Of a stretch of DNA of 64,000 bases, positions 1 to 64,000 are shown piece after piece. The translations under genes were made by a program, and so were the position numbers. Source of the stretch: an uncultured Gammaproteobacteria bacterium (GTDB taxonomy: Bacteria > Patescibacteriota > Patescibacteriia > UBA11705). The stretch spans positions 56,237-120,236 of the forward strand of contig CAYPSS010000001.1 in NCBI GenBank assembly GCA_964413735.1, written 5' to 3'. The notes beneath the pieces were generated by a model. That model made no database searches and was not told the DNA's origin. It was given only the letters and a program-made list of their open reading frames with translations. How positions within the stretch are numbered: the first letter of the stretch is position 1; each line of letters starts with the position of its first letter.

Positions 1-77
1 TCGGGATCAAACTTTTCAAATTTTAAGCTAAGTTCTTTGGCCGCATCACGTAAAACTTTGATGTGAGGCTTTTTCAT
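1..77 (-). CDS. N-terminal fragment of a gene running off the window edge; ATG overlaps the stop of the upstream ATP-grasp gene (ATGA), translation begins MKKPHIKVLRDAAKELSLKFEKFDP
   Basis: ATG at 77-75 on minus strand overlapping TGA at 76-74; same strand and operon as upstream ATP-grasp genes; product not identifiable from 25 residues. Confidence 0.3.
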   Translation of the reverse strand, partial: MKKPHIKVLRDAAKELSLKFEKFDP

Positions 78-1042
78 ATAATCTTTTTTCTGATTAATAA
101 ATCAACAATTTGCTTAGCCGGATTGCGCGATTTTCCATGATGCGGATAATGATGCATCATTAACCCGGGAATCGGATTTACTTCAATAAAAAACCCCTTG
201 GCCAACCGATGATCACGAGCCATAAAATCAAATCCGGCAATCGGCATTCGCAACAATTTAGCCGCTTTTATGGCCATGTCTTTTATTTTCGGATGAACCT
301 CATCAGTAATATCTATTGTTTCTCCACCGGTCGCCAAATTGGCAGTGCGTCTAACAAATATTTTTTGTCCTTTTTCCGGACGATCACGCAAGGTCAAGTT
401 TTGTCTTTGCAAAACATGACGTAACAAAGCATCAATTATTACCGGTTTTTTGTGTTTGACCTTACGAATATTCCATAAATCAATTAATTGCTTGATATTA
501 TGTTGCCCATCACCAATTACATAAGCGGGAATTCTTTTAATTGCATATATGTAACGATAATCAATCACCAAAATACGATGATCATCGCCGGGAACCGCTT
601 TTTCAATTAAAATCGCATTTTTATAAGCACTTTCCAATTTATTATGATTGGTGGCTGCCAAAGCCTTTTCCATTGCCGGGAGCAATTCTTCGCGATATTT
701 GATGGCAATTGTTATTCCTTTACCTTGATTGGCACTCAAAGGTTTAATTACCACTTTTTTATTCTTTTGCAAAAATTTCCAGGCTTGTTCTTCTGTTTTA
801 ATCAAACTAAAATTAGGCACGGGAAATCCATTTTTTTTCAAAAAACGATCGGTTAAAAATTTGTTCGCCGCAATTTTATATGATGGATCGCTGATTAATT
901 CCGTCAAAGACTGATAAATAAAAGTGTGCTTTCCTTTTCGGCGCAACAAAAACAATTTTCCGCCACTTCCCACCGGGAAAATCTTAATTCCCTTTTTTTT
1001 CGCTTCATCAATAATTAATTTTGAATATGGTGATATTTTCAT
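74..1042 (-). CDS. ATP-grasp ligase, cyanophycin-synthetase-like (CphA-type) ATP-grasp domain
   Basis: 322-aa ORF; ATP-grasp core motifs (IKPLSANQGKGI, ATGGETIDITDEVHP, FIEVNPIPGLMMHHYPHHGKSRNPAKQIV resembling the CphA/Ddl-C-like hhHxxPxxGxxRxVA signature); translationally coupled to neighbours. Confidence 0.65.
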   Translation of the reverse strand: MKISPYSKLIIDEAKKKGIKIFPVGSGGKLFLLRRKGKHTFIYQSLTELISDPSYKIAANKFLTDRFLKKNGFPVPNFSLIKTEEQAWKFLQKNKKVVIKPLSANQGKGITIAIKYREELLPAMEKALAATNHNKLESAYKNAILIEKAVPGDDHRILVIDYRYIYAIKRIPAYVIGDGQHNIKQLIDLWNIRKVKHKKPVIIDALLRHVLQRQNLTLRDRPEKGQKIFVRRTANLATGGETIDITDEVHPKIKDMAIKAAKLLRMPIAGFDFMARDHRLAKGFFIEVNPIPGLMMHHYPHHGKSRNPAKQIVDLLIRKKII

Positions 1043-1896
1043 ACTAAACTTTCCAAATATTGAATAATTTTCCCCGGAACATCTATTTTATTTTTTTGCA
1101 CAAATCTTTTAAATTGCGGTGACCGGTTTACTTCCAATACATATGGTTGTTCTTTTTCATCGAAAATAATATCCACGCCGGCAATATCCGCATTGGTCGC
1201 TTTAGCCGCCATTTCCGCGATTTTTTTCATTTTTGGCGTTAAATTTGACGCAAAAGCTCTTTGGGCCAAAGGAATTTGTTTACTTCTGGTCACCTTCAAA
1301 GTGTAACGCTTTAAAGCGCCAATGGCCAGACCATCAATAACCAAAACTCGATAATAATAATCACTATTTATAAACTTCTGAACAAAATATTTTTTAATCG
1401 GATTATTTCTTATAAATTCCTGAAATTTTTTTTCCGTGGAAATGATATGAATATTACGACCATGCATGCCATGAATATCCTTAATAATAATCGGATATTC
1501 GAATTTATACTTTGATTGACGCCACTCATCACAAGAAAAATAATAATAGGTATCAAGACAAGGCACGCCATGAAAACTAAGGGCCGAATACATGAATATT
1601 TTATCAAACGAATACACCTTTTTGTATAATTCCTTATCAACTACTGGGATATGATGACGATTCAAATGTTTGGCCAAAGTTTTTGCCTTGGCAAAATGCG
1701 GGTTGATTCCGCGGATTAAACAAATATCAAAATCAAGAACATTTTTAGCTTTATAATAAATATTAAATTTATTTTTTTCCAAAATAAATGATAAACAATT
1801 TATTGAGGCGCGAGTTGCCCGATGCCCGTATTTTTTTGCAGCTAAAATCAGAGAACGGTTTTCCCAGGAATTGGGACCAATGATCAAAATATTCAT
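1039..1896 (-). CDS. RimK-like ATP-grasp ligase (alpha-L-glutamate ligase family)
   Basis: 285-aa ORF; RimK-type ATP-grasp layout (IKDIHGMHGRNIHII, ADIAGVDIIFDEKEQPYVLEVNRSPQF); 4-bp overlap with upstream gene. Confidence 0.6.
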   Translation of the reverse strand: MNILIIGPNSWENRSLILAAKKYGHRATRASINCLSFILEKNKFNIYYKAKNVLDFDICLIRGINPHFAKAKTLAKHLNRHHIPVVDKELYKKVYSFDKIFMYSALSFHGVPCLDTYYYFSCDEWRQSKYKFEYPIIIKDIHGMHGRNIHIISTEKKFQEFIRNNPIKKYFVQKFINSDYYYRVLVIDGLAIGALKRYTLKVTRSKQIPLAQRAFASNLTPKMKKIAEMAAKATNADIAGVDIIFDEKEQPYVLEVNRSPQFKRFVQKNKIDVPGKIIQYLESLV

Positions 1897-1900
1897 TTTT

Positions 1901-3307
1901 TTATTTTAATTTTTTAGTAGGATCAACCAAAAATCTTTTCAAATCTCGTCGACCGATAATAATCGGATATTTCATTTCTTTGCGTCCAATCACCGTCATG
2001 GTCGAATTTATATCAACACCAGAGATTTCCAGCTTAATTGGCAATTCCATGCGATATGAAGCACCATGTGAACTGTAAATTTTCGCTACCCCGATTATAT
2101 CAGGGTGCTTTTCAAGTTCTTGCCAAACTTTTTTATCCGACAACTCGGCAATTTCTTCCGAACTCATTACATCTTTGATATTAAACGATTTATAATAATT
2201 AATAGCGCTATCATAACCAAGAGCAATCGCCAAATCTTCATCAATAGAAGAAATCCCGGCACCGGTATCCACCTTGGCCTCTACTTCAATTTGATTTTTA
2301 TTTTTCCCTATTACTTTTACCGGTTCAATAATACCGATTACCTGTTTACCGGATAACTCCTCGATTTCCTGTTCAATTTCTCCACCAAATAATTCTTTGG
2401 CCACCATTATTCCTTTTTTAATGGTTTTGATTTTCAAACCCTTTACTCTTAATAATCGATCTTTCAAAGTGGCTAAATTCGCTACCTGAATTTCCATCCC
2501 CGGTCGAGCATTTAATTCCAAAATAATCGGGCCCTTTTCTCGATCAAGCGCCACATCAACCCCCACATAATTTAATTTACAAACCATTTGGGCTTCAATG
2601 GAAATCTCTAAAATTTGACGCCAAAATGGGATTTGGATACCGCGCAATTGAAACTTTGTCCCGGGCAAATAATCAATCATTTTACCATCTTGAACCGCAT
2701 GAGTGGTTAATCCGGTTTCAATATCAATGCCCACTCCAATACCACCGGCATGCAAATTAGCTTTGCCATTAGAATCTTTGGTGGGCAACCGAAGCATGGC
2801 CATTACCGGAACCCGATTATAAACAATTACTCGAATATCAGGAACACCCTTATATGAATATAATTTAAATACCGGATGGATCTTAATTCGTTCTTCGAAA
2901 AAAGCTGTATCCGGAGTATTGGTAATAGAATAATCACCATCTAAAATATTACTAACACGAAGCATGACATCACGAATCTCTGCATCACGATCAAGTGGCA
3001 AAACCCAATGACCGTTTTTCTTTTTTCCAAAAGTCACCATAATTCCTTCACCGCCCAAACCGCGATTTGGTTTTAAAACAAAACTATTGGGTAAACTTCC
3101 CCAATCAAAAGCATCAAACTCCTTCCAATTTCTGATTTTGGAAATCAGCTTGGCAACCGGCAAACCGGATTGACGCAAAAGTCGTTTGGTTTTTAATTTA
3201 TTATCAACCAAATTTTTATATTTTTTCGGACCGCTGGGACGAATGAAATCCAAATTACGTGAATTCATTCCCAGCACCCCTTTACTTTTTTTCAGGAAGT
3301 TCAACAT
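1901..3307 (-). CDS. Fusion protein: N-terminal alpha-L-glutamate-ligase-related ATP-grasp domain plus C-terminal retropepsin-like aspartyl protease domain (putative ATP-dependent zinc protease, PF05618-like)
   Basis: 468 aa; N-terminus GMNSRNLDFIRP...VDNKLKTKRLLRQSGLPV typical of the rimK-related E-ligase family; ATP-grasp motifs (ILELNARPGMEI); C-terminal 140 aa contains the aspartyl protease signature VDTGAGISSI (D-T-G-A). Confidence 0.6.
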   Translation of the reverse strand: MLNFLKKSKGVLGMNSRNLDFIRPSGPKKYKNLVDNKLKTKRLLRQSGLPVAKLISKIRNWKEFDAFDWGSLPNSFVLKPNRGLGGEGIMVTFGKKKNGHWVLPLDRDAEIRDVMLRVSNILDGDYSITNTPDTAFFEERIKIHPVFKLYSYKGVPDIRVIVYNRVPVMAMLRLPTKDSNGKANLHAGGIGVGIDIETGLTTHAVQDGKMIDYLPGTKFQLRGIQIPFWRQILEISIEAQMVCKLNYVGVDVALDREKGPIILELNARPGMEIQVANLATLKDRLLRVKGLKIKTIKKGIMVAKELFGGEIEQEIEELSGKQVIGIIEPVKVIGKNKNQIEVEAKVDTGAGISSIDEDLAIALGYDSAINYYKSFNIKDVMSSEEIAELSDKKVWQELEKHPDIIGVAKIYSSHGASYRMELPIKLEISGVDINSTMTVIGRKEMKYPIIIGRRDLKRFLVDPTKKLK

Positions 3308-4805
3308 TTTGAATTACTTTGCGAAAACGGTACAGTTCGAGCAAGCGCAAACCAGTCCATTTCCCAAGAGCGTAATTAATTAAAAAAGTTAATAAAATAA
3401 TTTCCGGATAACCAATAATTAAAATCCGCAAACTTTCCCAAGTAGCCAAATAATAACTCACCAAGGCCAAAATCAAAGTTTCCGCCACCAATTTAAAAGC
3501 AGTTTTACTGCCTAGTTCTATCTGCGCTTCCAAAAACTTTTCCGTAATAATCACCATAATCAAAATCGGAAAAATGGAAATACTGATAATACCGGTTTTG
3601 TTAAACAATGCCCCAACAAAAAACATTCCCAACACCGAAAAACTGACAATACTTAAAACCAATGACATTCGAGGCATATACATTAAACGAATTTTTCGCG
3701 CTACAAGACGACCAACCGTACCAATAATCAAAACCATGGCAAACAAAGCCAACCCGTATTTAATACCGGTCGCTATAAAGGAAACCGCCACCAATGATGG
3801 CGCATACATGCCAAAAGCTTTGATCCCAATGATCTGTCGAGAAAAAGCAATGATCGTGGCAATAATTGGCAAAATCAAAATCAAATAAATGGTATTGATT
3901 GACACGCCATTATTAACCATATAATCAATAATGTAAGATAAAAAATTCCACAGTTTTAGAGTATGCAAAGGTCTTTGAGTATGGGCACCCAAAATTTGAT
4001 ATGATTGATTGTTTTCTTTCAATTGATAGGTAATGCTTTCAGAATCCAAACGAGGGATCACTTCTTCATACCCGCCGGCATCCACCACCATCATATTTTT
4101 CGGCAACAATAAATTATAAACATTTTGGGCCAATCTTGAGGTCACTTTCAAATTTTCGCCGGTTAAAACATATATCCCCTTTTGATTAAACCCCAAACTC
4201 TTAATATCAGCCCCCTTGGCTAATTCTTGGCTGGCCCCAATCAATGCATTTAAGCCATAACTCCCACTGGTCCAAATAACAATATTTCTAGCCTGCCTAA
4301 TATCTGACCGATTTTCCACAATCGCTTGAATTAATAATGACTCACTTAAATAATCGGTATCTTGTTTGGGAATAATGATCGGAACAAGCAAAATCCCCAC
4401 CGAACTGGATTTTTCTTGCAACTCTTCCAACAATTCGGTGGATAATGATTCATCGGTAATTAACATCACAATATCTTTTTCCACCTTTACAATAATTTCA
4501 TCTTCCGCCATCAAATTGCCGTTAATGGCCGACAAAGAAACACGATAAACCCCGGGGTTGGCAAAAGTATGAGTTACTTCCACCCCGTTAGCAATTGAGC
4601 CATCACCAAAATCCCAAGTAAAACTGGTGTTTTCAATCACTTGATCGGTATTGGCGGAAAATACCACCGGTCTTTCCACTAAGACATTTTTATCTTCACC
4701 GGCTTCAATAGAAAAAATATTATTAACGGTTTGGGCCTGAGTAATAGAAGCAAAAAATAAAAATATTAAACTTAAACAAAAAAAGTAAATGCTACGCTTT
4801 ACCAT
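3282..4805 (-). CDS. Secreted PKD-domain protein fused to a C-terminal 7-TM integral membrane domain (7TM/inactive-transglutaminase-like partner of RimK-type ligases)
   Basis: 507 aa; signal peptide, PKD motif (FTWDFGDGS...HTFANPGVYRVSLSA), central globular region, then about 7 hydrophobic helices; overlaps and is co-oriented with the ATP-grasp genes. Confidence 0.5.
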   Translation of the reverse strand: MVKRSIYFFCLSLIFLFFASITQAQTVNNIFSIEAGEDKNVLVERPVVFSANTDQVIENTSFTWDFGDGSIANGVEVTHTFANPGVYRVSLSAINGNLMAEDEIIVKVEKDIVMLITDESLSTELLEELQEKSSSVGILLVPIIIPKQDTDYLSESLLIQAIVENRSDIRQARNIVIWTSGSYGLNALIGASQELAKGADIKSLGFNQKGIYVLTGENLKVTSRLAQNVYNLLLPKNMMVVDAGGYEEVIPRLDSESITYQLKENNQSYQILGAHTQRPLHTLKLWNFLSYIIDYMVNNGVSINTIYLILILPIIATIIAFSRQIIGIKAFGMYAPSLVAVSFIATGIKYGLALFAMVLIIGTVGRLVARKIRLMYMPRMSLVLSIVSFSVLGMFFVGALFNKTGIISISIFPILIMVIITEKFLEAQIELGSKTAFKLVAETLILALVSYYLATWESLRILIIGYPEIILLTFLINYALGKWTGLRLLELYRFRKVIQNVELPEKK

Positions 4806-5298
4806 AATAATTTTTTAATTTATAAGAATTGGAGGCACAAATCGCCACCGCCAAAGCATCGGCCGCATCGTCCGGTTGCGGAATATTTCGTAATGACAAA
4901 AACACTTTGACCATTTGTTGAACTTGTTTTTTTTCCGCTTTACCATAACTGACAATCGCTTGTTTAACTTGTAATGGGGTAAATTCCACTATCGGAATCC
5001 CGGCCAAATGCGCGGTTAAAATAATCACGCCTCGCGCTTGTCCCACCTTAATGGCGGTCGTAGTATTTTTACAAAAGTAAAGATCTTCAATCGCCACCAA
5101 GTCAGGCTGATATTTTTTTATAATTGAAGTTAATTGTTCATAAAGATATTTCAACCGCTCGGGAAATTCAATTTTCCCGGAAGTTTCAACACAACCATAA
5201 TCAAGCATTTTGATTTGGCTACCTTGATTTTCGATCATCCCCCAACCGGTTCGGCCATATCCGGGATCAATACCTAAAATTTTAATTTCTTTTTTCAT
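4792..5298 (-). CDS. ruvC: Crossover junction endodeoxyribonuclease RuvC
   Basis: 168 aa; ILGIDPGYGRTGWG N-terminus, VAIEDLYF, C-terminal DAADALAVAICAS motif. Confidence 0.85.
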   Translation of the reverse strand: MKKEIKILGIDPGYGRTGWGMIENQGSQIKMLDYGCVETSGKIEFPERLKYLYEQLTSIIKKYQPDLVAIEDLYFCKNTTTAIKVGQARGVIILTAHLAGIPIVEFTPLQVKQAIVSYGKAEKKQVQQMVKVFLSLRNIPQPDDAADALAVAICASNSYKLKNYYGKA

Positions 5299-5307
5299 GA
5301 AACAAGA

Positions 5308-6021
5308 TTAAGATTGAGCATTGGTAAAATAATCGGACACATCATCATTTTCTTCCAAAGCCTCCAACATTTTATTTAACTGGCTTTGCGTGTTTTCATC
5401 CACTACCGTCTCGTCCTTGGCCACCCATTCCATTTCCGCATAAGAGATTGCCAATTTTTTATCTTCAATCAACTTCTTTAATTTCGGGAAATTATCAAAG
5501 GTGGTGATTACCGTCATTCCCTTGTCATCAACCTCAACATCCTCAGCCCCATTATCAATTAATTCCAATTGCAACTCTTCACTTTCACTAACTTGATCAA
5601 TTCGAATGATCCCTTTATGTTCAAACATCCATTTTACTGAATTAGGACCGCCCATCGCGCCATTATATTTGGAAAAAATGTGCTTTAAATCACTGGAAGT
5701 GCGATTACGATTATCCGTATTGGTTAAAACCAATATCGCCACTCCACCCGGTCCAAAACCCTCATAAATCACCTCTTCAATTTGTCCACCATCCGCCGTT
5801 CCGGCGCCACGCGCGATCGCTCGATCAATATTATCCTTGGGCATATTGGCCGCCCGCGCCTTATCAACGGCCAGACGCAATTTGAAATTCGTTTCCAAAT
5901 CCGCTCCACCCTTGGCCGCCACGATGATATTTTTAATAATTTTAGTAAATTGTCCTGAGCGTTTTTGATCAGCTACGGCCTTTTTACCGGCAATCTTACT
6001 CCATTTGTTATGTCCTGACAT
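5308..6021 (-). CDS. yebC: YebC/PmpR family DNA-binding transcriptional regulator
   Basis: 237 aa; MSGHNKWSKI start, GGADLETNFKLR, YEGFGPGGVAI conserved blocks. Confidence 0.85.
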   Translation of the reverse strand: MSGHNKWSKIAGKKAVADQKRSGQFTKIIKNIIVAAKGGADLETNFKLRLAVDKARAANMPKDNIDRAIARGAGTADGGQIEEVIYEGFGPGGVAILVLTNTDNRNRTSSDLKHIFSKYNGAMGGPNSVKWMFEHKGIIRIDQVSESEELQLELIDNGAEDVEVDDKGMTVITTFDNFPKLKKLIEDKKLAISYAEMEWVAKDETVVDENTQSQLNKMLEALEENDDVSDYFTNAQS

Positions 6022-6233
6022 AAGAGTTGTTTATTAAACCTAAAAAATGAAAAGTTTTGACCTTTTCCATGATGTAATCATAACAAATTTTATAGATTTT
6101 TTCAACTATACCTGATCTCGTTGGACCTCTACCCTGAATCACTCAAAACCGTCACTGAAATTTAAAATGTGCATAACACCATTGAAAAAAAATAATGAGT
6201 CTGATAAGGTTATATTAAGTTAAAAATTATTTT

Positions 6234-7250
6234 ATGTTTGATGAGCTGCGTCAACAATACGACCAATCAAATTTATACCGAGTAATAGAAAATTTACCCG
6301 GCCAACTCATCAGCGCCCTTAATTTTACCGAAATTAAATTTAATTCTGTTCCCCGCAGAATTTTTATTTTTGGCGTTGGCGGTTCCGCCTTACCAGCAAA
6401 TATTTTGAAAACCATTATTAATAATTCACAACAAAATTTCACCACCCCGATTCATATTATTCGTGATTATTCTTTCCCCAAAGACTTTAATAATGATGAT
6501 GGAGCGATATTTATTTCCTATTCCGGCAATACCGAGGAACCACTGGAAAATTTTGATCAAGCGTTAAAACTAAACCATAAAAATTTATTAGTCCTAACCA
6601 CCGGAGGGCGATTACAAAAAATTGCCGACGAAAATTCCGTGCCACTCACCATTATTCCCTCCGATGCCCTGCAACCGCGCATGGGATATGGCTATTTTGT
6701 CGGTGCCTTGATGAAAATTTTAATTAGTTCTCACTTATTGGAAGATCATTATTCGATTATTGAACAAACGGTCGCACAGTTAAATGCGGAGAAAGAAAAA
6801 ATTATCAATCAAGCGCAACAATTATCAAAAAACATTAAACAATCAACCCCCATTATTTATACAACCGACCGTTGGAAATATTTAGCCATGATTGTGAAAA
6901 TAAATTTCAATGAAAATGCCAAAATCCCCAGTTTTTGGAACTGTTTTCCCGAACTCAATCACAATGAGATGGTGGGATTTACCAATACAACTGGAAATTA
7001 TCAAATAATAATATTTAATGATCCTGAAGAGCACCCCCGTAATCAAAAAAGAATTAAAGTTTTCCAAAAATTCATGGAAACCAAATTCCCGATTGAAATA
7101 ATTAACTTCCCTACCGGTAATGCTCTATACAAAACTTTTCACATTTTATGGCTCGGACTGTGGACCTCCTACTTTACTGCTTTGCAAAACAAAATTGATC
7201 CCACCCCGGTTGACTTGGTAGAAGAATTCAAGAAGTTATTAAATGAGTAA
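6234..7250 (+). CDS. Bifunctional phosphoglucose/phosphomannose isomerase (SIS domain, archaeal-type PGI/PMI)
   Basis: 338 aa; SIS-domain Gly-rich motif IFIFGVGGSALPANIL, length and layout typical of bifunctional PGI/PMI. Confidence 0.6.
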   Translation: MFDELRQQYDQSNLYRVIENLPGQLISALNFTEIKFNSVPRRIFIFGVGGSALPANILKTIINNSQQNFTTPIHIIRDYSFPKDFNNDDGAIFISYSGNTEEPLENFDQALKLNHKNLLVLTTGGRLQKIADENSVPLTIIPSDALQPRMGYGYFVGALMKILISSHLLEDHYSIIEQTVAQLNAEKEKIINQAQQLSKNIKQSTPIIYTTDRWKYLAMIVKINFNENAKIPSFWNCFPELNHNEMVGFTNTTGNYQIIIFNDPEEHPRNQKRIKVFQKFMETKFPIEIINFPTGNALYKTFHILWLGLWTSYFTALQNKIDPTPVDLVEEFKKLLNE

Positions 7251-7276
7251 TTTGGGGGTAAAACCCCATTACATAG

Positions 7277-7312
7277 AACTTCTCGTCTCCATGCTTGGCG
7301 AGAAGTTTTTAA
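7277..7312 (+). terminator. Rho-independent terminator after PGI/PMI gene
   Basis: Hairpin aacttctcg...cgagaagtt followed by TTTTT. Confidence 0.55.
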
Positions 7313-7348
7313 ATTGGAGATTTAAGACAAATTTGCTATGATGAAATT

Positions 7349-8902
7349 ATGTTTATGACTTTTTGGCAAAAACTACAACATTTTAAATATCATAAAATCT
7401 TATTGGTGTTTTTGTTTTGTATTTTAATTTTTTCTTTATTTCAAGCACCGCATGGGATGGGCGACCCAGATGGCTTTTATCATGCCCGGCTATCGCAAAT
7501 GATGACTAACAACCTTACCTTCCAAGAATTCCCCTGGATGCAGTTTTCCACCCTAAATGAAAATTTCACTGATCATCATTTCTTGTACCACCTATTATTA
7601 ATGCCATGGACCATTGTTTTTGATCCTTTAATGGGCACAAAAATATTTACCGTTATTTTATCCTCATTATTCATTACTTGTTTTTATTGGTTTTTAACTC
7701 GCTATAATTTTCAATACAAACTACCATTATTATTTTTACTTTTTATTTTTACTTCGTTTTTCTTTCGTCTATCTTTAATCAAAGCCACCGCCTTATCCTT
7801 AATTATTTTGCTGTTTATAATTTATGCGATTTTTGAAAAAAAATATTCTCTGATTTTATTCCTGTCATTTATTTATGTTTGGAGTTACGGTGGATGGCTT
7901 TTGGGTTTGGTAGTTGGAGGAATTTACATTATTTCTGAAACAATTTATTTATTAATAAAAACAAAACCATCATGGAAATCCCTGATTAATAAAACATTCA
8001 ATTTTTCCAATAAAAAAATAATTTTCAATTTAGTCTTAGGCAACCTCATGGGGCTGATAATCAATCCCTACTTTCCTCAAAATATAAAATTTTACTGGCA
8101 ACAAATTTGGCAAATCGGTATTATCAACTATCAAAAAATAGTTGCCGTGGGAAATGAGTGGTTCTCCATTTCCTTATTAGACCTTGGGTCGCACTCGATT
8201 ATCACCACCGTTATAATTATCCTGACATTTACCTGGTGTATTATTAATTACAAAAAGATCAATCGCTTCACTATATTTTTCGCATTATTAACCATATTTT
8301 TCTTGCTTTTAACTTTGAAATCACGCCGTTATTTGGAATACTTTATTCCATTTTCCACTCTTTTTGTCGGATATTCATTTACCTTAAACAAACTCCAATT
8401 ACCAACTAATCGACAATCTATTATTGATTTTTTCAAAAGACCGTCCCATTTTATTATCAGTATAATAATTGTTATGATTTTATGTTTTCAATACGGTCAT
8501 AGCCTTTATAATGTAAAAAAAAACCTTAATCGTGACAAATACTTAAATTATCAGGGAGCCGCCCAATATTTGCAAAAACACACGCCTTATCATACCACGA
8601 TTTTTCATCCCGGGTGGGATGATTGGCCGGCTTTATTTTATTATAATCCCAACAATTACTATATTGGCGGGCTTGATCCCACCTTCACTTATTTATATAA
8701 TTCAAACCTTTATCAAAAATGGCAACAAGTGGTCCACCAACCGGCAAATAATGACTTTTATCAAATCATTAAAAATGACTTTCATGCTTCTTATGTTTTT
8801 GCGCCCAAACAATATAAACAATTTATAACAAATTTGAATAATAATTTTTATTTTAAACCGATTTATTCCGATGATCATGTGATTATTTATCAAGTCCTAT
8901 GA
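7349..8902 (+). CDS. Polytopic integral membrane protein, putative GT-C-fold glycosyltransferase-like
   Basis: 517 aa, more than 10 predicted TM helices; acidic DPDG motif in first extracytoplasmic loop; ATGA overlap with next gene. Confidence 0.45.
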   Translation: MFMTFWQKLQHFKYHKILLVFLFCILIFSLFQAPHGMGDPDGFYHARLSQMMTNNLTFQEFPWMQFSTLNENFTDHHFLYHLLLMPWTIVFDPLMGTKIFTVILSSLFITCFYWFLTRYNFQYKLPLLFLLFIFTSFFFRLSLIKATALSLIILLFIIYAIFEKKYSLILFLSFIYVWSYGGWLLGLVVGGIYIISETIYLLIKTKPSWKSLINKTFNFSNKKIIFNLVLGNLMGLIINPYFPQNIKFYWQQIWQIGIINYQKIVAVGNEWFSISLLDLGSHSIITTVIIILTFTWCIINYKKINRFTIFFALLTIFFLLLTLKSRRYLEYFIPFSTLFVGYSFTLNKLQLPTNRQSIIDFFKRPSHFIISIIIVMILCFQYGHSLYNVKKNLNRDKYLNYQGAAQYLQKHTPYHTTIFHPGWDDWPALFYYNPNNYYIGGLDPTFTYLYNSNLYQKWQQVVHQPANNDFYQIIKNDFHASYVFAPKQYKQFITNLNNNFYFKPIYSDDHVIIYQVL

Positions 8903-10530
8903 ACATCAAAACCATAATTCACAATTGGCGTAAACGTGAATGGCTCACCATGCTGGGGATTTCATTATTTTTGATTTTTTTGATAATTATCCCTTTAATT
9001 TACGGACAAATAATAAAAGAGCCAACCGAAACAATTAGCGGTATTCATGTTTTAGCTCCCGGAGATTATCCGATTTATTATTCTTATATCAACCAAATCA
9101 AAAATCATGGTTGGCTACTTTTCAATCAATTTACCACCGAAAACCAATCTACGGGTATCTTCAATATTGTTTGGTTATTAATTGGTAAATTCGCCAATCT
9201 TTTTAATTTAAACGCAATCTGGGCCTTGAAAATTTTTCAATTGCTCTGCATTCCCATTTTGGTTTTTTCATTATATTTATTCATTTCTATTTTTACCGCC
9301 AACATATTAAAACGTCGCTGGGCTTTGATTTTTTCTTGTTTGGGCAGTGGTTTGGGCGTATATTTTGAATCTTTGATTTATACGAACAATGATATTTATT
9401 TTCGCTCAGCTGACTTGTGGATGCCGGAGGCCACCATTTTCAACACCATTTCTCATGTGCCTCATTTTATTTTAGCCACGTCTTTGATTTTTTTGATTTT
9501 CACTTTTTCATTTTTAGCTCTAAATCAAAATAAATATTATTATACTGTTTGGGCCGGCATTTTGACTTTGCTTTTGTTCAATTTTCATCCTTATCATATT
9601 CCTTTAATATATTTAACATTTTCAGTTTATGGATTAACCAAACTTTTTGATAAAAAGCTTTTGTTCAAAGAATTAATAAAGCATTTATTTATAATAGGTC
9701 TTATTTCTCTGCCAAGTATTATTTATCATTTTTACACCCTCACTGATCCGGTGATTTTTGCCCGTAGCTTACAAAATATAACTCTTAGTTCCCCTTTATA
9801 CTTTTATATATTCGGTCTTGGTATTTACTTTTTACTGTGGAGCGGGGGCGTTTACTTGTTGTACAAAAAATGGCTACCTTCCAAATTTTATTTTCTCATT
9901 ATTTGGATTTTAATTGCTTATTTACTCGCCTATTTACCCGGTTGGCAATTCCAAAGACGCTCAATTCAAGGCGTTATTATTGCCGTAGTAATGCTAAGTA
10001 TAGAATACTTGTATTATCTGATTTTTATTAAACGATTATCGTTTTTTCAAAATCGTTTATTCAAACAACCATTTTTTCTTAGCTTAATAATTATTTTTAT
10101 TTTTGCTCCTTCGTCTTTTTTTCTGGAATTGCGAGAATTTTATAATTATAAACAAAAAGGTGAGTTTTTTTATTTAAACAAAGACAAAACCTATGGTTTT
10201 GAATTTTTACGCAAATTACCAAGAGGGAATGTTTTAAGCAGTCAAATTACCTCAGTTTTTATTCCCTCTCATACCGGGAAAAGTGTTTTTTTCGGTCATG
10301 CTCATGAAACTATTGATTCAAAAAGAAAAAACCAACAAAAACAAAAGTATTTCACCAACCAAATGACCGAATCGGAAGAATTAAACTTTTTAAAAAAATA
10401 TAATTTACATTATTTTTGGTGGGATGATATTTTGCAAATCAAATATCCCAACTTTGATCCTCAGACAAAAACGTATTTTCAATCCCTGGCAGTTTTTGAC
10501 AATCAAGAAATTTTTATTATTGAATATTGA
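8899..10530 (+). CDS. Polytopic integral membrane protein (putative envelope glycosyltransferase/polymerase-like)
   Basis: 543 aa, many TM helices, translationally coupled to upstream membrane protein. Confidence 0.45.
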   Translation: MNIKTIIHNWRKREWLTMLGISLFLIFLIIIPLIYGQIIKEPTETISGIHVLAPGDYPIYYSYINQIKNHGWLLFNQFTTENQSTGIFNIVWLLIGKFANLFNLNAIWALKIFQLLCIPILVFSLYLFISIFTANILKRRWALIFSCLGSGLGVYFESLIYTNNDIYFRSADLWMPEATIFNTISHVPHFILATSLIFLIFTFSFLALNQNKYYYTVWAGILTLLLFNFHPYHIPLIYLTFSVYGLTKLFDKKLLFKELIKHLFIIGLISLPSIIYHFYTLTDPVIFARSLQNITLSSPLYFYIFGLGIYFLLWSGGVYLLYKKWLPSKFYFLIIWILIAYLLAYLPGWQFQRRSIQGVIIAVVMLSIEYLYYLIFIKRLSFFQNRLFKQPFFLSLIIIFIFAPSSFFLELREFYNYKQKGEFFYLNKDKTYGFEFLRKLPRGNVLSSQITSVFIPSHTGKSVFFGHAHETIDSKRKNQQKQKYFTNQMTESEELNFLKKYNLHYFWWDDILQIKYPNFDPQTKTYFQSLAVFDNQEIFIIEY

Positions 10531-12199
10531 TTTTTTCCGATCCGCCAATTACTTTATAATCAATTATATCTTCACTAAAACCCACTTTATTTAAAACTGT
10601 TTTACCCATAATTTCAATTGGCTGTACTATAAAATGTTTTGTTTCCGGCAAAAAAGACAAGGACCTTTCCTGTCTTCCTTTGGCGATATGAATTATCTTT
10701 TCACTCAATACTTGGCCACTGCCATTTTTTTGTTGGATCAAATAATTACCCGGCTGAGAGAAATTAACTGTCCGGAAATGGCTGAGATCTAAATCAAAAT
10801 TTTCCACCCCTAACCCAATAAACGAGAAATCATCAATAAATGCCCGCGGTTTTTTCCGTACTAATAAATCATAGATGTAATTCTCCGCCTTACCAGAAAC
10901 ATTCTTGTTTTTCAACTGAAAAGTAAGAATATCCGCTTCGTTAAAAATCACATTATCAATTTGCTGCGGCACCATATATGGTTTATCCGAAAACTGCCGA
11001 AAACCTTGATCTACATATGATAAAGCGTATAAATTTTTATTACCCGTTAAGTAGGGCAAAAAGTCGTACCCGGCGACAACATTGGCTTCAGACGGAAGTT
11101 TATTTATTATTTCACTAAAAAAATATTTTTCTATCTCCGGTCGCTTAATTTTGTTAATTTCCATAATCGGACCAAGCGTAATAAACGAATAAATGGTAGC
11201 GCTAATTAAAAAAATTGGTAAAAACTTTTGATAAGCAATTAAAACTTTAATTTTATTGAGCAAAATCTCGTGCACCACATAAATCAAGACGATAAATCCA
11301 ACGACTAAAAATAATGTCGCATAATGTCCCCGCAATACGATGGTGCCAAGCCCGCCAATTAAGACATATTGCGCATAAATCGGGATTAAAGGGAATAAAT
11401 ATTTTAACCGCAAAAATGGTAAAAAACCAAATGGCAAAAATATCCCGAACAACAAGTCCAGTTGATCCAAAGTAAAAATTTTTGACCAAAAATCTAGGTA
11501 ATAAATACCATATTTATATGCCCCCTGATTGAAAAATGATATTAAAACCAAGGATAAAATAAACCACAACAAACCACTCACAAAAGCAAAAATACTATAA
11601 CGATTAATTTTCCGTTCTTTTAATAACAAACCTAAACCAAAAAACATTATGATTAGGGACACATCCTCACGAACCATCAAGGAAGCCAAAGAAAAAATAA
11701 CAAAGGGAACCCATGCTTTCTTTAAGTAAAAATAAAACGAAAAAAACAAAAAAAACAAAGCCATGGGCAAAACATGAAATTCAAACAAAGCCATTTGCCA
11801 AACAAACGGATTTAACAAATATAAAACAACAAACAACCAGGCATATTTTTTATCTGTCAAAACTTGACGGGCGATCAAAAATAACGGCCAGCCGGCTAAA
11901 CAAATAAACGCTGCTTGAATAAACAATAAAAAAATCGGCGAAGAAAAACCCCAGTATCCCAAAGTCAATGGCAAAAGCCATAATTCCAAATGATCCCCAA
12001 AATATACCCCGCCCTGAATCGTGGAATAAAACCAATTACCATTAATGGTATTTTGTAAAACATTACTATAAATAGCCAAATCCAAACAATTATAACGAAA
12101 ATTGTTAAATTTATAAATTATCAAGCCAAACATTAAACCAAAAGCTACCGCAATTATAGTGAACAGTAATAAATTTTGTTTTCGATTTGATAAATTCAT
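10517..12199 (-). CDS. Polytopic membrane protein, DUF2079-like
   Basis: 560 aa; N-terminal TM then LDLAIYSNVLQNT...GGVYFGDHLE block resembling the DUF2079 membrane family; multiple TM helices. Confidence 0.45.
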   Translation of the reverse strand: MNLSNRKQNLLLFTIIAVAFGLMFGLIIYKFNNFRYNCLDLAIYSNVLQNTINGNWFYSTIQGGVYFGDHLELWLLPLTLGYWGFSSPIFLLFIQAAFICLAGWPLFLIARQVLTDKKYAWLFVVLYLLNPFVWQMALFEFHVLPMALFFLFFSFYFYLKKAWVPFVIFSLASLMVREDVSLIIMFFGLGLLLKERKINRYSIFAFVSGLLWFILSLVLISFFNQGAYKYGIYYLDFWSKIFTLDQLDLLFGIFLPFGFLPFLRLKYLFPLIPIYAQYVLIGGLGTIVLRGHYATLFLVVGFIVLIYVVHEILLNKIKVLIAYQKFLPIFLISATIYSFITLGPIMEINKIKRPEIEKYFFSEIINKLPSEANVVAGYDFLPYLTGNKNLYALSYVDQGFRQFSDKPYMVPQQIDNVIFNEADILTFQLKNKNVSGKAENYIYDLLVRKKPRAFIDDFSFIGLGVENFDLDLSHFRTVNFSQPGNYLIQQKNGSGQVLSEKIIHIAKGRQERSLSFLPETKHFIVQPIEIMGKTVLNKVGFSEDIIDYKVIGGSEKINIQ

Positions 12200-12225
12200 A
12201 CTTATTCATTATAAACAATACTTTT

Positions 12226-12258
12226 AAAACAAAAAAGCCCCCTAAAGGGGCTTTTGTA
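12226..12258 (-). terminator. Rho-independent terminator downstream of pilin-like gene 12263..12658
   Basis: aaagccccctaaaggggcttt hairpin with flanking A/T runs. Confidence 0.55.
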
Positions 12259-12262
12259 ATTT

Positions 12263-12658
12263 TTATCGTCCGGCAGTTCCGGTTGCTTCTGTTAATCTTG
12301 AAACCACAAAGTTGGTAATCCCATAAGCGGCCAAAATAATCACCAAACCAATAATGGCGTTGGTTAAATATTTTTTACCTTGTTCCACCCCATCTTTTTC
12401 ACCACCGGCAGTCATATACTTAAACCCGCCAATAATAATCATAATCACCATCACCACGCCCAAAAAACTTAAAATAATATTAATGATTCGACCAATAATT
12501 ACCGGCAAATCATCTGATGGAGTTTCCCCTGGACCATAAATTCCTTCACCGGTATTTACTAAAGTCCCTTGAATGTCCACTTGGGCCAAAACGCTTGGCG
12601 CCACAAGCAAGAGACAAACCAGCAACCCAAGGAAATACCCGAAAAGTTTTGTCTTCAT
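12263..12658 (-). CDS. Small secreted two-TM pilin-like protein (TrbC/VirB2-type T4SS pilin-like family), paralog 1
   Basis: 131 aa; Sec signal peptide, short variable region, conserved C-terminal block IIGRIINIILSFLGVVMVIMIIIGGFKYMTAGGEKD...AIIGLVIILAAYGITNFVVSRL shared by 8 tandem paralogs. Confidence 0.5.
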   Translation of the reverse strand: MKTKLFGYFLGLLVCLLLVAPSVLAQVDIQGTLVNTGEGIYGPGETPSDDLPVIIGRIINIILSFLGVVMVIMIIIGGFKYMTAGGEKDGVEQGKKYLTNAIIGLVIILAAYGITNFVVSRLTEATGTAGR

Positions 12659-12691
12659 AATTTTATTATGTTAATTATTTATATTTAATTA

Positions 12692-13087
12692 TTAATCAAT
12701 TAAATAAGCTGACTCCATTAATCGTCTTACCACAAATGAGGTAATAGAATAAGCCGTCACACAAATTACCAGGCCGATAATCGCATTGGTAATGGTTTTC
12801 TTGGCTTCCTCTAATTTGGTTTTATCCCCTTCGGCCGTCATATATTTCACCCCGGCCAAAATAATGAGCACCATCATCACTACCGCTAAAACCGCCAAAA
12901 CAATGGAAATAATTCGACCAATCACGGCCGGCAAATACGGCGCGTCCGCATGTCCGTAACTTTCATTACCAAAAGTACCCATGGCATTACCCGCTTGTTC
13001 CTGCAAAGAACTGGCCGCCAAAACTTCCCCGCCTAGAAAAAGCGCGAAAATTAATAGCAAAGTAATTAATATTTTTTTATTAAACAT
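12692..13087 (-). CDS. Pilin-like two-TM protein, paralog 2
   Basis: 131 aa; same architecture (VIGRIISIVLAVLAVVMMVLIILAGVKYMTAEGDKTKLEEAKK...IIGLVICVTAYSITSFVVRRL). Confidence 0.5.
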   Translation of the reverse strand: MFNKKILITLLLIFALFLGGEVLAASSLQEQAGNAMGTFGNESYGHADAPYLPAVIGRIISIVLAVLAVVMMVLIILAGVKYMTAEGDKTKLEEAKKTITNAIIGLVICVTAYSITSFVVRRLMESAYLID

Positions 13088-13303
13088 ATGATTAAAAAAG
13101 TAATAAGCAAGAAAGTGCTAAGCGAGATAAGTAAGACAAGTGAGACAAGTAAAACGAGTGAAACGAGTATTAAAAGGGGTTAGGGATAAGGGATTAGGGG
13201 GGCTAGAAAATGAGGGAATAAAAATAAAAACCATATTCTCACTCTGAACTTGTTTCAGAGTCTGTGCTATGATCTGGACAAATAAAAAGATCTATTACAG
13301 TGT
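13088..13303. repeat. Modular intergenic repeat block (gtaag-rich block, G-tract block, 29-bp palindromic element)
   Basis: gtaagacaagtg/aagcaagaaagt motifs at 13100-13170 also found at 21962-22035 and 24150-24215; G4-type motif ggggttagggataagggattaggggggg at 13176-13202; ttctcactctgaacttgtttcagagtctg at 13237-13265 identical to 24428-24456. Confidence 0.7.
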
Positions 13304-13699
13304 CTATGAGGTCGGGGAAATTAAAGCATTAATCAAAATTTGATTCATTACATAACTGGAAATTGAATACGCGAGCAAAATTATAATAAGGCCAATAATA
13401 CCGTTTTTGATCCAATCCTTAGCCTTTTCCACTTCATCCTTTTTTCCACCGGCCGTTAAATATTTATAACCACCCATTAAAATAATCACCGTTAAAACAA
13501 CACCGGAAACCACCAATACACCATTCACGATCCGTCCAATCACCACCAATAAATTTGACTCTGTTCCCTCGCCATAAACCGCTTCACCGCCCTGTTGTAG
13601 ATTTTGATTAGCGGTTTCAAAAACATTTTCCGCTTGAACCGACGTAAAAGCGCCAAACAATATTATAGTTAAGATCAAAAAAACTAATACTTTATTCAT
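13304..13699 (-). CDS. Pilin-like two-TM protein, paralog 3
   Basis: 131 aa; conserved block VIGRIVNGVLVVSGVVLTVIILMGGYKYLTAGGKKDEVEKAK. Confidence 0.5.
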   Translation of the reverse strand: MNKVLVFLILTIILFGAFTSVQAENVFETANQNLQQGGEAVYGEGTESNLLVVIGRIVNGVLVVSGVVLTVIILMGGYKYLTAGGKKDEVEKAKDWIKNGIIGLIIILLAYSISSYVMNQILINALISPTS

Positions 13700-13709
13700 A
13701 TTGCTTTAA

Positions 13710-14090
13710 TTATTGTTGAACATTTATTATCAATTGAATCACTTGAGTGGAAATCGCGTAAGCCAAACCAATAATAATTACGCCGATAATACTGTTGGTT
13801 AAATAAGCTTTGGCCTTGGTAATATTCTTAGAATCTTCACCGGCGAGCATATATAAGACTCCACCATAGATTATTAAAATCATTAAAACAAAACCAACCA
13901 AAGCCAGTACCCCATTAATAATGCGTCCCACTAACAATGTCAAATTGCCAGAGGCTCCAACATCAAATCCGGAAGCATCAGCAGTTGCATTTAATCCGGT
14001 GTCACTGGGTTCAAAAGCAATTACTGTCGTGATTCCCAGAGTAAAAACTATAATTAGTAATAAGAAACTGAATACAAATATTTTTTTCAT
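13710..14090 (-). CDS. Pilin-like two-TM protein, paralog 4
   Basis: 126 aa; conserved block LVGRIINGVLALVGFVLMILIIYGGVLYMLAGEDSKNITKAK. Confidence 0.5.
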   Translation of the reverse strand: MKKIFVFSFLLLIIVFTLGITTVIAFEPSDTGLNATADASGFDVGASGNLTLLVGRIINGVLALVGFVLMILIIYGGVLYMLAGEDSKNITKAKAYLTNSIIGVIIIGLAYAISTQVIQLIINVQQ

Positions 14091-14095
14091 AAATT

Positions 14096-14524
14096 TTATT
14101 TCATGGTTTGTGATCCCAAAAGATTAATAACATAATTGGCAATCCCATAACTCAAAGCAATCAAACCAAGGCCCAGCGCCGCATAAATAATGTAATTTCG
14201 TCCGGTACTAACCTTGTCCGAATCGCCACCGGCAAGCATCCAAGTTAATCCGCCATATAAAACCAACACAAAGAAAATCACGCCGACCATGGATAAAATC
14301 GCTTTGATAATATCACCAATTTTATTTTGTACCAATACTTGACCGTAAGCACCTTCCGAACCTTCTGGTAATAAATTGGCCGTCTTGGCGGTTTCGTCCA
14401 ACCCTTCGGTAATAGACTTAGCCGATACCATAAAACCGAAAAAAAACATTACTAAAATGGCGATTATTGTAATAATTTTTATTTTCATAATTGCTTCCGC
14501 TGAATTCAAAAAATTTAAATTCAC
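14096..14524 (-). CDS. Pilin-like two-TM protein, paralog 5
   Basis: 142 aa; conserved block IGDIIKAILSMVGVIFFVLVLYGGLTWMLAGGDSDKVSTGRN. Confidence 0.45.
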   Translation of the reverse strand: MNLNFLNSAEAIMKIKIITIIAILVMFFFGFMVSAKSITEGLDETAKTANLLPEGSEGAYGQVLVQNKIGDIIKAILSMVGVIFFVLVLYGGLTWMLAGGDSDKVSTGRNYIIYAALGLGLIALSYGIANYVINLLGSQTMK

Positions 14525-14562
14525 CGGAAGCAGCGGATATCAATCCGCTACTTTATAAAAAA

Positions 14563-14937
14563 CTAAGTACCCATGGTTGCTTCCATCAATCGACTGATAA
14601 CAAAAGTGGTGATAGCGTAAGCACTGAGAATAATCACCAAGCCGATAATACCGGAAATAATGTATTTTCGCGCATTATCAATTTTTTCTTGCGCTCCACC
14701 AGCCGTCATATACTTGAAACCACCGATCAAAATAATTACTACCGCCACAACGCCCAAAAAGCCCAAAGCCACATTGATAATGGCACCAACTGTTGTTCGA
14801 ATGTCTTTTGAACCTAGGATCAACTCATTTCCAATGGCATCAGTTCCAAATGGATCGTTTATTTGCGCCATAACCGGCATTACCAAAGAAAACGCAAAAA
14901 CCGCCACCACCAGAAACATTGTTAATTTTTTTAACAT
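14563..14937 (-). CDS. Pilin-like two-TM protein, paralog 6
   Basis: 124 aa; conserved block VGAIINVALGFLGVVAVVIILIGGFKYMTAGGAQEKIDNARK. Confidence 0.5.
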   Translation of the reverse strand: MLKKLTMFLVVAVFAFSLVMPVMAQINDPFGTDAIGNELILGSKDIRTTVGAIINVALGFLGVVAVVIILIGGFKYMTAGGAQEKIDNARKYIISGIIGLVIILSAYAITTFVISRLMEATMGT

Positions 14938-15011
14938 TTTTTTTTAGTTATTTATTAAAATTTGTTTATATATATAGCGACCTTTGGTTGTTTATATTAT
15001 AGCAAAATTCA

Positions 15012-16544
15012 TTATAATTTTGAAATAATGAAGTTGAGGACAGAATAACTAAGGAAAATAGCCGCCAAACCCAAAATGGCCCAAAGGAAAGTATCCTTGG
15101 CCTCTGTCACCTTTTTCTTATCGCCACCACTGAACATATAACTCAGTCCACCATAAACAAAAATTGCAAAAGCAACCGAGCCAATAATACCAAAAACATA
15201 CTTTAATAATTCTCCAATAATCAAGGGCACACTTTTCCCTGTACCAACCAAACCAGAGGAACTAAACTTCTGAATTTGCGCCACCATATCATTATACAAA
15301 GCCGTCCCCTTGCCTTCTTCGCCACCTATTTTTGGCGCCTCAGCTTTTAACTCATCACACTGCGCTTCTCGTTCGGCAATTTTGGTTTGGTCATCAAAAG
15401 CCGCGGCCGCTTCTTTACATTTTAAAAGTGCCGCCGCCTCGGCCGTTGTTGCCGATATTTCATTACAACTATTTCTTAAATCCTCAATATTATTAGAAGT
15501 TTCTGATAATTCCAAACATTTATTTTTAATTTTTGCCACAATATCCGACATCCCGATACCTAAATTTTTTACAGTTATACTGGCCTGACCACCCCAACTT
15601 GATTTAACACTTATCAAAGCTCCGCCTGATAATCCTCCAGTAATCGTAATGGTCTTACCATTATTACTACTAATACTAACAACTGATGATGATGATGTTT
15701 CCCAAGTAAAAGCAGTTTCAACTCCAACATTTTCAAAATTACTGGAAGCGGTCAATTGGATTTGTTGATCGTTGTTTATTGAAACTTCATTATTCGTAAC
15801 AGTAATTTCTGCTGGTAAAATCATTTGTAAAGAATCTTTTTGTGGAAACATCGCAAAATCTCCTCGCACATAACTATAAGCATCATTACATGATTGGGTT
15901 GGTTCAAATTCCAACAGTGAATCATAGAGGTAATTTGCCTGTTCCACCATAGGATAATTTTCAGCATGATTATAAGTAACCATCTTAAGGTAAGCGGCCC
16001 AAATACTAGAAACTTCTGAAAAGCTTTGAGCTTTTTGTAAATTTTCTTTTAAGCTGTTACTAAGCTCTGAATCAATATTTAATACCCCCTCAACAATAAC
16101 TTCTTTATCATATTTGGAAAAATTATTAGGAGAAGCAATATAAATTAAACGTTGAGGTATTGTAGTATTAAAAACTGCACAACCACGATATTCTTTATAA
16201 TCCACCTCGGTTTTTGATTTACTATTAGGGAATCGGGTAAAACAGAGATCTTTATTGATACTTGCTTCGGCAATTAAATCCCAAGTATATCGATTATAAT
16301 AATCAACAAATAAACGTTCCGGTGATTGGCGATATTCATTGGTAAAAGTATTAAAACAAGAATTAATACATTCTGTTTCAGAAGTGGCATCAATCAAGGA
16401 AGTTGAATCTTTGGTTACAGCAAAAGATTCCCGATCTGCATCAGCCACCTTCAAATAACAACAACATTTTGTCGCCTGAGCAACCGACAAATCAAAAATA
16501 AAAAAACTACAAACAATAATTAAACCGATTAAATATTTTTTCAT
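15012..16544 (-). CDS. Large pilin-like family member: signal peptide, Cys-rich region, Big_2-like Ig domain, coiled coil, C-terminal two-TM pilin module (putative tip/adhesin pilin)
   Basis: 510 aa; C-terminal LIIGELLKYVFGIIGSVAFAIFVYGGLSYMFSGGDKKKVTEAKD...LGLAAIFLSYSVLNFIISKL matches the neighbouring small paralogs; Ig-like segment AFTWETSSSSVVSISSNNGKTITITGGLSGGALISVKSS. Confidence 0.5.
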   Translation of the reverse strand: MKKYLIGLIIVCSFFIFDLSVAQATKCCCYLKVADADRESFAVTKDSTSLIDATSETECINSCFNTFTNEYRQSPERLFVDYYNRYTWDLIAEASINKDLCFTRFPNSKSKTEVDYKEYRGCAVFNTTIPQRLIYIASPNNFSKYDKEVIVEGVLNIDSELSNSLKENLQKAQSFSEVSSIWAAYLKMVTYNHAENYPMVEQANYLYDSLLEFEPTQSCNDAYSYVRGDFAMFPQKDSLQMILPAEITVTNNEVSINNDQQIQLTASSNFENVGVETAFTWETSSSSVVSISSNNGKTITITGGLSGGALISVKSSWGGQASITVKNLGIGMSDIVAKIKNKCLELSETSNNIEDLRNSCNEISATTAEAAALLKCKEAAAAFDDQTKIAEREAQCDELKAEAPKIGGEEGKGTALYNDMVAQIQKFSSSGLVGTGKSVPLIIGELLKYVFGIIGSVAFAIFVYGGLSYMFSGGDKKKVTEAKDTFLWAILGLAAIFLSYSVLNFIISKL

Positions 16545-16547
16545 ATA

Positions 16548-16913
16548 TTATTGCGTGGCAATAGCCGATATTACCACTTTCAAAATTATTCCCCCACCCA
16601 GAACAATCAAAAGGCCGATAATAGCGTAAACAATCGTGTCCTTAGCTTTTTTAATAAAATCCGGTTTAGCCCCACCGGCAATATACATGAGACCACCGGC
16701 CACCAAGGCCACCAACGCCAAACTTCCGGAAATACCTAAAGCAAAAGTAACGATGTTAATTACCGTTTCCTCGAAAACCGTCAGATTACAGGTAGTTAAA
16801 CTGCCGGTTTTGCATTCGGTTGGCACCAAGCCTTGGAAAGTCGCACCCTGCGCCTGAAAACCAAAACCCATCAATATCATCATCAAGCTGAAAATTAAAA
16901 TTTTATTTTTCAT
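16548..16913 (-). CDS. Pilin-like two-TM protein, paralog 8
   Basis: 121 aa; conserved block FALGISGSLALVALVAGGLMYIAGGAKPDFIKKAKD. Confidence 0.45.
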   Translation of the reverse strand: MKNKILIFSLMMILMGFGFQAQGATFQGLVPTECKTGSLTTCNLTVFEETVINIVTFALGISGSLALVALVAGGLMYIAGGAKPDFIKKAKDTIVYAIIGLLIVLGGGIILKVVISAIATQ

Positions 16914-16920
16914 ATTTAAT

Positions 16921-18363
16921 TTATTTCATGGTTTGCTGAACTTTTTGCACCGCCAAATCAATCACTTGTCGTGAAGTAAACTCACCGGTTTGCAAAGAAT
17001 CAATCATTTCTTGAAATATTTTTTCCGTTGCCGGTTGGTTTTTTCCACGATACCAAGATTTAGCGGTCAAAGTTTGTTCTACGAAAACCGCGACCGCATC
17101 ATTTTCCAATTGTTTATCATACAAGGAGCGCAGGGCGGTTGGCTTTTGAGTCTTCTCCAAATACTTTTCCGCTTGTTTTTGCTCGGTCATAAAACGAATG
17201 AAATCCCAAGCATAATTTTTGTTCTTTGATTTATTGGAAACACTATGCACCCAATAATTGGCATAATTCAATTCTTCATAACCTTGAACTTGTAACATCG
17301 GCGCAATATCAAAGTTTAATTTTGGCGCTTGAGAAACAATAATCGGACGATGATAAGCATAACCCAAAAAATAAGCGGACTTACCATCAATAAAAGCCTT
17401 TAATGAATTATCCATTTTGTTATTCCAAGTATATGATTTCAAAATCGGATCCGCAAAAGAAGCATAAAACTCCAAAGCATTGATGGCCGGAGCCTTGGTA
17501 ATTTCCGGCTGTCCGGCTAATTCACGAGGAATACGATGAAAATTAACATTTCCCGCTTCATCTACCATTTCCGCTTTTAATTGCATCATCAATAACGACA
17601 AAATATCAAAACTGCGTTCAATGTTGGTCGATGTCCCCAGCGGGATTCCGGCTAACAAAATATTATTATTGTTATCAACCCGTCTGATTTTCTCAATCTG
17701 TGATTCAAGCTCCGTCCAATATTGCGCCGGCAAAGGAATTTTCGCATTATTCAAAATATCTTTATTATAATACAAAGCCAAAGTATCTAAACTTAAAGGC
17801 AACCCGAAGACTCGATAATTCCACTTGGGATCATTTTCCGTGCCATCATTATAGCGCCACACCACATCACGCGAAACCGTATCCCCAAACATGGTTTCAA
17901 TTTGTTTGGGCGTATACATTTTTTGTTGTTGAATCACTATTCGCTCTTCTTGTTTAACCGTTCCGGTCACAATTTTAAAAGGTAAATTCACCGAAGCCGG
18001 CATTGGTTCCAATAAATTAAGATATTCATTAACCCAAGTATTATGCAAAGAAAAAATATCCGGGCCTTGATCCAAAGCAAAGGATTTAATCAATTCATCC
18101 TTGTATTCTTCCGGTTTCAACTGTTTAAACTCAATTGAAACATTGGGGTGCAAGGCGCGATAATCATTAATAATTTCATTATATGCTTCGCGCGTATCAT
18201 GCACTGTCCAAAAAACCAATTTTACCGGAGTTAATGCGCCCGTTTCACCTTGTTTAGAACAACTTAATCCGATCGTCGTAAACATGACCACCAAAAGAAA
18301 CAAAGACATTATTCGAATTTTTTGTTTTTTATTAGATAAAATAGCCCGAATGATTTTATTCAT
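16921..18363 (-). CDS. Lipoprotein extracellular solute-binding protein (ABC transporter SBP family 1, sugar-type)
   Basis: 480 aa; signal peptide with lipobox-like GLSC; overall SBP_bac_1 style composition; no permease genes adjacent. Confidence 0.6.
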   Translation of the reverse strand: MNKIIRAILSNKKQKIRIMSLFLLVVMFTTIGLSCSKQGETGALTPVKLVFWTVHDTREAYNEIINDYRALHPNVSIEFKQLKPEEYKDELIKSFALDQGPDIFSLHNTWVNEYLNLLEPMPASVNLPFKIVTGTVKQEERIVIQQQKMYTPKQIETMFGDTVSRDVVWRYNDGTENDPKWNYRVFGLPLSLDTLALYYNKDILNNAKIPLPAQYWTELESQIEKIRRVDNNNNILLAGIPLGTSTNIERSFDILSLLMMQLKAEMVDEAGNVNFHRIPRELAGQPEITKAPAINALEFYASFADPILKSYTWNNKMDNSLKAFIDGKSAYFLGYAYHRPIIVSQAPKLNFDIAPMLQVQGYEELNYANYWVHSVSNKSKNKNYAWDFIRFMTEQKQAEKYLEKTQKPTALRSLYDKQLENDAVAVFVEQTLTAKSWYRGKNQPATEKIFQEMIDSLQTGEFTSRQVIDLAVQKVQQTMK

Positions 18364-18367
18364 ATTT

Positions 18368-19237
18368 TTATTTTAAATTCAAACTGCGAAGGTATTTACG
18401 AAATTCATTTTTTACATCTTGATGTTTCAAAGCAATTTCAATATTAGCTTTCAAATAACCGAATTTTGAACCAGTGTCGTAATATGTTCCATCAATCAAG
18501 CGCGCATAAACCGATCGTTTTTTCATTAATTTAATAATGGCATCCACCAACCAAAGCTCGCCACCCTTGCCCAAAGTTGTTGATTCCAGCGCTTCAAAAA
18601 TATCCGGGGTTAAAATATAACCGCCGATTGATCCCAGCAATGATGGGGCCTTTTCCGGTCCCGGCTTTTCCACCAATTTTTTCACTTCAAAGACATCGTT
18701 GCCCAAACTTATTCCATCAATCACTCCATAACGTTTTGTTTCCTGTTTAGTAATTTGTTTGACCGTTAATACCGGATCACCGTATTTATTAAAAGTATCA
18801 ATCAGTTGACTTAATCGTGTTTTTTTCTTTGTCACCCAAAATTCATCACCCCAAACCACCGCAAACGGTTCATTGCCAATCAAACTCTTGGCACACAAAA
18901 CCGGGGTTCCATTTCCATACGGTCCTTTTTGACGAATAAAAATGAAATTCGCCATATCCGCAATTTTCTTGATTTCATCACGTTCTTGTTCTTTGCCAAC
19001 ACTTTTCAAATAATGCTGAATTTCAAAGTTATAGCTAAAATGATCTTCCACCGCTCGTTTACCGCTACCGGTGACTAAAATAATATCTTCGATTCCCGAA
19101 GCCACCGCCTCCTCTACCACATATTGAATAATCGGTTTATCTACAATTGGAAGCATTTCCTTTGGTTGTGCCTTGGTCGCCGGCAAAAACCTGGTTCCAT
19201 AACCGGCCACCGGAATTACAATTTTTTTGATTGCCAT
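18368..19237 (-). CDS. galU: UTP--glucose-1-phosphate uridylyltransferase
   Basis: 289 aa; IKKIVIPVAGYGTRFLPATKAQPKEMLPIVDKPIIQY N-terminal signature, VEKP...GGYIL. Confidence 0.85.
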   Translation of the reverse strand: MAIKKIVIPVAGYGTRFLPATKAQPKEMLPIVDKPIIQYVVEEAVASGIEDIILVTGSGKRAVEDHFSYNFEIQHYLKSVGKEQERDEIKKIADMANFIFIRQKGPYGNGTPVLCAKSLIGNEPFAVVWGDEFWVTKKKTRLSQLIDTFNKYGDPVLTVKQITKQETKRYGVIDGISLGNDVFEVKKLVEKPGPEKAPSLLGSIGGYILTPDIFEALESTTLGKGGELWLVDAIIKLMKKRSVYARLIDGTYYDTGSKFGYLKANIEIALKHQDVKNEFRKYLRSLNLK

Positions 19238-19371
19238 AATAAATAAAACTTTTAGGAATAGCCCTTTTTATCAAATTTATCGTATTTTTATTATAGCACA
19301 AATAATCAAATGCGCCCAAAAAAAATACCCACATTAAAAGGTGAGAATAAGTTTTTTATTTTCTTGAAAAT

Positions 19372-20583
19372 TTAACCGTTTTTCAATGCATATTGCCAAA
19401 TCTTTTCCGCAACATTTATGGGTGCTCCCTGCGTTGGGAAATGATGCATATCAATATAAGGTAAAGTGTTGTTTTCCAGAAAAATAAATGATTGGTCTTG
19501 ATAATGTTTTTTTTCATCTTCACAAATAAAGTCTAGGCCACAAACAACGGCCGACAAAGATTGTGATACCTTTTCACAAAGATTTTTGGTTTCCGGATGT
19601 AATGATTCCGTCACATTAACAATTTCCGCCCCCGCCCCAAGCGTGATTTTTTGTCCTAAAACAATTTTTTGGCCCATCGATAAAACATCATCCAGCCTTA
19701 ATCCGAGAGAATTTAAATAAATTTCCAAATCATCATTAACTTCAATTTGATGTAAAGTGGCATCACGTCGCTGTTTTGGCAAACGCCAAGGATGTTTATT
19801 ATAATTTGCAATTAAACTTTTAATAGTGTTTTCACCATCACCGTAAATAGTGGCCGGCATTCGCTTGGCACAAGCCACCATTTGACCATCAATCACCACT
19901 GCGCGATAAACATGACCAATTGCGAAACGCTCGACAATCACCTTGGCGCTGATTTGTTTGGCGATTCTCAAAGCCTGATCAAAATCTTCCCAACTTTTAA
20001 TCTGAAAAAAAGCATGGCGACTGAGTGATGAATCATTGGGCTTTACCACCAAAGGAAAACCGATTTTCCGGCCAAAAGTTTTGGCTTTTTTTATCGAAAA
20101 AAATGATTGCCCGGGAGCAATCGGCCAATTATTTTTTTCCAAGACTTTTCGGAAATATTCTTTGGTATCCAGATTTTTGCTTTGGGTGACAATATCAAAC
20201 AAAGGTAATTCCTGGAAATATCTTGTCTTACCTTGATTATGCCAAGAAAAAAATGATAAGTATGATTTATTTTTATTTTTCAATTGATAAGCTCTGATAT
20301 CCAATTGTAATTTTTTCGCTTCATCCCAAATAACCAAAGTTCGATTATAAAACTGCCTTCGATCAATTTGCGAGGTGACTTCCACCAAATCAAATAATCT
20401 CAAAATAAAAACCAAAAAACGAATAAACAAAATGTCAATTGATTCAATGATTCTTTTTGGAAAAAAATTAGTGAACCTTTCCGCCAATGGATCAATAATC
20501 AAAGTTTCCAAATAAGAAACCATCTTATCATGCCAATGATTTTCCTCTAACGGATAGCAATGGGGACACTTTTTATTTTTCAT
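19372..20583 (-). CDS. ATP-grasp ligase, CphA-like C-terminal ATP-grasp with about 190-aa N-terminal extension
   Basis: 403 aa; C-terminal half parallels the 74..1042 protein (MPATIYGDGENTIKSL, GAEIVNVTESLHPET, LENNTLPYIDMHHFPTQGAPINVAEKI). Confidence 0.55.
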   Translation of the reverse strand: MKNKKCPHCYPLEENHWHDKMVSYLETLIIDPLAERFTNFFPKRIIESIDILFIRFLVFILRLFDLVEVTSQIDRRQFYNRTLVIWDEAKKLQLDIRAYQLKNKNKSYLSFFSWHNQGKTRYFQELPLFDIVTQSKNLDTKEYFRKVLEKNNWPIAPGQSFFSIKKAKTFGRKIGFPLVVKPNDSSLSRHAFFQIKSWEDFDQALRIAKQISAKVIVERFAIGHVYRAVVIDGQMVACAKRMPATIYGDGENTIKSLIANYNKHPWRLPKQRRDATLHQIEVNDDLEIYLNSLGLRLDDVLSMGQKIVLGQKITLGAGAEIVNVTESLHPETKNLCEKVSQSLSAVVCGLDFICEDEKKHYQDQSFIFLENNTLPYIDMHHFPTQGAPINVAEKIWQYALKNG

Positions 20584-20664
20584 AATAATTAAAAAATATC
20601 ATGCTCCGATAAATAAAGCAAAAACATCCTTAATCAGGATGCTTTTTATTAAATTATATAATTG

Positions 20665-20913
20665 CTATTTTTTCCCGGTTAACATTTTAATAAAACCGGC
20701 TAATTCATGGGCCAGCATACCAATGCGAATCATAATATAAACACTGATCAAGCCAATCACAAAAAAAGTTATTGCCACCAGGAGATTTAGAGTAAAAGGA
20801 TAAAGCAAAATCAAGACCGCCAAAGCAAACAAAAACAAAGCTAGTAAAAAGAAAAACAAAATGATTTCAAAAATCAACTTGCGCACTGTATGATAAAGAT
20901 TACGAATTTCCAT
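20665..20913 (-). CDS. Small two-TM membrane protein, hypothetical
   Basis: 82 aa, hydrophobic; terminator hairpin (catcct...aggatg plus T-run) at 20600-20640. Confidence 0.35.
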   Translation of the reverse strand: MEIRNLYHTVRKLIFEIILFFFLLALFLFALAVLILLYPFTLNLLVAITFFVIGLISVYIMIRIGMLAHELAGFIKMLTGKK

Positions 20914-20976
20914 ATTTTTATTTTTATTTCATTTTAATTATATCATAAATAATGGAATTCAACCAAATAACCAATT

Positions 20977-21033
20977 GACAAATCAATTAAATCAGTTAAA
21001 CTTTTAATGGTTCCTTTCACTTTCAGGGAGGGG
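20977..21033 (+). promoter_or_regulatory. Putative sigma70-type promoter (TTGACA-16nt-TAAACT) and strong Shine-Dalgarno AGGGAGGGG for the Nudix gene
   Basis: TTGACA at 20977-20982; SD at 21025-21033 immediately upstream of ATG 21035; leader shares ttaatggttcc...cagggaggg with the leader of gene 28068. Confidence 0.4.
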
Positions 21034-21034
21034 C

Positions 21035-21757
21035 ATGGGAAAAGAAAGCCATACTAACAATTCGCCATCAGTTTGTTCAACTTTGGTTGTTGATTGTGTG
21101 GTTACCAGTCTCTATCGCACAATACCATTGATTGGATTAATTACGCGGAAAAAGTATCCGTATGCAGATCGTTATTGTTTGCCGGGCGGACATTTTGATG
21201 CCGGAGTCTGGAATCAGGAAAAACAATGTTTTGAAATGAACTCACAACATGGTTGTGACTTAACGATTGAACAAACCGCTTCCCGAGAATTGGCTGAAGA
21301 GGCAATGCTTTGTGTATCTCCGGATGAATGGCAATTTCTAATGTTTTTGACTGCTCCCAATCGTGATCCGCGACCTGATATGCGACGCTTATCGGCCGTT
21401 TTCTGGAAAGATTTCAGCTCATTTTCCTCTTTACTTCTTGGTAAGGCCAACAGTGACGCTGCCTCGTGGACAATAACAAACTTAATGTCATTGACGGAAG
21501 AAGTGATGGGCTTTGATCATTGGCTGGTAATTCAAAAGTTGCAAAAGCATTGGGCGGAAACAGCAAGAACTTGGTCTTTTGATGGTTTCAAATATGTTCA
21601 TAAATGCAATGAATTATTCCATGGTTTTGGTGAAATTTGGCGACATCCCAATGCCAATGAAGCTTACCATAGCCATAGTCATAATACTGTTTTACAACCA
21701 ATTAAATTCTGCCCCGGTTGTGGTAAAAGTTTGACACTGCCAATCATTAACTTTTAA
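21035..21757 (+). CDS. NUDIX-family hydrolase-like protein with C-terminal CxxC extension
   Basis: 240 aa; Nudix-box-like segment LPGGHFDAG...TIEQTASRELAEEAML; GC content visibly higher than surroundings; strong SD. Confidence 0.5.
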   Translation: MGKESHTNNSPSVCSTLVVDCVVTSLYRTIPLIGLITRKKYPYADRYCLPGGHFDAGVWNQEKQCFEMNSQHGCDLTIEQTASRELAEEAMLCVSPDEWQFLMFLTAPNRDPRPDMRRLSAVFWKDFSSFSSLLLGKANSDAASWTITNLMSLTEEVMGFDHWLVIQKLQKHWAETARTWSFDGFKYVHKCNELFHGFGEIWRHPNANEAYHSHSHNTVLQPIKFCPGCGKSLTLPIINF

Positions 21758-21764
21758 TAAGCGA

Positions 21765-21791
21765 AAATCTTACCAACGGTAAGATTTTTTT
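21765..21791 (+). terminator. Rho-independent terminator after Nudix gene
   Basis: aaatcttacc aacg ggtaagattt hairpin followed by TTTTTTT. Confidence 0.6.
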
Positions 21792-21799
21792 AATCCAAG

Positions 21800-22040
21800 T
21801 AATTTTCCTCATGTCATTGCAAGGATTTCCGTGAAACAGTCCGCCCCACCTGTCATTGCGAGGAGCGAAGCGACGAAGCAATCTAAAGGACTAGTGGGCA
21901 AAGCTTTCCCTTAGATTGCCACGAGATTTCAATTCTTGAAATCTATCGCAATGACAGGAAAAACTTACCACTTTCCCACTTGTCTTACTTACCACTTACA
22001 ACTTTCTTGCTTAATACTTTCTTGCTTACTGCTTGCTAAA
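21800..22040. repeat. Modular intergenic palindromic repeat block (inverted copy of block at 24140-24420)
   Basis: cctgtcattgcgagg...tcgcaatgacagg and gcaatctaaagg...ccttagattgcc internal palindromes; 21826-21867 is the reverse complement of 24325-24362; gtaag-block at 21962-22035 is the inverse of 24150-24215. Confidence 0.7.
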
Positions 22041-22043
22041 AAA

Positions 22044-23228
22044 TCAAAGATACTTTCGGTTTCTCAATTTATCCGGTAAATAAGTTTGCTTGGAGCTATC
22101 CTCCTTTGGTGTATATTTATATCCTTTACTATAACCTAATTCCTTCATTAATTTAGTTGGGGCATTTCGCAAATGAAGCGGGACCGGCAAATTGCCATAT
22201 TGCTCGACATCACGACCGGCTTTTTCAATCGCTTCATAAGCAGTAATATCTTTTTTGGAATTTGATAAATAAATCACACATTGTGTCAAATGCACGCCAC
22301 ACTCAGGCATCCCCAATTTATGACAAGCATCAAAAACCGCATTGGCTAAAAGTAAAGCGGTGTTATTTGCCAATCCAATATCTTCCGAGGCAAAACGCAC
22401 TAAGCGCCTCGCAATATATAGAGGATCTTCACCGGCTTTGAGCATTCGCGCCAACCAATAAACCGCCCCATTGGCATCGCCACCACGCATTGACTTATGC
22501 AAAGCGGAAATTATATTATAATGTTCTTCCCCGTTTTTATCATACATTAAAGCGGTTTTTTGTAATATTGTTTTGACGGTTTCAGCCGTAATTTTATTAC
22601 TGTGTTGCGCACATAATTCCAAAGTATTTAGAGCGATACGCGCGTCACCATTAGACAAAGACGCCAAAAGCTCTTTGGTTTTTTTATCAATTTTAATTTT
22701 TTGAGCCCCCAGCCCGCTGACTTCATCATGCAAAGCACGATCAATAATTTTTATTAAATCCTCCGGCTCCAACTTATTCAAAACAACGATACGAGAACGG
22801 GAAAGAACCGCTGAATTAACTTCAAATGATGGATTTTCCGTTGTCGCGCCAATTAAAATCAATAGCCCTTGTTCCACAAAAGGTAGCAGTGCATCTTGTT
22901 GCGCCTTGCTCCAACGATGAATTTCATCAACAAATAAAATGGTTTTGATTTTAAGTCGACTGCTTTGTTTGGCTCGTTCCACGACGGCCAGCAAATCTTT
23001 TTTTCCACTGGAGACGGCACTTAATTGCACAAATTCCGAATTGGTTTGCTGAGCAATAATTCTCGCCAAAGTGGTTTTCCCGGTTCCGGGTGGCCCCCAC
23101 AAAATCATCGAAGGAATATTATCTTCTAAAATCGCTTGACGCAAAAAAGACTTAGGGCCAATAATTTGTTCTTGGCCAAAAAACTCCTCTAATTTTGTTG
23201 GACGTAAACGATCCGCTAATGGTGGCAT
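22044..23228 (-). CDS. rarA: Replication-associated recombination protein A (AAA+ ATPase RarA/MgsA)
   Basis: 394 aa; [19 protein letters not shown] Walker A, VDEIHRW Walker B, conserved C-terminal RarA helical domain motifs. Confidence 0.85.
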
Positions 23229-23328
23229 ATTTGTTATTTAGGGGGCTAATCTTGTTGCTAATATCTTAGCACTAATTTTTTTAAATTCAAAAAAATCCTC
23301 TGTTAGAGGATTTCGAATTAAAGATTAA

Positions 23329-23520
23329 TCACGAACAACGACGCAAACGTGGGTTGGCCTTGGGAAATTGAGGCGAATCAGCGCGTCCCCGAGAATGACG
23401 TGGAATTTCCTTCTTATCCGATTCATCATCCGTATCCACCACTTGTTGGGAAAAATGCTTGACCACCACTTCACTTTGTTCCTCGGGCAACAACTTGTAT
23501 TCAGGACGCTTCCAAAACAT
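23329..23520 (-). CDS. Small acidic/basic hypothetical protein (63 aa) with strong SD and own terminator
   Basis: AAGAGGAGGG SD 4 nt upstream of ATG; terminator hairpin aatcctct gtta gaggatt plus T-run at 23290-23320; GC-richer than surroundings. Confidence 0.4.
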   Translation of the reverse strand: MFWKRPEYKLLPEEQSEVVVKHFSQQVVDTDDESDKKEIPRHSRGRADSPQFPKANPRLRRCS

Positions 23521-23554
23521 CAGCCCTCCTCTTTAAAGGGAATAGACTATTATG

Positions 23555-24130
23555 CTATTGATCAATCATTCCTTTTTTCAAGCAATTATTATAATAACAG
23601 TAATCGAAAATATCACGAGAAATCGGAAAAGCGGCAAACAAAATCGCCAACAAGAAGATATGGCTAAACACAAAATCACAAGCACCTAGAAAATTCATTG
23701 ATTCACTTAAGATCATATCAGCCAAAAATGCCAGCCCGAAAATGAAAACTACTTGAATAACAACAAGGGGCAAAACAATTGAATCATTTTTCAAAATCAC
23801 CACCTCATCTTTCATGCTGGAAGAACTAAAAAGCCATTTTTGGGTGTCATACCACCTGGCCCAAATCAAGACAATGGCAATAATCGCAAAAATTGGGAAC
23901 TTTGGCCCCAAATAATAATAATCTGACATTAAATAACCAATCATAACAATCGCTGTCACAACGGTAACACCAAATTGAATCATGGGGTAAAAAGCCCGTT
24001 TGCCTTTTCGCCAACGATAATATTGATAAGAAAAAATGCCCATCAGTAATCCTAAAAAAATATTTAACAAAATCAATAAAATTGGCATTTCGCACCTCAC
24101 TTTTGTAAAGAACCAAAATAAAATTATCAT
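23555..24130 (-). CDS. Multi-TM membrane protein, hypothetical (paralog of 24543..25202)
   Basis: 191 aa; shares YYYLGPKFPIFAIIAIVLIWARWYD-type block with the downstream paralog. Confidence 0.45.
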   Translation of the reverse strand: MIILFWFFTKVRCEMPILLILLNIFLGLLMGIFSYQYYRWRKGKRAFYPMIQFGVTVVTAIVMIGYLMSDYYYLGPKFPIFAIIAIVLIWARWYDTQKWLFSSSSMKDEVVILKNDSIVLPLVVIQVVFIFGLAFLADMILSESMNFLGACDFVFSHIFLLAILFAAFPISRDIFDYCYYNNCLKKGMIDQ

Positions 24131-24139
24131 ATCAAATAT

Positions 24140-24460
24140 TGATTGTCAATAAAGTGGGTAAGGGAGTAAGCAAGAAAGTTGTAAGTAGTAAGTAAGACAA
24201 GTGTGACGAGTAAGAAAGTAAAAAGTTTTTCCTGTTATTACGAGAGGTTTCACTTTGTGAAACCTCGTGGCAATCTAAAAGAAGTCTTTCCCAAAATTAT
24301 TTTAGATTGCCACGTCGTTCCGTTTCACGGAACTCCTCGCAATGACAGGTGGGGTGGACTGTTTCACAGAACTCCTCACAACGATCCTCTTTGTCTACAA
24401 AACGAGGCGAGCAAACAGGACGTAATTTTCTCACTCTGAACTTGTTTCAGAGTCTGAGTT
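24140..24460. repeat. Modular intergenic repeat block (gtaag-rich block, palindromic block, 29-bp element)
   Basis: Reverse-complement copies of motifs at 21800-22040; ttctcactctgaacttgtttcagagtctg at 24428-24456 identical to 13237-13265. Confidence 0.7.
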
Positions 24461-24542
24461 AAAAATATACAAAACCACGAATGTACGAATTATCGAACTT
24501 TGAATATAAAAAAACCTCGACCTTGTCGAAGTTTGAAATTAT

Positions 24543-25202
24543 CTATGGGAAGTTCGGCTCATGCTTTTTCTCCTGCAAGTGTTTCTCCAATTTTTGTTGT
24601 GCTAAAAGGAAAACGCGCCATTCAAAAATATTACGCGACAGATCAGGGAACATCATAGCAATGGCCATTGAAAGGGTCGCAAAAGCAATAACAAAGTCAA
24701 TGCTTTTCAGAATACTATCAAACGGATAATCAAATTTTACCCAAACATTATAAACAATCACATTAACCATGGTCCACAGAATAAGAGCAAAACCAATCCG
24801 TAAGAAAATCTTTGTTTTACTCAGGAACAAAAACTCCAACTGCTGACGATCTTTTTCATTTTCAATAATAACTTGATTATTAACCACGGTCATTTTTTTA
24901 TTCAACCAAACCAGACTTTCATAGCGTCTAAGATGAATAAAAATTAAAGCAATCAAAACAGTAAAAATCGACCTTGGGCCAAGATACAAATAATCGGAAT
25001 GAAAATATTCGAAACATAAAAAAGCCGTTATGCAAACAATCTGAACAAACACTGCATCAAACAAGGTTTTTTCACCCTTTTGGTCATGTTTTTTTTTCAA
25101 AGCCGAAGATACAACAATGCCAATCGAAAGAAGAATCACCATACCTAAACGCAAAAGAACCTGATAATTGTCCATCATTGCCCCCTGGTTGTAAAGGAAC
25201 AA
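24543..25202 (-). CDS. Multi-TM membrane protein, hypothetical (paralog of 23555..24130)
   Basis: 219 aa; DYLYLGPRSIFTVLIALIFIHLRRYE block. Confidence 0.45.
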   Translation of the reverse strand: MFLYNQGAMMDNYQVLLRLGMVILLSIGIVVSSALKKKHDQKGEKTLFDAVFVQIVCITAFLCFEYFHSDYLYLGPRSIFTVLIALIFIHLRRYESLVWLNKKMTVVNNQVIIENEKDRQQLEFLFLSKTKIFLRIGFALILWTMVNVIVYNVWVKFDYPFDSILKSIDFVIAFATLSMAIAMMFPDLSRNIFEWRVFLLAQQKLEKHLQEKKHEPNFP

Positions 25203-25220
25203 ATAAGATTAACATTAATC

Positions 25221-26504
25221 TTATTTCTTGTCAATAGGGATTACCACTTCTTTAGACCTAAAAACCAGCCAGCTCAATGAAAAAAACAACCACCACAAAA
25301 TACTTAAATCATTTTTAAAATACGGCACATCAACAATTCCATGCGTAATAATTACCATCAAGCAACAAATGAGCAATATATATAATGATCGATTATCAGA
25401 ATTTTTCACTTTCCAATAATTGATTAAATATTTGAGAATTAAGAATCCCACAATCAATAACCCCAAAATCCCAATTTCCGTCCAAAAATTCAAAATAAAG
25501 TTATGAGGATATAAATATATTTCCACCACTCCCTTAGCATGATGAAATGGCGCAATGGCCGTTTGATAACCGGAAATTCCCCCACCCCAAATTGGAGAAA
25601 CTTTTAACATTTGAATGGTTTCTTGCCACATTACCAAACGCAAGTTCCCGGAAAAATCCTGGAACAATGCTTTTTCCTGAACCAAACTACCAATGGTCGG
25701 AAAAGCAAAAACCCCCACCATAGCAAGAAAAAGAAAAATCAAAGTGATGATTCGCAATTTTTTGATTAACAAACCAAACAACAAACCACCAATTCCCAGA
25801 GCAACGATCGCCCCCTCACTTTGCGCAAAAAGGATGGCCAGAAAACCGCAAATGGCCACGATTAAGTAATAAATAATTTGGGACCAATATTTTCCCGCTG
25901 ATTTTTCCCAGAGCAAATAAGCTTGGCCGAGAAATAACAAAACCAAAGGCGCCAGATACAAGCCAATGGCATTGGGATAACCATAAACACTGGTCACGCG
26001 ACGCGTTTGTGCTACCGCCCAAAATTCATTGGGAATAAATGCCCCGGTAAACTTTTGATAAATTGCCAAAGCCGATATTCCTAAAATCGATAGCCCTAAA
26101 AATTTCAGGATCAATTGCCAATCATTTCTTGTTTTAATTATATTAATAAAAATAATGAAAAACATAATCGGCTCAATAAAGTAGGCTTTCCAGACTCCCA
26201 GGGCCGCTCGTTTATCAGGTGAATAAAAAATGGCTAAGCTGACAATAATTAACAACAGCAAAATCAACCATTTATAATTTGAATAAGTTAAACGTTGTTT
26301 AGATATTATTTTTTTAATAATAAAAAGAAAAAAGGCCACTAAAATCAATGCTTCAATCAAAGTAAACGGAACATTAAAAATTAAAAATTTAATTCGGTAA
26401 AACGGCAACACCAAAAGAAAAATCGCCAAACCCAAAGCCGGTCGGCGCCAAAACAAAACCCCAAACAGCAAGCTAACAAAAACCAAAATCATTAAATCAA
26501 TCAT
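25221..26504 (-). CDS. O-antigen ligase/polymerase-like (Wzy_C family) membrane protein
   Basis: 427 aa, 10-12 TM helices with large periplasmic loop, layout typical of O-antigen ligase family; 4-bp overlap with flippase gene. Confidence 0.5.
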   Translation of the reverse strand: MIDLMILVFVSLLFGVLFWRRPALGLAIFLLVLPFYRIKFLIFNVPFTLIEALILVAFFLFIIKKIISKQRLTYSNYKWLILLLLIIVSLAIFYSPDKRAALGVWKAYFIEPIMFFIIFINIIKTRNDWQLILKFLGLSILGISALAIYQKFTGAFIPNEFWAVAQTRRVTSVYGYPNAIGLYLAPLVLLFLGQAYLLWEKSAGKYWSQIIYYLIVAICGFLAILFAQSEGAIVALGIGGLLFGLLIKKLRIITLIFLFLAMVGVFAFPTIGSLVQEKALFQDFSGNLRLVMWQETIQMLKVSPIWGGGISGYQTAIAPFHHAKGVVEIYLYPHNFILNFWTEIGILGLLIVGFLILKYLINYWKVKNSDNRSLYILLICCLMVIITHGIVDVPYFKNDLSILWWLFFSLSWLVFRSKEVVIPIDKK

Positions 26505-27931
26505 AAATTATCAATGTTTGGCTTAGATAATTCCTTCCAAAAATCTTTTTTTATGGCTCCAAGTAAATATAGCATTCCAAAATATGTAATCGAAGCCATT
26601 AATAAAACAAATAAAATATGCCAATTGGGCAACAATAAAATTATCCCGACCATTACTAAGCCGGCCAAACAATATTTACCCAAAGCAATAAGACTGGGAA
26701 TAAATTTAGTTTCCCGATAAACCACCACAAAAGTCCAAACCATAATTACTACCTCAGAAAAAACCGTCATCCACGCCGCGCCCCAAAAACCGAACTTGGG
26801 AATAAAAATAAAATATCCAATCAAAGTAATAATACTGGTTGTTAAATAACCCCACATCATTTGTCGTTGCTTGTGCACGGCCAAAACTGCATAGCCAAAT
26901 AAACTGGTGACAAAAATCGCTCCCGAAGCCAGAATTAAAACTTTCAAAATTTCACCGGACATGGCAAAATCTCTGCCCGCCACAAAAACCATTACTTTTT
27001 GGGCCACCAAAAAAGTGCCAAAAACAATCGGCACCGCAAAAAGCATCAGAGAATCAAAGGCCAGTTGCATTAACTTTTTCATTTCCGTTAAATTTTTTTG
27101 CAAAAAATGATTGGTTAAATGAGGCAACACAATCCCCATATAAACGGCTGGCATCATGGTCAAAATATCCACGACCCGATAAGTCGCACCATAAAGCCCG
27201 ACATCCGCTTGCGGTCTAACAAGTGACAAAATAATGGTATCCATTTTCAAATAAATCAAATTAAAACCAATGGACAAAGCAATCGGCCAACTACGTTTGG
27301 CCACCGCCTTCCAAATATCAAAGTCAAACGCCCAACCAAATTCAATGTATTTGCGTGCATAATAGAAAACCACAATCAAATTCACCAAACTGCCAAAAGA
27401 AATGGTCAATAAAATATAAAATAATGACCCGCCAAGCAAGGCAATTACCGCTGTTAAAATTACCAGCACCAACCGGCCCAAAACCTCAGCAATCGTTACT
27501 TCAAACATTTTTAATTTTTTCTGGAAAACCCCGGTCAATACTTGAATAATAGTAATAAAGTAAAAAGAAAATGATGTGGCCAAAACACCCATCTTCACTT
27601 CCGGAGGATAAGGGAAAAACAAAACCACCAAAGGCGCCAACCCAATAAATAGAAACGAAGAGATTACGCGCAAAGTTAAAATATTTTTCAACAATCTCGG
27701 TTCATCTTGTTTTTCATCACTGATCATTTGCACGGTGGTGAGACTCAAACCAAAATCCGCCATAATGCCAAAAAACTGCAAAAAGGCAATTGCGGTAGTG
27801 TAATAACCAAATCCGGTTTGACCCAAATATCGGGTCATTATCGATACCGCCACCAACCCCAGAACTAAACTGATCATTTTGCCGGCAATTTGAATCAAAG
27901 AGTTTTTGGTAATTTTACTGTTAATTGACAT
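26501..27931 (-). CDS. Polysaccharide biosynthesis protein / oligosaccharide flippase (MOP superfamily, Wzx-like)
   Basis: 476 aa, about 12-14 TM helices, N-terminus typical of Polysacc_synt family (SLIQIAGKMISLVLGLVAVSIMTRYLG). Confidence 0.65.
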   Translation of the reverse strand: MSINSKITKNSLIQIAGKMISLVLGLVAVSIMTRYLGQTGFGYYTTAIAFLQFFGIMADFGLSLTTVQMISDEKQDEPRLLKNILTLRVISSFLFIGLAPLVVLFFPYPPEVKMGVLATSFSFYFITIIQVLTGVFQKKLKMFEVTIAEVLGRLVLVILTAVIALLGGSLFYILLTISFGSLVNLIVVFYYARKYIEFGWAFDFDIWKAVAKRSWPIALSIGFNLIYLKMDTIILSLVRPQADVGLYGATYRVVDILTMMPAVYMGIVLPHLTNHFLQKNLTEMKKLMQLAFDSLMLFAVPIVFGTFLVAQKVMVFVAGRDFAMSGEILKVLILASGAIFVTSLFGYAVLAVHKQRQMMWGYLTTSIITLIGYFIFIPKFGFWGAAWMTVFSEVVIMVWTFVVVYRETKFIPSLIALGKYCLAGLVMVGIILLLPNWHILFVLLMASITYFGMLYLLGAIKKDFWKELSKPNIDNL

Positions 27932-28003
27932 AAAATATATTTTGTTTGAAGTTTAATTACTTAAATTTTACCAATTTTTACCAAAAAAAACAAACTTCTG
28001 GGG

Positions 28004-28063
28004 TTGACAATTAAATATAATTGTACTACAATATACTGTTAATGGTTCCCCAAACAGGGAGGG
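28004..28063 (+). promoter_or_regulatory. Canonical sigma70-type promoter TTGACA-17nt-TACAAT plus strong SD AGGGAGGG
   Basis: TTGACA 28004-28009, TACAAT 28027-28032, SD 28056-28063, ATG 28068. Confidence 0.5.
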
Positions 28064-28067
28064 TGCG

Positions 28068-28508
28068 ATGCTGAAGTATATGATGGCAATGGTATTGGGA
28101 TATTTGATCCACAAGCATGGTGATCAGGTTACCAAGTATTGGAACAATCCGGAAGAGCTGGAAAAGTACTTTGAAAAGATCTTGAATGATGAAAAGCTGT
28201 CGGCTTTGAAGGAACGATTTGTGAAGGCTTTCAAGCAGGGAACGGATGCGCTGGAAGCGGAATTCAAGAAGTTCTTGGATGAGATGGCAGCCAAGGCCAC
28301 GGAAACTCCGCCGGAGGAGCCCGCTCCGCCTCCGGCTCCGGTGGTCATGCCCACGGAAAACTGCCAGAAGTGTGGGCAAGAGAATGCCATCGGCTCGCCC
28401 GCTTGTTCCAAGTGCGGTGGTCCGGTGACGTCGATTGCCGAATTGAAGGACATGTTGGAAGAGATCAAGAAGATTCCGCGCAAGCGTGGGCGGAAGCCTC
28501 CCAAGTAA
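28068..28508 (+). CDS. Small GC-rich protein: N-terminal hydrophobic helix, helical region, Pro-rich linker, CxxC-x11-CxxC zinc ribbon, basic AT-hook-like tail (RKRGRKPPK)
   Basis: 146 aa; coding region far GC-richer than genome; strong promoter, SD and terminator; ORFs on opposite strand are GC artefacts. Confidence 0.55.
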   Translation: MLKYMMAMVLGYLIHKHGDQVTKYWNNPEELEKYFEKILNDEKLSALKERFVKAFKQGTDALEAEFKKFLDEMAAKATETPPEEPAPPPAPVVMPTENCQKCGQENAIGSPACSKCGGPVTSIAELKDMLEEIKKIPRKRGRKPPK

Positions 28509-28566
28509 CGAAAAACGGTACGCAATGCGTACCGCTTTTTTGATATAGAAGATTACTCAAAACATT
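28476..28566. repeat. Direct repeat copy A (about 88 bp; 3' end of gene 28068..28508 plus terminator)
   Basis: About 85-90 percent identical to 30202-30292. Confidence 0.75.
28511..28541. terminator. Bidirectional rho-independent terminator (perfect 9-bp stem cggtacgca/tgcgtaccg flanked by A-run and T-run)
   Basis: gaaaaacggtacgcaatgcgtaccgcttttttg; a near-identical copy occurs at 30236-30267. Confidence 0.65.
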
Positions 28567-28601
28567 TAATAATAACTTTTTTTCTTTACTTTTTATTTTT
28601 A

Positions 28602-29060
28602 TTATTCAGTTTTTTGCTTGATCATTTCAGCGGCAGCATAATTAAAAACACCGATAACTGAAGTATCTATTCGTAATTTAGTATTCTGTGAATAATACCA
28701 GAAACACTCATATTTTTTATCAATTTCAATTTGAATATTTTTTTTCATAAAAACATAATTACCAAAACCACCACTATAATGATCAAATAACTTTGAATTT
28801 TTTTCAATCTTTTCTACTGTGGCATTATAAGACTCTTGATCAATAGACACATTAGTTTCATAAGTAATTAAACTATCTTCATTTTCCAACATATAGATAA
28901 TAACTCCACCTTCATTGCCCATAGCACCCAAAGGAGAAATTTCACAGTAAATTACTTTTTCAAGGTCAATGGAATTCAAGTTTTCTGTAGTAATAATTAT
29001 ACTATTTAGAAAAACTATTGGTTCATTTAATACCCCCCTATATACTGTTTTTGGACTCAT
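28602..29060 (-). CDS. Hypothetical protein (152 aa), AT-rich insert cargo
   Basis: Intact ORF inside the repeat-bounded insert; no recognisable motifs. Confidence 0.4.
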   Translation of the reverse strand: MSPKTVYRGVLNEPIVFLNSIIITTENLNSIDLEKVIYCEISPLGAMGNEGGVIIYMLENEDSLITYETNVSIDQESYNATVEKIEKNSKLFDHYSGGFGNYVFMKKNIQIEIDKKYECFWYYSQNTKLRIDTSVIGVFNYAAAEMIKQKTE

Positions 29061-29096
29061 AAATATATATTTTATTTATGGAATGATAGTTATAAA

Positions 29097-29999
29097 TTAT
29101 TTTTTATAAATACTTAAAAAACCACCAAAGTGTTCCTTGTTAAGATCCTTTCCGAAGGATTCGCCAAGTGCAACCAGCTTTTTGTACTCCAATGTGTCTT
29201 GAATATCTTTTTTGCTATAACGAATTTTGTTTAGATCAATGCTTTGTTTTTTGTTGAACTGAAATTCGGAAAATTTGAGTACTGCATTTCTTTTTTTTGT
29301 TATGATCAAAATATATGAGTTAAGCCCAGAACCATAAGAATTTACCTTATTAATTTTTATCTGGAAATTACTGCCGGCTTTTTCTTTAAGAATATTTTTT
29401 AGGTTTAAAATTTTATTTTTTTCATAGATACGCAAACGAGGTAAGGAAATTTTAGACGACCAAAAACCTTCATCTGTTCTGTCTATATTAATTATTGCAC
29501 GACCGTTAACTTTTAGAATTCTAGAAATTTCCGCGATGGCTCCAAGTTTATTTTCAAAAAAATGAAAAGCATTGGTAGAATATACTAGATCTATTGAGTT
29601 GCTTTTAACTGGAATACGCGTGCAGGCGTTGGCATTAAATAGTTTCGGGACAGATAAACCTTTGGTGTTTATATTGAATTCTTTGGCTATAATAAGAGGA
29701 TTTTTTCTCGCATCCTCCTGTCGTTTTTCTTCATTGTAAAAAATACTTCCTTTCCTTGGTTTTCTGCAAAAATAAATGCCAAACAAAGCTAAACTAACAT
29801 CGTTTTTTGAAAAAATACTACTTAATTCCCATAAAGATCGTCCAACGCCTGAACCTAAATCTAAAATAGATATTTTTTTATTGATCTTTATTTTATTGTC
29901 GATTTCTTTAACCAAATTATAGGATAGAATTTTTTCTACAGTTTTTAATGGACGGCTTATGCTAGGGTGGCTTTTTGTTGGTGGTTTTTCCATATTCAT
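29097..29999 (-). CDS. Class I SAM-dependent methyltransferase
   Basis: 300 aa; motif I ILDLGSGVGRSLWEL, post-II/III region IDLVYSTNAFHFF...ISRILKVNGRAIIN. Confidence 0.65.
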   Translation of the reverse strand: MNMEKPPTKSHPSISRPLKTVEKILSYNLVKEIDNKIKINKKISILDLGSGVGRSLWELSSIFSKNDVSLALFGIYFCRKPRKGSIFYNEEKRQEDARKNPLIIAKEFNINTKGLSVPKLFNANACTRIPVKSNSIDLVYSTNAFHFFENKLGAIAEISRILKVNGRAIINIDRTDEGFWSSKISLPRLRIYEKNKILNLKNILKEKAGSNFQIKINKVNSYGSGLNSYILIITKKRNAVLKFSEFQFNKKQSIDLNKIRYSKKDIQDTLEYKKLVALGESFGKDLNKEHFGGFLSIYKK

Positions 30000-30201
30000 A
30001 ATGTTTTTAATTAAATTATTAACTTGATTAAATCATATCACAAGTTATATTCAATATAAAATAAATTTTAAACTTTCTTTTTATGTTTTTGGTAATCACT
30101 TAGAAAAACACAATAAAATACTTAATATGGTTTAGTTAACTATTTACGCTATGCCATATTAAGAAAAAGGCGTCTATATTGCTTGTGTATAATTTAGTTA
30201 T

Positions 30202-30292
30202 CCCGCACAAGCGTGGGCGGAAGAGTCCCAAGTAACGAAAAACGGTACGCAACGCGTACCGCTTTTTTAATAGAAGAGCTTATTCAAAATGT
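30202..30292. repeat. Direct repeat copy B (degenerate duplicate of gene 28068..28508 3' end and terminator)
   Basis: Retains coding remnant ...PHKRGRKSPK-stop and the cggtacgcaacgcgtaccg hairpin. Confidence 0.75.
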
Positions 30293-30708
30293 TCTATAGT
30301 AATTTTATTCAAATCACCATTAATAATAATCGGCTTCACTGCTTCAATTTCAGTTTTGCAATAAGGCATTTCAGGAATGGGGTTTAACATAAATATTTTT
30401 TGATTCAGAACATGGGCAAAGCCAATTTCCATTAGAGTATTTCCACCAACATAATTTTTTATCCCATTCTTATCAAAATTTAATACCAGCACCGCATCAG
30501 CCCCTTGCATCATTCTCCAAAATTCACGGATAGCGTCCATGTTATTCTTTTGGTGAAGTTTAATAGTTTCAATTTCCTCCTCGGTTTTTCCCACCATTGT
30601 TTTGTGCAAGTCCGTCAAAAAGGCCTCGTGTCCCAATTCCCGAAGTTTTTCGCGGTACTCCAGCATTTGATCTGTAAATTGCATTGATCCAATTATTCCT
30701 ATTCGCAT
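30280..30708 (-). CDS. Nucleoside 2-deoxyribosyltransferase-like protein (PF05014-like Rossmann fold)
   Basis: 142 aa; MRIGIIGSM N-terminus and ADAVLVLNFDKNG...GGNTLMEIGFAHVLNQKIFML matching the D-x-GT-x-E-hGYA catalytic-glutamate block of the NDT family. Confidence 0.45.
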   Translation of the reverse strand: MRIGIIGSMQFTDQMLEYREKLRELGHEAFLTDLHKTMVGKTEEEIETIKLHQKNNMDAIREFWRMMQGADAVLVLNFDKNGIKNYVGGNTLMEIGFAHVLNQKIFMLNPIPEMPYCKTEIEAVKPIIINGDLNKITIEHFE

Positions 30709-30936
30709 AAGAAAGATTTTAAAAAATTTGTAATTTCGCGTAATGTTTTGGTGTATCTAATGTTTCGCGAAGTGTAGGCAAATTTTTGCCTTTTATTTAT
30801 TTTCTTCGATAAATATTATGATTATTTAGTTTCCCAGATTATTCACAAAAATCTGCTTATTTTTATTTAATTTTCCCCCATTTTTGGCGAAGGGTAGAGG
30901 GGTTAGGGATGAATGCCCCGAAGCCAAGACTCCTTA

Positions 30937-31698
30937 TTATAATCTGTTCATCTGATTCAATATTTCATTCGCGAGATCTCGTTTGTCTATTAAATATTCG
31001 TCCCATTTGTTTGATTCTTTTCTCTTTCGTCCGGCAACAAACCCAAGCATTTTTTCGCCTTGTAATTTGTTAGACAATTTCAAAAAATCAGGCGCAGGCA
31101 CAAACCAAACATAATCCCATAAATCGCCTTGCTCTGTATCAAAAAAGCAAAACACCAAAGCCATTGAATATCTATCAACCACACTACTGGCTTTTGCTGT
31201 GGCGGTAAAAATATCGTCAGGGTTATCGCCAAAACGACTTTTGATTTGAATATACATTGTTTTCAAACTTTCTTTTCTTTTCACGATTAAATCAATGCCT
31301 TCGTCATCGGAAATCGGTTTGTAGCAAGAAAGAGTTGTATCGCCGTAAAGTGTAACGAGCTCGGCGATTCTGGCTTCGGCAATGTCTCCTTTTTGTTTTG
31401 AAGAAACATCTTTGGAAATTGTGTATTTCTTTTCTTCTTTTTCCGCTTCTTTTGCTTTTTCTGGTTCTTTGTAGTCGGGATTTAAACCAAAAGTGCTTGG
31501 GGCAGTTTTGATAAATCGAGATTTATCTTTTTTGGAATTTATATCAACGACAAGCTGGGCGTTCATGGTCGCTTCGGGTGTTTTTCCGGCGGTTTTTAGC
31601 CAGCCATGATCCAGCGCAATTTTTGTGATTTCTTTGCTGTGAAGTGGTTTGCTGGCTTCTTTTAAAATTTGATATGCAAGTTCTTTGAATGAGTTCAT
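30937..31698 (-). CDS. HARE-HTH (winged helix) N-terminal domain fused to restriction-endonuclease-like (PD-D/ExK) C-terminal domain
   Basis: 253 aa; N-terminus ELAYQILKEASKPLHSKEITKIALDHGW...RFIKTAPSTFGLNP typical of HARE-HTH; C-terminal D-x(n)-GIDLIVKRK-like D/E-x-K block. Confidence 0.45.
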   Translation of the reverse strand: MNSFKELAYQILKEASKPLHSKEITKIALDHGWLKTAGKTPEATMNAQLVVDINSKKDKSRFIKTAPSTFGLNPDYKEPEKAKEAEKEEKKYTISKDVSSKQKGDIAEARIAELVTLYGDTTLSCYKPISDDEGIDLIVKRKESLKTMYIQIKSRFGDNPDDIFTATAKASSVVDRYSMALVFCFFDTEQGDLWDYVWFVPAPDFLKLSNKLQGEKMLGFVAGRKRKESNKWDEYLIDKRDLANEILNQMNRL

Positions 31699-31699
31699 A

Positions 31700-31857
31700 T
31701 TATTTTTGATAACATTCTATGCAAAGTTTGGTTTGATTTTTGTTTAAACTCGCCAAAAACCGATCCTCGCAAAAATATTCTTCACCTTTAGGAATAATTT
31801 TTTTGCACTTCGTGCAAACGTATTCTTTTCTAGCTTTTTTCTTGACTAAATCCATAT
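31700..31857 (-). CDS. Small zinc-ribbon protein (52 aa; CxxC...C...CxxC), not in supplied ORF track
   Basis: MDLVKKKARKEYVCTKCKKIIPKGEEYFCEDRFLASLNKNQTKLCIECYQK read from minus strand; sits between Res gene and HARE-HTH gene. Confidence 0.35.
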
Positions 31858-34617
31858 TTATTTTAGTAATTGATCGGTAAAGACTTCTTCAAACTTAACT
31901 TCTTCTTTTCTGTTAAACAATGGCAATCCAATCAACGAATATTTTTTACTTTCAGCTTTTAATAAATCGCCAGTCCCGTATTTATCAGTAATTTGCTGTA
32001 AAAATTCTTCTTTCCAGCCCTCCTTGCTTTCTTTAAAACCACCTTCTTTATCAGCAAATTGACCGCCTTTTGGTTCAATAAAAATTTGGTAATAAAGGTT
32101 GTTTTTGTTTCCTTTCAAAAACAACAAAAAGTCCGGCTCAAAACCACGACCTTGCTCAAAGTCATAAATTTTATAAACCTCTTCGTTTCTAAGTAAATAT
32201 ACTTCTTGATATTGTTCTTCCAAATTTCCTATTTTCTTTTTCATAAACTCAAGCAACTCTCTTTCTTCGCTTGTTCCATTAAACCCATTTAGCACATACC
32301 AATTATGCTGTAATAGTTCAGTCTCAAGATTTTTGCTTTCCGGATCAATAAGCACGCTTTTTTCTTTTTCTTCACCAAATAAATCTTCAAAAGAAAAAGA
32401 CTCAAATTTTTCCGTTCCTTTGTGTGGATTGGCAATCTCTTTTAATTTCTTTGTAAATACTTCAAAAAATACAAGCAGCAAGTTTAATTTTTCCTCATTA
32501 CTAATATCATCTAAGCTATTTTTATCTTTTGAAGTAATTATATTGATTTTAAAATTACCAAGAAAATCGCTTGAGAAAATATCATCAACACTATTTAAGC
32601 TTAATTCGGTCTGTAAATTATCAAAACGCAGAAGCGAAAGATCTTTTGTAGCTTTTTTGTTTATGGCTTTGGCTACGATATGTTTTTCAAAATCGCTAAA
32701 TTTTACTGATATTGTTTTCTTATCTTTTTGTTTGCTTTCAGCAAGTAATTCATCTGTGTCTTTGTCTAAAACAACTTGCTGTTCTTTCATTATGAATTCG
32801 CTTGTCGTAAATTCAAAAACAAAATCTTTAGCCAATTCAGCTAAGGTTAATTTTCTTCTTTCCGGATTGTCTATTCTTTCATTTTTCCAAACCTTAATTT
32901 CCTTAAAAAAACCGCTTTGTTTAAAATCTTCCTTTAAGGCAAACTTCTTTATTGTACGGTTATCTTGAATAAACCCTTTATTTTTAAGTTCTCGTTTTAA
33001 TTCATCAAGATAGCGAACGTCATCGTCGCTGTGATAATAAAATTCTTCCAATACTCTCATTGGATTTTCTAAATCGTTATCAAATTTCCGTTTGTTTCTC
33101 TCGTATTCGTTATGATTAAAAGGAAAGTATCTAACTCCGCGTCCAATAAGCTGGATTTCTTGCAGGGTGGCTTGCCCCGCAACTCTTTGCCCGTTTTGGT
33201 GACCTTCATCACGGCCTTCATAAAGCCGAACAATATCAAAAAGATTAAGCACGTCCCAGCCCTCAGTTAAGCGCTTAACGGTAAAAATAGCTCGTATATG
33301 GTTATTTTTATCTTCTAAACTATTTAGTAATTGCTCTTGTTCTTCTGTGGTTTTTTCTTTCGTGGTGGCTTTGTTATCTTTTGAGTTGGTTATAATACAG
33401 TTTCTTTCAGAAAATTCGTCTTTGATGTAATTAACAATATCTCTTATGTTTATCTTTTCGGCTTTAATAAATCCTAGCATTTGTTTAACACGACTTTTGC
33501 CTTGTTCATACACCTTGAATAAACTTGCTTGATCTTCCTTAATACTATTCTCGACATTCTTTAAAAAGGCAAAATCAGTGGCTTGCAAATCAGCGATTAG
33601 TGCTAAAAAATACTCATAATCATTTTTTGATTCTTCAATCAGCTTACTACGAAACAACATTACTGGTTTAAAATTGGCGATATTATTTTTAAGCGCAATT
33701 TGGTGACGATACCAATTAAAAAGCAATGCGAGCAATATTTTTTCTTTTTTATTAAGTGATGTAGAAACTAAGTTTATTTCTTTTGTATATCCGGCTTTTA
33801 GAAAGTCAACGAGCTCAAATTTATAGATAGTTTTTGTCCTGTATTTTTCAACAACGTCGGCATTTTTTGGTATTGTGGCCGTAAATTCAAGCAAAACATT
33901 TCTATTTTCACTATCTTGTGTCTTTTTCCCTTTTCTTAAAATTTTATTTAAGACGGTATTTTCCCAGCTTTTTTCAACATCCTTTTCACTAGCGTTTTCT
34001 TTCAATTCTAAAGGCAAATCCATTTCCTCCTGACCATTTCGTATGGTTGAAGCGTTAAGGTGGTGCGCTTCATCGCCAATCATTACCAAATCTCGCTTTT
34101 GCAATTCACCAAGCGTCACTGAGTTTTCTTTTGCTAAATAAACTGCGTTATGAAGTTTATGAATAGAAGTAAATTTTATCTGTATGTCATCAGTATCATC
34201 AAAAGTTTCTACTTTGCGGATATTGATCGTCTTATCTTCAACGACTATATTTTGACGGAATTCGTATTTTGTATGTATTTTGTTGATAAAGTTGTTTTCC
34301 GTCTTATCAACGATATTGTTTTGATTTACAAAAAATATAAAATGTCGATAACCTTTTTTGTAGTAATACAAAATTAAAGCCGCCATCATCATGGTTTTGC
34401 CCGTTCCGGTTGCCATGTTAAACATCAAATGCGTTGGATCGTTTATATTTTCAACAAATTTTTCTTTTCTTTTCTCAAAAATATCAAAATATTGCATGGC
34501 ATCTTTTTGCCAATACCAAAAATCGTGCTTCAAATTGCTTTTAATATAATCCGGCACTTCATAAGATTCACCAGCAATATCAAGATATGTTTTAATCTTT
34601 TGAAATAATTCTTCCAT
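31858..34617 (-). CDS. res: Type III restriction-modification system endonuclease/helicase subunit (Res)
   Basis: 919 aa; SF2 helicase motifs ATGTGKT (Walker A), IGDEAHH (DEAH), C-terminal endonuclease region; stop/start coupled to Mod. Confidence 0.85.
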   Translation of the reverse strand: MEELFQKIKTYLDIAGESYEVPDYIKSNLKHDFWYWQKDAMQYFDIFEKRKEKFVENINDPTHLMFNMATGTGKTMMMAALILYYYKKGYRHFIFFVNQNNIVDKTENNFINKIHTKYEFRQNIVVEDKTINIRKVETFDDTDDIQIKFTSIHKLHNAVYLAKENSVTLGELQKRDLVMIGDEAHHLNASTIRNGQEEMDLPLELKENASEKDVEKSWENTVLNKILRKGKKTQDSENRNVLLEFTATIPKNADVVEKYRTKTIYKFELVDFLKAGYTKEINLVSTSLNKKEKILLALLFNWYRHQIALKNNIANFKPVMLFRSKLIEESKNDYEYFLALIADLQATDFAFLKNVENSIKEDQASLFKVYEQGKSRVKQMLGFIKAEKINIRDIVNYIKDEFSERNCIITNSKDNKATTKEKTTEEQEQLLNSLEDKNNHIRAIFTVKRLTEGWDVLNLFDIVRLYEGRDEGHQNGQRVAGQATLQEIQLIGRGVRYFPFNHNEYERNKRKFDNDLENPMRVLEEFYYHSDDDVRYLDELKRELKNKGFIQDNRTIKKFALKEDFKQSGFFKEIKVWKNERIDNPERRKLTLAELAKDFVFEFTTSEFIMKEQQVVLDKDTDELLAESKQKDKKTISVKFSDFEKHIVAKAINKKATKDLSLLRFDNLQTELSLNSVDDIFSSDFLGNFKINIITSKDKNSLDDISNEEKLNLLLVFFEVFTKKLKEIANPHKGTEKFESFSFEDLFGEEKEKSVLIDPESKNLETELLQHNWYVLNGFNGTSEERELLEFMKKKIGNLEEQYQEVYLLRNEEVYKIYDFEQGRGFEPDFLLFLKGNKNNLYYQIFIEPKGGQFADKEGGFKESKEGWKEEFLQQITDKYGTGDLLKAESKKYSLIGLPLFNRKEEVKFEEVFTDQLLK

Positions 34618-34619
34618 AT

Positions 34620-36686
34620 CTATTTTTTGGTATTATAAAATTCTTCACTTAAAGCAATATCTTCTTTGGATAGGTTATATTTTTTGTCCGCACGTTCACT
34701 GAAATTGACATATATTTGATTCATATCAAGCATTTCCACAAACAATTTTTTCTGCTCATTTAAACTAAGCTTTTTAAATCCTTCTTCCTTGATTGTCTTT
34801 TCATTAAATTCTTTTGTTTTGACATTGTAGTTGAAGAAATATCGTTCATAGAGTTCGTCAAAAAGTTTTTCAAGTTCACTTAAACTTTTTGCTTTTAATA
34901 TTTTTTCCTTTGCTTCCTCGTTCCATTTTGCGAGTTCTACGGAAATAAAATTACCGCCACCGTTCCAATTAATCCTTTCTGATATTCCAGTACTATCACC
35001 TTTTAATACATTATTTAATCTAGTTATACTATCATCTTCCCCATAATCTAATTGTTCTATTCCTATATACTGAAAACCTAGCTTGTGAGCAACTGCACAG
35101 GTAGTTCCGGATCCCAAATGATAATCTAAAATAATATCATTATCCGAAAGCCCTAACTTTACAATTCTATCAATAAGCTCTTCGGGTTTTTTTCCACTTT
35201 TAAAACTGACATCTCCTTCAATATCTAGCCTTCCCCATGAGATATCTGTCCATAAGGATCCTATCTCTTCTAATTTATATACCTGACCATCTGCTTTTTT
35301 CGCACTATCCGCAAACCAAACAACTAGAGTTTTATTCCAAATATATTTATTAACTAATTTCCCTTTATCTCGGCCACTTTTAGGTATATATTCATAAGAA
35401 ACTAATTTGTTTTTTCCTTTTATAATTCCATTAATTTTATCCAGAAGAGATGTTTGTGCATTAGTTACCATAAAAATCTTGTCAAAATACTTTTCATAAA
35501 CATCATTGACCGATAAATTTTCATTTTTAATTAAATTATTTACAGTTTCAAAATTGAACTCTGTATGCTCAAATACTTTAATACCATCAATTTCAGTAAT
35601 TAATTTTCTCTTTCCTGCATCCATTAATACTCTTGTATAATAAAAACCAACGCTCTCCTCTTTATGCTTTCTAATATAATCTTCAATAATTGTAGCGTTA
35701 TAAATTGGCTGATAATCGAAGAAATCTTTATTTTTACAATAAAACAAAATAAACTCGCTGTTCTTTTTCATTTTCTTATCTTCACCACCACCGCTGGCAC
35801 CCGAACTAGCTTTAGCTTTAACTGTTATCGTATTTACATAATTTGATGAATGAAAAATATCATCAAGTAAGACCTTTAAGTACGCCAATCCCTCATCAGA
35901 TATTTGAATAAATATCATTCCATCATTTGTTAATAAATCTCTAGCTATTTTTAATCTATCTTTCATAAAAACTAACCAAGTAGAAAGTTTGAAATTTGTA
36001 TTATATGCGAAACTATCACTTGTTTTATTCCCAGTAAAATAATACGGTGGATCAATATAAATTAACTTCACTTTTCCTGTAAATTGCTCCTTAAGGGAAT
36101 GAAGGGCAAGAAGATTATTGCCTTTGATTATTAAATTTTCACGGATTGTGCCGTCTTTGTCGCGTTTTAATTCTTTTACTTTTTCCTCACCTTTAGTGGT
36201 ATATCTCTTCCAATTTACCAAGGCTTTTGGATCTTCGAGTCGGTCAATTTCATCTTTGGCCAAAACTTCATTGAAAAATATTTCATTTCTCTTTTGATCT
36301 TCTTTTGTCATTCCACCTTCAAGCACACAATCTTTGAATGGCCAGTCTAAAACGACCTCATTTCTTTCGGAAAGTAGTTGATTGCCAACTCGAAGTCCGA
36401 TTTTGTTTTGGTATTGTGTGTATGAATTGTCAAGTTTGTTTTCATCAATAAAAAACTTTAATTCATTTTGCTTGAGGACAACAACATCTTTAATTTTGAT
36501 AAAAAATTTCTCTTTTGCTTCTTTATCGCTCAACAGAATTTCAATAAGTTTTTCATCAAGCTTGTCGACCAAATCTTTCAAAAGTGTTTCGTTAAACTCT
36601 TTCGTTTCTTCATTCCACAAACGAGCATCCTTTTTAAGTAAGCCGTATAGTTTAGTTTTAAAATTTTCCATAGTATTTGATTTCAT
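34620..36686 (-). CDS. mod: Type III restriction-modification system DNA methyltransferase subunit (Mod), N6-adenine/N4-cytosine class
   Basis: 688 aa; catalytic motif IV LIYIDPPY, SAM-binding DYHLGSGTT region. Confidence 0.85.
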   Translation of the reverse strand: MKSNTMENFKTKLYGLLKKDARLWNEETKEFNETLLKDLVDKLDEKLIEILLSDKEAKEKFFIKIKDVVVLKQNELKFFIDENKLDNSYTQYQNKIGLRVGNQLLSERNEVVLDWPFKDCVLEGGMTKEDQKRNEIFFNEVLAKDEIDRLEDPKALVNWKRYTTKGEEKVKELKRDKDGTIRENLIIKGNNLLALHSLKEQFTGKVKLIYIDPPYYFTGNKTSDSFAYNTNFKLSTWLVFMKDRLKIARDLLTNDGMIFIQISDEGLAYLKVLLDDIFHSSNYVNTITVKAKASSGASGGGEDKKMKKNSEFILFYCKNKDFFDYQPIYNATIIEDYIRKHKEESVGFYYTRVLMDAGKRKLITEIDGIKVFEHTEFNFETVNNLIKNENLSVNDVYEKYFDKIFMVTNAQTSLLDKINGIIKGKNKLVSYEYIPKSGRDKGKLVNKYIWNKTLVVWFADSAKKADGQVYKLEEIGSLWTDISWGRLDIEGDVSFKSGKKPEELIDRIVKLGLSDNDIILDYHLGSGTTCAVAHKLGFQYIGIEQLDYGEDDSITRLNNVLKGDSTGISERINWNGGGNFISVELAKWNEEAKEKILKAKSLSELEKLFDELYERYFFNYNVKTKEFNEKTIKEEGFKKLSLNEQKKLFVEMLDMNQIYVNFSERADKKYNLSKEDIALSEEFYNTKK

Positions 36687-36920
36687 AAGTCAATTTATTG
36701 TTATTGTAGTTTATTTCCCCTTATAAATAAATTGTTTTCTGAAGCGCAGCGGAAGAAAACACCTTATACCCCCCTCTTAAAATAATAAAAATAAAATTTG
36801 ATCATTATAGAAAAGTGTTAGGCATTAGCCGTAAAAAGAAAAGGGATATTTCAGCTAACTCGTTTCAATATACCTAAACCTCATAATAACAACCACTTAT
36901 ATTATAAAAACTACTATTTC

Positions 36921-37184
36921 TCACTTCACCGGATCATTCCCACCCTTACTCCACGGATTACACCTCATAATCCGCCAAATCGCCTTAACCCCACCCACAA
37001 TCACCCCATATTTCTCAATCGCCTGATACCCATATTGGGAACAAGTGGGATGAAAACGACAAAAACCATACGGATACCAGGATTTTAAGGGACCGTGGTC
37101 CGGCGATAAGGTTTTCTGATAAATTTTGATTAATTTCAAGACCAGAAAACGCGGATAAAATTTAAAAGTGTTGAATATTTTCAT
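36921..37184 (-). CDS. yidD: Membrane protein insertion efficiency factor YidD
   Basis: 87 aa; LIKIYQKTLSPDHGP...CRFHPTCSQYGYQAIEKYG signature. Confidence 0.85.
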   Translation of the reverse strand: MKIFNTFKFYPRFLVLKLIKIYQKTLSPDHGPLKSWYPYGFCRFHPTCSQYGYQAIEKYGVIVGGVKAIWRIMRCNPWSKGGNDPVK

Positions 37185-37535
37185 TTATTTCACTATTCTT
37201 TTTAATAAAGTTTCTAAATTTCCCTTAATTTGGTCAAATTCCAAAGTTTTGGCTTTTGGTTGCACGACCACCAAAACATCAAAACCCGCCAATGTGGTAA
37301 TTTTTTCTTTGAAAATCTCTCTGATTTGCCGTTTCAATCGATTTCGCACCACCGCTCGATTATCCACCTTGGTATTGATAATAATCCCTAAGCGAAAATT
37401 CGTCTTATCTCCTCTTAATACTTTAATAACAAAAAACGGATCCGAAGCTGATAACCCCTTTTTTAATTTGAAACTTTTACCGAAAAATTCGTCAATTTCC
37501 TTTTTCTTGTTAATGCGATTCTTTGCTTTTAACAT
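37185..37535 (-). CDS. rnpA: Ribonuclease P protein component
   Basis: 116 aa; RLGIIINTKVDNRAVVRNRLKRQIRE conserved RNR motif region; immediately downstream of rpmH. Confidence 0.85.
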   Translation of the reverse strand: MLKAKNRINKKKEIDEFFGKSFKLKKGLSASDPFFVIKVLRGDKTNFRLGIIINTKVDNRAVVRNRLKRQIREIFKEKITTLAGFDVLVVVQPKAKTLEFDQIKGNLETLLKRIVK

Positions 37536-37563
37536 ATATATAATGATACCAAGTTTTATAATT

Positions 37564-37588
37564 CAAAAAAAGTCCCTGGCCGGGACTT
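37564..37588 (-). terminator. Hairpin terminator/attenuator between rpmH and rnpA
   Basis: agtccctggccgggact palindrome with adjacent A/T runs. Confidence 0.4.
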
Positions 37589-37592
37589 TCTT

Positions 37593-37739
37593 TTATCTAT
37601 CAGATGTAGTTAAACTTTTGCGACCGCGAACTCGTCGTCGTTTCAACACTTTGCGGCCGTTTTTCGTACTCATCCGTTCTAAAAAACCGTGTTTCTTGGC
37701 TTTCTTTCTTTTATTTGGCTGATAAGTTCGTTTTGGCAT
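37593..37739 (-). CDS. rpmH: 50S ribosomal protein L34
   Basis: 48 aa [48 protein letters not shown] read on minus strand; absent from the ORF track (shorter than 60 aa); classic rpmH-rnpA-yidD order. Confidence 0.9.
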
Positions 37740-37986
37740 AAAAAAAATTTAATATGAGATTAAGAACATAATACCTTATTATCATTATAATGTCAATAGA
37801 AAGGAATTAAGACACCCAAGCCCCTTGTCAAAAAAATTTTAGGTGTGCTAAAATGGAAAACGAGAGTTATCAACAAGTTATTAACACAATACCAACTTTT
37901 CATTGCTTTACGACAGTTTATCCACAATTGTGTTCGTGTTAAAATAGCATTAAGTTAAATTAAATTAAAAATAAAATACTTTATCT
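37740..37986. promoter_or_regulatory. oriC-proximal region upstream of dnaA with DnaA boxes
   Basis: Perfect DnaA box TTATCCACA at 37918-37926; TTATCAACA at 37867-37875; AT-rich; located between rpmH and dnaA. Confidence 0.6.
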
Positions 37987-39378
37987 ATGGAAGATCGCAA
38001 TCAAGCTCTATGGAACGCCGTGTTGGCGGAAATGGAACTTAGCCTTAGTAAAGCCAGTTTTACCACTTGGCTGAAAAACACTTTTATAGTAAAGAACGAA
38101 GATGGCCGAATTGTTATCGGTGTGCCCAACACCTTTTCTCAGGCCTGGCTCAAACAAAAATACCACCAAAACATTTACAAGATTATCCAAGACAAAAGCG
38201 ACGAACGCATCAAGGAAATCATTTATCGGGTGCAAACCTTGAAAAACTACAAAGAAGAAGTGGAACAATTCAAGAAAAATGCGGTTAAAGAAGCTTGTTT
38301 GGACAGCATCCAAGCCAAACCAACCATTATTGAACCAACTTTTTCCGAAAATAACGGTTTAAACAACAAATATACTTTTGACAGTTTTATTGTGGGCAAA
38401 AACAATGAACTGGCCCACGCCGCCGCTAAGGCCGTGGCCCAAAATCCGGGTTTTACTTATAATCCGCTTTTTATTTATGGCGGAGTGGGACTGGGGAAAA
38501 CCCACTTATCCCAAGCCATTGGTAATGAGGTGACCAGAAATAATCCCAGTAAGAAAATTTTGTATGTTACTTGTGAACAATTTACCAATGATTTTATTTC
38601 TTCCATTCAAAGTGGCGCTCCCGAGAAATTTACCAAGGTTTATCGCACCGCTGATGTACTTATTATTGATGATATCCAATTTTTGACCGGTAAAGAAGGC
38701 ACGCAAGAAGCATTTTTTCATACCTTTAATGATTTACATCAGAAAAACAAACAAATTGTTATTACCTCGGATCGTCCACCCAAAGCCATTGCCACACTGG
38801 AAGATCGTTTATTGTCCCGTTTTGAATGGGGTATGATTGCTGATATTTCACAGCCGGACCTGGAAACCAGAATTGCGATTTTGGAAACCAAATGCAGGGA
38901 AAAAGAGTTTAATTTGGAAAGAGAGATCATCCAATACATTACTATGAATATCCAAAACAATGTCCGCGAATTGGAAGGCGCTTTGAATAAAATTATTGCT
39001 TATTATCAATTGAACAATATTTCTCCCACCATGGAAAATGTCAAAAATATTCTATTTTCCATTTCTTCTTCCAGTCGAAAAAACGATTCTGTCACCATTA
39101 AAAAAGTTTTGGAAACCATCAGCACTTTTTATGAAATTTCCACCGATGAAATTACCGGCAAAAGCCGTGAAAAGCGTTATGCCTTGCCTCGTCAAATTAT
39201 TATGTTTTTAATGCGCGAAGAATTAGGATACTCCTATCCAACAATTGGCGCAGAAATCGGTGGCCGAGATCATACCACCGCGATGCATGCTTATTCGAAA
39301 ATCAGTCGTCAAATAGAAAATGACGAAAAACTCCGCCAAGAATTAAATCTCTTGAAACAACGACTTTATTCTTGTTAA
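37987..39378 (+). CDS. dnaA: Chromosomal replication initiator protein DnaA
   Basis: 463 aa; Walker A GGVGLGKTHL, sensor motifs, C-terminal DNA-binding domain (RDHTTAMHA). Confidence 0.95.
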   Translation: MEDRNQALWNAVLAEMELSLSKASFTTWLKNTFIVKNEDGRIVIGVPNTFSQAWLKQKYHQNIYKIIQDKSDERIKEIIYRVQTLKNYKEEVEQFKKNAVKEACLDSIQAKPTIIEPTFSENNGLNNKYTFDSFIVGKNNELAHAAAKAVAQNPGFTYNPLFIYGGVGLGKTHLSQAIGNEVTRNNPSKKILYVTCEQFTNDFISSIQSGAPEKFTKVYRTADVLIIDDIQFLTGKEGTQEAFFHTFNDLHQKNKQIVITSDRPPKAIATLEDRLLSRFEWGMIADISQPDLETRIAILETKCREKEFNLEREIIQYITMNIQNNVRELEGALNKIIAYYQLNNISPTMENVKNILFSISSSSRKNDSVTIKKVLETISTFYEISTDEITGKSREKRYALPRQIIMFLMREELGYSYPTIGAEIGGRDHTTAMHAYSKISRQIENDEKLRQELNLLKQRLYSC

Positions 39379-39638
39379 TAAAATGTGAACAACTGATAAT
39401 TTTTCGTTTATAAGTTTGGGATTAATCAGAACCCAATGTGCACAAAAAAACAGAAAATAACAACAATATTTATTTTTGCTCATTCACCAACAAGGAGTAA
39501 ACAATGATAATAACAAGTGGTGTTAATAGAATTTCCGCTAATTTAAGAAAGGAAAAGCACTTATCCCAATTATCAACACTATTATTATTGTTATTTCTTA
39601 TATATATATTGTGTTTTAATTAATATAATAGGCCTTCT
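39379..39638. promoter_or_regulatory. dnaA-dnaN intergenic AT-rich region with DnaA-box-like sites (possible DUE / second oriC half)
   Basis: TTATCCCAA 39561-39569 and TTATCAACA 39571-39579; long A/T tract 39590-39640. Confidence 0.4.
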
Positions 39639-40757
39639 ATGAAAATAACTTGTACCCAAGAAAATCTCAATCAAGGATTAAACATTACCGGTCATTTGGT
39701 AAATAAAAGTGTTAATCTCCCAATCTTAAACAATCTTTTAATTGAAGCCAAAGAAGGTCAAATTAAATTACTTTCCACTAATTTGGAAATCGGGATCAGT
39801 ACTTTGATCCGAGGAAAAATTGAACAACAAGGAGTGTTTACCGTTGATTCAAAACTTTTGGCTGATTATGTGTCTTTGCTACCAAAAGATAATGTGGAAA
39901 TGGAATTGGTCAAAGATGATTTTCTAAATGTTAAATGCAAAAATAATAATACCAGAATAAAGGGTATCCCGGCGGATGATTTTCCCGTTATTCCGGAAAT
40001 TGAAAAAAAAGATCCTTTTGTTGTTTCCATTAAAGAGCTCAAAATGGCGATCTCTCAAGTTTTGTTTGCGGTTTCCAATAATGATACTCGACCGGAGATT
40101 AGTGGCGTTTTGATGGCATTTGGGGACAATAAATTGATTTTGGTTGGGACCGACAGTTATCGTTTAGCGGAAAAGAAAATTTCCGCTTCTGGCTCCAGTA
40201 AACAAATGCAAGTGATTGTCCCGTTAAAAACTTTGCAAGAGTTGTTGCGTATTTTAAGTGCCATGAAGGAAGATTCGGAATTGGAAAATCTGGATATTTA
40301 TATTTCCGATAATCAAATTTTGTTTGTCATTGATGGTATTGAAATGATTTCTCGTTTGGTTGAGGGAAATTATCCGGATTACAAACAAATTATTCCAACC
40401 GACGCTAAAACTAAAACCGAGGTTAATACCAATGAGTTTGTCAAAATCATTAAAACCACTGCTTTGTTTTCCAAGGTGGGGATCTTTGATATTAAATTGG
40501 AATTTTTACCGGAAAACAAAAGTATTGTTGTTTCTTCCAATAATATTCAGGTTGGTGAAAGTGTTTCCGAGTTGGAAGTTGGATTTTCCGGCGAAAAAAA
40601 CAACACGACTTTAAACTATCGATTTTTGATTGATGGTTTATCAAACATTGGGAGCAGTGAAATTACCTTAGACGTAATTGATAATAATGTCCCTTGTGTG
40701 ATGAAGCCTAAGGGCGATGATAGCTATTTGTATATTATTATGCCGATCAAACAATAG
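39639..40757 (+). CDS. dnaN: DNA polymerase III beta subunit (sliding clamp)
   Basis: 372 aa; three-domain clamp layout, N-terminus MKITCTQENLNQGL, follows dnaA. Confidence 0.9.
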   Translation: MKITCTQENLNQGLNITGHLVNKSVNLPILNNLLIEAKEGQIKLLSTNLEIGISTLIRGKIEQQGVFTVDSKLLADYVSLLPKDNVEMELVKDDFLNVKCKNNNTRIKGIPADDFPVIPEIEKKDPFVVSIKELKMAISQVLFAVSNNDTRPEISGVLMAFGDNKLILVGTDSYRLAEKKISASGSSKQMQVIVPLKTLQELLRILSAMKEDSELENLDIYISDNQILFVIDGIEMISRLVEGNYPDYKQIIPTDAKTKTEVNTNEFVKIIKTTALFSKVGIFDIKLEFLPENKSIVVSSNNIQVGESVSELEVGFSGEKNNTTLNYRFLIDGLSNIGSSEITLDVIDNNVPCVMKPKGDDSYLYIIMPIKQ

Positions 40758-40771
40758 ATTATAAATAAAAA

Positions 40772-40797
40772 GACCGTCGCTTTCCGACGGTTTTTTT
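40772..40797 (+). terminator. Rho-independent terminator after dnaN
   Basis: accgtcg ctttc cgacggt hairpin plus TTTTTTT. Confidence 0.6.
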
Positions 40798-40808
40798 GTA
40801 GAAAAAAT

Positions 40809-41621
40809 TTACAAAGTTTTTACGTATTTTCTATAAGCAATAATCAGTAAAATTGGAAAAATTGTATAACAGGCAATTACATATGAAATCAAGATAAAAG
40901 GATTTATATCTGCCAGTCCTTTATAATAAATAGCTGAAATGGTCATTATAGGAAGCTTCCAAAAATCATTCGTTCCATAGGGATAAACACTAATTATTGT
41001 CATAAGTAAGGATATTTTAATAAAATAAAGAATCCACCCAATATAATCTTTCTGATTTTCTGTTTCTTTGAATAAAAACAACTTGTATGTTTGCTTTTTG
41101 TTGATTAAGTTATTCCAGATAAATAATCCGGGCAAAACAAGGCAAAATCCACTAATAATCACTATTGAAGTGTAAATTACGTTTAAAGATTTGTTCTTTA
41201 CCCAATGATTCTTTGGTTCCCAATATTCATGAGTTTTGAGGCTGTTTGGTTTGTGTAATCGCAATAAATACAAAATAATAATGTTAATTATAATAACAAC
41301 AAATGGTCCGGAAACGCTAAGAGCAAGATATTTTCCATTGATTGTATAGATTAAACCAAAATAACCTTCGGCCATTATTTTAACATAAGAACCATTAAAA
41401 GGGTTTAACCCAAGAATTAGGGGGGTACCTGCAATTGATGTTTGTATTTTTGTAAAACCTTCACAAATAACAATTTCCTTAACAGGCACATTGTAAAGTT
41501 TCATAATTGCAAAATGTCCCATTTCATGAATGAATGAAGTTGTATACAAAAACACAGAAGTGAAAATAATTAACTGCAAGGTTAAAACAAATAATTCCGT
41601 TATCTTGTTGCTTTTTCCCAT
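40809..41621 (-). CDS. Membrane metalloprotease-like protein with HExxH motif (M50/site-2-protease-like)
   Basis: 270 aa; FIHEMGHFAIM HExxH within a TM helix; multiple TM segments. Confidence 0.4.
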   Translation of the reverse strand: MGKSNKITELFVLTLQLIIFTSVFLYTTSFIHEMGHFAIMKLYNVPVKEIVICEGFTKIQTSIAGTPLILGLNPFNGSYVKIMAEGYFGLIYTINGKYLALSVSGPFVVIIINIIILYLLRLHKPNSLKTHEYWEPKNHWVKNKSLNVIYTSIVIISGFCLVLPGLFIWNNLINKKQTYKLFLFKETENQKDYIGWILYFIKISLLMTIISVYPYGTNDFWKLPIMTISAIYYKGLADINPFILISYVIACYTIFPILLIIAYRKYVKTL

Positions 41622-41738
41622 TTTTTCTCCTTGTTAAGGAACGAAGAACTATTGATTTTATTATAATTTGAGATTTTTGTCAATATTGAGAATGATTATT
41701 TAAAACAAAAGAGCAGTGAAATAATTCACTGCTCTTTA

Positions 41739-42146
41739 TGGTGCCGCGCCCGCCCCGCACCCGAAGTGGTGCGGGGAGCCGGAATCTCACGCGCTCGCAA
41801 CGACCTTGCTCGCTTCAAAAGGGGGATTCCTCCCCCTTTTGGGAACCCCTATCATTACAGATGGGAAACTCCCGTTTCCCATACCCTTCCCGTTCGATTC
41901 CGGATTAATAAAAAAACAATCCTTCTTGCGAAGAATTGTTTTTGGTGCCGCGCGTGCCCCGTACCCGAAGTGGTGCGGGGAGCCGGAATCTCACGCGCTC
42001 GCAACGACCTTGCTCGCTTCAAAAGGGGGATTCCTCCCCCTTTTGGGAACCCCTATCATTACAGATGGGAAACTCCCGTTTCCCATACCCTTCCCGTTCG
42101 ATTCCGGATTAATAAAAAAACAATCCTTCTTGCGAAGAATTGTTTT
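41739..42146. repeat. Two tandem 204-bp repeats, each beginning with a copy of the tRNA-Leu 3' end (CGCGGCACCA / AGCCGGAATC) interrupted by a GC-rich hairpin
   Basis: Units 41739-41942 and 41943-42146, about 97 percent identical, abutting the 3' end of tRNA-Leu(UAA); each contains a terminator-like hairpin plus T-run and a T-arm-like GTTCGATTCC box; ORFs 41766..42185 and 41806..42201 are repeat artefacts. Confidence 0.8.
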
Positions 42147-42234
42147 TGGTGCCGCGAGCCGGAATCGAACCGGCATGGAGTATAAGTCCGCTGGATTTTA
42201 AGTCCAGTGCGTCTACCAGTTCCGCCATCGCGGC
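42147..42234 (-). tRNA. tRNA-Leu (anticodon UAA), type II with long variable arm, CCA encoded
   Basis: GCCGCGATGGCGGAACTGGTAGACGCACTGGACTTAAAATCCAGCGGACTTATACTCCATGCCGGTTCGATTCCGGCTCGCGGCACCA; cloverleaf folds with anticodon loop CTTAAAA. Confidence 0.85.
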
Positions 42235-42237
42235 ACG

Positions 42238-42471
42238 TTAGAAGGACTTTAAAAACTCTTTTCCACAACAAGATTTCAAGTATTTCTCATGAGTTCTAGC
42301 TTCTTTCCTTGTTTCAAAGTTTTTAGTATAAATAACAACGAATGGTATGTATGGCCTTGTTGTTTTTTCTTTACCTGAATTATGTTGATAAAAACGTTTT
42401 TCAAGATTATTGGTTAAACCCACATAAATATAATTTTTTATTGTGCTTTTAATTGCATAAACATTATACAT
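42238..42471 (-). CDS. Small GIY-YIG nuclease family protein (YhbQ/UPF0213-like)
   Basis: 77 aa from MYNVYAIKS...; motif YIYVGLTNNLEKRFYQHNSG...R...E conserved; the ORF-track call (42238..42555) extends upstream through a tRNA-derived repeat and is probably too long. Confidence 0.55.
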   Translation of the reverse strand: MYNVYAIKSTIKNYIYVGLTNNLEKRFYQHNSGKEKTTRPYIPFVVIYTKNFETRKEARTHEKYLKSCCGKEFLKSF

Positions 42472-42480
42472 ATATAGATT

Positions 42481-42577
42481 TATCCAGTGCGCCTGCCTGC
42501 CGGCCCGCTCCGCCCGCGTAGCGAGGCGAGCAGGCAGATCTACCAGTTCCGCCATCGCGGCACGTTAGAAGGACTTT
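42481..42577. repeat. Partial duplicate of tRNA-Leu 5' half (acceptor plus D arm) interrupted by a 46-nt GC-rich hairpin, plus 14 nt of tRNA 5' flank
   Basis: tctaccagttccgccatcgcggcacgttagaaggactttt at 42538-42577 matches 42219-42258; insertion cctgcctgccggcccgctccgcccgcgtagcgaggcgagcaggcag; continues with GCGCACTGGA then diverges. Confidence 0.75.
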
Positions 42578-42689
42578 TGGACAAGAAAAATATTGTTTAA
42601 GAGCATTTGAAAAAAATTAAACTCTGAATAACAGAGTATAATCAGATCAATTATTTAAAGTAATAGGATACGTTTTTTAAAATTATCTT

Positions 42690-42880
42690 TCACCCGTTCA
42701 CTAATTAACTTTTGGAGCGGTAGAACGGGCTCCCCTCGATCCTTCGATGAGCTCAGGACTCGGGGTAAACTTCTCACCCGTTCACTAATTAACTTTTGGA
42801 GCGGTAGAACGGGCTCCCCTCGATCCTTCGATGAGCTCAGGACTCGGGGTAAACTTCTCACCCGTTCACTAATTTACTTT
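42690..42880. repeat. Two tandem 84-bp repeats each ending with a copy of the 20-nt 3' end of tRNA-Gly (GAGCCCGTTCTACCGCTCCA)
   Basis: tggagcggtagaacgggctc at 42713, 42797 and in the true tRNA at 42881; ORF 42655..42861 is a repeat artefact. Confidence 0.8.
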
Positions 42881-42956
<76 letters not shown>

Positions 42957-43025
42957 CCAATTGACGAAAATAATTATAGCAAAAACAAACAATAAGTCAA
43001 GCATAGATAAAACTAGTGGTAAGGG

Positions 43026-44708
43026 CTATTTTTGCATTTTACTCAATGATTTTATTTGATTGCGAATTTGTTTAATGGTATTTTTATCGTTAACAGAAAG
43101 GGCTTTGCCTTTGTTATTGGCCTTAATTAACATGATTTTTTGTAAATAGGCTTCAATTAAATTTTGGGTTAATGATTCAATGCTTTGGTTGTCCGTTTTT
43201 TTATTACTCTTTCTTTTTCGCGCAATTAAAATTATCAAAATTACCAATAAAATTAAATTGATAATACTTAAGATTGCCGCGCCATAGAATAAAATATTTT
43301 CTTTGGTGAAAATTGGCGGTTTTTCAATTACGTCAAAGGTGATCTTATTACCATAGATTGTTTCCGTTGATTCAGGCAGCAATAATTGGGCAAAAGCCTC
43401 ATAATTGCCAATTGATAATTTCTTGGTTTCAAACATGAAAATACCATGTTCATCGGTTTTGATTATTTGTGGGGTTGGCTCCTCGCCAATTTTATTTAAC
43501 CAAAAAGTAATGTTGGTGTTTGGTAATGATTGGCCAATAATGGTGTTTTTTTCTCCGTCAAAAATCGTTTCAAAGTAATCGGTGATTTCTGGCGCAGAAA
43601 CTTTAATGAAAACCGATGTGGTTTTTTCGTTAGTATTTCCGGCTTGATCAAAGGCGATTATTTTCACTTGAACTTCCCCTTTTGGGATATTGGTGATTTC
43701 CAAAAAATCATTTATAGCTTGGTCCGGTAGCAGGGTTATCGGCGCTTGGTTATTGAGAGAAACTTCATATTTGGCAATGCCGGAGATTTCGTCTGAAGCA
43801 GTAATTTTAATTTTTAATAAGTTGGTACTGGCCGATTGTTCATCAAAAGAGATTTCCGTTATTTGTGGCGCGGTTGTATCAATGTTAAAGGGAAATTCCG
43901 CAATATTACCCCAGCCTTTTTCGTTTCTCATTTGCGCACTAAAAAAATATTGGCCATCCGGTAATGGATCCAGGGCTCTTTCCCAAATTGGTGGTGTATA
44001 AATAACGGTTGGTTGTTGCCCGGTTGTTTGATTTAAGCCAAATCGAATAGCATTTGCTTGGTTGTTTGGTTGAATTTTGATTATTGGGCTATTGTTGCTA
44101 TACCAAGCATCTTTATTTGAATGGGTGTCAGAAAAAATATTCGGTGCGCTGATAATTGGAACAGTTTCTTCGGTTATGGGTTTTTCTTCTGGTGGCGCGG
44201 TTTCTTCAACGATTGACAAAGTGGCGGTGCCGGCTCCGGTAAAAACCGAAGTGCCTTCACCATCATTGGCTAAAATTTGAGAACCGGAAAAGGTCAGGGT
44301 GGTTTGCCCGGCTTTTTTTGTTCGCAAACTGACGGTCAAAATTTTTCCTCCCCCACCGGTATACCCGGGATTCATAATTATACCGTCAAAGTTAATTGTT
44401 CCGCCGGCATTGGAAAAAGAAGGCTCAGTTGCCCAAAAAGAAATAATTGAGCCACCCTTGTTAATCCCGGTTACCTCCAAAAAAGTGGAATCAAATTTAA
44501 TGGTACTGGAAACCGCATTAATCGCTTGATCAGTGGAAGATACGTAAATTCCATAAGTAACGGTTTCAGCCGGTTTGGCGGTTTTGTTGCCGGAAAAATA
44601 AAAACTGGCCGCCATTAATTGATTAAACGGAGATAAAATTAAGAGAAAACAAACAAGGGCAATAATTATTTTTGTTTTTGTCGCGAACATTTTGTTTTTA
44701 ATTTCCAA
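43026..44708 (-). CDS. Cell-surface protein with N-terminal cohesin-like domain, Ig-like/fibronectin-like repeats and C-terminal TM anchor
   Basis: 560 aa; signal peptide; cohesin-like block TVTYGIYVSST...IKFDSTFLEVTGINKGGSIISFWATEP...GKILTVSLRTKKAGQTTLTFSGSQIL; C-terminal hydrophobic anchor followed by basic coiled tail. Confidence 0.45.
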   Translation of the reverse strand: MEIKNKMFATKTKIIIALVCFLLILSPFNQLMAASFYFSGNKTAKPAETVTYGIYVSSTDQAINAVSSTIKFDSTFLEVTGINKGGSIISFWATEPSFSNAGGTINFDGIIMNPGYTGGGGKILTVSLRTKKAGQTTLTFSGSQILANDGEGTSVFTGAGTATLSIVEETAPPEEKPITEETVPIISAPNIFSDTHSNKDAWYSNNSPIIKIQPNNQANAIRFGLNQTTGQQPTVIYTPPIWERALDPLPDGQYFFSAQMRNEKGWGNIAEFPFNIDTTAPQITEISFDEQSASTNLLKIKITASDEISGIAKYEVSLNNQAPITLLPDQAINDFLEITNIPKGEVQVKIIAFDQAGNTNEKTTSVFIKVSAPEITDYFETIFDGEKNTIIGQSLPNTNITFWLNKIGEEPTPQIIKTDEHGIFMFETKKLSIGNYEAFAQLLLPESTETIYGNKITFDVIEKPPIFTKENILFYGAAILSIINLILLVILIILIARKRKSNKKTDNQSIESLTQNLIEAYLQKIMLIKANNKGKALSVNDKNTIKQIRNQIKSLSKMQK

Positions 44709-45589
44709 ATGATCAAAGTTGATATTAAGATTAGTACTATTATTATAACAGAAAAATAATATTTTGTATTATCAAGTGGTTTTGTTTGCGGATAAATAAT
44801 CGCCAACCTTTTATTACCGGCCTTGTCTACCGCTTCGATCAAAACATAGCTGGATAATTTTTGATCGTGTAAAATATATGGACTTTCCGCTTTTTTCCAT
44901 TGAGAATTTCTTAATGGTGAAATTTTTCCATTAGAATCTCTGGTAATTCTCTTTGTTTCCGCTACTTGATAATAATCAATACCACTACCCTTGTCTTTGG
45001 TATCAAAAACCAAAATGTATTGACCATTATAAATATCCGGATCAGAAAATACTTTGGGATAAAAATTTTCCGGTGGATATAAATCATTTATTTCCGGTTC
45101 TTCACTATCACTTTCCGGCAAGGTGATTGTTCGAGAATTTTGAGTGAAATTATTAATTGTTCCCAGTCCGTCATTAAGAAAATAAGCTCCTTGAGCGGTT
45201 TCAATAATAATTTCTGATAAATTTTCCAAGGCTTGAAAGTTGACTGATAAAATTTCACCGGTTTCTTGTGCTATTCCGCCCGGTGTAATACCGGAAAAAG
45301 AAATTTTGTTATTGGAAATCATCGGTTTATCTACCCAAAAATCAATTACGGAGTTGGTGGTGGAAATGTTGGCATTTTTTAAGTTAAGATTTTTAATTGT
45401 TATTTCACCTTCTATGGTATTGAATGTTTCATGGTTGTCTATGAAAAATATTTGTAATAGATAAGTTTGATTTTTTTTGCTAACTTGATAATCAAAATCA
45501 AAGGCCCAAGAAATATTTGGGATAATCAGCAGGGTGAAAACAAATATCATTAAAAAATAAATTTTTTTCATATTGATTAGCCATTCCAA
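44666..45589 (-). CDS. Cell-surface protein with N-terminal cohesin-like domain and C-terminal TM anchor (paralog of 43026..44708)
   Basis: 307 aa; ...NSVIDFWVDKP...GEILSVNFQALE cohesin-like block parallel to neighbour; C-terminal TM plus KTKCSRQKQK. Confidence 0.45.
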   Translation of the reverse strand: MEWLINMKKIYFLMIFVFTLLIIPNISWAFDFDYQVSKKNQTYLLQIFFIDNHETFNTIEGEITIKNLNLKNANISTTNSVIDFWVDKPMISNNKISFSGITPGGIAQETGEILSVNFQALENLSEIIIETAQGAYFLNDGLGTINNFTQNSRTITLPESDSEEPEINDLYPPENFYPKVFSDPDIYNGQYILVFDTKDKGSGIDYYQVAETKRITRDSNGKISPLRNSQWKKAESPYILHDQKLSSYVLIEAVDKAGNKRLAIIYPQTKPLDNTKYYFSVIIIVLILISTLIIWKLKTKCSRQKQK

Positions 45590-54655: not shown

Positions 54656-56281
54656 TTAATAAATTTTTTCCAAAGTAATGTTAGTATAATAATATTTTAG
54701 TAACTGATCATAGGTCCAGCCATCTTGTTTGGCTCTTTGCAGCGCATCAGAAGCATCAATTCCCACCCCATGGCCGAAAAGAGTTTTGCCCTCGGAATAA
54801 GGAGCGGGCACTGACACTAAATAAGGAACGGTGGAATTCCAAACTTCTTCGTAACTGCGCGTGCGTCCATCAGAGCGTGAGAAATAGGGAGCAACAATTA
54901 TTTTGTCATCATAAGTGGCGATAATTCCGGCGGTTTCATCCACTCCTCTTTTTACATTGGGGAATAAAAGCATGGAAACTTGGCCTTTGTAAACTTGATC
55001 GTAACGTGAATCAACATGATAAAATTCCCAGTCATGTTTTGAATAACGATCATAATGATACATCGCATAAGTTCGGGCGGCAACAGACATGGTTTTCTGG
55101 TATTCAATCGGGTCATAGTTAGTGGTTTCCTGGATTCCGGCTAAATAAGTTTCCAGTGGTAGTGTTTCAATCACCCAAACTTTGTCTTCGCAAGAGCCCC
55201 ACGTTTTGATGGAACAATCGTTATGTCTGATTTCCAGATTCCCAAGATAATCATTATAATTAATATTTTTGTTATAGGAAGGAATATCATTGTAGCTGGT
55301 GATCGTAAACAAACCATCATTATTATTGGCCAATTTTAAATATGAATCGGTTCTAATGGTTTTGTCAATGTGATCAAAAGAATATTGTTTGGTGGTTGAA
55401 TTATAGAAAAATCTAACCTCAATATTAGCCGGAATGGAGGCTAATAAAATATCATTTTGATCGTAGACTTGCCAGGCTTTGGTATTGAACATGGCTACAG
55501 ATTCCTCGGGATGAAATGGACCACCGAGATAAAATAACCCGACACGCATAATTGGCCCGAGCTCTGGCAAAGAAAATTTTTCAATACACGACACATTGTC
55601 AACCGCATCAATACCGGCAATTCGTAAATTCAAAGTACAAATTTGAGGAGAGTCGTTAGGTTCATTTTCCGAGCTTGGTTTTTCGACAATAATTTTTTCC
55701 GGTTCGGCTACCACGTTCATTCTGATTTTTGTTTCGCCTCCCCTGATCAAAACATTGTCATTAACCAAAACAAATTCGCCCGTATAATCTCCGAAATTTG
55801 GTGGTGCTTGTAGAGCAAAAACAAAGGTACCGATTTGTCCTGGCTCTACGGTTTGTTCTTGAAGTTGAGCGGGTAAAAAAGGATCCGGCCAAAAAGAATG
55901 TCTGAATTTAAGGGCGGTGGTTAATGATTTTAGATAAACATTTTTTTTGTTCCAAGTGGTTGTTCCTTCATTTTTATATTGAAGAGTAAAAGTAAAACCG
56001 GTATTGGGTCTGATATTTACATCGGTGTGAGATTGTTTTTGTACTGAACTGGCATTAATCAATTCTGCGGCACTGGCCGGAGTAATGGATAAATAATCTT
56101 TCAATTTTTTATCCATAATTATCATGTCGTGAATGATTCTTAGTCCGGTGGCCAGTGATAAAACCACGGTAAAAACAACAATAATATTAATAATTAAACT
56201 AGATTTAGCGCTTTTTTCTTGGATAGTGATTTCCGTTTGTTTTTTTAGCTGTTTTAATTTCTCCAATTTTTTATTTGGCAT
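54656..56281 (-). CDS. SpoIID/LytB domain protein (peptidoglycan-remodelling amidase enhancer / lytic transglycosylase-like)
   Basis: 541 aa; N-terminal TM anchor, Ig-like middle region, C-terminal SpoIID/LytB block ETLPLETYLAGIQETTNYDPIEYQKTMSVAARTYAMYH. Confidence 0.6.
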   Translation of the reverse strand: MPNKKLEKLKQLKKQTEITIQEKSAKSSLIINIIVVFTVVLSLATGLRIIHDMIIMDKKLKDYLSITPASAAELINASSVQKQSHTDVNIRPNTGFTFTLQYKNEGTTTWNKKNVYLKSLTTALKFRHSFWPDPFLPAQLQEQTVEPGQIGTFVFALQAPPNFGDYTGEFVLVNDNVLIRGGETKIRMNVVAEPEKIIVEKPSSENEPNDSPQICTLNLRIAGIDAVDNVSCIEKFSLPELGPIMRVGLFYLGGPFHPEESVAMFNTKAWQVYDQNDILLASIPANIEVRFFYNSTTKQYSFDHIDKTIRTDSYLKLANNNDGLFTITSYNDIPSYNKNINYNDYLGNLEIRHNDCSIKTWGSCEDKVWVIETLPLETYLAGIQETTNYDPIEYQKTMSVAARTYAMYHYDRYSKHDWEFYHVDSRYDQVYKGQVSMLLFPNVKRGVDETAGIIATYDDKIIVAPYFSRSDGRTRSYEEVWNSTVPYLVSVPAPYSEGKTLFGHGVGIDASDALQRAKQDGWTYDQLLKYYYTNITLEKIY

Positions 56282-56389
56282 AAAGTTGTTTATTTTTATA
56301 ATGTTATTTTATCATAAAAATATGCGGTTGTGAACCTATATATCTTAATAAAAAAATCACCCTTTGACAGATGATTTTTTGAAAAAAAA

Positions 56390-56956
56390 TTATTCGTTGG
56401 CGCGATTGCAGTATTCCCCGGTTTCCGTATTAACGACAATTTCTTCATTTTCTTTGATAAAGATCGGGGCATTGATTACTAAATCATTATCCAAGGTTAC
56501 TCTTTTGCTAATGTTTCCGGAAGCACTATTGCCCTTTACGGCCGGAGGGGCATCAACTACTTTGTAAGTAATTTTTTTTGGCAGTTGCATGGAAATTATT
56601 GCTCCTTGATAAACAGCCATCACCACATCAAGTCCTTCTTTGAGATATTTAACATCGTCACCCAAAACATCCGCGTTTACTTCAAAAGTTTCGTAAGTTT
56701 CCTGATTCATGAAGGAATACATCTCATTGTTTTTATAAAGATATTGCATGTTTACATAATCAACTTGAACGGTTTCTACTGATTCACTGCTTTTATAAGT
56801 TATTTCAATGGTTTTACCCGTGGCAATATTCTTTATTTTGGTTTTGGTAAAAGCCGAGCCCTTTCCCGGATTAACAAATTGAAAATCCGAAACCACATAT
56901 AAATCTCCTTGGTGGTTGATTACGACGCCTTTGCGAATGTCAGAGGTTGTTCCCAT
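56390..56956 (-). CDS. efp: Elongation factor P
   Basis: 188 aa; KOW-like N-domain with the modifiable lysine loop NPGKGSAFTKTKIKN; three-domain EF-P length. Confidence 0.9.
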   Translation of the reverse strand: MGTTSDIRKGVVINHQGDLYVVSDFQFVNPGKGSAFTKTKIKNIATGKTIEITYKSSESVETVQVDYVNMQYLYKNNEMYSFMNQETYETFEVNADVLGDDVKYLKEGLDVVMAVYQGAIISMQLPKKITYKVVDAPPAVKGNSASGNISKRVTLDNDLVINAPIFIKENEEIVVNTETGEYCNRANE

Positions 56957-56966
56957 AAAATAAAAG

Positions 56967-58097
56967 TTATTTGAATTGTTTTGATGCTGGTAATACTATC
57001 ACATCATTGATATTTTGACAAGCTAAGAAAAGCTGAATGATTCGGTCAACCCCTAGCGCAATTCCGGCACTTGGAGGCATGGCGGGCAGAGCTTGAAGCA
57101 GGTTTTCATCAATCGGTAACGGCTTTCTCCCCTCATTAATTTGCGTTTTTTGTTCTTGGCGGAAGCGTTTTTTTTGTTCTTTGGCATCGGTTAATTCCGT
57201 AAAGGCATTGGCTAATTCCAGATCTCCGGCATAGAGTTCGAAGCGCTCGGCATATTTGGGGTTATGTTTGGATAATTTTGATAATGAGGCCATGATTGCC
57301 GGATATTCATAAATAATCAAAAGCTCGGATTTGTTTAATCGGGGTTCGATTTTATTTAAAAAAATTCTATAAAATAATGATTCATAAGATTCTTTCTGGC
57401 TTGGTTTAAATCCCATTTTTTGACATAAATCATGCATGGATTTGACGGTCAAGTGTTGATCTAGATTTACATTAGCATATTTTTTCCAAAGATCTTTCAT
57501 AGTCATTTTATGGATTTTATCGAAGTTTACTTTTGAATTAAATTTAATTTTTCTTTTTTTTAATTCACGAGATAAAAAGTGAAACAATTTTTCCAAGTCA
57601 TCCATCAAAGTAAAATAATTTTTGTTGGTACGATACCACTCCGCCATAGTGAATTCCGGGTTATGCGTGCCACCAAAACTTTCATAATCGCGAAAACATT
57701 TTCCCAAATAAAATATTTTATCAAAGCCAATCGCCAGTAATTTTTTCATGGTATATTCAGGCGAAGTGTGTAGATAACCGGGGAAAGTCTCTTTGTTTTC
57801 ATTATGAGTATTGATTTGAAAAGGGATAATATTTGGTTCTTGGCCGACGTGAGAAACAATGATTGGCGCATCAATTTCCGTAAAATTTTGTTTTTCAAAA
57901 AATTGTCTGATTAATTTTAAAATTAAAAAGCGAATTTGATAATTTTTTTTATTTTTTTCTAAAAATAGTAATTGATTCATAAAAAAATATCCTGATCGGA
58001 TTATTATGAAAAAGAATTTATTGTGGGAGATGAAAGTTTTAAACCGTTCAAATGCCTTTAATGCTATTTTAAAAAAGGTAAAGTCGGTTTTCTCCAA
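56967..58097 (-). CDS. epmA: EF-P--(R)-beta-lysine ligase EpmA/GenX-like (class II LysRS catalytic-domain paralog lacking anticodon-binding domain)
   Basis: 376 aa; TSPEYTMKKLL, FRDYESFGGTHNPEFTMAEWY, AERFELYAGDLELANAFTELTDAKEQKKRF, AGIALGVDRIIQL closely parallel E. coli EpmA motifs; adjacent to efp; N-terminal 40 aa may be over-extended. Confidence 0.7.
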   Translation of the reverse strand: MEKTDFTFFKIALKAFERFKTFISHNKFFFIIIRSGYFFMNQLLFLEKNKKNYQIRFLILKLIRQFFEKQNFTEIDAPIIVSHVGQEPNIIPFQINTHNENKETFPGYLHTSPEYTMKKLLAIGFDKIFYLGKCFRDYESFGGTHNPEFTMAEWYRTNKNYFTLMDDLEKLFHFLSRELKKRKIKFNSKVNFDKIHKMTMKDLWKKYANVNLDQHLTVKSMHDLCQKMGFKPSQKESYESLFYRIFLNKIEPRLNKSELLIIYEYPAIMASLSKLSKHNPKYAERFELYAGDLELANAFTELTDAKEQKKRFRQEQKTQINEGRKPLPIDENLLQALPAMPPSAGIALGVDRIIQLFLACQNINDVIVLPASKQFK

Positions 58098-58108
58098 TCA
58101 TTGAAAGT

Positions 58109-58185
58109 TGGTGGACCTGAGGAGACTCGAACTCCTGACCTCTTCCATGCCATGGAAGCGCTCTACCAGCTAAGCTACAGGCCCT
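58109..58185 (-). tRNA. tRNA-Ala (anticodon GGC), CCA encoded, G3:U70 identity pair present
   Basis: GGGCCTGTAGCTTAGCTGGTAGAGCGCTTCCATGGCATGGAAGAGGGTCAGGAGTTCGAGTCTCCTCAGGTCCACCA. Confidence 0.85.
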
Positions 58186-58258
58186 CGGGGAAATTTGTTT
58201 TAGTTGTCCTTCGCCAAATTATTTCTTCGGCTGTGCCAGCCGTAGACTTGGTGAAGGT

Positions 58259-58333
58259 TGGTGGGCGCAAAGGGACTCGAACCCCCAACCAATTGCTTAA
58301 GAGGCAACTGCTCTACCATTGAGCTATGCGCCC
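58259..58333 (-). tRNA. tRNA-Lys (anticodon CUU), CCA encoded
   Basis: GGGCGCATAGCTCAATGGTAGAGCAGTTGCCTCTTAAGCAATTGGTTGGGGGTTCGAGTCCCTTTGCGCCCACCA. Confidence 0.8.
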
Positions 58334-58343
58334 GATATATTTA

Positions 58344-58420
58344 TGGTGCAGCCGAAGGGACTTGAACCCCCAACCTTCTGGTCCGAAGCCAGACGCTCTA
58401 TCCAGTTGAGCTACAGCTGC
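58344..58420 (-). tRNA. tRNA-Arg (anticodon UCG), CCA encoded
   Basis: GCAGCTGTAGCTCAACTGGATAGAGCGTCTGGCTTCGGACCAGAAGGTTGGGGGTTCAAGTCCCTTCGGCTGCACCA. Confidence 0.8.
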
Positions 58421-58436
58421 ATAGCTATATACTACA

Positions 58437-59150
58437 TTACCATTTATGATTTTTCAAGGCCAAGGCGGCGGCTTTTTCCTGCGCTTCTTGTTTGCTGGAT
58501 CCGGTGGCTGAAGCAATCAAATCTTTTTGTAAGTATATTCCCACTGTAAAAATTTTCGCATGATCCGGGCCTTCTTCATCTAAGACCTTGTAAGTTGGTG
58601 TGATCCCGACTTTTTCTTGAGCCAGTTCCTGAAATTTGGTTTTGGGATCAATAAAAAGACCCTTTTCTAAAATTTCTGATAAATGCGGGATTAAATACTT
58701 AATTATAAAATTTTTGGCCGGTTCCCACCCGCGATCTAAATAAATGGCACCGATTAAAGCTTCAAAAGCATTGGCTAAAATATAATCACGGCCCTTGCCT
58801 GTGTCTTTTTCTTCTCCTCGACTTAAATAAAGAAAATCATTCATCTCGATGTCACGAGCAATTCTTGCCAGCATGTTTCCATTAACCAAACTGGCGCGCC
58901 AATTGGTTAATTCGCCTTCCGGATTTGAGTAATTAAGATAAAGATATTCGGTTACCACCAATTCCAAGACAGCATCACCTAAAAATTCCAATCGTTCATT
59001 ATGATCGAGTTCAAAACTTTTATGTTCATTGAGATAGGAGCGATGAACAAACGCTTGTTGCAAAAGGCTTTTATTCTTGAATTTTAATTTAAGTGATTTC
59101 TCAAATAAAGTTAAATCTTTTATCATAAATTTTTCAATAAAAAATCTCAC
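58437..59150 (-). CDS. rnc: Ribonuclease III
   Basis: 237 aa; RNase III signature ERLEFLGDAVLELVV, C-terminal dsRBD. Confidence 0.9.
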   Translation of the reverse strand: MRFFIEKFMIKDLTLFEKSLKLKFKNKSLLQQAFVHRSYLNEHKSFELDHNERLEFLGDAVLELVVTEYLYLNYSNPEGELTNWRASLVNGNMLARIARDIEMNDFLYLSRGEEKDTGKGRDYILANAFEALIGAIYLDRGWEPAKNFIIKYLIPHLSEILEKGLFIDPKTKFQELAQEKVGITPTYKVLDEEGPDHAKIFTVGIYLQKDLIASATGSSKQEAQEKAAALALKNHKW

Positions 59151-59265
59151 TGATTGGTGGTTGTCGCATGAGTGAGATTATCATGAATTAACCACGCAAA
59201 ATAATTTACGTGGCAAGCAAAACACAATACCTTGATATTGTTCTTTACTTGCGTAATAAAAATAA

Positions 59266-59742
59266 TTATTTTTCAATCGACGAATCGTTTTCTTTGGGTT
59301 GGTTTTCTTTATCCTCGCTTTTATCAATATGCCCAATATCTTTGTAAATAGTACCTAGTACACCATTAACAAATTTTCCCGAGGATTCTCCTCCGTATGC
59401 TTTGGCCACTTCAATGGCTTCATTGATAGCTACTTTTGATGGGACATCTTGATCGAAAACCAATTCATAAATACCGATGCGTAAAATATTCCGATCAATA
59501 TTGGTGATTTGATCAATCGGCCATTCCGGAGCATATTTAACAATATACGTATCAATTTTTTTGATATTTTTCAGAACACCGGTGACGATTTTTTTGGTAA
59601 AGGATTGGTCGGCTTCTTTGGAAGAAAATTCATGAAAATCGTAATCAATGATGTGGGGTAAAACATCTTTTTTTTGTCCGCGAAAATCCCATTCATAAAG
59701 AGCTTGCATGGCTAAGGTACGAGATAGATGTCGATTTGACAT
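59266..59742 (-). CDS. nusB: Transcription antitermination factor NusB
   Basis: 158 aa all-helical; [14 protein letters not shown]-terminal NusB signature. Confidence 0.75.
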
Positions 59743-59958
59743 AAAGGTACAAAATTTATTTCAATTATTTATATTATACACCAATTAATTAAAATTTGCA
59801 ATACTAACCTGATTATAAAACACTAAAATTAGCAAAAATTATCTATGTAAAGAATTTTCTTTTTATGATTTTAAAAAATTGAATAAGAACAATTGACCCA
59901 AAGAGCGAAATTTGCTATATTGTATAATGAATTTATGATGAAAAATCTGCTGTGAAAT

Positions 59959-61332
59959 ATGTCTAAAATTGCATTAATTTTACTTAAATTAGTGGTTTGG
60001 TCATTGGCTGGCCTAGGTTTTTTGTTTCATAAAATATGGGAAATATCAAGGATCGTTTTTCGACCAATTAAGAAAATAATTAGTCAGATCAGCTGGAAAA
60101 TTTTTTCACCATTTTATCGTTTGGCGCTATCAATTAAAAGAAAATTATTTGGTGTTTATTCTCCGGCGAGAAATAAGTTTTTTAATATATTAACAAAAAA
60201 ATACAGTATTCATTTTTTGGTGATTTTAGTGGTTTTTTTTGTGTTTGTCGGTAATATTAATGCTCAGGAGATACGACGGGAAAATATAGGAGAAAATTCC
60301 ATTATTTTTTCTTTGTTTACTGATCAAGGAGCTTATGAAGTGGAAATAGTGGAAGAACGCGCTACCATTAATCCCCAAGAAAGAATTTTAAGTTATATTG
60401 ATAAAAGTACGCAAGTAACCACCAATCGGACAATTTATGACATGGCTCAAATTTCTGAGGAACAATTGGCGCAAGAATTAAGTACCGTGACAGAAGGTGG
60501 GGCGGTGGTGGTTAAACAAAACATTGTGGACGCTAATTTACCCGAGGGCACGGCTACGCCACGCTCAGGAATTATTGTTCATAAAGTTAGTGATGGTGAA
60601 ACCATTTCGGCTATTGCCACTCGTTATGGGGTAAGCGTGAATACCATTTTGTGGCAAAATAATTTAACGGCGCGTAGTGTGATTCGACCGGGAGCGGAAT
60701 TGGAAATTTTACCGGTTTCCGGGGTGGTTCATTTGGTTAAAAGTGGAGAATCTTTGATTTCCATTTCAAAAAAATACGGGATTGATCAAGGGCTGATTAA
60801 TGAAACCAATAGCTTGTCAGACGGTGATTCTTTGAAAATTGGACAAGCATTAATTATTCCGGGGGGTTCGAAAATCACCACTGCTGTTTCCAGACCGCAA
60901 TATGCTTCTAATACACAAGTTGATTTGAAAAAGATTTTAACCGGAAGTGAATCTCGCGGTAGCAGTACCGGAACCGGAAAAATGTTATGGCCCACTTCAT
61001 GGCGAGTAATTACTCAATATTATAGTTGGCGTCACCATGGTTTAGATATTGATGGTGATTACAATTCACCGATTTATGCGGCTGATGATGGTGTGGTTAC
61101 GCGAGCCGGCTGGGGCACGGGTTATGGTAATATGTATATTGTTGATCATGGTAATGGCATTGTTACTTATTACGCGCATTTAAGTAAGTTGTATGCCAAA
61201 CTTGGTGACGTGGTTAAACGTGGTGATGTTTTAGGAATGATGGGGACTACCGGTTGGTCAACAGGTACTCATTTACATTTTGAAGTACGTGTTAATGGCG
61301 CGCAAATGAATCCATTACAATATATTCAATAA
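59959..61332 (+). CDS. LysM-domain M23 family metallopeptidase (peptidoglycan DD-endopeptidase)
   Basis: 457 aa; N-terminal TM, two LysM motifs (ISAIATRYGVSVNTILWQNNL; LISISKKYGIDQGLINETNSL), M23 motifs HHGLDIDG and GTTGWSTGTHLHFEV. Confidence 0.8.
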   Translation: MSKIALILLKLVVWSLAGLGFLFHKIWEISRIVFRPIKKIISQISWKIFSPFYRLALSIKRKLFGVYSPARNKFFNILTKKYSIHFLVILVVFFVFVGNINAQEIRRENIGENSIIFSLFTDQGAYEVEIVEERATINPQERILSYIDKSTQVTTNRTIYDMAQISEEQLAQELSTVTEGGAVVVKQNIVDANLPEGTATPRSGIIVHKVSDGETISAIATRYGVSVNTILWQNNLTARSVIRPGAELEILPVSGVVHLVKSGESLISISKKYGIDQGLINETNSLSDGDSLKIGQALIIPGGSKITTAVSRPQYASNTQVDLKKILTGSESRGSSTGTGKMLWPTSWRVITQYYSWRHHGLDIDGDYNSPIYAADDGVVTRAGWGTGYGNMYIVDHGNGIVTYYAHLSKLYAKLGDVVKRGDVLGMMGTTGWSTGTHLHFEVRVNGAQMNPLQYIQ

Positions 61333-61370
61333 TTTAAAATAAAAAATAGCGTTGGTTCAACGCTGTTTTT

Positions 61371-61826
61371 TTATAACGGTAAATAGTCACGATTTGTGCC
61401 GTTGAATTCTTGGAAATGATGTTCACAACAATCAAATTCATGAACTACGCCCCAAACATTGATCAAGGCACGATGAGTGGTTTTCCCAGGACAGTCTTTC
61501 ACTCGACAACCTTGATTTGGGTCAATCGGAGTTTTAATACGGGCGAAGTGATGCCACATAAAGGGGCCAAAAAGGTTATTGGCCTTGATATCAAAGCGCC
61601 AATCGTCATCTACTCTTAACTGATCCGCCGAGAAAAATTCAATGATCTTATCATGGTATTGTGCTCCATACAAATGCACAATTTCACATCTGGGGAAATT
61701 GACACCAAAGAATTCTTTACCACCACGAATTTCGTATTTTTTTACTTGGCCTTGTTTTCTATTAAACAAATTATTGGGATCAATAACCGTCACAATACTT
61801 TTAAGCGGGATGCTTCCCTGATCCAT
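61371..61826 (-). CDS. Hypothetical protein with Cys/His-rich C-terminal region (possible metal-binding)
   Basis: 151 aa; ...CRVKDCPGKTTHRALINVWGVVHEFDCCEHHFQEF. Confidence 0.4.
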   Translation of the reverse strand: MDQGSIPLKSIVTVIDPNNLFNRKQGQVKKYEIRGGKEFFGVNFPRCEIVHLYGAQYHDKIIEFFSADQLRVDDDWRFDIKANNLFGPFMWHHFARIKTPIDPNQGCRVKDCPGKTTHRALINVWGVVHEFDCCEHHFQEFNGTNRDYLPL

Positions 61827-61877
61827 ATGACCCTCAATAAAAAGGCTTTGTTATATTAAATAAAATATCTTTTTTTG

Positions 61878-63395
61878 TCAATCAATATTTTTGGTGCGAT
61901 ATTGAAGAGCTTCAGCTAAATGAGATAATAAAATGTTATTTTGATTATCAAAGTCAGCAATGGTTCGAGCAATTTTTAATACGCGGTGTTGTGATCTGGC
62001 CGATAGGTGAAGTTTGGCGGTGGCATTTTTTAACAATTCCAAACTGTCATCAGATAAACGACAAAACTGGGATATTTCTTCGGGTCGCATTTCCGCATTG
62101 AATTTTATTTTTTTGTCCGTGAAACGCTGATTTTGAATTTCTTGAACTTTAATTATTCGTTCACGAATATCTTTGGATGTTTCTGCTTTTGTTTCGTTAT
62201 AAAGTTTTTCAAATTTAACTCTTGGGACCTCCACATGCAAATCAATCCGATCAAGAATTGGGCCGGAAATTTTTTTTCGATATTTCAAAATTTGTCCTAT
62301 AGAACAAGTACAGGTTTGTTCCGGATCAGAGGCATAACCGCAAGGACAGGGGTTTTGACTGGCCACCAGAGTAAAGCGGGCCGGGAAACTCAATGTTCCT
62401 TGAGCCCGAGAAATGGATACCACCCCATCTTCCAGCGGTTGCCGGAGATTTTCCAATACCATTCTTGGAAACTCGGGTAATTCATCTAAAAACAATACTC
62501 CACGATGAGCCAAACTGATTTCTCCGGGACGAGGAAACTTCCCTCCTCCCACCAGCGCCACGCCGGAACTGGTATGATGCGGGGAACGAAACGGTCTGGT
62601 ATTAATAATTGGTTTATCATTTGGCAATAATCCGGCAATGGAATATATTTTGGTGATTTCCAAAATTTCTTGATTGGAAAGAGGAGGTAAAATCCCAGGT
62701 AGCGCGCGAGCCATCAATGTTTTCCCTGACCCGGGTGGACCGTTCATTAATATATTATGTGCGCCGGCCGCTGACAATTCCAAGGCGCGTTTTACATGTT
62801 CTTGGCCTTTGATAAAGGACATGTCCACTTCATAAGAGGCAAATGCCGGAGAAATAATTCCGCCGGTTATCAACGGAGAAATTATATTTTCTTGATTTAA
62901 ATGAGCATAAAGCTCGTGCAAGCTATTAATTGGAAAAATATTGATTCCTTCTACTAAAGAAGCTTCGCTTTTATTTTTTTCTGGAATAAAAATATTTTTA
63001 TATCCCAAATCTCGAGCGGCAATGGTGGCGGGAAGAATGCCACTGGTTTTTCGTACTTGACCGTCAAAAGCCAATTCGCCGATAAAAATTGAATCACCTA
63101 GATCTTGTTTTAATTGCTTGGTTGTTAATAAAATGGAAACAGCAATAGCCATATCATACAGTGATCCTTCTTTGCGAACATTGGCCGGTGCTAAGTTAAC
63201 GGTTAATTTTTGACGCGGAAAAATAAAACCACTGTTTTTAATGGCAAATTTAACACGTTCTTTGGCTTCTTGAATTGCCGTATCTGGTAATCCGACAATA
63301 ATAAAAGCCGGCAGTTCACTGGAAGTATCGGTTTCAATTTCCACCATTTGCGATTCCAGGCCGGTTAAAACAATTGATTTTACTTTGGCAAGCAT
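61878..63395 (-). CDS. comM: YifB/ComM family Mg-chelatase-like AAA+ ATPase
   Basis: 505 aa; N-terminal Lon-protease-like domain MLAKVKSIVLTGLESQMVEIE, Walker A GPPGSGKT, Mg-chelatase ChlI-type motifs. Confidence 0.85.
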   Translation of the reverse strand: MLAKVKSIVLTGLESQMVEIETDTSSELPAFIIVGLPDTAIQEAKERVKFAIKNSGFIFPRQKLTVNLAPANVRKEGSLYDMAIAVSILLTTKQLKQDLGDSIFIGELAFDGQVRKTSGILPATIAARDLGYKNIFIPEKNKSEASLVEGINIFPINSLHELYAHLNQENIISPLITGGIISPAFASYEVDMSFIKGQEHVKRALELSAAGAHNILMNGPPGSGKTLMARALPGILPPLSNQEILEITKIYSIAGLLPNDKPIINTRPFRSPHHTSSGVALVGGGKFPRPGEISLAHRGVLFLDELPEFPRMVLENLRQPLEDGVVSISRAQGTLSFPARFTLVASQNPCPCGYASDPEQTCTCSIGQILKYRKKISGPILDRIDLHVEVPRVKFEKLYNETKAETSKDIRERIIKVQEIQNQRFTDKKIKFNAEMRPEEISQFCRLSDDSLELLKNATAKLHLSARSQHRVLKIARTIADFDNQNNILLSHLAEALQYRTKNID

Positions 63396-63491
63396 ATATT
63401 ACATTTTACCATGACTTAAGACAAATAAAAAAATATTGACAAATTGCTTAGTTTTTTTTAAGATGATCACAGTTCTTTTAGAGGGTAATCA

Positions 63492-63725
63492 ATGATCTGC
63501 CCACAATGTCAAAAAGGAAATATCAGAATTTTGGGTGATAATGTTTGTTCTTGCGGTTGTTCACGTTTTATTTGTGATTGTTGTTTATCTGTTTTTGTTG
63601 GTTCAAGAACCGGTTTTGTCAGTGATGGTAAAGTGGTTAAAGATCCGATTGTGGATTTAATGATTAATAATGTTGATCAGTTAAAAAGATTGCAAAAATT
63701 GGTTTTGGATTTGCCTATAGTTTAA
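63492..63725 (+). CDS. Small Cys-rich hypothetical protein
   Basis: 77 aa; MICPQCQKG...CSCGCSRFICDCC; no SD; uncertain. Confidence 0.3.
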   Translation: MICPQCQKGNIRILGDNVCSCGCSRFICDCCLSVFVGSRTGFVSDGKVVKDPIVDLMINNVDQLKRLQKLVLDLPIV

Positions 63726-63773
63726 ATTTGTAATTACAAAAAGCGTTTATTAGAACGCTTTTTTCTTTTATAT

Positions 63774-63983
63774 TTATATAATATTGAAAACAATAAATAT
63801 CCCGAGCACAATCATTCCTACTCCCATAATAATTCTTAAAAAGGTTTTATTTTTTGAAAACCAGAGTTTGATTTTTTCCGAGGATGAAGCAAATAAAATC
63901 AACAACCAAATAACAATCAGTGGCAAAATAAAGAAAAAGTTATAAAGCAATAAATAAAGTACTGGTTTTAAGGTTAATCCCAT
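63774..63983 (-). CDS. Small two-TM membrane protein, hypothetical
   Basis: 69 aa hydrophobic ORF near window end. Confidence 0.3.
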   Translation of the reverse strand: MGLTLKPVLYLLLYNFFFILPLIVIWLLILFASSSEKIKLWFSKNKTFLRIIMGVGMIVLGIFIVFNII

Positions 63984-64000
63984 TTGTCCGAGAAGCGCCA

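Follow-up and report, generated by a model that had tools for sequence, protein, structure and literature searches.

Background

Direct repeats around foreign DNA are known from integrative elements that insert into gene 3' ends, e.g. tRNA islands, in which attL and attR bound the insert, the 3' end displaced from the target gene lies beyond the insert and the gene itself is left intact. The locus described here, part of a 64-kb stretch of DNA (the whole of what was analysed, hereafter the window), resembles such elements in each of these respects. It differs in that no integrase was found among the ORFs scanned in the insert or the 64 kb, the repeat also takes in the end of the opposite gene, the insert consists of two small genes and the repeat copies are 84-91% identical. 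Integron cassettes offer a second comparison, as small exchangeable cargo without a recombinase, and here the repeat contains a hairpin and the methyltransferase family of the insert is attC-bounded elsewhere. However, this hairpin is a simple, perfectly paired terminator stem lacking R''/L''/L'/R' organisation, a lineage-specific attC model is unmatched, and neither an integron integrase nor an array is found here.

The locus also resembles accessory/defence hotspots: its flanks are conserved, sister strains differ in cargo (SoFic-like Fic versus a methyltransferase plus an unknown protein), its GC content is lower than that of the remaining genome, recombination tracts are mosaic, and restriction-modification (R-M) genes of type III and a HARE-HTH/PD-(D/E)XK gene lie in the neighbourhood. 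Unlike those hotspots, the slot is tiny at 1-1.6 kb, is bounded by a junction duplication of about 110 nt instead of two different core genes, and lies about 8-10 kb from dnaA in a small genome of the Patescibacteria type. The order of intact gene, donor junction copy, cargo and recipient junction copy is in turn that of Campbell-type or homology-facilitated illegitimate insertion during natural transformation, and recombination proteins (RuvB and RuvC) are encoded within the window; in these organisms the likeness is to the predicted product of such events. Because the DNA between the copies differs among sister strains, the locus is a real and fairly ordinary hotspot for the swapping of accessory genes and not a recognisable mobile element.

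Results and discussion

The duplicated junction

The two copies of the repeat are located at 28473-28582 (copy A) and 30200-30309 (copy B), both on the plus strand, and match without gaps at 92 of 110 positions (84%; BLAST against the window, E 2e-29). Direct repeats of about 88 bp had been claimed in an earlier note made from the sequence; pairwise alignment bears them out, at a length some 20 nt greater. The offset between the copies is constant at 1727 nt, with both gene ends in one register. Identity between the copies is 91% in the 69-nt 5' part (ATYCCGC...CGCTTTTTT) and 71% in the final 41 nt. The runner-up direct repeats of the region are at most 41 nt long with about 70% identity, and the pair is real and far beyond chance expectation. 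Two copies are present in the window, and the hairpin with its A and T tracts is likewise found at just these two sites in 64 kb, where none would be expected.

The duplicated unit is the entire convergent junction between two genes, with a bidirectional terminator between the final 11 codons of a zinc-ribbon gene and the final 8 of a gene with a nucleoside 2-deoxyribosyltransferase (NDT)-like fold. In copy A the zinc-ribbon gene end is followed by the terminator and then by a pseudo-copy (28553-28576, minus strand, V-I-I-K-C-F-E-stop) of those 8 codons of the 142-aa NDT-fold gene. The genuine end of that gene (30280-30303, I-T-I-E-H-F-E-stop) belongs to copy B, together with the second terminator and a remnant of the zinc-ribbon end. 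The remnant, which the earlier note had listed as a degenerate coding relic, can be read directly at 30203-30235 as P-H-K-R-G-R-K-S-P-K-stop, in frame and with the same stop codon. Codon 144 of the zinc-ribbon gene is polymorphic, encoding P, N or S across the strain alleles and the remnant.

Both the in-frame remnant with its shared stop codon and the polymorphism of codon 144 would fit copy B being a 3' end left by the decay of a second zinc-ribbon paralogue in tandem, with the cargo lying between old paralogues and no duplication linked to an insertion. We consider this highly improbable. A decaying paralogue would fade gradually, whereas the similarity starts abruptly at ATT/ATC CCG, with identity at random level upstream. 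The NDT-fold pseudo-end that copy A carries in register is not something a zinc-ribbon paralogue supplies, and the repeat comparison found no further similarity to the body of the zinc-ribbon gene between 28583 and 30199.

The zinc-ribbon gene (28068..28508, plus strand) encodes an orphan protein of 146 aa with a basic RKRGRKPPK tail. It is preceded by a predicted sigma-70-like promoter at 28004..28032 on the same strand (TTGACA-17-TACAAT, 11/12 match) and by a GGAGG ribosome-binding site upstream of the ATG. At 51.9% its GC content is anomalously high compared with 35.7% for the window. The protein gives weak Zn_Ribbon matches under the Pfam cut-off, and among 5.8 billion proteins its homologues number 6, grouped in just two clusters at 90% identity. 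Substitutions in the gene favour the third codon position; antisense ORFs over this GC-rich gene fit the substitution pattern less well and were rejected. Exact look-ups of the zinc-ribbon, NDT-fold and HARE-HTH proteins, and of a 100%-identical methyltransferase, found none on record.

The opposing gene (30280..30708, minus strand) encodes 142 aa, including a 5-residue C-terminal extension, IEHFE, that is encoded inside copy B. The protein has no Pfam match. Its structural model (pLDDT 81) best matches the NDT structure 6evs (E 5.5e-5, TM 0.61), other high-ranking matches including further NDT, DNPH1 and BcmB structures, and the NDT-like label proposed earlier agrees with this predicted fold. 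Relatives with 86-91% identity are found in unrelated contexts (beside a NUDIX gene and in a phage-like contig) and are therefore of no use as synteny anchors.

Hairpins A (28516..28534) and B (30243..30261) are each predicted to fold into an 8-bp GC-rich stem (6 GC pairs) with a 3-nt loop, an A5 tract on the 5' side and a T6 tract on the 3' side. In both directions the folding energies of both hairpins lie between -14 and -18.5 kcal/mol (z -3.6 to -5.6), and from the fold they are predicted to be intrinsic bidirectional terminators. A metagenome scan with the hairpin only returned 5 contigs from unrelated organisms of 42-63% GC, in which the similarity was confined to the hairpin. As such, the hairpin is a generic terminator and uninformative about the locus. 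According to the earlier note, occurrence of the repeat at many unrelated loci would speak against an insertion; the bare hairpin does recur, but the coding portion of the repeat, which was the part scanned, gave zero matches in DNA scans of genome, metagenome and viral collections.

Adjoining copy B is a conserved 95-nt leader (30105..30199) common to the window and to a sister strain with different cargo (53 nt identical), which holds a perfect 10-bp inverted repeat, CTTAATATGG...CCATATTAAG (30121-30163). An Rfam search of 27900-30950 gave no match at E <= 1, and a search of viral contigs with the leader pattern gave zero matches. Conservation of the leader beside two unrelated cargos is accommodated, but left unexplained, by simple homologous exchange.

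Cargo of the window allele

The insert was described earlier as AT-rich, with a hypothetical gene and a class I SAM methyltransferase, and GC content and Pfam confirm this: its two genes have 27.7% and 30.6% GC respectively. The first (28602..29060, minus strand) encodes 152 aa of an uncharacterised domain family with the motifs GAMGNxGG, YETN and GGxGN, and has neither a Pfam nor a PADLOC match. Its identification as a diverged GNAT, a neighbour of the methyltransferase elsewhere, was rejected as no similarity was seen.

The second gene (29097..29999, minus strand) encodes a methyltransferase of 300 aa. Pfam matches are to generic class I SAM families alone (Methyltransf_11, 25, 31, 12 and 23), NCBIfam matches to BioC, ArsM and UbiE fall far under their cut-offs, and a weak PADLOC match is to the generic methyltransferase part of mad2 (E 3e-8). 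The Pfam search found no DNA methylase domain (N6_N4_Mtase, MethyltransfD12 or C5 DNA_methylase). Judged by these domain matches the protein is a class I SAM enzyme and not a DNA methylase; the genuine type III Mod gene of the window is located at 34620-36686. The earlier proposal that a methyltransferase was delivered into an R-M island is not upheld, since the protein has no DNA-methylase domain and its relatives adjoin GNAT acetyltransferase or ArsB genes and not R-M genes.

Those closest relatives are found in cassette arrays of other Patescibacteria. Two copies on unrelated Patescibacteria contigs share 88% and 84% nucleotide identity with the window gene, the homology ending at the coding-sequence boundaries. 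Both are flanked by attC sites, with compensatory changes in 8 of 11 long-helix pairs, and attC sites bound the family in three contexts elsewhere in Patescibacteria. A miniature attC remnant upstream of the methyltransferase of the window (ATATAACTTG...CAAGTTAATA, about 30020-30053), spotted by eye, was rejected, the attC model giving it no support.

Sister strains and mosaic divergence

Strain comparison draws on L001 and L002, a pair of short contigs assembled from metagenomes (1.9 and 1.2 kb); either could be a strain chimera. L001 matches the window at 27719-28545 and again at 30105-30223, homology breaking at 28545 and 30105. The segment between (28546..30104) is replaced by 990 bp with a single SoFic-like Fic gene in place of the 152-aa gene and the methyltransferase; this Fic matches PADLOC SoFic over nearly its full length (E 1e-38). 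L002 represents the allele of the window: beyond copy A the contig continues with the 3' end of the 152-aa gene. The same zinc-ribbon and methyltransferase protein clusters are also represented, as judged by cluster membership, on two other Logan contigs, of 13,175 and 2,146 bp; one of 3,332 bp has no methyltransferase of that cluster. The repeats bound the variable DNA on its right side; on its left the fit is inexact, copy A of L001 ending right after the terminator and copy A of the window running about 30 nt further.

Divergence between the strains is blockwise, at about 0% and 13-19%. Against L001 the window diverges by about 17% in the flippase 5' end, by 8 differences in 500 nt over 27919-28418 and by 19% in 28419-28518. 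Against L002 the figures are about 1.6% in the flippase, about 13% in 27966-28415 and about 4% from 28416 onward. The breakpoint near 28416 is common to both comparisons. It follows from this pattern that the zinc-ribbon 3' end, the terminator and the cargo would move as one block, and blockwise divergence with a common breakpoint points to cargo exchange by homologous recombination. Even if the contigs were chimeric, identical blocks beside blocks of 13-19% divergence in one population would imply recombination.

The zinc-ribbon homologues, which are limited to two small strain-level clusters, included no empty site in which this gene and the NDT-fold gene face each other directly. With the flippase as anchor, representative genomes gave one match of 45% identity, and thus neither a syntenic relative nor an empty site came from them. 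Alternative genes do stand between the same flanks in relatives, and by that criterion the locus appears to be a variable accessory/defence hotspot. The footprint of an insertion seen in the earlier note holds as far as the DNA between the copies is exchangeable (Fic between the same flanks in L001) and the methyltransferase homology ends at the coding sequence, but not as an integrative element. Its other suggestion, recombination between terminator copies, comes close to what the strain mosaics suggest.

Searches for mobile-element machinery

No integrase, recombinase (tyrosine recombinases included) or transposase domain was found by Pfam in the cargo or among 50 ORFs of the window, a set that excludes 47808-52409 and the small paralogues at 12692-14937. 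An attC covariance model based on 5 attC sites from Patescibacteria, with standard pairs at 96% of pair positions, scores its source sites at 68-97 bits, the window at no more than 10.8 bits, and the hairpins of the repeat at 6.7 and 4.4 bits. An attC pattern scan of 28400-30400 found none. The att sites of an integrative element, as proposed earlier, are thus unsupported, with no recombinase in the ORFs scanned and no attC. Additionally, the repeat includes the ends of both flanking genes, and it therefore looks like a duplicated target and not a site borne by an element.

An insert flanked by direct repeats made purely of target sequence would also be left by a transposon or another element producing a long target-site duplication. 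We give this hardly any credence, as no transposase domain was found among the ORFs scanned, and the copies are 84% identical where identical ones would be looked for. No terminal inverted repeats are present at the ends of the insert, the lone inverted repeat near them (I5) being weak (70% complementarity) and internal. No bacterial transposon family is known to make target duplications of about 100 bp.

An integrase-less cassette system is an unlikely alternative of a different kind, in which the hairpin repeat of about 75-110 nt, perhaps with the leader, would be an att-like site for a recombinase encoded elsewhere, and circular cassettes of cargo, leader and site would be inserted and excised site-specifically, in the manner of integrons or cis-mobilisable elements. 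Two unrelated cargos do occupy exactly one slot with the same right-hand leader and repeat, both lack a recombinase and have the same orientation, and in other Patescibacteria the methyltransferase is found as a true attC cassette. The inverted repeat of the leader could bind a protein. By hand count over a 74-nt core, copy A of L001 is also nearer to copy B of the window (7 differences) than to its copy A (10 and an indel). However, besides the recombinase missing from the ORFs scanned in the 64 kb and the failure of the repeat under the attC model, the repeat is built from coding sequence at the ends of its two chromosomal neighbours, as expected of a target duplication. Its left edge differs between the L001 and window alleles in the length of copy A, and the common breakpoint lies about 55 nt outside it, within the zinc-ribbon gene. 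The window holds just two copies, and the coding portion of the repeat is absent from the genome, metagenome and viral collections scanned.

A bolder form of the idea, in which the hairpin repeat and the 95-nt leader are the site of an unrecognised Patescibacteria cassette-exchange platform that, with its recombinase elsewhere, installs integron-pool genes behind a fixed leader beside an orphan zinc-ribbon/AT-hook-like gene, seems to us a long shot.

Probable origin of the slot and exchange of its alleles

The explanation that we favour, with a probability of roughly 60%, is that a relic target duplication bounds a strain-variable accessory/defence slot whose alleles are exchanged by homologous recombination. 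Foreign DNA entering the junction of the zinc-ribbon and NDT-fold genes would have duplicated the whole junction (about 105-110 nt), before the split of the sampled strains. The primary insertion that we infer may have been a Campbell-type integration, by single crossover, of DNA carrying the junction; alternatively, it may have been an insertion overlapping the target, either illegitimate or through one-sided homology. Homology-facilitated illegitimate recombination is an established route by which transformable bacteria acquire such insertions (PMC3240628). Campbell integration requires a donor that already has a copy of the junction, and the illegitimate route requires one or two unobserved events.

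Once the slot existed, its alleles, either the 152-aa gene with the methyltransferase or the SoFic-like Fic, would have been swapped between co-existing strains by ordinary homologous recombination. The last 90 or so nt of the zinc-ribbon gene together with copy A would serve as the left homology arm, and the leader with copy B as the right. Copy A would terminate both the zinc-ribbon gene and the cargo operon, while copy B would terminate the NDT-fold gene. The cargo probably came from the mobile gene pool of Patescibacteria, the methyltransferase, an attC-bounded integron-type cassette elsewhere, having presumably lost its attC here.

Conclusions

Direct repeats around foreign DNA need not signal an integrase-driven element, and the phenomenon is otherwise ordinary. 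If the favoured explanation is true, the locus would be a base-resolved case of strain-level turnover of accessory and defence genes in uncultivated, small-genome Patescibacteria. It would consist of a tiny, origin-proximal slot with a duplicated terminator junction as its bounds, swapped by homologous recombination and drawing part of its stock from the phylum's pool of integron-type cassettes.

A duplicated gene junction

Repeat-finder output and a reading of the sequence of 27900-30900 gave one outstanding direct repeat, the copies of which (copy A, 28473-28582; copy B, 30200-30309) align without gaps and match at 92 of 110 positions (BLAST E 2e-29 against the whole window). The direct repeat claimed in the earlier note is therefore present and the duplication real, although its right end lies about 20 nt beyond the limit given there. 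All other direct repeats in the 24-40 kb region are 41 nt or shorter, with about 70% identity. Similarity begins abruptly, and over the first 69 nt the copies share 91% identity. A hairpin with A and T tracts, which has a terminator fold on both strands, occurs at two sites only in the 64 kb, namely copies A and B. Copy B carries an in-frame remnant, PHKRGRKSPK-stop (30203-30235), of the end of the zinc-ribbon gene (28068-28508, plus strand). The 142-aa NDT-fold (nucleoside 2-deoxyribosyltransferase-like) gene has its true end inside copy B (30280-30303), and its final 8 codons plus stop recur, in register, as a pseudo-copy in copy A (28553-28576). As the repeat contains the ends of both converging genes, the duplicated unit is their complete junction; the reading of the repeat as a decayed paralogue is less well supported.

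The zinc-ribbon gene has a GC content of 51.9% (window 35.7%), a strong promoter near consensus, a ribosome-binding site and substitutions skewed to the third codon position. A search of 5.8 billion proteins returned homologues in only two 90%-identity clusters, one of 5 sequences and one of a single sequence, both confined to this strain group. The protein tail is AT-hook-like. Across the alleles of the strains and the remnant in copy B, codon 144 encodes P, N or S, variation that could come from gene conversion between the repeat copies. The NDT-fold gene (30280-30708, minus strand) has 2,798 homologues, and the best 120 of these 2,798 are 80-91% identical. Its top matches bear the names of very different Patescibacteria lineages, and their surroundings are unrelated, one being a phage-like contig (L005). 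For a gene that is small and looks accessory, such conservation, or mobility, is unusually high. Among the matches listed, only the window copy is extended at its C-terminus, by 5 residues that the repeat encodes.

Probable exchange of alleles between strains

The comparison set consisted of two Logan contigs of related strains with the zinc-ribbon gene, L001 and L002. L002 matches the window continuously through copy A into the gene for a 152-aa protein. L001 matches at 27719-28545 and 30105-30223, and the 990 bp that lie between these blocks in L001 encode a Fic protein of 315 aa (E 1e-38 against the SoFic defence model). With the same flanks and different content in L001 as against the window and L002, 28546-30104 is an exchangeable allele. 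Cluster look-ups added three further zinc-ribbon variants from strains, and on two of the contigs concerned the methyltransferase is present as well.

Copy B and the 95 nt adjoining it (the leader, 30105-30199) are common to both alleles. This conserved leader beside two unrelated cargos is the one feature sustaining a reading of the locus as a trans-mobilised site-specific cassette system, which is less well supported. The leader has a hairpin (30121-30163) made of a perfect 10-bp inverted repeat, followed by a U-rich run on the minus strand, and in L001 the Fic start codon comes next, about 13 nt on at most. An Rfam search of the leader gave no match; its possible roles are those of operator, attenuator or promoter region for the cargo.

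Divergence from both contigs is mosaic. Against L001 it is about 17% at the flippase 5' end (27719-27918), 8 differences in 500 nt at 27919-28418 and 19% at 28419-28518. Against L002 it is about 1.6% in the flippase (27466-27965), about 13% at 27966-28415 and about 4% at 28416-28696. A breakpoint near 28416, within the zinc-ribbon gene and about 55 nt short of the repeat, is common to both comparisons, and therefore the gene's final ~90 nt travel as one block with the terminator and the cargo. Such movement is as would be predicted by homologous exchange between strains and not by a fixed site-specific crossover. Both are short metagenome contigs and possibly chimeric; even if so, identical blocks beside 13-19% divergent blocks in one population imply recombination.

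Cargo and its origin

The window cargo is the 152-aa gene (28602-29060) and a 300-aa methyltransferase gene (29097-29999), both on the minus strand. The 152-aa protein represents a domain family of its own, uncharacterised and marked by the motifs GAMGNxGG, YETN and GGxGN; the domain is found stand-alone or fused to FtsK, receiver, OGFr_N or other domains; its confident structure model had no clear structural relative, the best match being weak and LytTR-like. The 300-aa enzyme belongs to the class I SAM methyltransferases (Methyltransf_11); a domain search found no DNA-methylase domain in it, and the earlier proposal of a methyltransferase delivered to the restriction-modification (R-M) island is unsupported. 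Integrase, recombinase and transposase domains were absent from the 50 window ORFs scanned. A transposon that makes long target duplications is a less well supported source of the repeat.

The methyltransferase coding sequence alone (29093-29994) has 88% nucleotide identity to contigs L006 and L007 and 84% to L008 and L009, and L010-L012 encode a 71%-identical protein. At the L006-L012 loci the gene lies in same-strand arrays with canonical attC-like sites (integron cassette sites) between genes, the pairing of which is backed by compensatory changes at 8 of the 11 long-helix pairs. The L006 array adjoins an Xer-like/integron-integrase-like recombinase. A covariance model built on these array sites found no attC site in the window. 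With cassette-borne relatives and no attC in the window, the gene therefore comes from the cassette pool but does not sit in a cassette at this locus. Between ORFs 23555-24130 and 24543-25202, a crude attC-like scan flagged a perfect 15-bp inverted repeat (24257-24323; CTCGTGGCAATCTAAAA...TTTTAGATTGCCACG) that the model did not recover.

Integron-type cassette arrays were seen in the Patescibacteria contigs L006 (7313-10897; ENA ERZ1292638 NODE_28), L008 (9560-11606; GCA_041739085.1 JBGSON010000024.1) and L010 (3154-5073). In L006 the recombinase (NCBIfam XerA/integron integrase, 226 bits, the match skipping the middle of integron-integrase profiles) is followed by same-strand cassettes with attC sites between them, and in L008 the cassettes come directly after two tRNA genes. 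In L010 a long inverted repeat (4012-4160; AATACTGTCATTGCGAG...CTCGCAATGACAGTATT) separates the methyltransferase gene from an attC site and is possibly a non-autonomous element of small size.

Genome setting

The window is chromosomal and from a Patescibacteria-type genome, its nearest protein relatives bearing Patescibacteria names. Wzx flippase and Wzy-like genes (25221-27931) lie left of the locus. To the right, beyond the NDT-fold gene, are a HARE-HTH/PD-(D/E)XK gene (30937-31698), type III Res and Mod genes (31858-36686), and dnaA and dnaN (37987-40757). Cumulative GC skew levels off just upstream of dnaA/dnaN (region 37000-40757), which together with these genes places the R-M island and the variable slot about 10 kb or less from the likely replication origin. 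The HARE-HTH/PD-(D/E)XK gene, together with a cysteine-rich ORF of 51 aa (30937-31855 in all), lies directly upstream of Res/Mod in the same orientation, and the two may serve the R-M system as accessory components. Elsewhere, six small ORFs of 124-142 aa form a run (12263-14937). Both scanned members (12263-12658 and 14096-14524) are T4SS_pilin matches, and the run is followed by a 510-aa protein (15012-16544) whose C-terminal domain is T4SS_pilin.

Origin of the repeat

The simplest account of the repeat is a relic target duplication. Foreign DNA would have entered the convergent junction and duplicated it, either through a single crossover of the Campbell type or through an insertion that was illegitimate or used one-sided homology (for background see PMC3240628). 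Alleles would later have been swapped by homologous recombination through flanking homology, each repeat copy retaining a predicted functional terminator for its neighbours. Because no empty site was found in any collection searched, the primary insertion event is one that we infer. The "footprint of an insertion" first proposed thus holds in a general sense, and its integrative-element att reading is unsupported. The locus is a fresh instance of already known genome plasticity, in a poorly sampled lineage.

Follow-up and report, generated by a model that had tools for sequence, protein, structure and literature searches.

The window, the whole 64-kb stretch of DNA that was analysed, comes from an uncultured Falkowbacteria genome and carries a variable segment of RM (restriction-modification) and other genes between a flippase gene and the yidD-rnpA-rpmH block. 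All ORFs of the initial annotation were confirmed on the minus strand at the positions it had given, and its zinc-ribbon ORF exists, with a length of 51 instead of 52 aa. The features are:

37593-37739, minus strand: rpmH
37185-37535, minus strand: rnpA
36921-37184, minus strand: yidD (PF01809, 1e-26)
34620-36686, minus strand: Mod, Type III RM methyltransferase of 688 aa, beta-class N6-adenine type (IDPPY ... GSGTT)
31858-34617, minus strand: Res, Type III restriction subunit of 919 aa, with an SF2 helicase (GTGKT, DEAH) and a C-terminal PD...ExK nuclease
31700-31855, minus strand: zn51, a 51-aa CxxC...CxxC zinc-ribbon protein
30937-31698, minus strand: HARE253, 253 aa, with an N-terminal HARE-HTH and a predicted C-terminal PD-(D/E)xK nuclease
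30280-30708, minus strand: ndt142, a 142-aa protein with a predicted NDT-superfamily fold
29097-29999, minus strand: mt300, a 300-aa class I SAM methyltransferase
28602-29060, minus strand: hyp152, a 152-aa ORF
28545-30272, minus strand: insert of 1.7 kb with mt300 and hyp152, between direct repeats
26501-27931: flippase gene, bounding the variable segment on the side opposite yidD
27932-36920: variable segment of 9 kb from the flippase gene to yidD, apparently a lineage-specific insertion hotspot

Gene identities and operon structure are established by the analysis. Res starts 2 nt past the Mod stop codon, zn51 follows Res after 2 nt and HARE253 follows zn51 after 1 nt; Mod-Res-zn51-HARE253 is a four-gene operon taken up as a cassette, and forms the core of the segment.

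Some 1 kb separates the segment from dnaA. The window has a single perfect DnaA box, at 37918-37926, and its GC-skew minimum at 39-40 kb, and proximity of the island to the replication origin is plausible. The initial annotation had described the island as inserted where yidC would follow yidD. An HMM built from the YidC of relatives had no match in the window, confirming that the gene is missing; however, in the closest Falkowbacteria loci it is a flippase gene that sits beside yidD, with yidC absent nearby. The nine closest loci with both flanks share the order wzy-flippase-[0.1-4.8 kb variable DNA]-yidD-rnpA-rpmH-dnaA. In two of them (L006 and L008) the flippase gene directly abuts yidD (junction of 95-110 bp), and in the other seven the junction holds 0.5-4.8 kb of unrelated cargo that differs per genome. 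No yidC was detected within 10 kb in any of the 11 closest loci (L001-L011), the 44 six-frame ORFs matched by the YidC HMM all fell outside these loci, and yidC after yidD was confined to more distant Patescibacteria. In 80 relatives, the yidD/flippase junction carried none of the island genes. To judge from these comparisons, the absence of yidC at the junction is a lineage trait and not a result of the island, and the junction appears to be a Falkowbacteria insertion hotspot with a strain-specific segment. Genes of 190 aa and 420-460 aa that follow yidD in L001, L002 and L005 were considered as divergent jag/yidC and rejected; they have no Pfam match, the window lacks them, and they encode soluble, charged proteins.

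Mod matched N6_N4_Mtase (PF01555, 2e-31), TypeIII_RM_meth (PF12564, 2e-16) and the PADLOC model MTase_III (1e-193), and both IDPPY and GSGTT are legible in its translation. Res matched ResIII (PF04851, 5e-26) and PADLOC REase_III (1e-106, over residues 15-915), and its translation contains GTGKT, GDEAHH and a C-terminal EPD...IEPK motif. These matches and motifs identify the two genes as a complete, ordinary Type III RM pair, and the earlier proposal of a horizontally acquired RM island is supported. The order Mod-Res-(zn51)-HARE253 is common to three other loci (L116, L143 and L122), to which the cassette is 77% identical at the nucleotide level over 4.2 kb when the target-recognition domain of Mod is left out; at the protein level, Mod is 59-77% and Res 83% identical. 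The Mod stretch 35141-35725 has no DNA similarity to the copies in these three loci, indicating that the target-recognition domain was swapped. A Mod of the EcoP15I type methylates one adenine within a short asymmetric site, and the Mod2Res complex, driven by ATP, locates a pair of unmethylated sites in inverse orientation before it cuts nearby. Mod and Res would work as such a standard, EcoP15I-like Type III system.

Beside this pair, the initial annotation had proposed a single uncharacterised, nucleotide-modifying defence module comprising zn51, HARE253, the NDT-like protein, the SAM methyltransferase and hyp152. These genes are indeed adjacent and co-oriented, and the NDT fold of the 142-aa protein seems real. 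The HARE-HTH assignment held in HMM searches (PF05066, 5e-22). ndt142 stayed under the threshold of PF05014 (E=0.017, 15.7 bits, cut-off 28.8), and it has no NCBIfam or PADLOC match. Its AlphaFold2 model (pLDDT 90.5) retrieved NDT, BcmB or YtoQ structures as the top 19 Foldseek matches in the PDB, with DNPH1 from rank 23 (E 5e-4 to 1e-2, TM 0.5-0.6), and ndt142 is on this basis predicted to have an NDT-superfamily fold. E94, within MEIGFA, is invariant and presumably occupies the position of the NDT-family nucleophile, a residue correspondence that we assume. However, homologs of ndt142 (83-89% identity) belong to housekeeping operons, with murA-ndt-mreB and mnmA-ndt as examples, and homologs also occur in an infB context. 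The seven independent contexts examined comprise four housekeeping or nucleotide-metabolism operons and three mobile-element or hypothetical regions, and none of the seven has a known defence gene nearby. In the window, a spacer of 228 nt, which folds no better than shuffled sequence (z = -0.87), separates HARE253 from ndt142, and ndt142 has its own terminator hairpin at 30243-30261. With this spacer and separate terminators, ndt142 is a separate transcription unit outside the defence module.

The repeat-bounded insert noted previously is real. The repeat cores (28473-28544 and 30200-30271) are 72 nt long and ~93% alike, the full repeats (28473-28582 and 30200-30309) 110 nt and 84%, and both contain the 3' end of the plus-strand ORF 28068-28508 together with a bidirectional terminator hairpin. 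mt300 and hyp152 came in as this separate insert, which further argues against a single module. In PADLOC searches Mod and Res were matched, but among the accessory genes only mt300 gave a match, a partial one to the generic mad2 profile (3e-8, profile positions 278-485 of 492), and the island holds no other mad gene. By Pfam, mt300 is a generic Methyltransf_11 protein, a class I SAM enzyme of the small-molecule type. Its homologs number just 16, in a non-defence context, and the 86% identical one has GNAT, glyoxalase and OsmC genes around it and no hyp152. hyp152 had no match in Pfam, PHROGs or the PDB, PDB sequence searches with ndt142 and hyp152 returned nothing usable, and neither these two proteins nor the plus-strand ORF had relatives in virus collections or matches in PHROGs, where mt300 and zn51 matched weakly. 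mt300 and hyp152 show no link to defence, and ndt142, mt300 or hyp152 occur in none of 85 loci that carry HARE253 homologs. The reading of all five genes as one module is largely refuted, and we give it almost no credence. What stands of it is that HARE253 is conserved and linked to defence genes, with zn51 accompanying it in some loci; ndt142, the mt300/hyp152 insert and the plus-strand zinc-ribbon ORF are unrelated cargo in the same hotspot.

The HARE-HTH of HARE253 spans residues 3-72 and scores far above the Pfam threshold (78 bits, cut-off 25.9). For the remainder of the protein no nuclease family reached its gathering threshold; the best nuclease match was PDDEXK_5 (1e-4, 22.4 bits, cut-off 26.1). 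Among 37 family members, 13 matched PDDEXK_5 and 12 DUF4365, and Mrr_cat and Mrr_cat_2 were each matched by one (E 1e-2 to 6e-4). PADLOC has no model matching HARE253, and PDB sequence searches with the protein and its family profile gave nothing usable. The AlphaFold model is confident for the HARE-HTH; in the nuclease domain, where pLDDT is <50, this low-confidence model has the order alpha-beta-beta-beta-alpha-beta. Among relatives down to 26% identity, K103, E108, D131, D136, Q151 and K153 keep ≥90% conservation, and the predicted catalytic motif is E108...D136...Q151-x-K153. The catalytic signature of Mrr is PD-QxK (PMC11037411). Purifying selection on the family is established by a median dN/dS of 0.096; at a dS of ~1.6, which is saturated, this indicates long-term selection on function and not a recent sweep.

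The neighbourhoods of HARE253 were examined in 85 loci carrying homologs of at least 71% identity; in the top 120 database clusters identity is ≥75%. The homologs are unusually uniform (~253 aa, with 71-94% identity in 75 independent metagenome loci) and, among the loci examined, limited to uncultured CPR-like and DPANN-like MAGs. The conserved linkage to RM genes is established: in the 75 loci, HARE253 is nearly always the last, translationally coupled gene of an RM operon of type I, IIB, IIG, IIS or III, or else lies beside GmrSD/HEPN genes. Upstream sequence of 300 nt or more was available in 70 unique loci; in 64 of these the upstream gene is co-oriented, and in 47 the gap to it is at most 6 nt. 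In 11 loci HARE253 starts in an ATGA overlap, from which unrelated upstream genes take their stop codon. Where at least 3 kb upstream was available, the co-oriented run contained an RM component in 37 of 43 loci. Partners identified with Pfam and PADLOC include HsdM-like proteins with HsdS, HsdR, Type III Res, GmrSD with HEPN_AbiU2, R.AlwI between two methyltransferases and a 911-aa type IIG enzyme. A relative with 54% identity is likewise embedded among RM genes. All partner methyltransferases carry amino-methyltransferase motifs, and C5-methyltransferase motifs were found in none of the 75 loci; for this reason a Vsr-like repair nuclease was rejected as an identity for HARE253. Partners of the amino type only agree with either direction of modification sensing.

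zn51 belongs to no Pfam or PADLOC family. In 16 of the 85 loci a zn51 homolog (43-80% identity) immediately precedes the HARE253 homolog, behind differing RM types. A second zinc-ribbon family (c32) fills this slot in L113 and L134, and stands one gene further upstream in L124. zn51 would be an optional small zinc-ribbon cofactor or regulator of the HARE253 nuclease.

The constant association with RM operons and the N-terminal winged-helix DNA-binding domain would also suit a C-protein-like transcriptional controller, whose nuclease-like domain would serve only in dimerisation or ligand sensing. However, the catalytic motif E...D...QxK is near-invariant, a classical XRE-type C protein (cluster c13) already heads several of these operons, and ~80% identity is not expected of a regulator acting on unrelated promoters. 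We regard such a role as very improbable.

DNA homology around HARE253 ends at the ORF borders. Its closest copies (93-94%) have other partners, and copies in loci that share the cassette are only 77-78% identical; HARE253 may thus be a gene-sized unit swapped between operons. HARE253, by itself or paired with zn51 in an antitoxin-like role, could be a selfish homing-endonuclease-like or addiction gene of little defence benefit, which enters mobile RM operons at their 3' end. The restriction of homology to the ORF, a phylogeny out of step with that of the partners, the ATGA starts, PDDEXK_5 as the best nuclease match, and the serine recombinases and integrases that often flank these loci all point in this direction. 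We nevertheless consider it improbable. The flanks have no common target at which site-specific homing could aim, the selection described above speaks against it, only about one locus in five carries zn51, and HARE253 had no match in the GenBank phage and PLSDB plasmid collections. A single match in virus collections and none in PHROGs complete this picture, so that a phage or plasmid origin is not supported.

HARE253 is nearly never without a methyltransferase in its operon, against the genomic habit of Mrr-like Type IV enzymes: among characterised Type IV winged-helix-nuclease fusions, methyltransferase neighbours are rare (PMC11037411). Dependence on the partner's methylation fits this better than an independent Type IV enzyme does. 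A possible, if unlikely, reading is that HARE253 is a methylation-blocked effector, which would take the N6-methyladenine or N4-methylcytosine of its partner as self, cut DNA lacking the mark, and be shared by any amino-methyltransferase system into which it plugs. In agreement with this, a methyltransferase is encoded in the same operon nearly always (37/43), HARE253 lies downstream of it, as R genes do, no partner is of the C5 type, and, in the words of Iyer et al., fusions of HARE-HTH with nucleases 'serve as restriction enzymes in N6A-modifying R-M systems' (PMC4738411). In contrast, the partners' sites are sparse (one per 1-4 kb) and system-specific, a motorless protein of 253 aa has no evident way to tell foreign DNA from long unmethylated stretches of host DNA, every partner system already has its own nuclease, and HARE253 is also found behind GmrSD and HEPN_AbiU2. 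The broader proposal of a universal plug-in effector, in which HARE253, with or without the zinc ribbon, would act as a methylation reader independent of sequence context and coupled to a nuclease, open to recruitment by any amino-methyltransferase system (types I, IIB, IIG, IIS and III) and exchanged as a gene-sized unit among operons and even across CPR bacteria and DPANN archaea, seems to us improbable.

By a little over even confidence, we lean towards a hotspot cassette made of a standard Type III RM system with HARE253 as its Type IV-like restriction complement, the other genes being passengers. Our best guess from the sequence comparisons is that HARE253 may be a modification-discriminating, Mrr-like accessory restriction nuclease; its nuclease activity, its modification-reading role and the direction of the latter are what we infer. 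As the 3'-terminal gene of the operon, translated together with the others and placed behind the methyltransferase gene, it would encode a second, autonomous DNA endonuclease, with the winged helix of the HARE-HTH reading modified bases and an Mrr-like PD-QxK domain cutting. As its sequence is near-constant across partners of types I, IIB, IIG, IIS and III and GmrSD/HEPN, its DNA recognition cannot match the site of any one partner. It would instead cut DNA with non-host modifications that escapes classical RM. The literature predicts that HARE-HTH domains read modified bases. Fusions of HARE-HTH to restriction endonuclease domains, found in N6A RM, Dnd and BREX loci, have been predicted to be modification-discriminating restriction or backup effectors (PMC4738411, PMC10853773, PMC12839542), a prediction that these papers credit to Aravind & Iyer 2012. 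HARE-HTH-nuclease fusions tied to DNA modification were thus already predicted by comparative genomics, and HARE253 is a new member.

A review statement holds RM to be the principal defence of the CRISPR-poor, ultra-small CPR bacteria (PMC12455944). The presence of one nuclease, ~80% identical throughout, at the end of RM operons of all types suggests a common second restriction layer in these bacteria. With 253 aa and no known toxic partners, HARE253 also offers an experimentally easy handle on HARE-HTH reading. Human ASXL proteins have this domain too, and what it binds there is still under debate. If the plug-in effector were true, it would mean a new self/non-self logic for restriction systems and would, for the first time, assign a function to the prokaryotic ancestor of the ASXL HARE-HTH domain. 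For annotation, NDT-fold genes in CPR genomes are not to be called defence genes by adjacency alone, and the yidD/flippase junction is to be treated as a Falkowbacteria insertion hotspot.

Compared with known systems, the RM pair resembles the Type III systems EcoP15I and EcoP1I in its mod-then-res order, the beta-class DPPY methyltransferase with a TypeIII_RM_meth N-terminal domain and variable target-recognition domain, and a Res with SF2 helicase motifs and a C-terminal PD...ExK nuclease; it differs in that res is trailed by two translationally coupled genes, zn51 and HARE253, and in its host, an uncultured Patescibacterium. The predicted fold of ndt142 is that of the NDT/DNPH1/BcmB superfamily, but the protein scores below the Pfam threshold and belongs to a very conserved 137-aa family of its own in housekeeping contexts. 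Mrr is a Type IV modification-dependent endonuclease of E. coli, encoded in the immigration control region beside hsdRMS. HARE253 would share with it an N-terminal winged helix, a C-terminal PD-QxK domain and an adjacent classical RM system, although there is no significant sequence match and HARE253 lies inside the RM operon, whereas Mrr is a separate gene. The HARE-HTH also has an extra helix relative to a plain winged-helix domain (PMC11037411). Closest are the Aravind & Iyer fusions, as described in the papers that cite them: HARE253 agrees with these in two-domain architecture, linkage to DNA-modification defence and predicted role, and differs in being a uniform, last coupled gene across RM types, sometimes with a zinc-ribbon partner.

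The DnaA encoded in the window (37987–39378, plus strand) is at most 78% identical to that of any species representative, and its best lineage-named matches are mostly Candidatus Falkowbacteria MAGs (Patescibacteria/CPR). The sole perfect DnaA box in the window lies within the rpmH–dnaA spacer (37918–37926) and the cumulative GC skew has its minimum at 39–40 kb, which together place the island, the variable segment between a flippase gene and yidD, beside the probable origin, in agreement with the initial annotation. The co-oriented gene set that it described downstream of rpmH-rnpA-yidD is also present, running on the minus strand from Mod to hyp152, with a zinc-ribbon ORF of 51 aa rather than the 52 aa noted earlier. 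The gene order is as follows.

Genes of the island and its flanks
37593–37739, minus strand, rpmH
37185–37535, minus strand, rnpA
36921–37184, minus strand, yidD
34620–36686, minus strand, Mod, 688 aa (Pfam and PADLOC)
31858–34617, minus strand, Res, 919 aa (Pfam and PADLOC)
31700–31855, minus strand, zn51, zinc ribbon of 51 aa
30937–31698, minus strand, HARE253, HARE-HTH and predicted PD-(D/E)xK nuclease of 253 aa
30280–30708, minus strand, ndt142, NDT-fold protein of 142 aa
29097–29999, minus strand, mt300, SAM methyltransferase of 300 aa
28602–29060, minus strand, hyp152, ORF of 152 aa
28068–28508, plus strand, convergent ORF of 146 aa, zinc ribbon and basic tail
26501–27931, beyond the plus-strand ORF, polysaccharide flippase gene
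25221–26504, beyond the plus-strand ORF, O-antigen-ligase-like gene

Mod and Res form a full Type III pair according to Pfam and PADLOC, and the motifs in their translations (IDPPY and GSGTT in Mod; GTGKT, GDEAHH and EPD...IEPK in Res) bear out the proposed DPPY methyltransferase and DEAH helicase. The two enzymes would work by the established Type III mechanism. Spacers are 2 nt between Mod and Res, 2 nt between Res and zn51, and 1 nt between zn51 and HARE253, while HARE253 and ndt142 are separated by 228 nt. This last spacer as a whole folds no better than shuffled sequence. Directly 3' of the HARE253 stop codon, an element of ~50 nt (30884–30936) contains an inverted repeat, GTCTTGGC ... 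GCCAAGAC, with no T-run; it is kept in the four closest copies (the window, L081 at 6275–6330, L094 and L095).

The island had been read as lying where yidC would normally follow yidD, a reading that comparison with relatives does not sustain. We mapped the window proteins onto 80 dnaA loci from GTDB species representatives. The nine closest relatives with both flanks kept share the order wzy–flippase–(variable segment)–yidD–rnpA–rpmH–dnaA–dnaN, and the flippase–yidD distance ranges from 95 bp (L006) and 110 bp (L008) through about 0.5 kb (L009), about 1 kb (L003 and L007) and 2.6–4.8 kb (L010, L002, L005 and L004) to 9 kb in the window. The cargo varies from genome to genome and includes SPFH proteins; the island genes were found at this locus in none of the 80 relatives. 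In distant Patescibacteria, yidD is followed by a gene of 235–270 aa, four tested examples of which are YidC (PF02096, E ≤ 1e-50). An HMM built from nine such post-yidD genes matched 44 six-frame ORFs, all in more distant loci, and none in the window or in the 11 closest loci, indicating that this Falkowbacteria clade had already lost the yidD–yidC link. The island therefore did not displace yidC; it is an ordinary restriction-modification (RM) island at a lineage-specific hotspot.

In three close relatives the cargo includes a conserved gene pair directly after yidD (L001 312–2312, L002 5182–7026, L005 5836–7713) that encodes soluble, highly charged proteins of 174–194 aa and 420–463 aa, without a Pfam match and not found in the window. 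In two others, a gene of ~2.5 kb lies between rnpA and rpmH (L006 6539–9103, 854 aa; L007 5253–7625, 790 aa), so that insertions in this clade also affect the ribosomal and RNase P cluster close to the origin.

At the distal end of the island, the repeat-bounded insert proposed earlier is real. Direct repeats at 28473–28582 and 30200–30309 (110 nt at 84%) share a 72-nt core, ~93% identical, consisting of the last 36 nt of the plus-strand ORF and a GC-rich hairpin (28516–28534 and 30243–30261) with T-runs on either side, as in a bidirectional terminator; the weaker part of the repeat extends into the 3' end of ndt142. The insert looks like a ~1.7-kb (1.66-kb) segment that would have been integrated by a single crossover in a convergent terminator region. 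The 84–93% repeat copies resemble donor and recipient after such an event, not a transposon target duplication. The plus-strand ORF itself is GC-rich in an AT-rich genome and encodes a hydrophobic N-terminus, a proline-rich linker, a CxxC...CxxC zinc ribbon and an AT-hook-like RKRGRKPPK tail; neither the fetched loci nor viral contigs contained a relative of it.

The initial annotation suggested that zn51, HARE253, the NDT-like protein, the methyltransferase and the hypothetical protein might form an additional defence module. For ndt142, PF05014 matched only at E=0.017, although AlphaFold gave a confident model (pLDDT 90.5), for which all the top PDB matches are members of the NDT superfamily (T. 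brucei NDT, BcmB, YtoQ, bacterial NDTs and DNPH1). The best 120 of its 2,798 homologs are 80–91% identical, and in seven independent contexts the gene was found between murA and mreB, downstream of mnmA, in the vicinity of infB, or adjacent to a NUDIX or an integrase gene. It was absent from every HARE253 locus and from viral contigs, and a defence role is accordingly not supported. The 137-aa family to which these homologs belong (L085–L092, L177–L184) is extremely conserved across many CPR classes and some archaeal-labelled MAGs, yet the housekeeping operon that holds it is unrelated from one genome to the next (murA-ndt-mreB, mnmA-ndt, near infB). The copy in the window has a C-terminal extension of 5 aa, and this extension falls within the repeat region. 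As for mt300, it is a class I SAM enzyme of the Methyltransf_11 type with only 16 homologs, one of which (86%) has GNAT, glyoxalase and OsmC genes around it and no hyp152, and its PADLOC mad2 match is limited to the generic methyltransferase part of the profile. No match to hyp152 was found in Pfam, PHROGs or PDB searches. These three genes, with no link to HARE253 or to defence, are hotspot cargo and not part of a module.

What did stand of the proposed module is HARE253, with or without its zinc ribbon. The HARE-HTH domain of the protein is unambiguous (5e-22), and PDDEXK_5 matches it below the threshold. The best 120 clusters of its 925 database homologs are 75–93% identical, all 250–276 aa long, and come from MAGs labelled Patescibacteria, Minisyncoccia, Pacearchaeota and Thorarchaeota; this identity is far above the DnaA maximum of 78%. 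Compared with the window copy, the homologs have a median dN/dS of 0.096 at a dS of about 1.6, and the uniformity therefore reflects strong purifying selection and not recent spread alone. An exhaustive search gave 1,881 relatives, including stand-alone nuclease domains of 150–180 aa and proteins with 4–8 HARE-HTH repeats. Among the latter, in a metagenomic protein library, are three proteins of 750–1,130 aa with 6–8 tandem repeats (P0259, P0269 and P0274), an architecture that to our knowledge has not been described. Pfam families matched by family members were PDDEXK_5 (13 of 37), DUF4365 (12 of 37) and also Mrr_cat. When relatives as distant as 26% identity are aligned, K103, E108, D131, D136, Q151 and K153 stay conserved in at least 90%, giving an E...D...QxK signature; PD-QxK is the catalytic signature of Mrr (PMC11037411).

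We then compared the surroundings of HARE253 in 80 metagenome loci, four exact look-ups and one viral-collection locus, clustering neighbouring ORFs and annotating them with Pfam and PADLOC. In nearly all loci, DNA similarity to the window starts and ends at the borders of the HARE253 ORF (30937 to about 31700). A co-oriented gene lies upstream in 64 of the 70 unique loci with upstream sequence, at a gap of 6 nt or less in 47 and with an ATGA overlap in 11. Among the 43 loci whose upstream sequence extends for 3 kb or more, 37 have an RM component in the same co-oriented run. The partners include Type III Mod and Res; Mod with another ResIII helicase; HSDR_N_2/N6_Mtase with an HsdS-like subunit (BcgI-like); HsdR; R.AlwI between two methyltransferases; a 911-aa type IIG enzyme; an Eco57I-type methyltransferase with a T5orf172 helicase; DUF2806; and M.EcoRI-like with GmrSD and HEPN_AbiU2. 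A 54%-identical relative is likewise embedded among RM genes. The whole Mod-Res-zn51-HARE253 cassette recurs at about 77% nucleotide identity in L116, L143 and, without zn51, L122, with a similarity gap (35141–35725) at the Mod target-recognition domain. The HARE253 copies of these loci are only 77–78% identical to that of the window, whereas the closest copies (L095, 94%; L081 and L094, 93%) have non-Type III partners, which argues that the nuclease gene is exchanged between operons.

In 16 of the 85 loci the nuclease gene is preceded, at a distance of 1 nt, by a homolog of zn51, a family with the conserved motif hxCxKC...EERFLASLNKNQxKLCxxCY; before the zn51 homolog comes Type III Res, another ResIII helicase, HsdR or a methyltransferase. 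A different CxxC...CxxC family, unrelated to zn51, takes this place in L113 and L134 and is found one gene farther upstream in L124. The zinc ribbon is thus an optional partner of the nuclease, outside the Type III system.

Gabija, PD-Lambda-5, DUF4238 and Shedu genes occur in the flanks together with serine recombinases and integrases. These contigs are defence islands made up of several systems, frequently with large serine recombinases at their borders. In several loci, Gabija-like genes are found a short way downstream of the HARE253 homolog (L114 5630–7516, L119 4038–7711, L099, L130 and L163), where an OLD/GajA-type nuclease follows it, and a GajB helicase was confirmed beside this nuclease in L119. 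Other loci carry PD-Lambda-5, DUF4238-Pers or Shedu (SduA_C) genes.

Because HARE253 is nearly invariant while the specificities of its partners vary without limit, it cannot recognise their sites, and a Type IV-like action against foreign modifications is favoured as its predicted role. The main alternative, a restriction enzyme blocked by methylation, is less likely but is kept alive by three points: HARE253 almost never occurs without an amino-methyltransferase in the same operon, a C5-methyltransferase motif was found in none of 75 loci, and methyltransferase genes are seldom found beside the wH Type IV enzymes that have been characterised (PMC11037411). HARE253 is a reasonable candidate for experiments, given its uniformity, its place at the end of RM operons of all types and its occurrence throughout ultra-small prokaryotes. 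Judged from sequence and gene context, the HARE-HTH nuclease, with or without a zinc ribbon, is a real and recurrent RM-coupled accessory part of a kind already predicted. Comparative genomics by the Aravind group describes HARE-HTH–nuclease fusions and assigns them roles as restriction enzymes in N6A systems and as modification-discriminating or backup effectors of Dnd and BREX loci (PMC4738411, PMC10853773, PMC12839542), and an NEB study notes that the modifications read by HARE-HTH may be those of cytosine, not adenine (PMC11037411).

Follow-up and report, generated by a model that had tools for sequence, protein, structure and literature searches.

Organization of the locus

The window, by which is meant the whole stretch of 64,000 nucleotides that was analysed (contig CAYPSS010000001.1, positions 56,237 to 120,236), carries a minus-strand operon of four genes in the order Mod, Res, ZNR and HARE-HTH nuclease (hereafter HARE), located directly downstream of rnpA-yidD and beside dnaA in a Patescibacteria-type genome. 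The genes, together with the NDT-like gene and the hairpin that follow them, are listed below with the evidence for each assignment.

34620..36686, minus strand: Mod, methyltransferase of a Type III restriction-modification (R-M) system, 688 aa, first gene of the operon (Pfam, PADLOC, motifs)
31858..34617, minus strand: Res, restriction subunit of the Type III R-M system, 919 aa (Pfam, PADLOC, motifs)
31700..31855, minus strand: ZNR, gene for a C4 zinc-ribbon protein of 51 aa, CxxC-27-CxxC (ORF list, conservation)
30937..31698, minus strand: HARE, protein of 253 aa with a HARE-HTH domain (residues 3-72) and a predicted PD-(D/E)XK domain (about residues 99-200) (Pfam, alignment)
30280..30708, minus strand: predicted NDT/YtoQ/DNPH1-fold protein, 142 aa, containing GGNTLMEIGFA (AF2/Foldseek)
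30243..30261, bidirectional: terminator-like hairpin CGGTACGCAACGCGTACCG (8-bp stem with 6 GC pairs, T/A runs on both sides)

Mod matched N6_N4_Mtase (2.4e-31) and TypeIII_RM_meth (1.9e-16) in Pfam and MTase_III in PADLOC (1.4e-193), and its translation shows DPPY and FxGxG-type motifs. The Res start codon follows the Mod stop codon after 2 nt on the same strand, and Res matched ResIII in Pfam (4.9e-26) and REase_III in PADLOC (1.3e-106, residues 15-915); its helicase motifs and C-terminal PD...ExK nuclease motif are intact, with MATGTGKT, GDEAHH and GFEPDF...IEPKG present in the translation. Mod and Res constitute a complete and intact Type III R-M system. The identical Mod-Res-ZNR-HARE arrangement, without the NDT-like gene, was found on three other metagenome contigs (L059-L061), whose Res proteins are 79-83% identical to that of the window. 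The hairpin lies just past the NDT-like gene, where it closes the minus-strand gene string, and a second copy of the element is located at 28516-28534.

The NDT-like gene

The NDT-like gene is separated from the HARE gene by 228 nt, in agreement with the spacing of about 230 bp given in the preliminary description, which had grouped the NDT-like, HARE and ZNR genes as a candidate three-gene module. Over 2,798 homologs of its product exist, which belong to no Pfam family and among which the top 120 show 80-91% identity; the match to PF05014 was below the family threshold (15.7 bits against a cutoff of 28.8, E=0.017). A search of the PDB with an AF2 model of the protein (pLDDT 87.9) using Foldseek gave NDT 6evs (2e-4), YtoQ 8of6, 7o62 and DNPH1 as top matches (E 2e-4 to 1e-2, TM-scores 0.48-0.60), as well as weak TIR/ThsB matches. 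A putative placement in the NDT/YtoQ/DNPH1 (Rcl) fold superfamily has support at the level of the predicted structure and from an invariant Glu, E94, which was conserved in 37 sequences in the context G-x-x-x-x-E-x-G, although the sub-threshold PF05014 score, the absence of an NCBIfam match, the TM-scores and the lack of defence linkage set the protein apart from known members. Its probable function is in salvage, as an enzyme acting on nucleoside or nucleotide N-glycosides.

The proposed module did not survive a comparison of gene neighbourhoods, in which the NDT-like gene occurred in none of the 54 fetched loci with HARE and/or ZNR, L059-L061 included, and HARE, ZNR or R-M genes occurred in none of the 13 fetched NDT-like loci. 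The homologs of the NDT-like gene instead occupy housekeeping contexts, in which they are flanked by murA and mreB, adjoin a NUDIX gene or lie near infB. It is very improbable that all three genes form one functional system, in which cleavage might, for instance, be coupled to the excision or exchange of bases by the NDT-like protein. The three genes stand side by side on one strand, a search for a minus-strand terminator between HARE and the NDT-like gene was negative, NDT/TIR-type folds serve some defence systems, and weak TIR/ThsB matches were obtained; however, co-occurrence was zero in 67 loci, the closest relatives of the operon do not have the gene, and the 228-nt spacer holds a promoter-like site (30848-30821). 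The spacer gave no indication of a structured RNA (folding z=-0.6; no Rfam match). The NDT-like gene is an independent, widely conserved gene that is adjacent by accident and not a member of a module.

The predicted HARE-HTH nuclease

The HARE-HTH domain (PF05066) scored 78.4 bits against a cutoff of 25.9 (E=5e-22; residues 3-72, profile positions 2-68 of 71), is present in all 40 aligned homologs and was modelled by AF2 with a pLDDT of 80-89. PDDEXK_5 (PF11645) remained under its cutoff in the window protein (22.4 bits against 26.1; 1e-4), and matched 40/40 homologs, with a best E of 9.4e-7. Six residues (E108, D131, D132, D136, Q151 and K153) are invariant in the 40 sequences, and the predicted secondary structure of the nuclease domain is H100-118, E123-126, E134-141 and E147-154. 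The AF2 model of this domain, built from the 40-sequence alignment, was unreliable (pLDDT <50) because the available homologs are all about 80% identical, and a Foldseek search of the PDB with this low-confidence model returned nothing under E=0.8. Single-sequence and profile searches of the PDB yielded no relatives of HARE, ZNR or the NDT-like protein; none of the three is represented by a PADLOC model, and no significant match to them was obtained in PADLOC, NCBIfam or PHROGs. The labels that had been given to the neighbours of the small ORF in the preliminary description, namely HARE-HTH nuclease-like, NDT-like and Res, agree with the Pfam, PADLOC and Foldseek results and the 40/40 PDDEXK_5 matches.

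More than 925 HARE homologs were found, the best 120 of which are 75-93% identical, and the clade is spread mainly in Patescibacteria and DPANN-type MAGs. The gene is under strong purifying selection (dS saturated, dN 0.04-0.24), and DNA homology across loci begins and ends at its start and stop codons, extending about 30 nt further 3′ in L012 alone. Among 2.9 million viral contigs, a single HARE match and no ZNR were detected. A phage or anti-defence origin of HARE and ZNR, which had been considered, was dropped on the basis of these counts; both are cellular and not phage-borne.

The zinc-ribbon gene

ZNR starts 2 nt past the stop codon of Res (TAA-AT-ATG) and stops 1 nt before the start codon of HARE (TAA-T-ATG), such that its tightest coupling is with the HARE gene. 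The preliminary description had reported a zinc-ribbon ORF of 52 aa between the HARE-HTH gene and Res with a spacing of 1 bp, suggesting translational coupling with Res. The ORF is present at that place and its translation exactly matches the peptide that had been quoted, with a length of 51 residues instead of 52; the tight packing within a defence operon is likewise real and close enough to permit translational coupling, but the distance to Res is 2 nt and not 1.

The encoded protein is small and basic. Its homologs form eight clusters with 72-82% identity, C14, C17, C45 and C48 are invariant among the aligned sequences, and dN/dS is 0.05-0.21 (pS 0.26-0.82), with synonymous sites near saturation. 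As these features exceed what is expected of a chance ORF, ZNR is a genuine conserved coding gene under purifying selection. Lack of conservation or stop variation in relatives, which had been named beforehand as the sign of a non-coding ORF, was not observed: the copy in L027, where HARE is kept, is truncated, and those of the other relatives are intact. ZNR showed no family match in Pfam, NCBIfam or PADLOC, and no HTH match in Pfam or NCBIfam of the kind by which an R-M controller (C) protein is recognized. Nothing significant was found in PHROGs (best match phrog_7314, function unknown, 7.5e-4), and 32 members of a wider ZNR-like family gave scattered generic zinc-finger matches in Pfam and no family. 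Distant ZNR-like matches were also seen in L065 and L066, on a high-GC contig, and are uninformative.

Linkage of ZNR, HARE and R-M genes

In all of the 10 distinct related contexts, ZNR is positioned behind an R-M gene of Type I, II or III, and in eight of them HARE follows directly after a gap of 1-7 nt; a spacing of 1 nt is common to the window, L001, L006 and L060. The ZNR-HARE pair was found behind Type III (L001), Type I (L005-L008, L052) and Type II (L009, L062, L063) systems, and ZNR without HARE in L053 and L064. The link specific to Res that the preliminary description had drawn was not upheld, as ZNR equally follows Res, HsdR, HsdS and a D12 methyltransferase, and its steadiest neighbour is HARE.

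ZNR was detected in 2 of the 27 genomic HARE loci, one copy being truncated, and is therefore facultative. In 25 genome loci, the gene that precedes HARE, at a gap of -14 to +24 nt, mostly belongs to R-M or another defence function; the genes in this position comprise HsdS, HsdR, YgjP, three Res, two AlwI and a PLD-SNF2 helicase, methyltransferases of the D12, N6_N4, N6_Mtase and Eco57I types, and AAA_15, Fic and HEPN_AbiV, with Shedu nearby. HARE proteins of about 80% identity occur behind Type I, IIS, IIG and III enzymes and solitary methylases, and also behind the non-R-M genes Fic, AbiV, AAA_15 and Ltp. Those linked to ZNR are polyphyletic and scattered over the HARE tree, and no signature residues, discriminating columns or clade of ZNR-linked HARE proteins were found. 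A direct interaction between ZNR and HARE is unproven, since about 90% of HARE loci are without ZNR and no co-varying HARE signature exists. ZNR and HARE together constitute an optional tail on R-M operons of any type, within which ZNR is a facultative add-on, neither an antitoxin nor an obligate partner.

Comparison with known systems

Fusions of HARE-HTH with restriction-endonuclease (REase) folds in prokaryotic R-M neighbourhoods were reportedly described by Aravind and Iyer in 2012; the literature that was searched, outside of which that work lay, contained no mention of a zinc-ribbon gene ahead of HARE. N6A R-M systems contain fusions of HARE-HTH and REase domains (PMC4738411), HARE-HTH proteins encoded downstream of Dnd genes are described as discriminators of modification (PMC10853773), and others count among the effectors that assist or back up BREX (PMC12839542). 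The window protein has the same two-domain architecture by prediction, its gene is likewise located directly downstream of N6-adenine modification and restriction genes, and its predicted role, that of a modification-discriminating auxiliary or backup nuclease, is the same. It differs in that its clade is extremely conserved, as judged from the best 120 of the more than 925 homologs, and in that a minority of the loci of this clade have a dedicated 51-aa zinc-ribbon gene in front. Such fusions have already been described as auxiliary or backup effectors, and the ZNR-HARE pairing is a modest variation on this type.

In E. coli K-12, the gene of Mrr, a methyl-directed restriction enzyme of Type IV, adjoins hsdR of hsdRMS in the hsd-mrr-mcrBC immigration control region. 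As is predicted for the window protein, Mrr combines an N-terminal winged-helix reader with a C-terminal PD-(D/E)XK domain containing D...QxK, beside a classical R-M operon; however, its reader is Mrr_N and not HARE-HTH, the best Pfam nuclease match of the window protein is PDDEXK_5 and not Mrr_cat, and mrr is divergently transcribed from the R-M genes, whereas HARE of the window type is co-oriented with and abuts or overlaps them. An hhalign comparison of the HARE profile with E. coli Mrr aligned the catalytic core alone (DDEGIDL..YIQIKS with GDGGIDG..YVQAKR) at a probability of 0.8%, which is not significant; the alignment was rejected as evidence of homology, and the likeness is an analogy at the motif level. 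The winged-helix-nuclease Type IV enzymes of the DpnI and HhiV4I kind share the concept of a wH-type modification sensor fused to a nuclease, but these enzymes sense 6mApT and would be self-toxic next to an N6A methylase, and HARE-HTH has an extra helix (PMC11037411). R-M C proteins resemble ZNR in being encoded by small genes in R-M operons; they belong to the HTH_3 type and their genes stand first in the operon, at the 5′ end, whereas the ZNR gene stands at the 3′ end and encodes a C4 zinc ribbon. Related loci carry a 5′ HTH_3 gene that the window does not have.

Alternative explanations

One alternative, raised in the preliminary description, is that ZNR is a controller or antitoxin of HARE (or of Res), which would make an addiction-like pair that stabilises the R-M island. 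The 1-nt spacing kept in the window and three relatives, the presence of HARE after ZNR in 8/10 contexts, and the small size, basic character and strong purifying selection of ZNR would agree with such a role, which is nonetheless unlikely. An antitoxin is an obligatory partner, yet about 25 of the 27 genomic HARE loci are without ZNR even though HARE is intact there and its catalytic residues are invariant, and L027 retains HARE with a truncated ZNR; furthermore, the ZNR-linked HARE proteins are not distinguished by ancestry or by any column, ZNR has neither an HTH nor a PADLOC match, and the controller-like gene of these operons, when present, is a separate 5′ HTH_3. Similarly improbable is the proposal that HARE, with ZNR, belongs to the R-M enzyme itself, either as an extra cleavage subunit or as a guard, that is, a PrrC-like effector released on phage inhibition, for which prrC inside the EcoprrI hsd locus is a precedent. 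HARE is near-constantly the last gene of R-M operons, with stop and start codons that overlap or abut, and ZNR could serve as an adaptor; however, the nuclease motifs of Res and HsdR are themselves intact, and it is implausible that HARE, at roughly 80% identity throughout, should be fitted by specific protein contacts to each of the R-M enzymes, solitary methylases and non-R-M genes behind which it is found.

The related loci point to a further explanation, in which HARE, ZNR and the 5′ HTH_3 gene form the backbone of an R-M cassette that a large serine recombinase can move or invert. The task of the nuclease and ZNR would then be not phage restriction but the exchange, maintenance or homing of the cassette. 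Units of the form HTH_3-[Type I/II/III cargo]-ZNR-HARE lie between near-perfect inverted repeats of 100-312 nt in L001, L009 and L062; a large serine recombinase adjoins such units and is found on opposite sides in L002 and L003; mosaic breakpoints fall exactly at the ZNR borders (L001/L006, L062/L063, window/L009); and the HTH_3 sequences of L001, a Type III unit, and L062, a Type II unit, are 92% identical. Extended to a recombination platform of Patescibacteria, this would make ZNR and HARE, joined in fuller copies by HTH_3 and the recombinase, the constant bookends of a platform on which whole Type I, II or III R-M systems are swapped as cargo between long inverted repeats, and the unit may also be inverted. 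The conserved ZNR gene would provide the junction or a hot spot of recombination, or else the ZNR protein would assist the exchange as a cofactor. The window operon, which would then be a reduced, stripped-down copy, was searched for a recombinase, HTH_3 and flanking inverted repeats and has none of them (at E up to 1, tblastn detected no counterpart of the L001 HTH_3 protein in the window), and most HARE loci are without these features. A perfect repeat of 1701 nt in L055 runs up to the edge of the sequence that was fetched and may be an assembly palindrome. We know of no homing-type target. Neither the cassette nor the platform is considered likely.

Proposed mechanism

The interpretation that we favour, with a confidence only slightly on the probable side, is that the locus is a Type III R-M operon with an independent, Mrr-like, modification-sensing backup nuclease and ZNR as an accessory, the NDT-like gene being an accidental neighbour. 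Mod would mark self DNA by N6-adenine-type methylation, and the Res helicase-nuclease would cut unmarked DNA. The HARE protein would be a stand-alone auxiliary ("backup") endonuclease, of which the N-terminal HARE-HTH winged-helix may read the state of the DNA and the C-terminal PD-(D/E)XK domain, with its D...QxK active site, would cut. Because it is about 80% identical whichever R-M type precedes it, it should not depend on the recognition sequence of the partner, and it most likely acts alone, in the manner of Type IV enzymes, by modification-dependent cleavage of foreign DNA whose base modifications evade classical R-M, in parallel to mrr beside hsdRMS. The indications of such a mode of action are indirect and consist of the Mrr-like architecture, the constancy of the sequence behind different R-M types and published proposals (PMC10853773, PMC4738411). 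ZNR would be made through termination-reinitiation, its gene lying between those of the R-M system and that of the nuclease; the protein is an optional accessory that most plausibly helps the nuclease, either by binding DNA or by modulating activity.

Further considerations weigh against this model. The ligand of HARE-HTH is disputed between 6mA and modified cytosine (PMC11037411), and a 6mA-dependent cutter beside an N6A methylase would be self-toxic. In addition, a dN of about 0.13 with saturated dS is an unusual degree of conservation for a nuclease engaged in an arms race.

Significance

The three-gene module proposed for this locus resolves into an operon of a known kind and an unrelated neighbour. 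Patescibacteria (CPR) are mostly without CRISPR and depend on R-M systems (PMC12455944), and a single, extraordinarily conserved HARE nuclease attached to every type of R-M is a candidate for a general second line of defence in this group. The nuclease would also offer a clean experimental handle on what HARE-HTH, a domain that is also found in the human ASXL proteins, reads in DNA, and the zinc-ribbon partner, together with the mosaic, repeat-bounded R-M units of related loci, hints at how such islands are assembled.

Organization of the Type III R-M operon and its setting

The minus strand of the window carries a Type III restriction-modification (R-M) operon followed by two further genes, one for a C4 zinc-ribbon protein (ZNR) and one for a HARE-HTH protein with a predicted PD-(D/E)XK nuclease domain (HARE), and then by an NDT-like gene.

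Features of the operon region, in order of transcription
34620-36686, minus strand: Mod (methyltransferase), 688 aa; Pfam N6_N4_Mtase and TypeIII_RM_meth; PADLOC MTase_III, 1e-193
31858-34617, minus strand: Res (restriction subunit), 919 aa; Pfam ResIII; PADLOC REase_III, 1e-106
31700-31855, minus strand: ZNR, 51 aa, CxxC-27-CxxC
30937-31698, minus strand: HARE, 253 aa; Pfam HARE-HTH, 5e-22; PDDEXK_5 sub-threshold
30280-30708, minus strand: NDT-like ORF, 142 aa, 228 nt beyond the HARE gene
30243-30261: terminator-like hairpin after the NDT-like gene

Mod and Res constitute a complete Type III R-M pair, and helicase and PD...ExK motifs are readable in the Res translation. Direct reading of the DNA places 2 nt between the Res stop and the ZNR start (TAA-AT-ATG) and 1 nt between the ZNR stop and the HARE start (TAA-T-ATG). 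The preliminary description, which had noted the NDT-like, HARE, and zinc-ribbon ORFs, was accurate apart from small corrections; its zinc-ribbon peptide was an exact translation, but the length of 52 residues is properly 51. The operon starts 234 nt downstream of yidD and rnpA, beyond which dnaA and dnaN lie on the opposite strand (window 36921-40757), and the defence island therefore adjoins the presumed replication origin region. The GC content of the R-M genes is 30-32%, compared with 35.7% for the whole window.

Conservation and genomic contexts of ZNR

ZNR is a genuine, conserved, and defence-linked gene, as the preliminary description had supposed for this small ORF. Its homologs form eight clusters with 72-82% identity, in which the four cysteines (CxxC-27-CxxC) are invariant, and five independent DNA copies differ by 0.26-0.82 at synonymous and 0.03-0.24 at non-synonymous sites (dN/dS 0.05-0.21 where computable). 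The copy in locus L027 (5694-5828) has a stop before the second CxxC, with HARE intact downstream, and is either decaying or affected by a sequencing error. Searched with a profile, 1.84 billion representatives yielded one close cluster and approximately 40 distant small zinc-ribbon proteins, which share the pattern KAR..H.C..C...I..GE.YY.E.RFL.SL...K.C..CY; no family covering ZNR was found in Pfam, NCBIfam, PADLOC, or PDB searches.

The contexts of ZNR and HARE homologs were fetched and scored by tblastn and Pfam, giving 10 distinct contexts for ZNR.

ZNR contexts (L numbers are fetched loci)
Window: Mod-Res-ZNR-HARE operon
L059-L061: operon as in the window, Res 79-83% identical
L001-L004, L016, L054-L057: second Type III family
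L027: third Type III family
L005-L008, L058: Type I, behind hsdR
L052: Type I, behind hsdS
L009-L011, L062: Type II, two methylases and an NmeDI-like enzyme
L063: cargo related to that of L062
L053 and L064 (two contexts): HARE absent, transposases nearby

Wherever the gene 5′ of ZNR is visible (nine contexts), it belongs to an R-M system. In eight contexts a HARE-HTH/PDDEXK_5 nuclease follows, with 1 nt between the two genes, or 7 nt in L009; HARE is missing from L053 and L064. The positions behind hsdR, hsdS, and Type II genes leave the specific link to Res that had been proposed without support. Because only 2 of the 27 genome loci carrying HARE contain ZNR, and the ZNR-linked HAREs are dispersed across the HARE tree (no discriminating alignment columns were found), ZNR is an optional gene inserted between an R-M operon and HARE. 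The usual position of HARE is directly 3′ of a gene for R-M or some other defence function, its 5′ neighbours including HsdS, HsdR, YgjP, Res, D12/N6_N4/N6_Mtase methylases, AlwI, PLD-SNF2, AAA_15, Fic, and AbiV; in L012, the closest relative, it lies between an Eco57I-type system and Shedu. In L015, a 58-aa zinc-ribbon ORF (9816-9992; CPHC...CPEC) occupies the analogous position between AAA_15 ATPase and HARE genes, and is unrelated to ZNR.

Inverted repeats, recombinase genes, and mosaicism in related loci

In L001, L009, and L062, the entire unit, consisting of a controller-like HTH_3 gene, Type II or III R-M cargo, ZNR, and HARE, is enclosed by inverted repeats with 99-100% arm complementarity and unique sequence outside both arms.

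Inverted repeats and large serine recombinase genes
L001: repeat 87-284 / 5528-5725, 198 nt
L009: repeat 114-213 / 4313-4412, 100 nt
L062: repeat 2243-2554 / 6905-7216, 312 nt
L055: repeat 1-1701 / 6942-8642, 1701 nt, perfect
L055: recombinase 7379-8905
L002: recombinase 266-1789, minus strand
L062: recombinase 477-2000, minus strand
L034: recombinase 662-2185, minus strand
L003: recombinase 6111-7529

The repeat in L055 runs as far as the fetched sequence goes, and could be a palindrome created by assembly. The inner repeat ends lie approximately 135-190 nt before HTH_3 and 26-34 nt after HARE, and the arms are homologous between units despite different cargo. A large serine recombinase gene (Resolvase+Recombinase+Zn_ribbon_recom) is located just beyond one arm; L002 and L003 have it on opposite sides of the R-M unit. 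Inverted repeats of 134 nt, separated by 1483 nt, in turn flank this gene and take in its 3′ coding end. These observations suggest invertible segments.

L001 (Type III, 4577-5724) and L006 (Type I, 6169-7346) are 92% identical at the DNA level over a stretch that opens approximately 10 nt 5′ of ZNR and includes HARE and the repeat arm; upstream of it they share nothing. Type II cargo and ZNR are common to L062 (2928-6151) and L063 (1530-4748), whose similarity ends 14 nt into HARE; ZNR alone is shared by the window (31685-31859) and L009 (3384-3558). The alignments place mosaic breakpoints exactly at the ZNR borders and indicate separate exchange of R-M cargo, ZNR, and HARE. ZNRs that are approximately 80% identical are paired with two divergent HARE clades, whose HTH domains are approximately 55% identical and whose C-terminal domains are barely alignable. 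A role in mobility or cassette exchange, to which the repeats and breakpoints of these relatives would point, is improbable; neither inverted repeats, a large serine recombinase, nor other features of such mosaic units were found in the window.

Proposed function of the HARE nuclease

More than 925 HARE homologs were found, the best 120 clusters all being 75-93% identical, with saturated synonymous sites (dS 0.7 to above 3; dN 0.04-0.24). PDDEXK_5 matched 40 of 40 aligned homologs (best 9e-7), and E108, D131, D132, D136, Q151, and K153 are invariant. Such conservation is unusual for a defence gene; MAGs from many phyla, Pacearchaeota and Thorarchaeota among them, are given as sources of the proteins, and binning errors may account for some of these attributions.

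HARE belongs to a kind of nuclease already described computationally: HARE-HTH domains fused to REase-fold domains have been described in N6-adenine R-M systems (PMC4738411), downstream of Dnd modification genes as modification discriminators (PMC10853773), and in BREX loci, where they are counted with the auxiliary or backup effectors (PMC12839542). Both 6mA and modified cytosine have been put forward as the ligand of the domain (PMC11037411). That HARE is a subunit or guard of the adjoining R-M system might be supposed from its position. However, it remains approximately 80% identical regardless of the type or specificity of the preceding system, and therefore cannot rely on the recognition sequence of its partner or on a bespoke protein contact, which renders this reading unlikely. 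The conservation, the nuclease motifs retained by Res and HsdR themselves, and the HARE active site (D...QxK), intact everywhere, instead favour a Mrr-like backup nuclease that senses modification and acts independently, and ZNR would be its translationally coupled accessory. In E. coli, mrr adjoins hsdR; hhalign overlap between E. coli Mrr and HARE is confined to the D...QxK catalytic core, in a match that is not significant. Taken as a whole, this proposal is somewhat probable, the role of ZNR being its weakest link. The antitoxin or controller function previously suggested for ZNR gained no support and is improbable, ZNR being rare among genomic HARE loci. The dedicated zinc-ribbon companion of HARE is a new, if modest, variant.

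The NDT-like gene and other features of the window

Direct repeats of approximately 70-110 nt (28473-28582 and 30200-30309; 84% identical) containing a bidirectional terminator hairpin CGGTACGCAAYGCGTACCG enclose two genes, one (28602-29060) for a 152-aa protein without a family match and one (29097-29999) for a class I SAM methyltransferase of 300 aa; no further copy of the repeated element was found in the window. A plus-strand gene at 28068-28508, whose 3′ end overlaps this element, encodes a 146-aa protein with a C-terminal zinc-ribbon (CQKC...CSKC; weak Zn_Ribbon_1/DZR matches) and a basic tail. At 12263-14937 (minus strand), six paralogous genes (124-142 aa) form a tandem array. A signal peptide and a pair of hydrophobic helices are present in each product, and the single member tested matches Pfam T4SS_pilin (8e-12).

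The three-gene module proposed in the preliminary description, consistent with the proximity of the genes in the window, is very improbable: the NDT-like gene occurs in 0 of 54 HARE/ZNR loci, and HARE, ZNR, or R-M genes in 0 of 13 NDT-like loci. This exclusion and the operon anatomy carry high confidence, and are much firmer than the mechanism. The sampled NDT-like contexts are instead murA-X-mreB, an adjoining NUDIX gene, and the vicinity of infB/rbfA, with DNA similarity between copies restricted to the coding region.

More than 2,798 homologs were found, of which the best 120 show 80-91% identity. The protein matches no Pfam or NCBIfam model and falls below the PF05014 threshold. The NDT fold label nevertheless appears right from the AF2 model (pLDDT 88), for which the best Foldseek PDB matches are NDT (6evs, 2e-4), YtoQ, other NDTs, and DNPH1; E94, within GGNTLMEIGFA, is invariant. 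The protein is probably a conserved nucleoside/nucleotide N-glycoside enzyme of nucleotide-salvage-dependent organisms, and the very large family to which it belongs would merit curation as a new family of NDT/YtoQ-fold enzymes in Patescibacteria.

Follow-up and report, generated by a model that had tools for sequence, protein, structure and literature searches.

How does a working tRNA gene come to stand among broken pieces of itself, with a gene for a small nuclease directly in front of it? This question is raised by the tRNA-Leu(UAA) locus of the 64,000-nt stretch of DNA analysed here, which as a whole is called the window and to which all coordinates refer. The intact tRNA-Leu(UAA) gene, including an encoded CCA end, is located on the minus strand at 42147-42234 (ARAGORN; Rfam RF00005, 61.6 bits). 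It is adjoined by tRNA-Gly(GCC) on the same strand (42881-42956; ARAGORN and Rfam search), which is the head of a tRNA-Gly/tRNA-Leu cluster and might be driven by a strong promoter-like site detected at 42973-43000 in a promoter and terminator scan. All elements listed in a preliminary description of the locus, i.e., tRNA-Leu(UAA), a GIY-YIG gene, a 5' tRNA fragment, a terminator hairpin, and two 204-bp repeats, are recovered by ARAGORN, TRF, Pfam, and repeat and terminator scans. ORFs within about 4 kb encode DnaA, DnaN, an M50 peptidase, Ig-like and dockerin-like proteins, and one protein without family, and family searches find no integrase or recombinase among them. In an Rfam 15 search of positions 41500-43100, at gathering thresholds and at E<=10, tRNAs alone pass, non-tRNA matches all scoring at least 27 bits under their gathering score. 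The group I intron family RF00028 gives no match even at E<=10, and both strands are free of intron families.

The nuclease gene (42238-42471, minus strand) codes for 77 amino acids plus stop and matches Pfam PF01541 with 60.3 bits against a cutoff of 22.6 (E=2.3e-16, residues 1-67); its stop codon lies 3 nt ahead of nt 1 of tRNA-Leu. Members of the family consist of 77-81 amino acids and the GIY-YIG domain occupies residues 1-67 of 77, so that a separate DNA-binding domain is absent. Residues Y5, Y16, R26, and H30 align with Y6, Y17, R27, and H31 of I-TevI (1mk0) and, together with E62, are invariant among 33 family members; E62 would be the equivalent of E75 in I-TevI. The 77-aa protein is therefore a predicted nuclease comprised of the catalytic domain only, with its catalytic residues intact. 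Searches of PHROGs, PADLOC, and NCBIfam give generic endonuclease matches and nothing more specific. The ORF sits between a tRNA fragment and the complete tRNA, and no self-splicing intron or intein surrounds it.

An exact 39-nt direct repeat (42212-42250 and 42539-42577, 100% identical; repeat search) brackets the GIY-YIG gene, as described before, although the copies are 327 bp apart from start to start, with 288 bp between them, and not 318 bp. Repeat search and sequence divide the upstream copy (42539-42577, minus strand) into a 16-nt segment (42562-42577), which matches the GIY-YIG ORF end and the spacer exactly, and nt 1-23 of tRNA-Leu, i.e., the acceptor 5' strand and the D-arm (42539-42561). 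After nt 23 the tRNA fragment is interrupted by a GC-rich insertion of 47 nt rather than the 46 nt given earlier (42492-42538; sequence and pal consensus), and it then continues with nt 24-32, CGCACTGGA, to end at the anticodon loop (42483-42491, minus strand; repeat search). The insertion can be read against a 20-bp palindrome, CCTGCCTGCCGGCAGGCAGG, here termed pal, which is near-invariant across phyla and recurs with the GIY-YIG/tRNA arrangement in hundreds of genomes: 42492-42503 equals pal positions 1-12, CCTGCCTGCCGG, 42504-42530 is a nested 27-nt hairpin, and 42531-42538 represents pal positions 13-20, CAGGCAGA, 7/8 of which match. With 19/20 pal positions kept, split by the nested hairpin and situated after nt 23, the commonest pal position, the 5' GC hairpin of the window is, by this alignment, a degenerate copy of the cross-phylum palindrome. 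No intact pal occurs elsewhere in the window. A public, NCBI-sourced protein record calls a 105-aa ORF here (42238-42555), 100% identical to the product of the 77-aa gene, and this longer form is an over-extension through pal and the tRNA fragment. Exact-sequence look-ups return no record for either the 77-aa or the 105-aa form, for the M50 protein, or for DnaN of the window.

On the other side of tRNA-Leu, TRF reports a 204-bp tandem repeat of 2.1 copies and 98% identity (41735-42156), and repeats of such length and identity cannot arise by chance. Both units lie on the minus strand, the tRNA-proximal unit 1 at 41943-42146 and the distal unit 2, 98% identical to it, at 41739-41942 (TRF, repeat search, terminator scan, fold); they differ at 3 positions, all in or beside the GC hairpin. 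Unit 1 contains a bidirectional terminator hairpin (42116-42147), internal hairpins at 42065-42086 and 42020-42045, and a pseudo 3' end (41943-41990) made up of GATTCCGGCTC, a hairpin (41957-41980), and GCGGCACCA. In unit 2 the terminator occupies 41912-41943 and the pseudo 3' end 41739-41786, and the hairpin (41753-41776) is perfect. Compared with the hairpin sequence quoted in the preliminary description, that of the tRNA-proximal unit, GGGTACGGGG, differs by one mismatch. Direct repeats of the tRNA-Leu 3' end are found by repeat search at 41767-41786, 41971-41990, and 42147-42166, and each unit also contains an inverted T-arm copy (42088-42107 and 41884-41903), overlooked previously, which can pair with the direct pseudo 3' end. 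Judged from this layout, the units are displaced tRNA 3' ends, each with a hairpin in the acceptor strand and a copy of the terminator. Their hairpins occupy a recurrent insertion site, yet are not pal. The last pseudo 3' end abuts a different terminator hairpin (41708-41737, minus strand; terminator scan), which resembles the terminator at the corresponding place in a relative (L174/L175), with one compensatory stem change, and probably belonged to the tRNA-Leu gene in its ancestral state.

Also overlooked was a tandem repeat of 84 bp x 2.5 for which the tRNA-Gly(GCC) 3' end served as seed (42690-42900, minus strand; TRF and repeat search), the copies of which are 99-100% identical. Every 84-bp unit has the hairpin GGGTGAGAAGTTTACCC inside and ends in GAGCCCGTTCTACCGCTCCA, a pseudo tRNA-Gly 3' end. 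A similar hairpin, GGATGAGAAGTTTATCC, exists at the analogous place after tRNA-Gly(GCC) in locus L030, and the 11-mer TGAGAAGTTTA common to both is the sole homology lead for the units: no homologues emerge when the 204-nt and 84-nt units are compared by BLAST with the window and with every fetched locus, nor does the 172-nt core of the 204-bp unit have one in any fetched locus.

Is this arrangement peculiar to the window? Relatives of the GIY-YIG gene are encoded in at least 548 genome stretches, and 158 loci were surveyed, consisting of 79 species-representative genome loci and 79 non-redundant metagenome loci. A GIY-YIG homolog is found within 100 bp of a same-strand tRNA-Leu in 133/158 (66/79 genome and 67/79 metagenome loci), and all five tRNA-Leu anticodons are represented. 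Hosts belong to the Patescibacteria, Bacteroidota, Ignavibacteriota, Nitrospirota, and others, and the 77-aa protein shares 58-68% identity with homologs from Bacteroidota, Nitrospirota, and Omnitrophota; we count the horizontal spread that seems to be reflected in these sequences as support for a mobile cassette. The neighbouring tRNA-Leu is always intact, and the GIY-YIG gene is flanked by pieces identical to this tRNA which are broken by inserts of about 20 nt. The survey yields 170 pal matches in the 158 loci, 95 of them exact, at a median distance to the ORF of 48 bp (81 genome-derived loci), and the insertions cluster after tRNA nt 14-15, after nt 22-24, and within the T-loop. L043 and L072, the latter from the isolate Algoriphagus marincola, have a hairpin in the acceptor 3' strand at the same site as the window. 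Carriers that can be cultivated include A. marincola DSM 16067 and Niabella insulamsoli N803. Tandem arrays of fragment, hairpin, and terminator vary in copy number, comprising 5 x 108 bp in L141, 2 x 90 bp in L072, and, at a tRNA-Val, 2 x 97 bp in L013; in L034, L073, L102, and L157 the GIY-YIG gene and the disrupted tRNA form tandem units together. Two loci, L128 and L115, have the order 5' fragment, GIY-YIG gene, intact tRNA, and 3' fragment, i.e., a two-sided architecture. The same architecture is seen in more distant subfamilies, where the tRNA is tRNA-Arg (L213) or tRNA-Ser (L139 and L076). The 3' arrays are absent from most loci in which the gene is upstream of the tRNA, and the units may therefore be a separate, lineage-specific phenomenon. 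That the cassette carries its own tRNA between hosts is not supported: the tRNA-Leu next to the GIY-YIG gene is at most about 82% identical to other tRNA-Leu genes in this position, no closer than background.

Cassette-free counterparts exist in three Falkowbacteria-like loci (L174-176), where dnaN, a terminator, tRNA-Leu(UAA), 70 nt, and tRNA-Gly follow one another. These are distant relatives, their DnaN being 70% identical to that of the window, and the tRNA-Gly of L174 is 97% identical to that of the window. By this comparison, the orthologous tRNA-Gly/tRNA-Leu site is polymorphic for presence and absence of the cassette. The region ahead of the 5' fragment does not align convincingly with the spacer between tRNA-Gly and tRNA-Leu in L174.

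On balance, the locus probably harbours one copy of a selfish, homing-endonuclease-like cassette that is widespread and resides in tRNA-Leu genes. The core of the cassette would be the 77-aa GIY-YIG gene directly ahead of the working tRNA-Leu. Pieces left over from this tRNA lie outside the core, with nt 1-32 on the upstream side and T-arm/acceptor 3' ends on the downstream side, and a GC-rich hairpin interrupts each of them at one of a small set of fixed tRNA positions. The nuclease, presumably co-transcribed with the tRNA cluster, would break cassette-free tRNA-Leu genes, and recombination repair would copy the cassette in and partly duplicate the tRNA, so that a functional tRNA would always survive. 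Insertion of hairpins would inactivate the redundant fragments and cut uninterrupted homology; the reduced homology would stabilise the cassette against deletion, and cleavage sites may be removed as well. The 204-bp units, and with them their 172-nt core, would be a by-product on the 3' side, consisting of the displaced, hairpin-disrupted 3' end and a terminator copy, and unequal recombination between the repeated 3' end/terminator sequences would lead to tandem duplication. The 84-bp repeats would be an equivalent scar, left at the adjacent tRNA-Gly. That a mobile GIY-YIG cassette targets the tRNA gene, one of two possibilities raised in the preliminary description, is strongly supported by the linkage at 133/158 loci, by the hairpin-interrupted fragments, and by the cassette-free relative. 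Several points speak against homing, however. A nuclease that simply cuts tRNA-Leu genes would cut its own locus, which classical homing avoids, and the enzyme lacks the DNA-binding domain of characterised GIY-YIG homing enzymes. The tRNA identity of only about 82% indicates no co-transfer, and the cassette reading is therefore left without an account of the tRNA duplication. The reading also offers no mechanism for the inverted T-arm copy, and the 172-nt unit core is without homolog in the fetched loci and has hairpins that are not pal. Furthermore, pal occurs alone as well: IMG/VR viral contigs contain 42 exact copies, only 1/42 of them near a member of the GIY-YIG family, which rules out that pal is always beside such a gene.

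Two alternatives give pal a more active part. As a tentative one, pal and the 77-aa GIY-YIG protein might together form a new bacterial mobile system, in which a near-universal hairpin inserts at the D-loop, at nt 23/24, in the T-loop, and in the acceptor 3' strand and is recognised or processed by the minimal nuclease. Such a system may be a hairpin transposon built on a GIY-YIG enzyme. Less likely, it may rely on the protein both for insertion into tRNA genes or transcripts and for removal from them, which would recall the non-canonical tRNA introns of archaea. The pseudo-3'-end modules, with their inverted T-arm copies, may be the traces that the system leaves at any tRNA close to an active copy. 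We regard as unlikely a second alternative, a transposable system centred on the palindrome and similar to REP/RAYT, where pal would be a mobile hairpin mini-element with a preference for tRNA loops, the GIY-YIG protein its hairpin- or cruciform-specific nuclease or nickase, whose gene persists at clusters of pal, and the arrays the result of nick-induced local amplification. It fits with this proposal that pal is conserved as sequence and not as pairing, asymmetric variants occurring in both orientations, that it lies close to the ORF and on both sides of it in L102, L157, L142, L161, L125, and L128, and that it is found within non-tRNA hairpin modules (e.g., L002, position 3714). A few solitary copies in bacterial loci are far from any GIY-YIG gene, and among those in phage contigs one resides in the variable loop of a tRNA-Met; the nested hairpin in the pal of the window suggests that hairpins insert into hairpins. 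However, we know of no bacterial GIY-YIG DNA transposase, target-site duplications flanking pal are absent, the GIY-YIG family is almost missing from viral contigs that carry pal (3 loci), and the 3' hairpins of the window are not pal. The strict specificity for tRNA-Leu, and for tRNA-Arg and tRNA-Ser in other subfamilies, would also be left unexplained. The GC-rich hairpins, reported as unexplained in the preliminary description, are in part accounted for, with the 5' one being a degenerate pal and the 3' ones sharing only the recurrent site.

That the tRNA operon yields functional structured RNAs in the form of the 204-nt and 84-nt units, as CCA-bearing mimics of tRNA 3' ends (e.g., processing, stability, or decoy modules) tied to the nuclease by position alone, seems quite improbable. 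Every unit has CCA at its end and a terminator behind it, its loops are similar to UUCG, GNRA, and GCGNAGC motifs, and the fold of two 204-nt units is very stable (-197 kcal/mol, z = -10.8; one unit, z = -3.4), but the opposite strand folds about equally (z = -3.8). Inverted T-arm pairing recurs with different sequences at independent tRNAs (tRNA-Leu of the window, tRNA-Gln of L101, L081, and L002), the hairpin of the tRNA-Gly unit is common to L030 with one compensatory stem change, and relatives have other hairpin repeats in the corresponding tRNA trailer. In contrast, the units have no sequence homologs in the window or the fetched loci and no match in Rfam, with the best far under threshold, so that the known structured RNA named beforehand as a possible refutation was not encountered. 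In addition, a terminator precedes each unit and no promoter-like site was found for the units, the copy number varies, and the copies differ solely in the hairpin region, one difference breaking a pair.

Serial integration and excision by an integrase at the tRNA 3' end, leaving attL/attR scars with the GIY-YIG gene as unrelated cargo, was the other possibility raised at the outset and is now very improbable. What survives of it is the topological core: direct repeats of the tRNA 3' end follow the gene, the last copy abuts a terminator like that of the relative, and copies of tRNA 3' ends are present downstream of 62/193 tRNAs in the fetched loci compared with 8 in upstream controls. Nevertheless, we rejected this reading on the lack of an integrase within about 4 kb and on the tiny size of the units, which span 84-204 bp and are without cargo; moreover, the 5' side follows the same logic of fragment plus hairpin, hairpins sit at fixed positions in all displaced fragments, and the linkage of the GIY-YIG gene at 133/158 loci would have to be coincidence. 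Mis-assembly, finally, the other possible refutation named beforehand, can practically be dismissed as the source of the tandem copies: they are near-identical, and short-read assemblies of a related strain break here, but the 204-bp copies differ at 3 positions and have distinct unique flanks, similar arrays occur in many unrelated assemblies, isolate genomes included, and of the four independent Logan assemblies that represent a 99%-identical strain, three stop within the terminator hairpin of the 204-bp unit, as expected at a repeat, at a k-mer merging into the repeated terminator, which implies more than one copy in these samples, too.

If the selfish cassette is what we think it to be, a GIY-YIG nuclease reduced to its catalytic domain would have settled in the tRNA-Leu genes of hundreds of species, in phyla that differ greatly from one another, and would in every case have left the tRNA functional. 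It would travel in the company of a 20-bp palindrome that hardly varies between these phyla. The cassette would then illustrate, in a compact and natural form, how a host can survive when a selfish nuclease takes up residence in one of its essential genes, and it would make available for study a nuclease of very small size, possibly specific for a sequence or a structure, whose 20-bp partner site is defined. It would also account for many mis-annotated 'GIY-YIG' ORFs of 95-130 aa and for undetected pseudo-tRNAs beside tRNA-Leu genes, and provide a concrete cause for islands of GC-rich hairpins and tRNA-seeded tandem repeats in AT-rich genomes of Patescibacteria. Literature searches on GIY-YIG proteins with tRNA-Leu, pseudo-tRNA, YhbQ, palindrome, or pal, with most subscription journals outside their scope, returned no description of the arrangement, which is not proof of its novelty.

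Among known systems, yeast mitochondria possess selfish GC-rich palindromic clusters in an AT-rich organelle genome. Palindromic repeats of Volvox organelles form selfish GC-rich clusters as well (PMC2670323). In both cases, as at the tRNA-Leu locus, GC-rich hairpins are inserted in AT-rich DNA and also, nested, into other repeats, but they are organellar and not bacterial and are linked neither to a specific nuclease gene nor to tRNA fragments. RAYTs are HUH/Y1 enzymes, and REPs are species-specific and extragenic and do not target tRNA loops. The tRNA-Leu locus shares with such REPtrons a short GC-rich palindrome tied to, and sometimes flanking, a small nuclease gene, with solitary copies elsewhere; it differs from them by its GIY-YIG enzyme and by a pal common to several phyla and located in tRNA loops, and does not qualify as a REPtron. 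Integrative elements target tRNA 3' ends and leave attL/attR direct repeats. Their likeness to the locus consists in direct repeats of the tRNA 3' end downstream of a restored tRNA, the outermost beside the original flank, whereas the locus has no integrase, small units, hairpins in every displaced copy, and a duplicated 5' end.

Group I introns with homing endonuclease genes in the anticodon loop of tRNAs, including tRNA-Leu(UAA), resemble the locus in gene type and phylum, although most tRNA introns of Patescibacteria are devoid of endonuclease genes and those with one encode HNH enzymes (PMC13011429). The upstream fragment of the window ends at the anticodon loop, the classical intron site, with the nuclease ORF next to it. 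However, no ribozyme was detected at the locus and the ORF is followed by a complete tRNA from nt 1 and not by a 3' exon, and a group I intron was rejected on these two grounds. Phage T4 SegB is a free-standing GIY-YIG homing endonuclease encoded in the T4 tRNA gene cluster; its site contains the conserved T-psi-C stem-loop motif of a tRNA gene, and it drives the inheritance of itself and of neighbouring tRNA genes, its homing having been demonstrated (PMC2330249). SegB differs from the 77-aa, catalytic-domain-only protein in that it is larger, in that homing, demonstrated for SegB, is inferred for the 77-aa family, and in that it is phage-borne, the 77-aa family being chromosomal and nearly absent from viral contigs. 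Neither duplicated or hairpin-interrupted tRNA fragments nor a conserved palindrome accompany SegB. Of the features of Seg-like enzymes, a separate DNA-binding domain is missing from the 77-aa protein, and two are shared: as with SegB, the GIY-YIG gene lies between tRNA genes and outside introns, and it is present in some relatives and absent from others.

The window covers a chromosomal origin region with 36% G+C, in which the GC skew turns near 38-40 kb and dnaA (37987-39378) and dnaN (39639-40757) are encoded. DnaN is 69-70% identical to proteins of Candidatus Falkowbacteria, so that the host organism is a patescibacterium. On the minus strand, a strong promoter-like site (43000-42973) is followed by tRNA-Gly(GCC) (42956-42881), by 2.5 copies of an 84-bp tandem repeat, each unit being closed by a pseudo tRNA-Gly 3' end (42900-42690), and by a terminator (42637-42621) that separates these repeats from a 5' fragment of tRNA-Leu. 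This fragment consists of a 39-nt segment (42577-42539) identical to the 16 nt preceding tRNA-Leu plus its nucleotides 1-23, a GC-rich insertion of 47 nt (42538-42492), and tRNA-Leu nucleotides 24-32 (42491-42483). The GIY-YIG ORF of 77 aa (42471-42238), the intact tRNA-Leu(UAA) located 3 nt past its stop codon (42234-42147), two 204-bp units (42146-41943 and 41942-41739), and a terminator unlike those in the units (41737-41708) complete the locus. The preliminary description of these elements is borne out with three small numerical corrections: the direct repeats bracketing the gene are 327 bp and not 318 bp apart, the 5' insertion comprises 47 nt instead of 46 nt, and the GC hairpin of the pseudo 3' ends is present in both units but not as identical copies, the proximal one having one mismatch. 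It is extended here by the inverted T-arm copies and by the repeats at tRNA-Gly. Other short GC-rich islands in this AT-rich window (5789-5824, 15430-15454, 28305-28346, 54565-54591, 60541-60564, 61098-61123, and 62541-62566) lie, in several cases, probably within coding sequence.

By sequence, the 77-aa protein belongs to the GIY-YIG superfamily, matching the Pfam GIY-YIG family far over threshold. Its catalytic residues are intact, Y5, Y16, R26, and H30 aligning with Y6, Y17, R27, and H31 of I-TevI, and these four residues and E62 are invariant among 33 homologues. The closest solved structures are those of UPF0213 (YhbQ-like) minimal GIY-YIG proteins, and neither a second domain nor a DNA-binding domain is present. 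The 100% identical public record P0001, sourced from NCBI, is a 105-aa form of the same gene (42238-42555) whose first 28 residues are translated GC hairpin and tRNA fragment; similarly over-long homologues (95-133 aa) are common in public databases.

In a search of one genome per species, relatives are encoded by at least 548 stretches; a metagenome scan added 337 more. Of the 158 best non-redundant loci, 133 place the nuclease gene within 100 bp of a tRNA-Leu gene on the same strand, upstream of it in 92 cases and downstream in 41, and all five Leu anticodon types are used. The remaining loci are mostly cut by contig ends, and in others arrays of tRNA fragments separate the gene from the tRNA. 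The same layout recurs at tRNA-Arg(ACG) (L213) and at tRNA-Ser or a related T-arm (L139 and L076) in more distant subfamilies. Among the matches listed, hosts belong to the Patescibacteria, Bacteroidota (Algoriphagus, Niabella, and Flavobacterium isolates among them), Ignavibacteriota, Nitrospirota, Omnitrophota, and Planctomycetota, and homologues from different phyla are 58-74% identical to the window protein, which vertical descent can hardly explain. Of the 77-aa homologues, the nearest one (74%; L005, 3001-3234) has in-frame TGA codons, TGA being a sense codon in its genome, which probably uses code 25 (Absconditabacteria/Gracilibacteria); the cassette of nuclease gene and hairpin-broken tRNA pieces is thus also present in recoded lineages.

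Pieces of the neighbouring intact tRNA, usually 100% identical to it, sit across the gene from it and are broken by inserts of about 20 nt, which represent one and the same sequence, a perfect palindrome, CCTGCCTGCCGGCAGGCAGG. In about 0.65 Mb searched, it is matched 170 times with at most 3 mismatches (95 exact), and it lies at a median of 48 bp from the ORF in the 81 genome-derived loci. The 140 matches that could be placed in the neighbouring tRNA concentrate at hotspots: after nucleotides 14-15 in the D-loop (39 copies), after nucleotides 22-24 at the end of the D-stem (52), and at nucleotides 62-70 in the T-loop (37), with 5 more copies after nucleotide 39. In the locus of a close homologue (73% identity; L002), tRNA-Leu(CAA) nucleotides 1-24, the palindrome, nucleotides 24-36, the ORF, and the intact tRNA follow one another, an arrangement identical to that of the window. 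The 47-nt insert of the window sits after nucleotide 23, the commonest palindrome site, and consists of CCTGCCTGCCGG, 27 nt, and CAGGCAGA; 19 of the 20 palindrome positions are kept, and this copy is split by a nested hairpin whose loop is of the GCGTAGC type. Asymmetric variants, e.g., CCTGTCTGCCGACAGGCAGG, are found in both orientations, so the palindrome is conserved as a sequence, beyond RNA pairing, and this conservation points to recognition by a protein.

Exact palindromes also occur in IMG/VR contigs (42 copies), only one of them beside a family member. Two are located in the variable loop of phage tRNA-Met(CAT) (L178, about 8560-8680; L201, about 2230-2340), where a 20-nt hairpin would mimic the long variable arm of class II tRNAs. 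In the high-GC viral contigs L177, L179, L182, L185, L198, L200, L202, and L206, the palindrome is intergenic and surrounded by dense short tandem repeats, among them GGTGAGAGG, TAACCTC, and CCAATG. In contig L197 it is preceded by the tetranucleotide GTAG, which likewise stands ahead of REP heads. Another exact copy lies within the D-arm of a non-Leu tRNA (L101, 1660-1760; anticodon TAT by eye); no intact copy of this tRNA is visible in the 4.2-kb locus, and it may be the sole one.

Each 204-bp unit comprises a bidirectional terminator hairpin, an inverted T-arm copy (CCGGAATCGAAC), two or three hairpins, and a direct pseudo 3' end, GATTCCGGCTC[CCCCGCACC-ACTTCG-GGTGCGGGG]CGGGCGCGGCACCA, whose hairpin lies within the acceptor 3' strand, at the same site as in L043 and in Algoriphagus marincola (L072), where non-palindrome hairpins are used too. 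No homologue of the unit's 172-nt core was found in any searchable sequence. The four-part design of the unit, with unrelated sequences, is seen at tRNA-Gln in L101, in L081, and in L002, and a similar inverted T-arm copy follows a tRNA in L014. The family often shows tandemly amplified arrays of tRNA fragment, hairpin, and flank or terminator copy: L141 has five 108-bp units between intact tRNA and gene, each a 3' part of tRNA-Leu with the palindrome in the T-loop plus a terminator copy, L072 has two 90-bp units of upstream flank and nucleotides 1-44 with the palindrome, and in L034, L073, L102, and L157 gene, disrupted tRNA, and terminator form the tandem unit. Loci L128 and L115 have the full two-sided form of the window, in the order 5' fragment with palindrome, gene, intact tRNA, 3' fragment with palindrome, CCA, and terminator. 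Copies of tRNA 3' ends lie downstream of 62 of the 193 tRNAs in the fetched loci (8 in upstream controls). Displaced 3' ends, each with a T-loop hairpin or an inverted T-arm copy, also occur at non-Leu tRNAs adjoining cassettes, namely tRNA-Val (L013 and L025), tRNA-Gly (L030), tRNA-Arg (L005), and tRNA-Gln (L101). In the window, such units follow the two tRNAs that lie closest to the nuclease gene and are absent from the five tRNAs located 10-16 kb away. In our reading, the 204-bp units are probably displaced 3' ends, each with its hairpin and a copy of the terminator, and would then have been duplicated by unequal recombination between repeated 3' end and terminator sequences of 20-32 bp.

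In the stretch formed by tRNA-Gly(GCC) and its trailer (42690-42956), the 84-bp repeat is seeded by that tRNA's own 3' end. Its hairpin GGGTGAGAAGTTTACCC resembles, with one compensatory stem change, GGATGAGAAGTTTATCC at the corresponding position after tRNA-Gly(GCC) in the unrelated L030 (2060-2080), which suggests a tRNA-Gly-specific module family. In several Patescibacteria, long GC-rich stretches after tRNA genes (L002, 3340-3950; L014, 2860-2990; L094, 580-1080) are full of GCGAAGC, GCGTAGC, and GNRA-type mini-hairpins, and the motif GAA(A)AGCCGGAGC-hairpin-GCGAGGNTGGG is common to L002 and L014, where it lies past an inverted T-loop copy.

A Falkowbacteria-like relative (L174-176), whose DnaN is 70% identical, provides the empty site: dnaN, terminator, tRNA-Leu(UAA), 70 nt, and tRNA-Gly (97% identical) are syntenic with the window, and the nuclease gene, the 5' fragment, and the 204-bp and 84-bp units are all absent from this locus. 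The terminator after the last pseudo 3' end of the window resembles the one closing the tRNA-Leu region in L174/L175, in keeping with the outermost fragment as the original 3' end. As for copy number across relatives, which the preliminary description had proposed to compare, the tRNA-Leu(UAA) trailer of this relative has 34-nt hairpin repeats, numbering 3 in one sample and 5 in each of two others, so that the trailer is a hot spot for hairpin repeats whose copy number varies. These repeats (L174, 6190-6340; L175, 6190-6410; CCAGCTAATTCT..TTCGGCTGGCAGG) each begin with CCA, and a variant of their hairpin also follows tRNA-Gly in this relative. A tandem tRNA-Leu(UAA)/tRNA-Leu(CAA) pair in the window (52462-52648), flagged by TRF as a repeat of about 100 bp, has no GIY-YIG gene, fragments, or trailer repeats; the genome hence possesses two different tRNA-Leu(UAA) genes, both with counterparts in L174.

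A strain 99% identical over dnaA-dnaN is present in four Logan assemblies from different runs. Three of the contigs end within the terminator hairpin of the 204-bp unit, at the point where a flank-specific k-mer (T followed by six A) joins a k-mer shared by the unit copies, as expected for a terminator that those samples contain more than once, which argues against an artefact of a single assembly. The protein collection contains no near-identical GIY-YIG protein from these runs, its best match besides P0001 being 74% identical, and this hints that the strain may lack the gene. Its dnaN is followed directly by an M50 peptidase gene quite unlike that of the window (window, 40797-41700; L169, 3946-4786); the two proteins are 35% identical over 51 residues, so the segment from dnaN to the tRNA-Leu array has been replaced between close strains.

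A T-psi-C motif is recognised by T4 SegB, which promotes its own spread and that of adjacent tRNA genes (PMC2330249). By analogy, the nuclease may initiate recombination at tRNA-Leu genes with an outcome that would leave one intact tRNA, and the hairpins would disable and de-homologise the redundant fragments. As the intact tRNA-Leu stays next to the gene, the cleavage site is not simply the tRNA sequence. The tRNA adjacent to the gene is host-like and not co-transferred, and the duplication must therefore either be created at insertion or undergo homogenisation through gene conversion. Another, less probable explanation, in which the palindrome itself would be the mobile unit and the protein its hairpin-specific nuclease, is kept alive by the solitary palindromes, among them the 42 exact copies in IMG/VR contigs with only one beside a family member, by the missing DNA-binding domain, and again by the intact tRNA-Leu remaining beside the gene and the host-like character of that tRNA.

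Several known systems do not account for the cassette: a REP/RAYT pair involves a different enzyme class and the palindrome is not species-specific, an integrase-type island is at odds with the lack of an integrase and units of 84-204 bp, a group I intron with the lack of a ribozyme and a complete tRNA downstream, and no known RNA family matches. No description of the cassette or the palindrome itself was found in the open-access literature and bioRxiv. In its working, the cassette comes closest to the free-standing homing endonuclease genes of the Seg type. However, a separate DNA-binding domain, which the cassette protein lacks, is a defining feature of that type, and the cross-phylum 20-bp palindrome, its insertion at fixed positions of duplicated tRNA fragments, and the tandem fragment arrays are cassette features not described for it.
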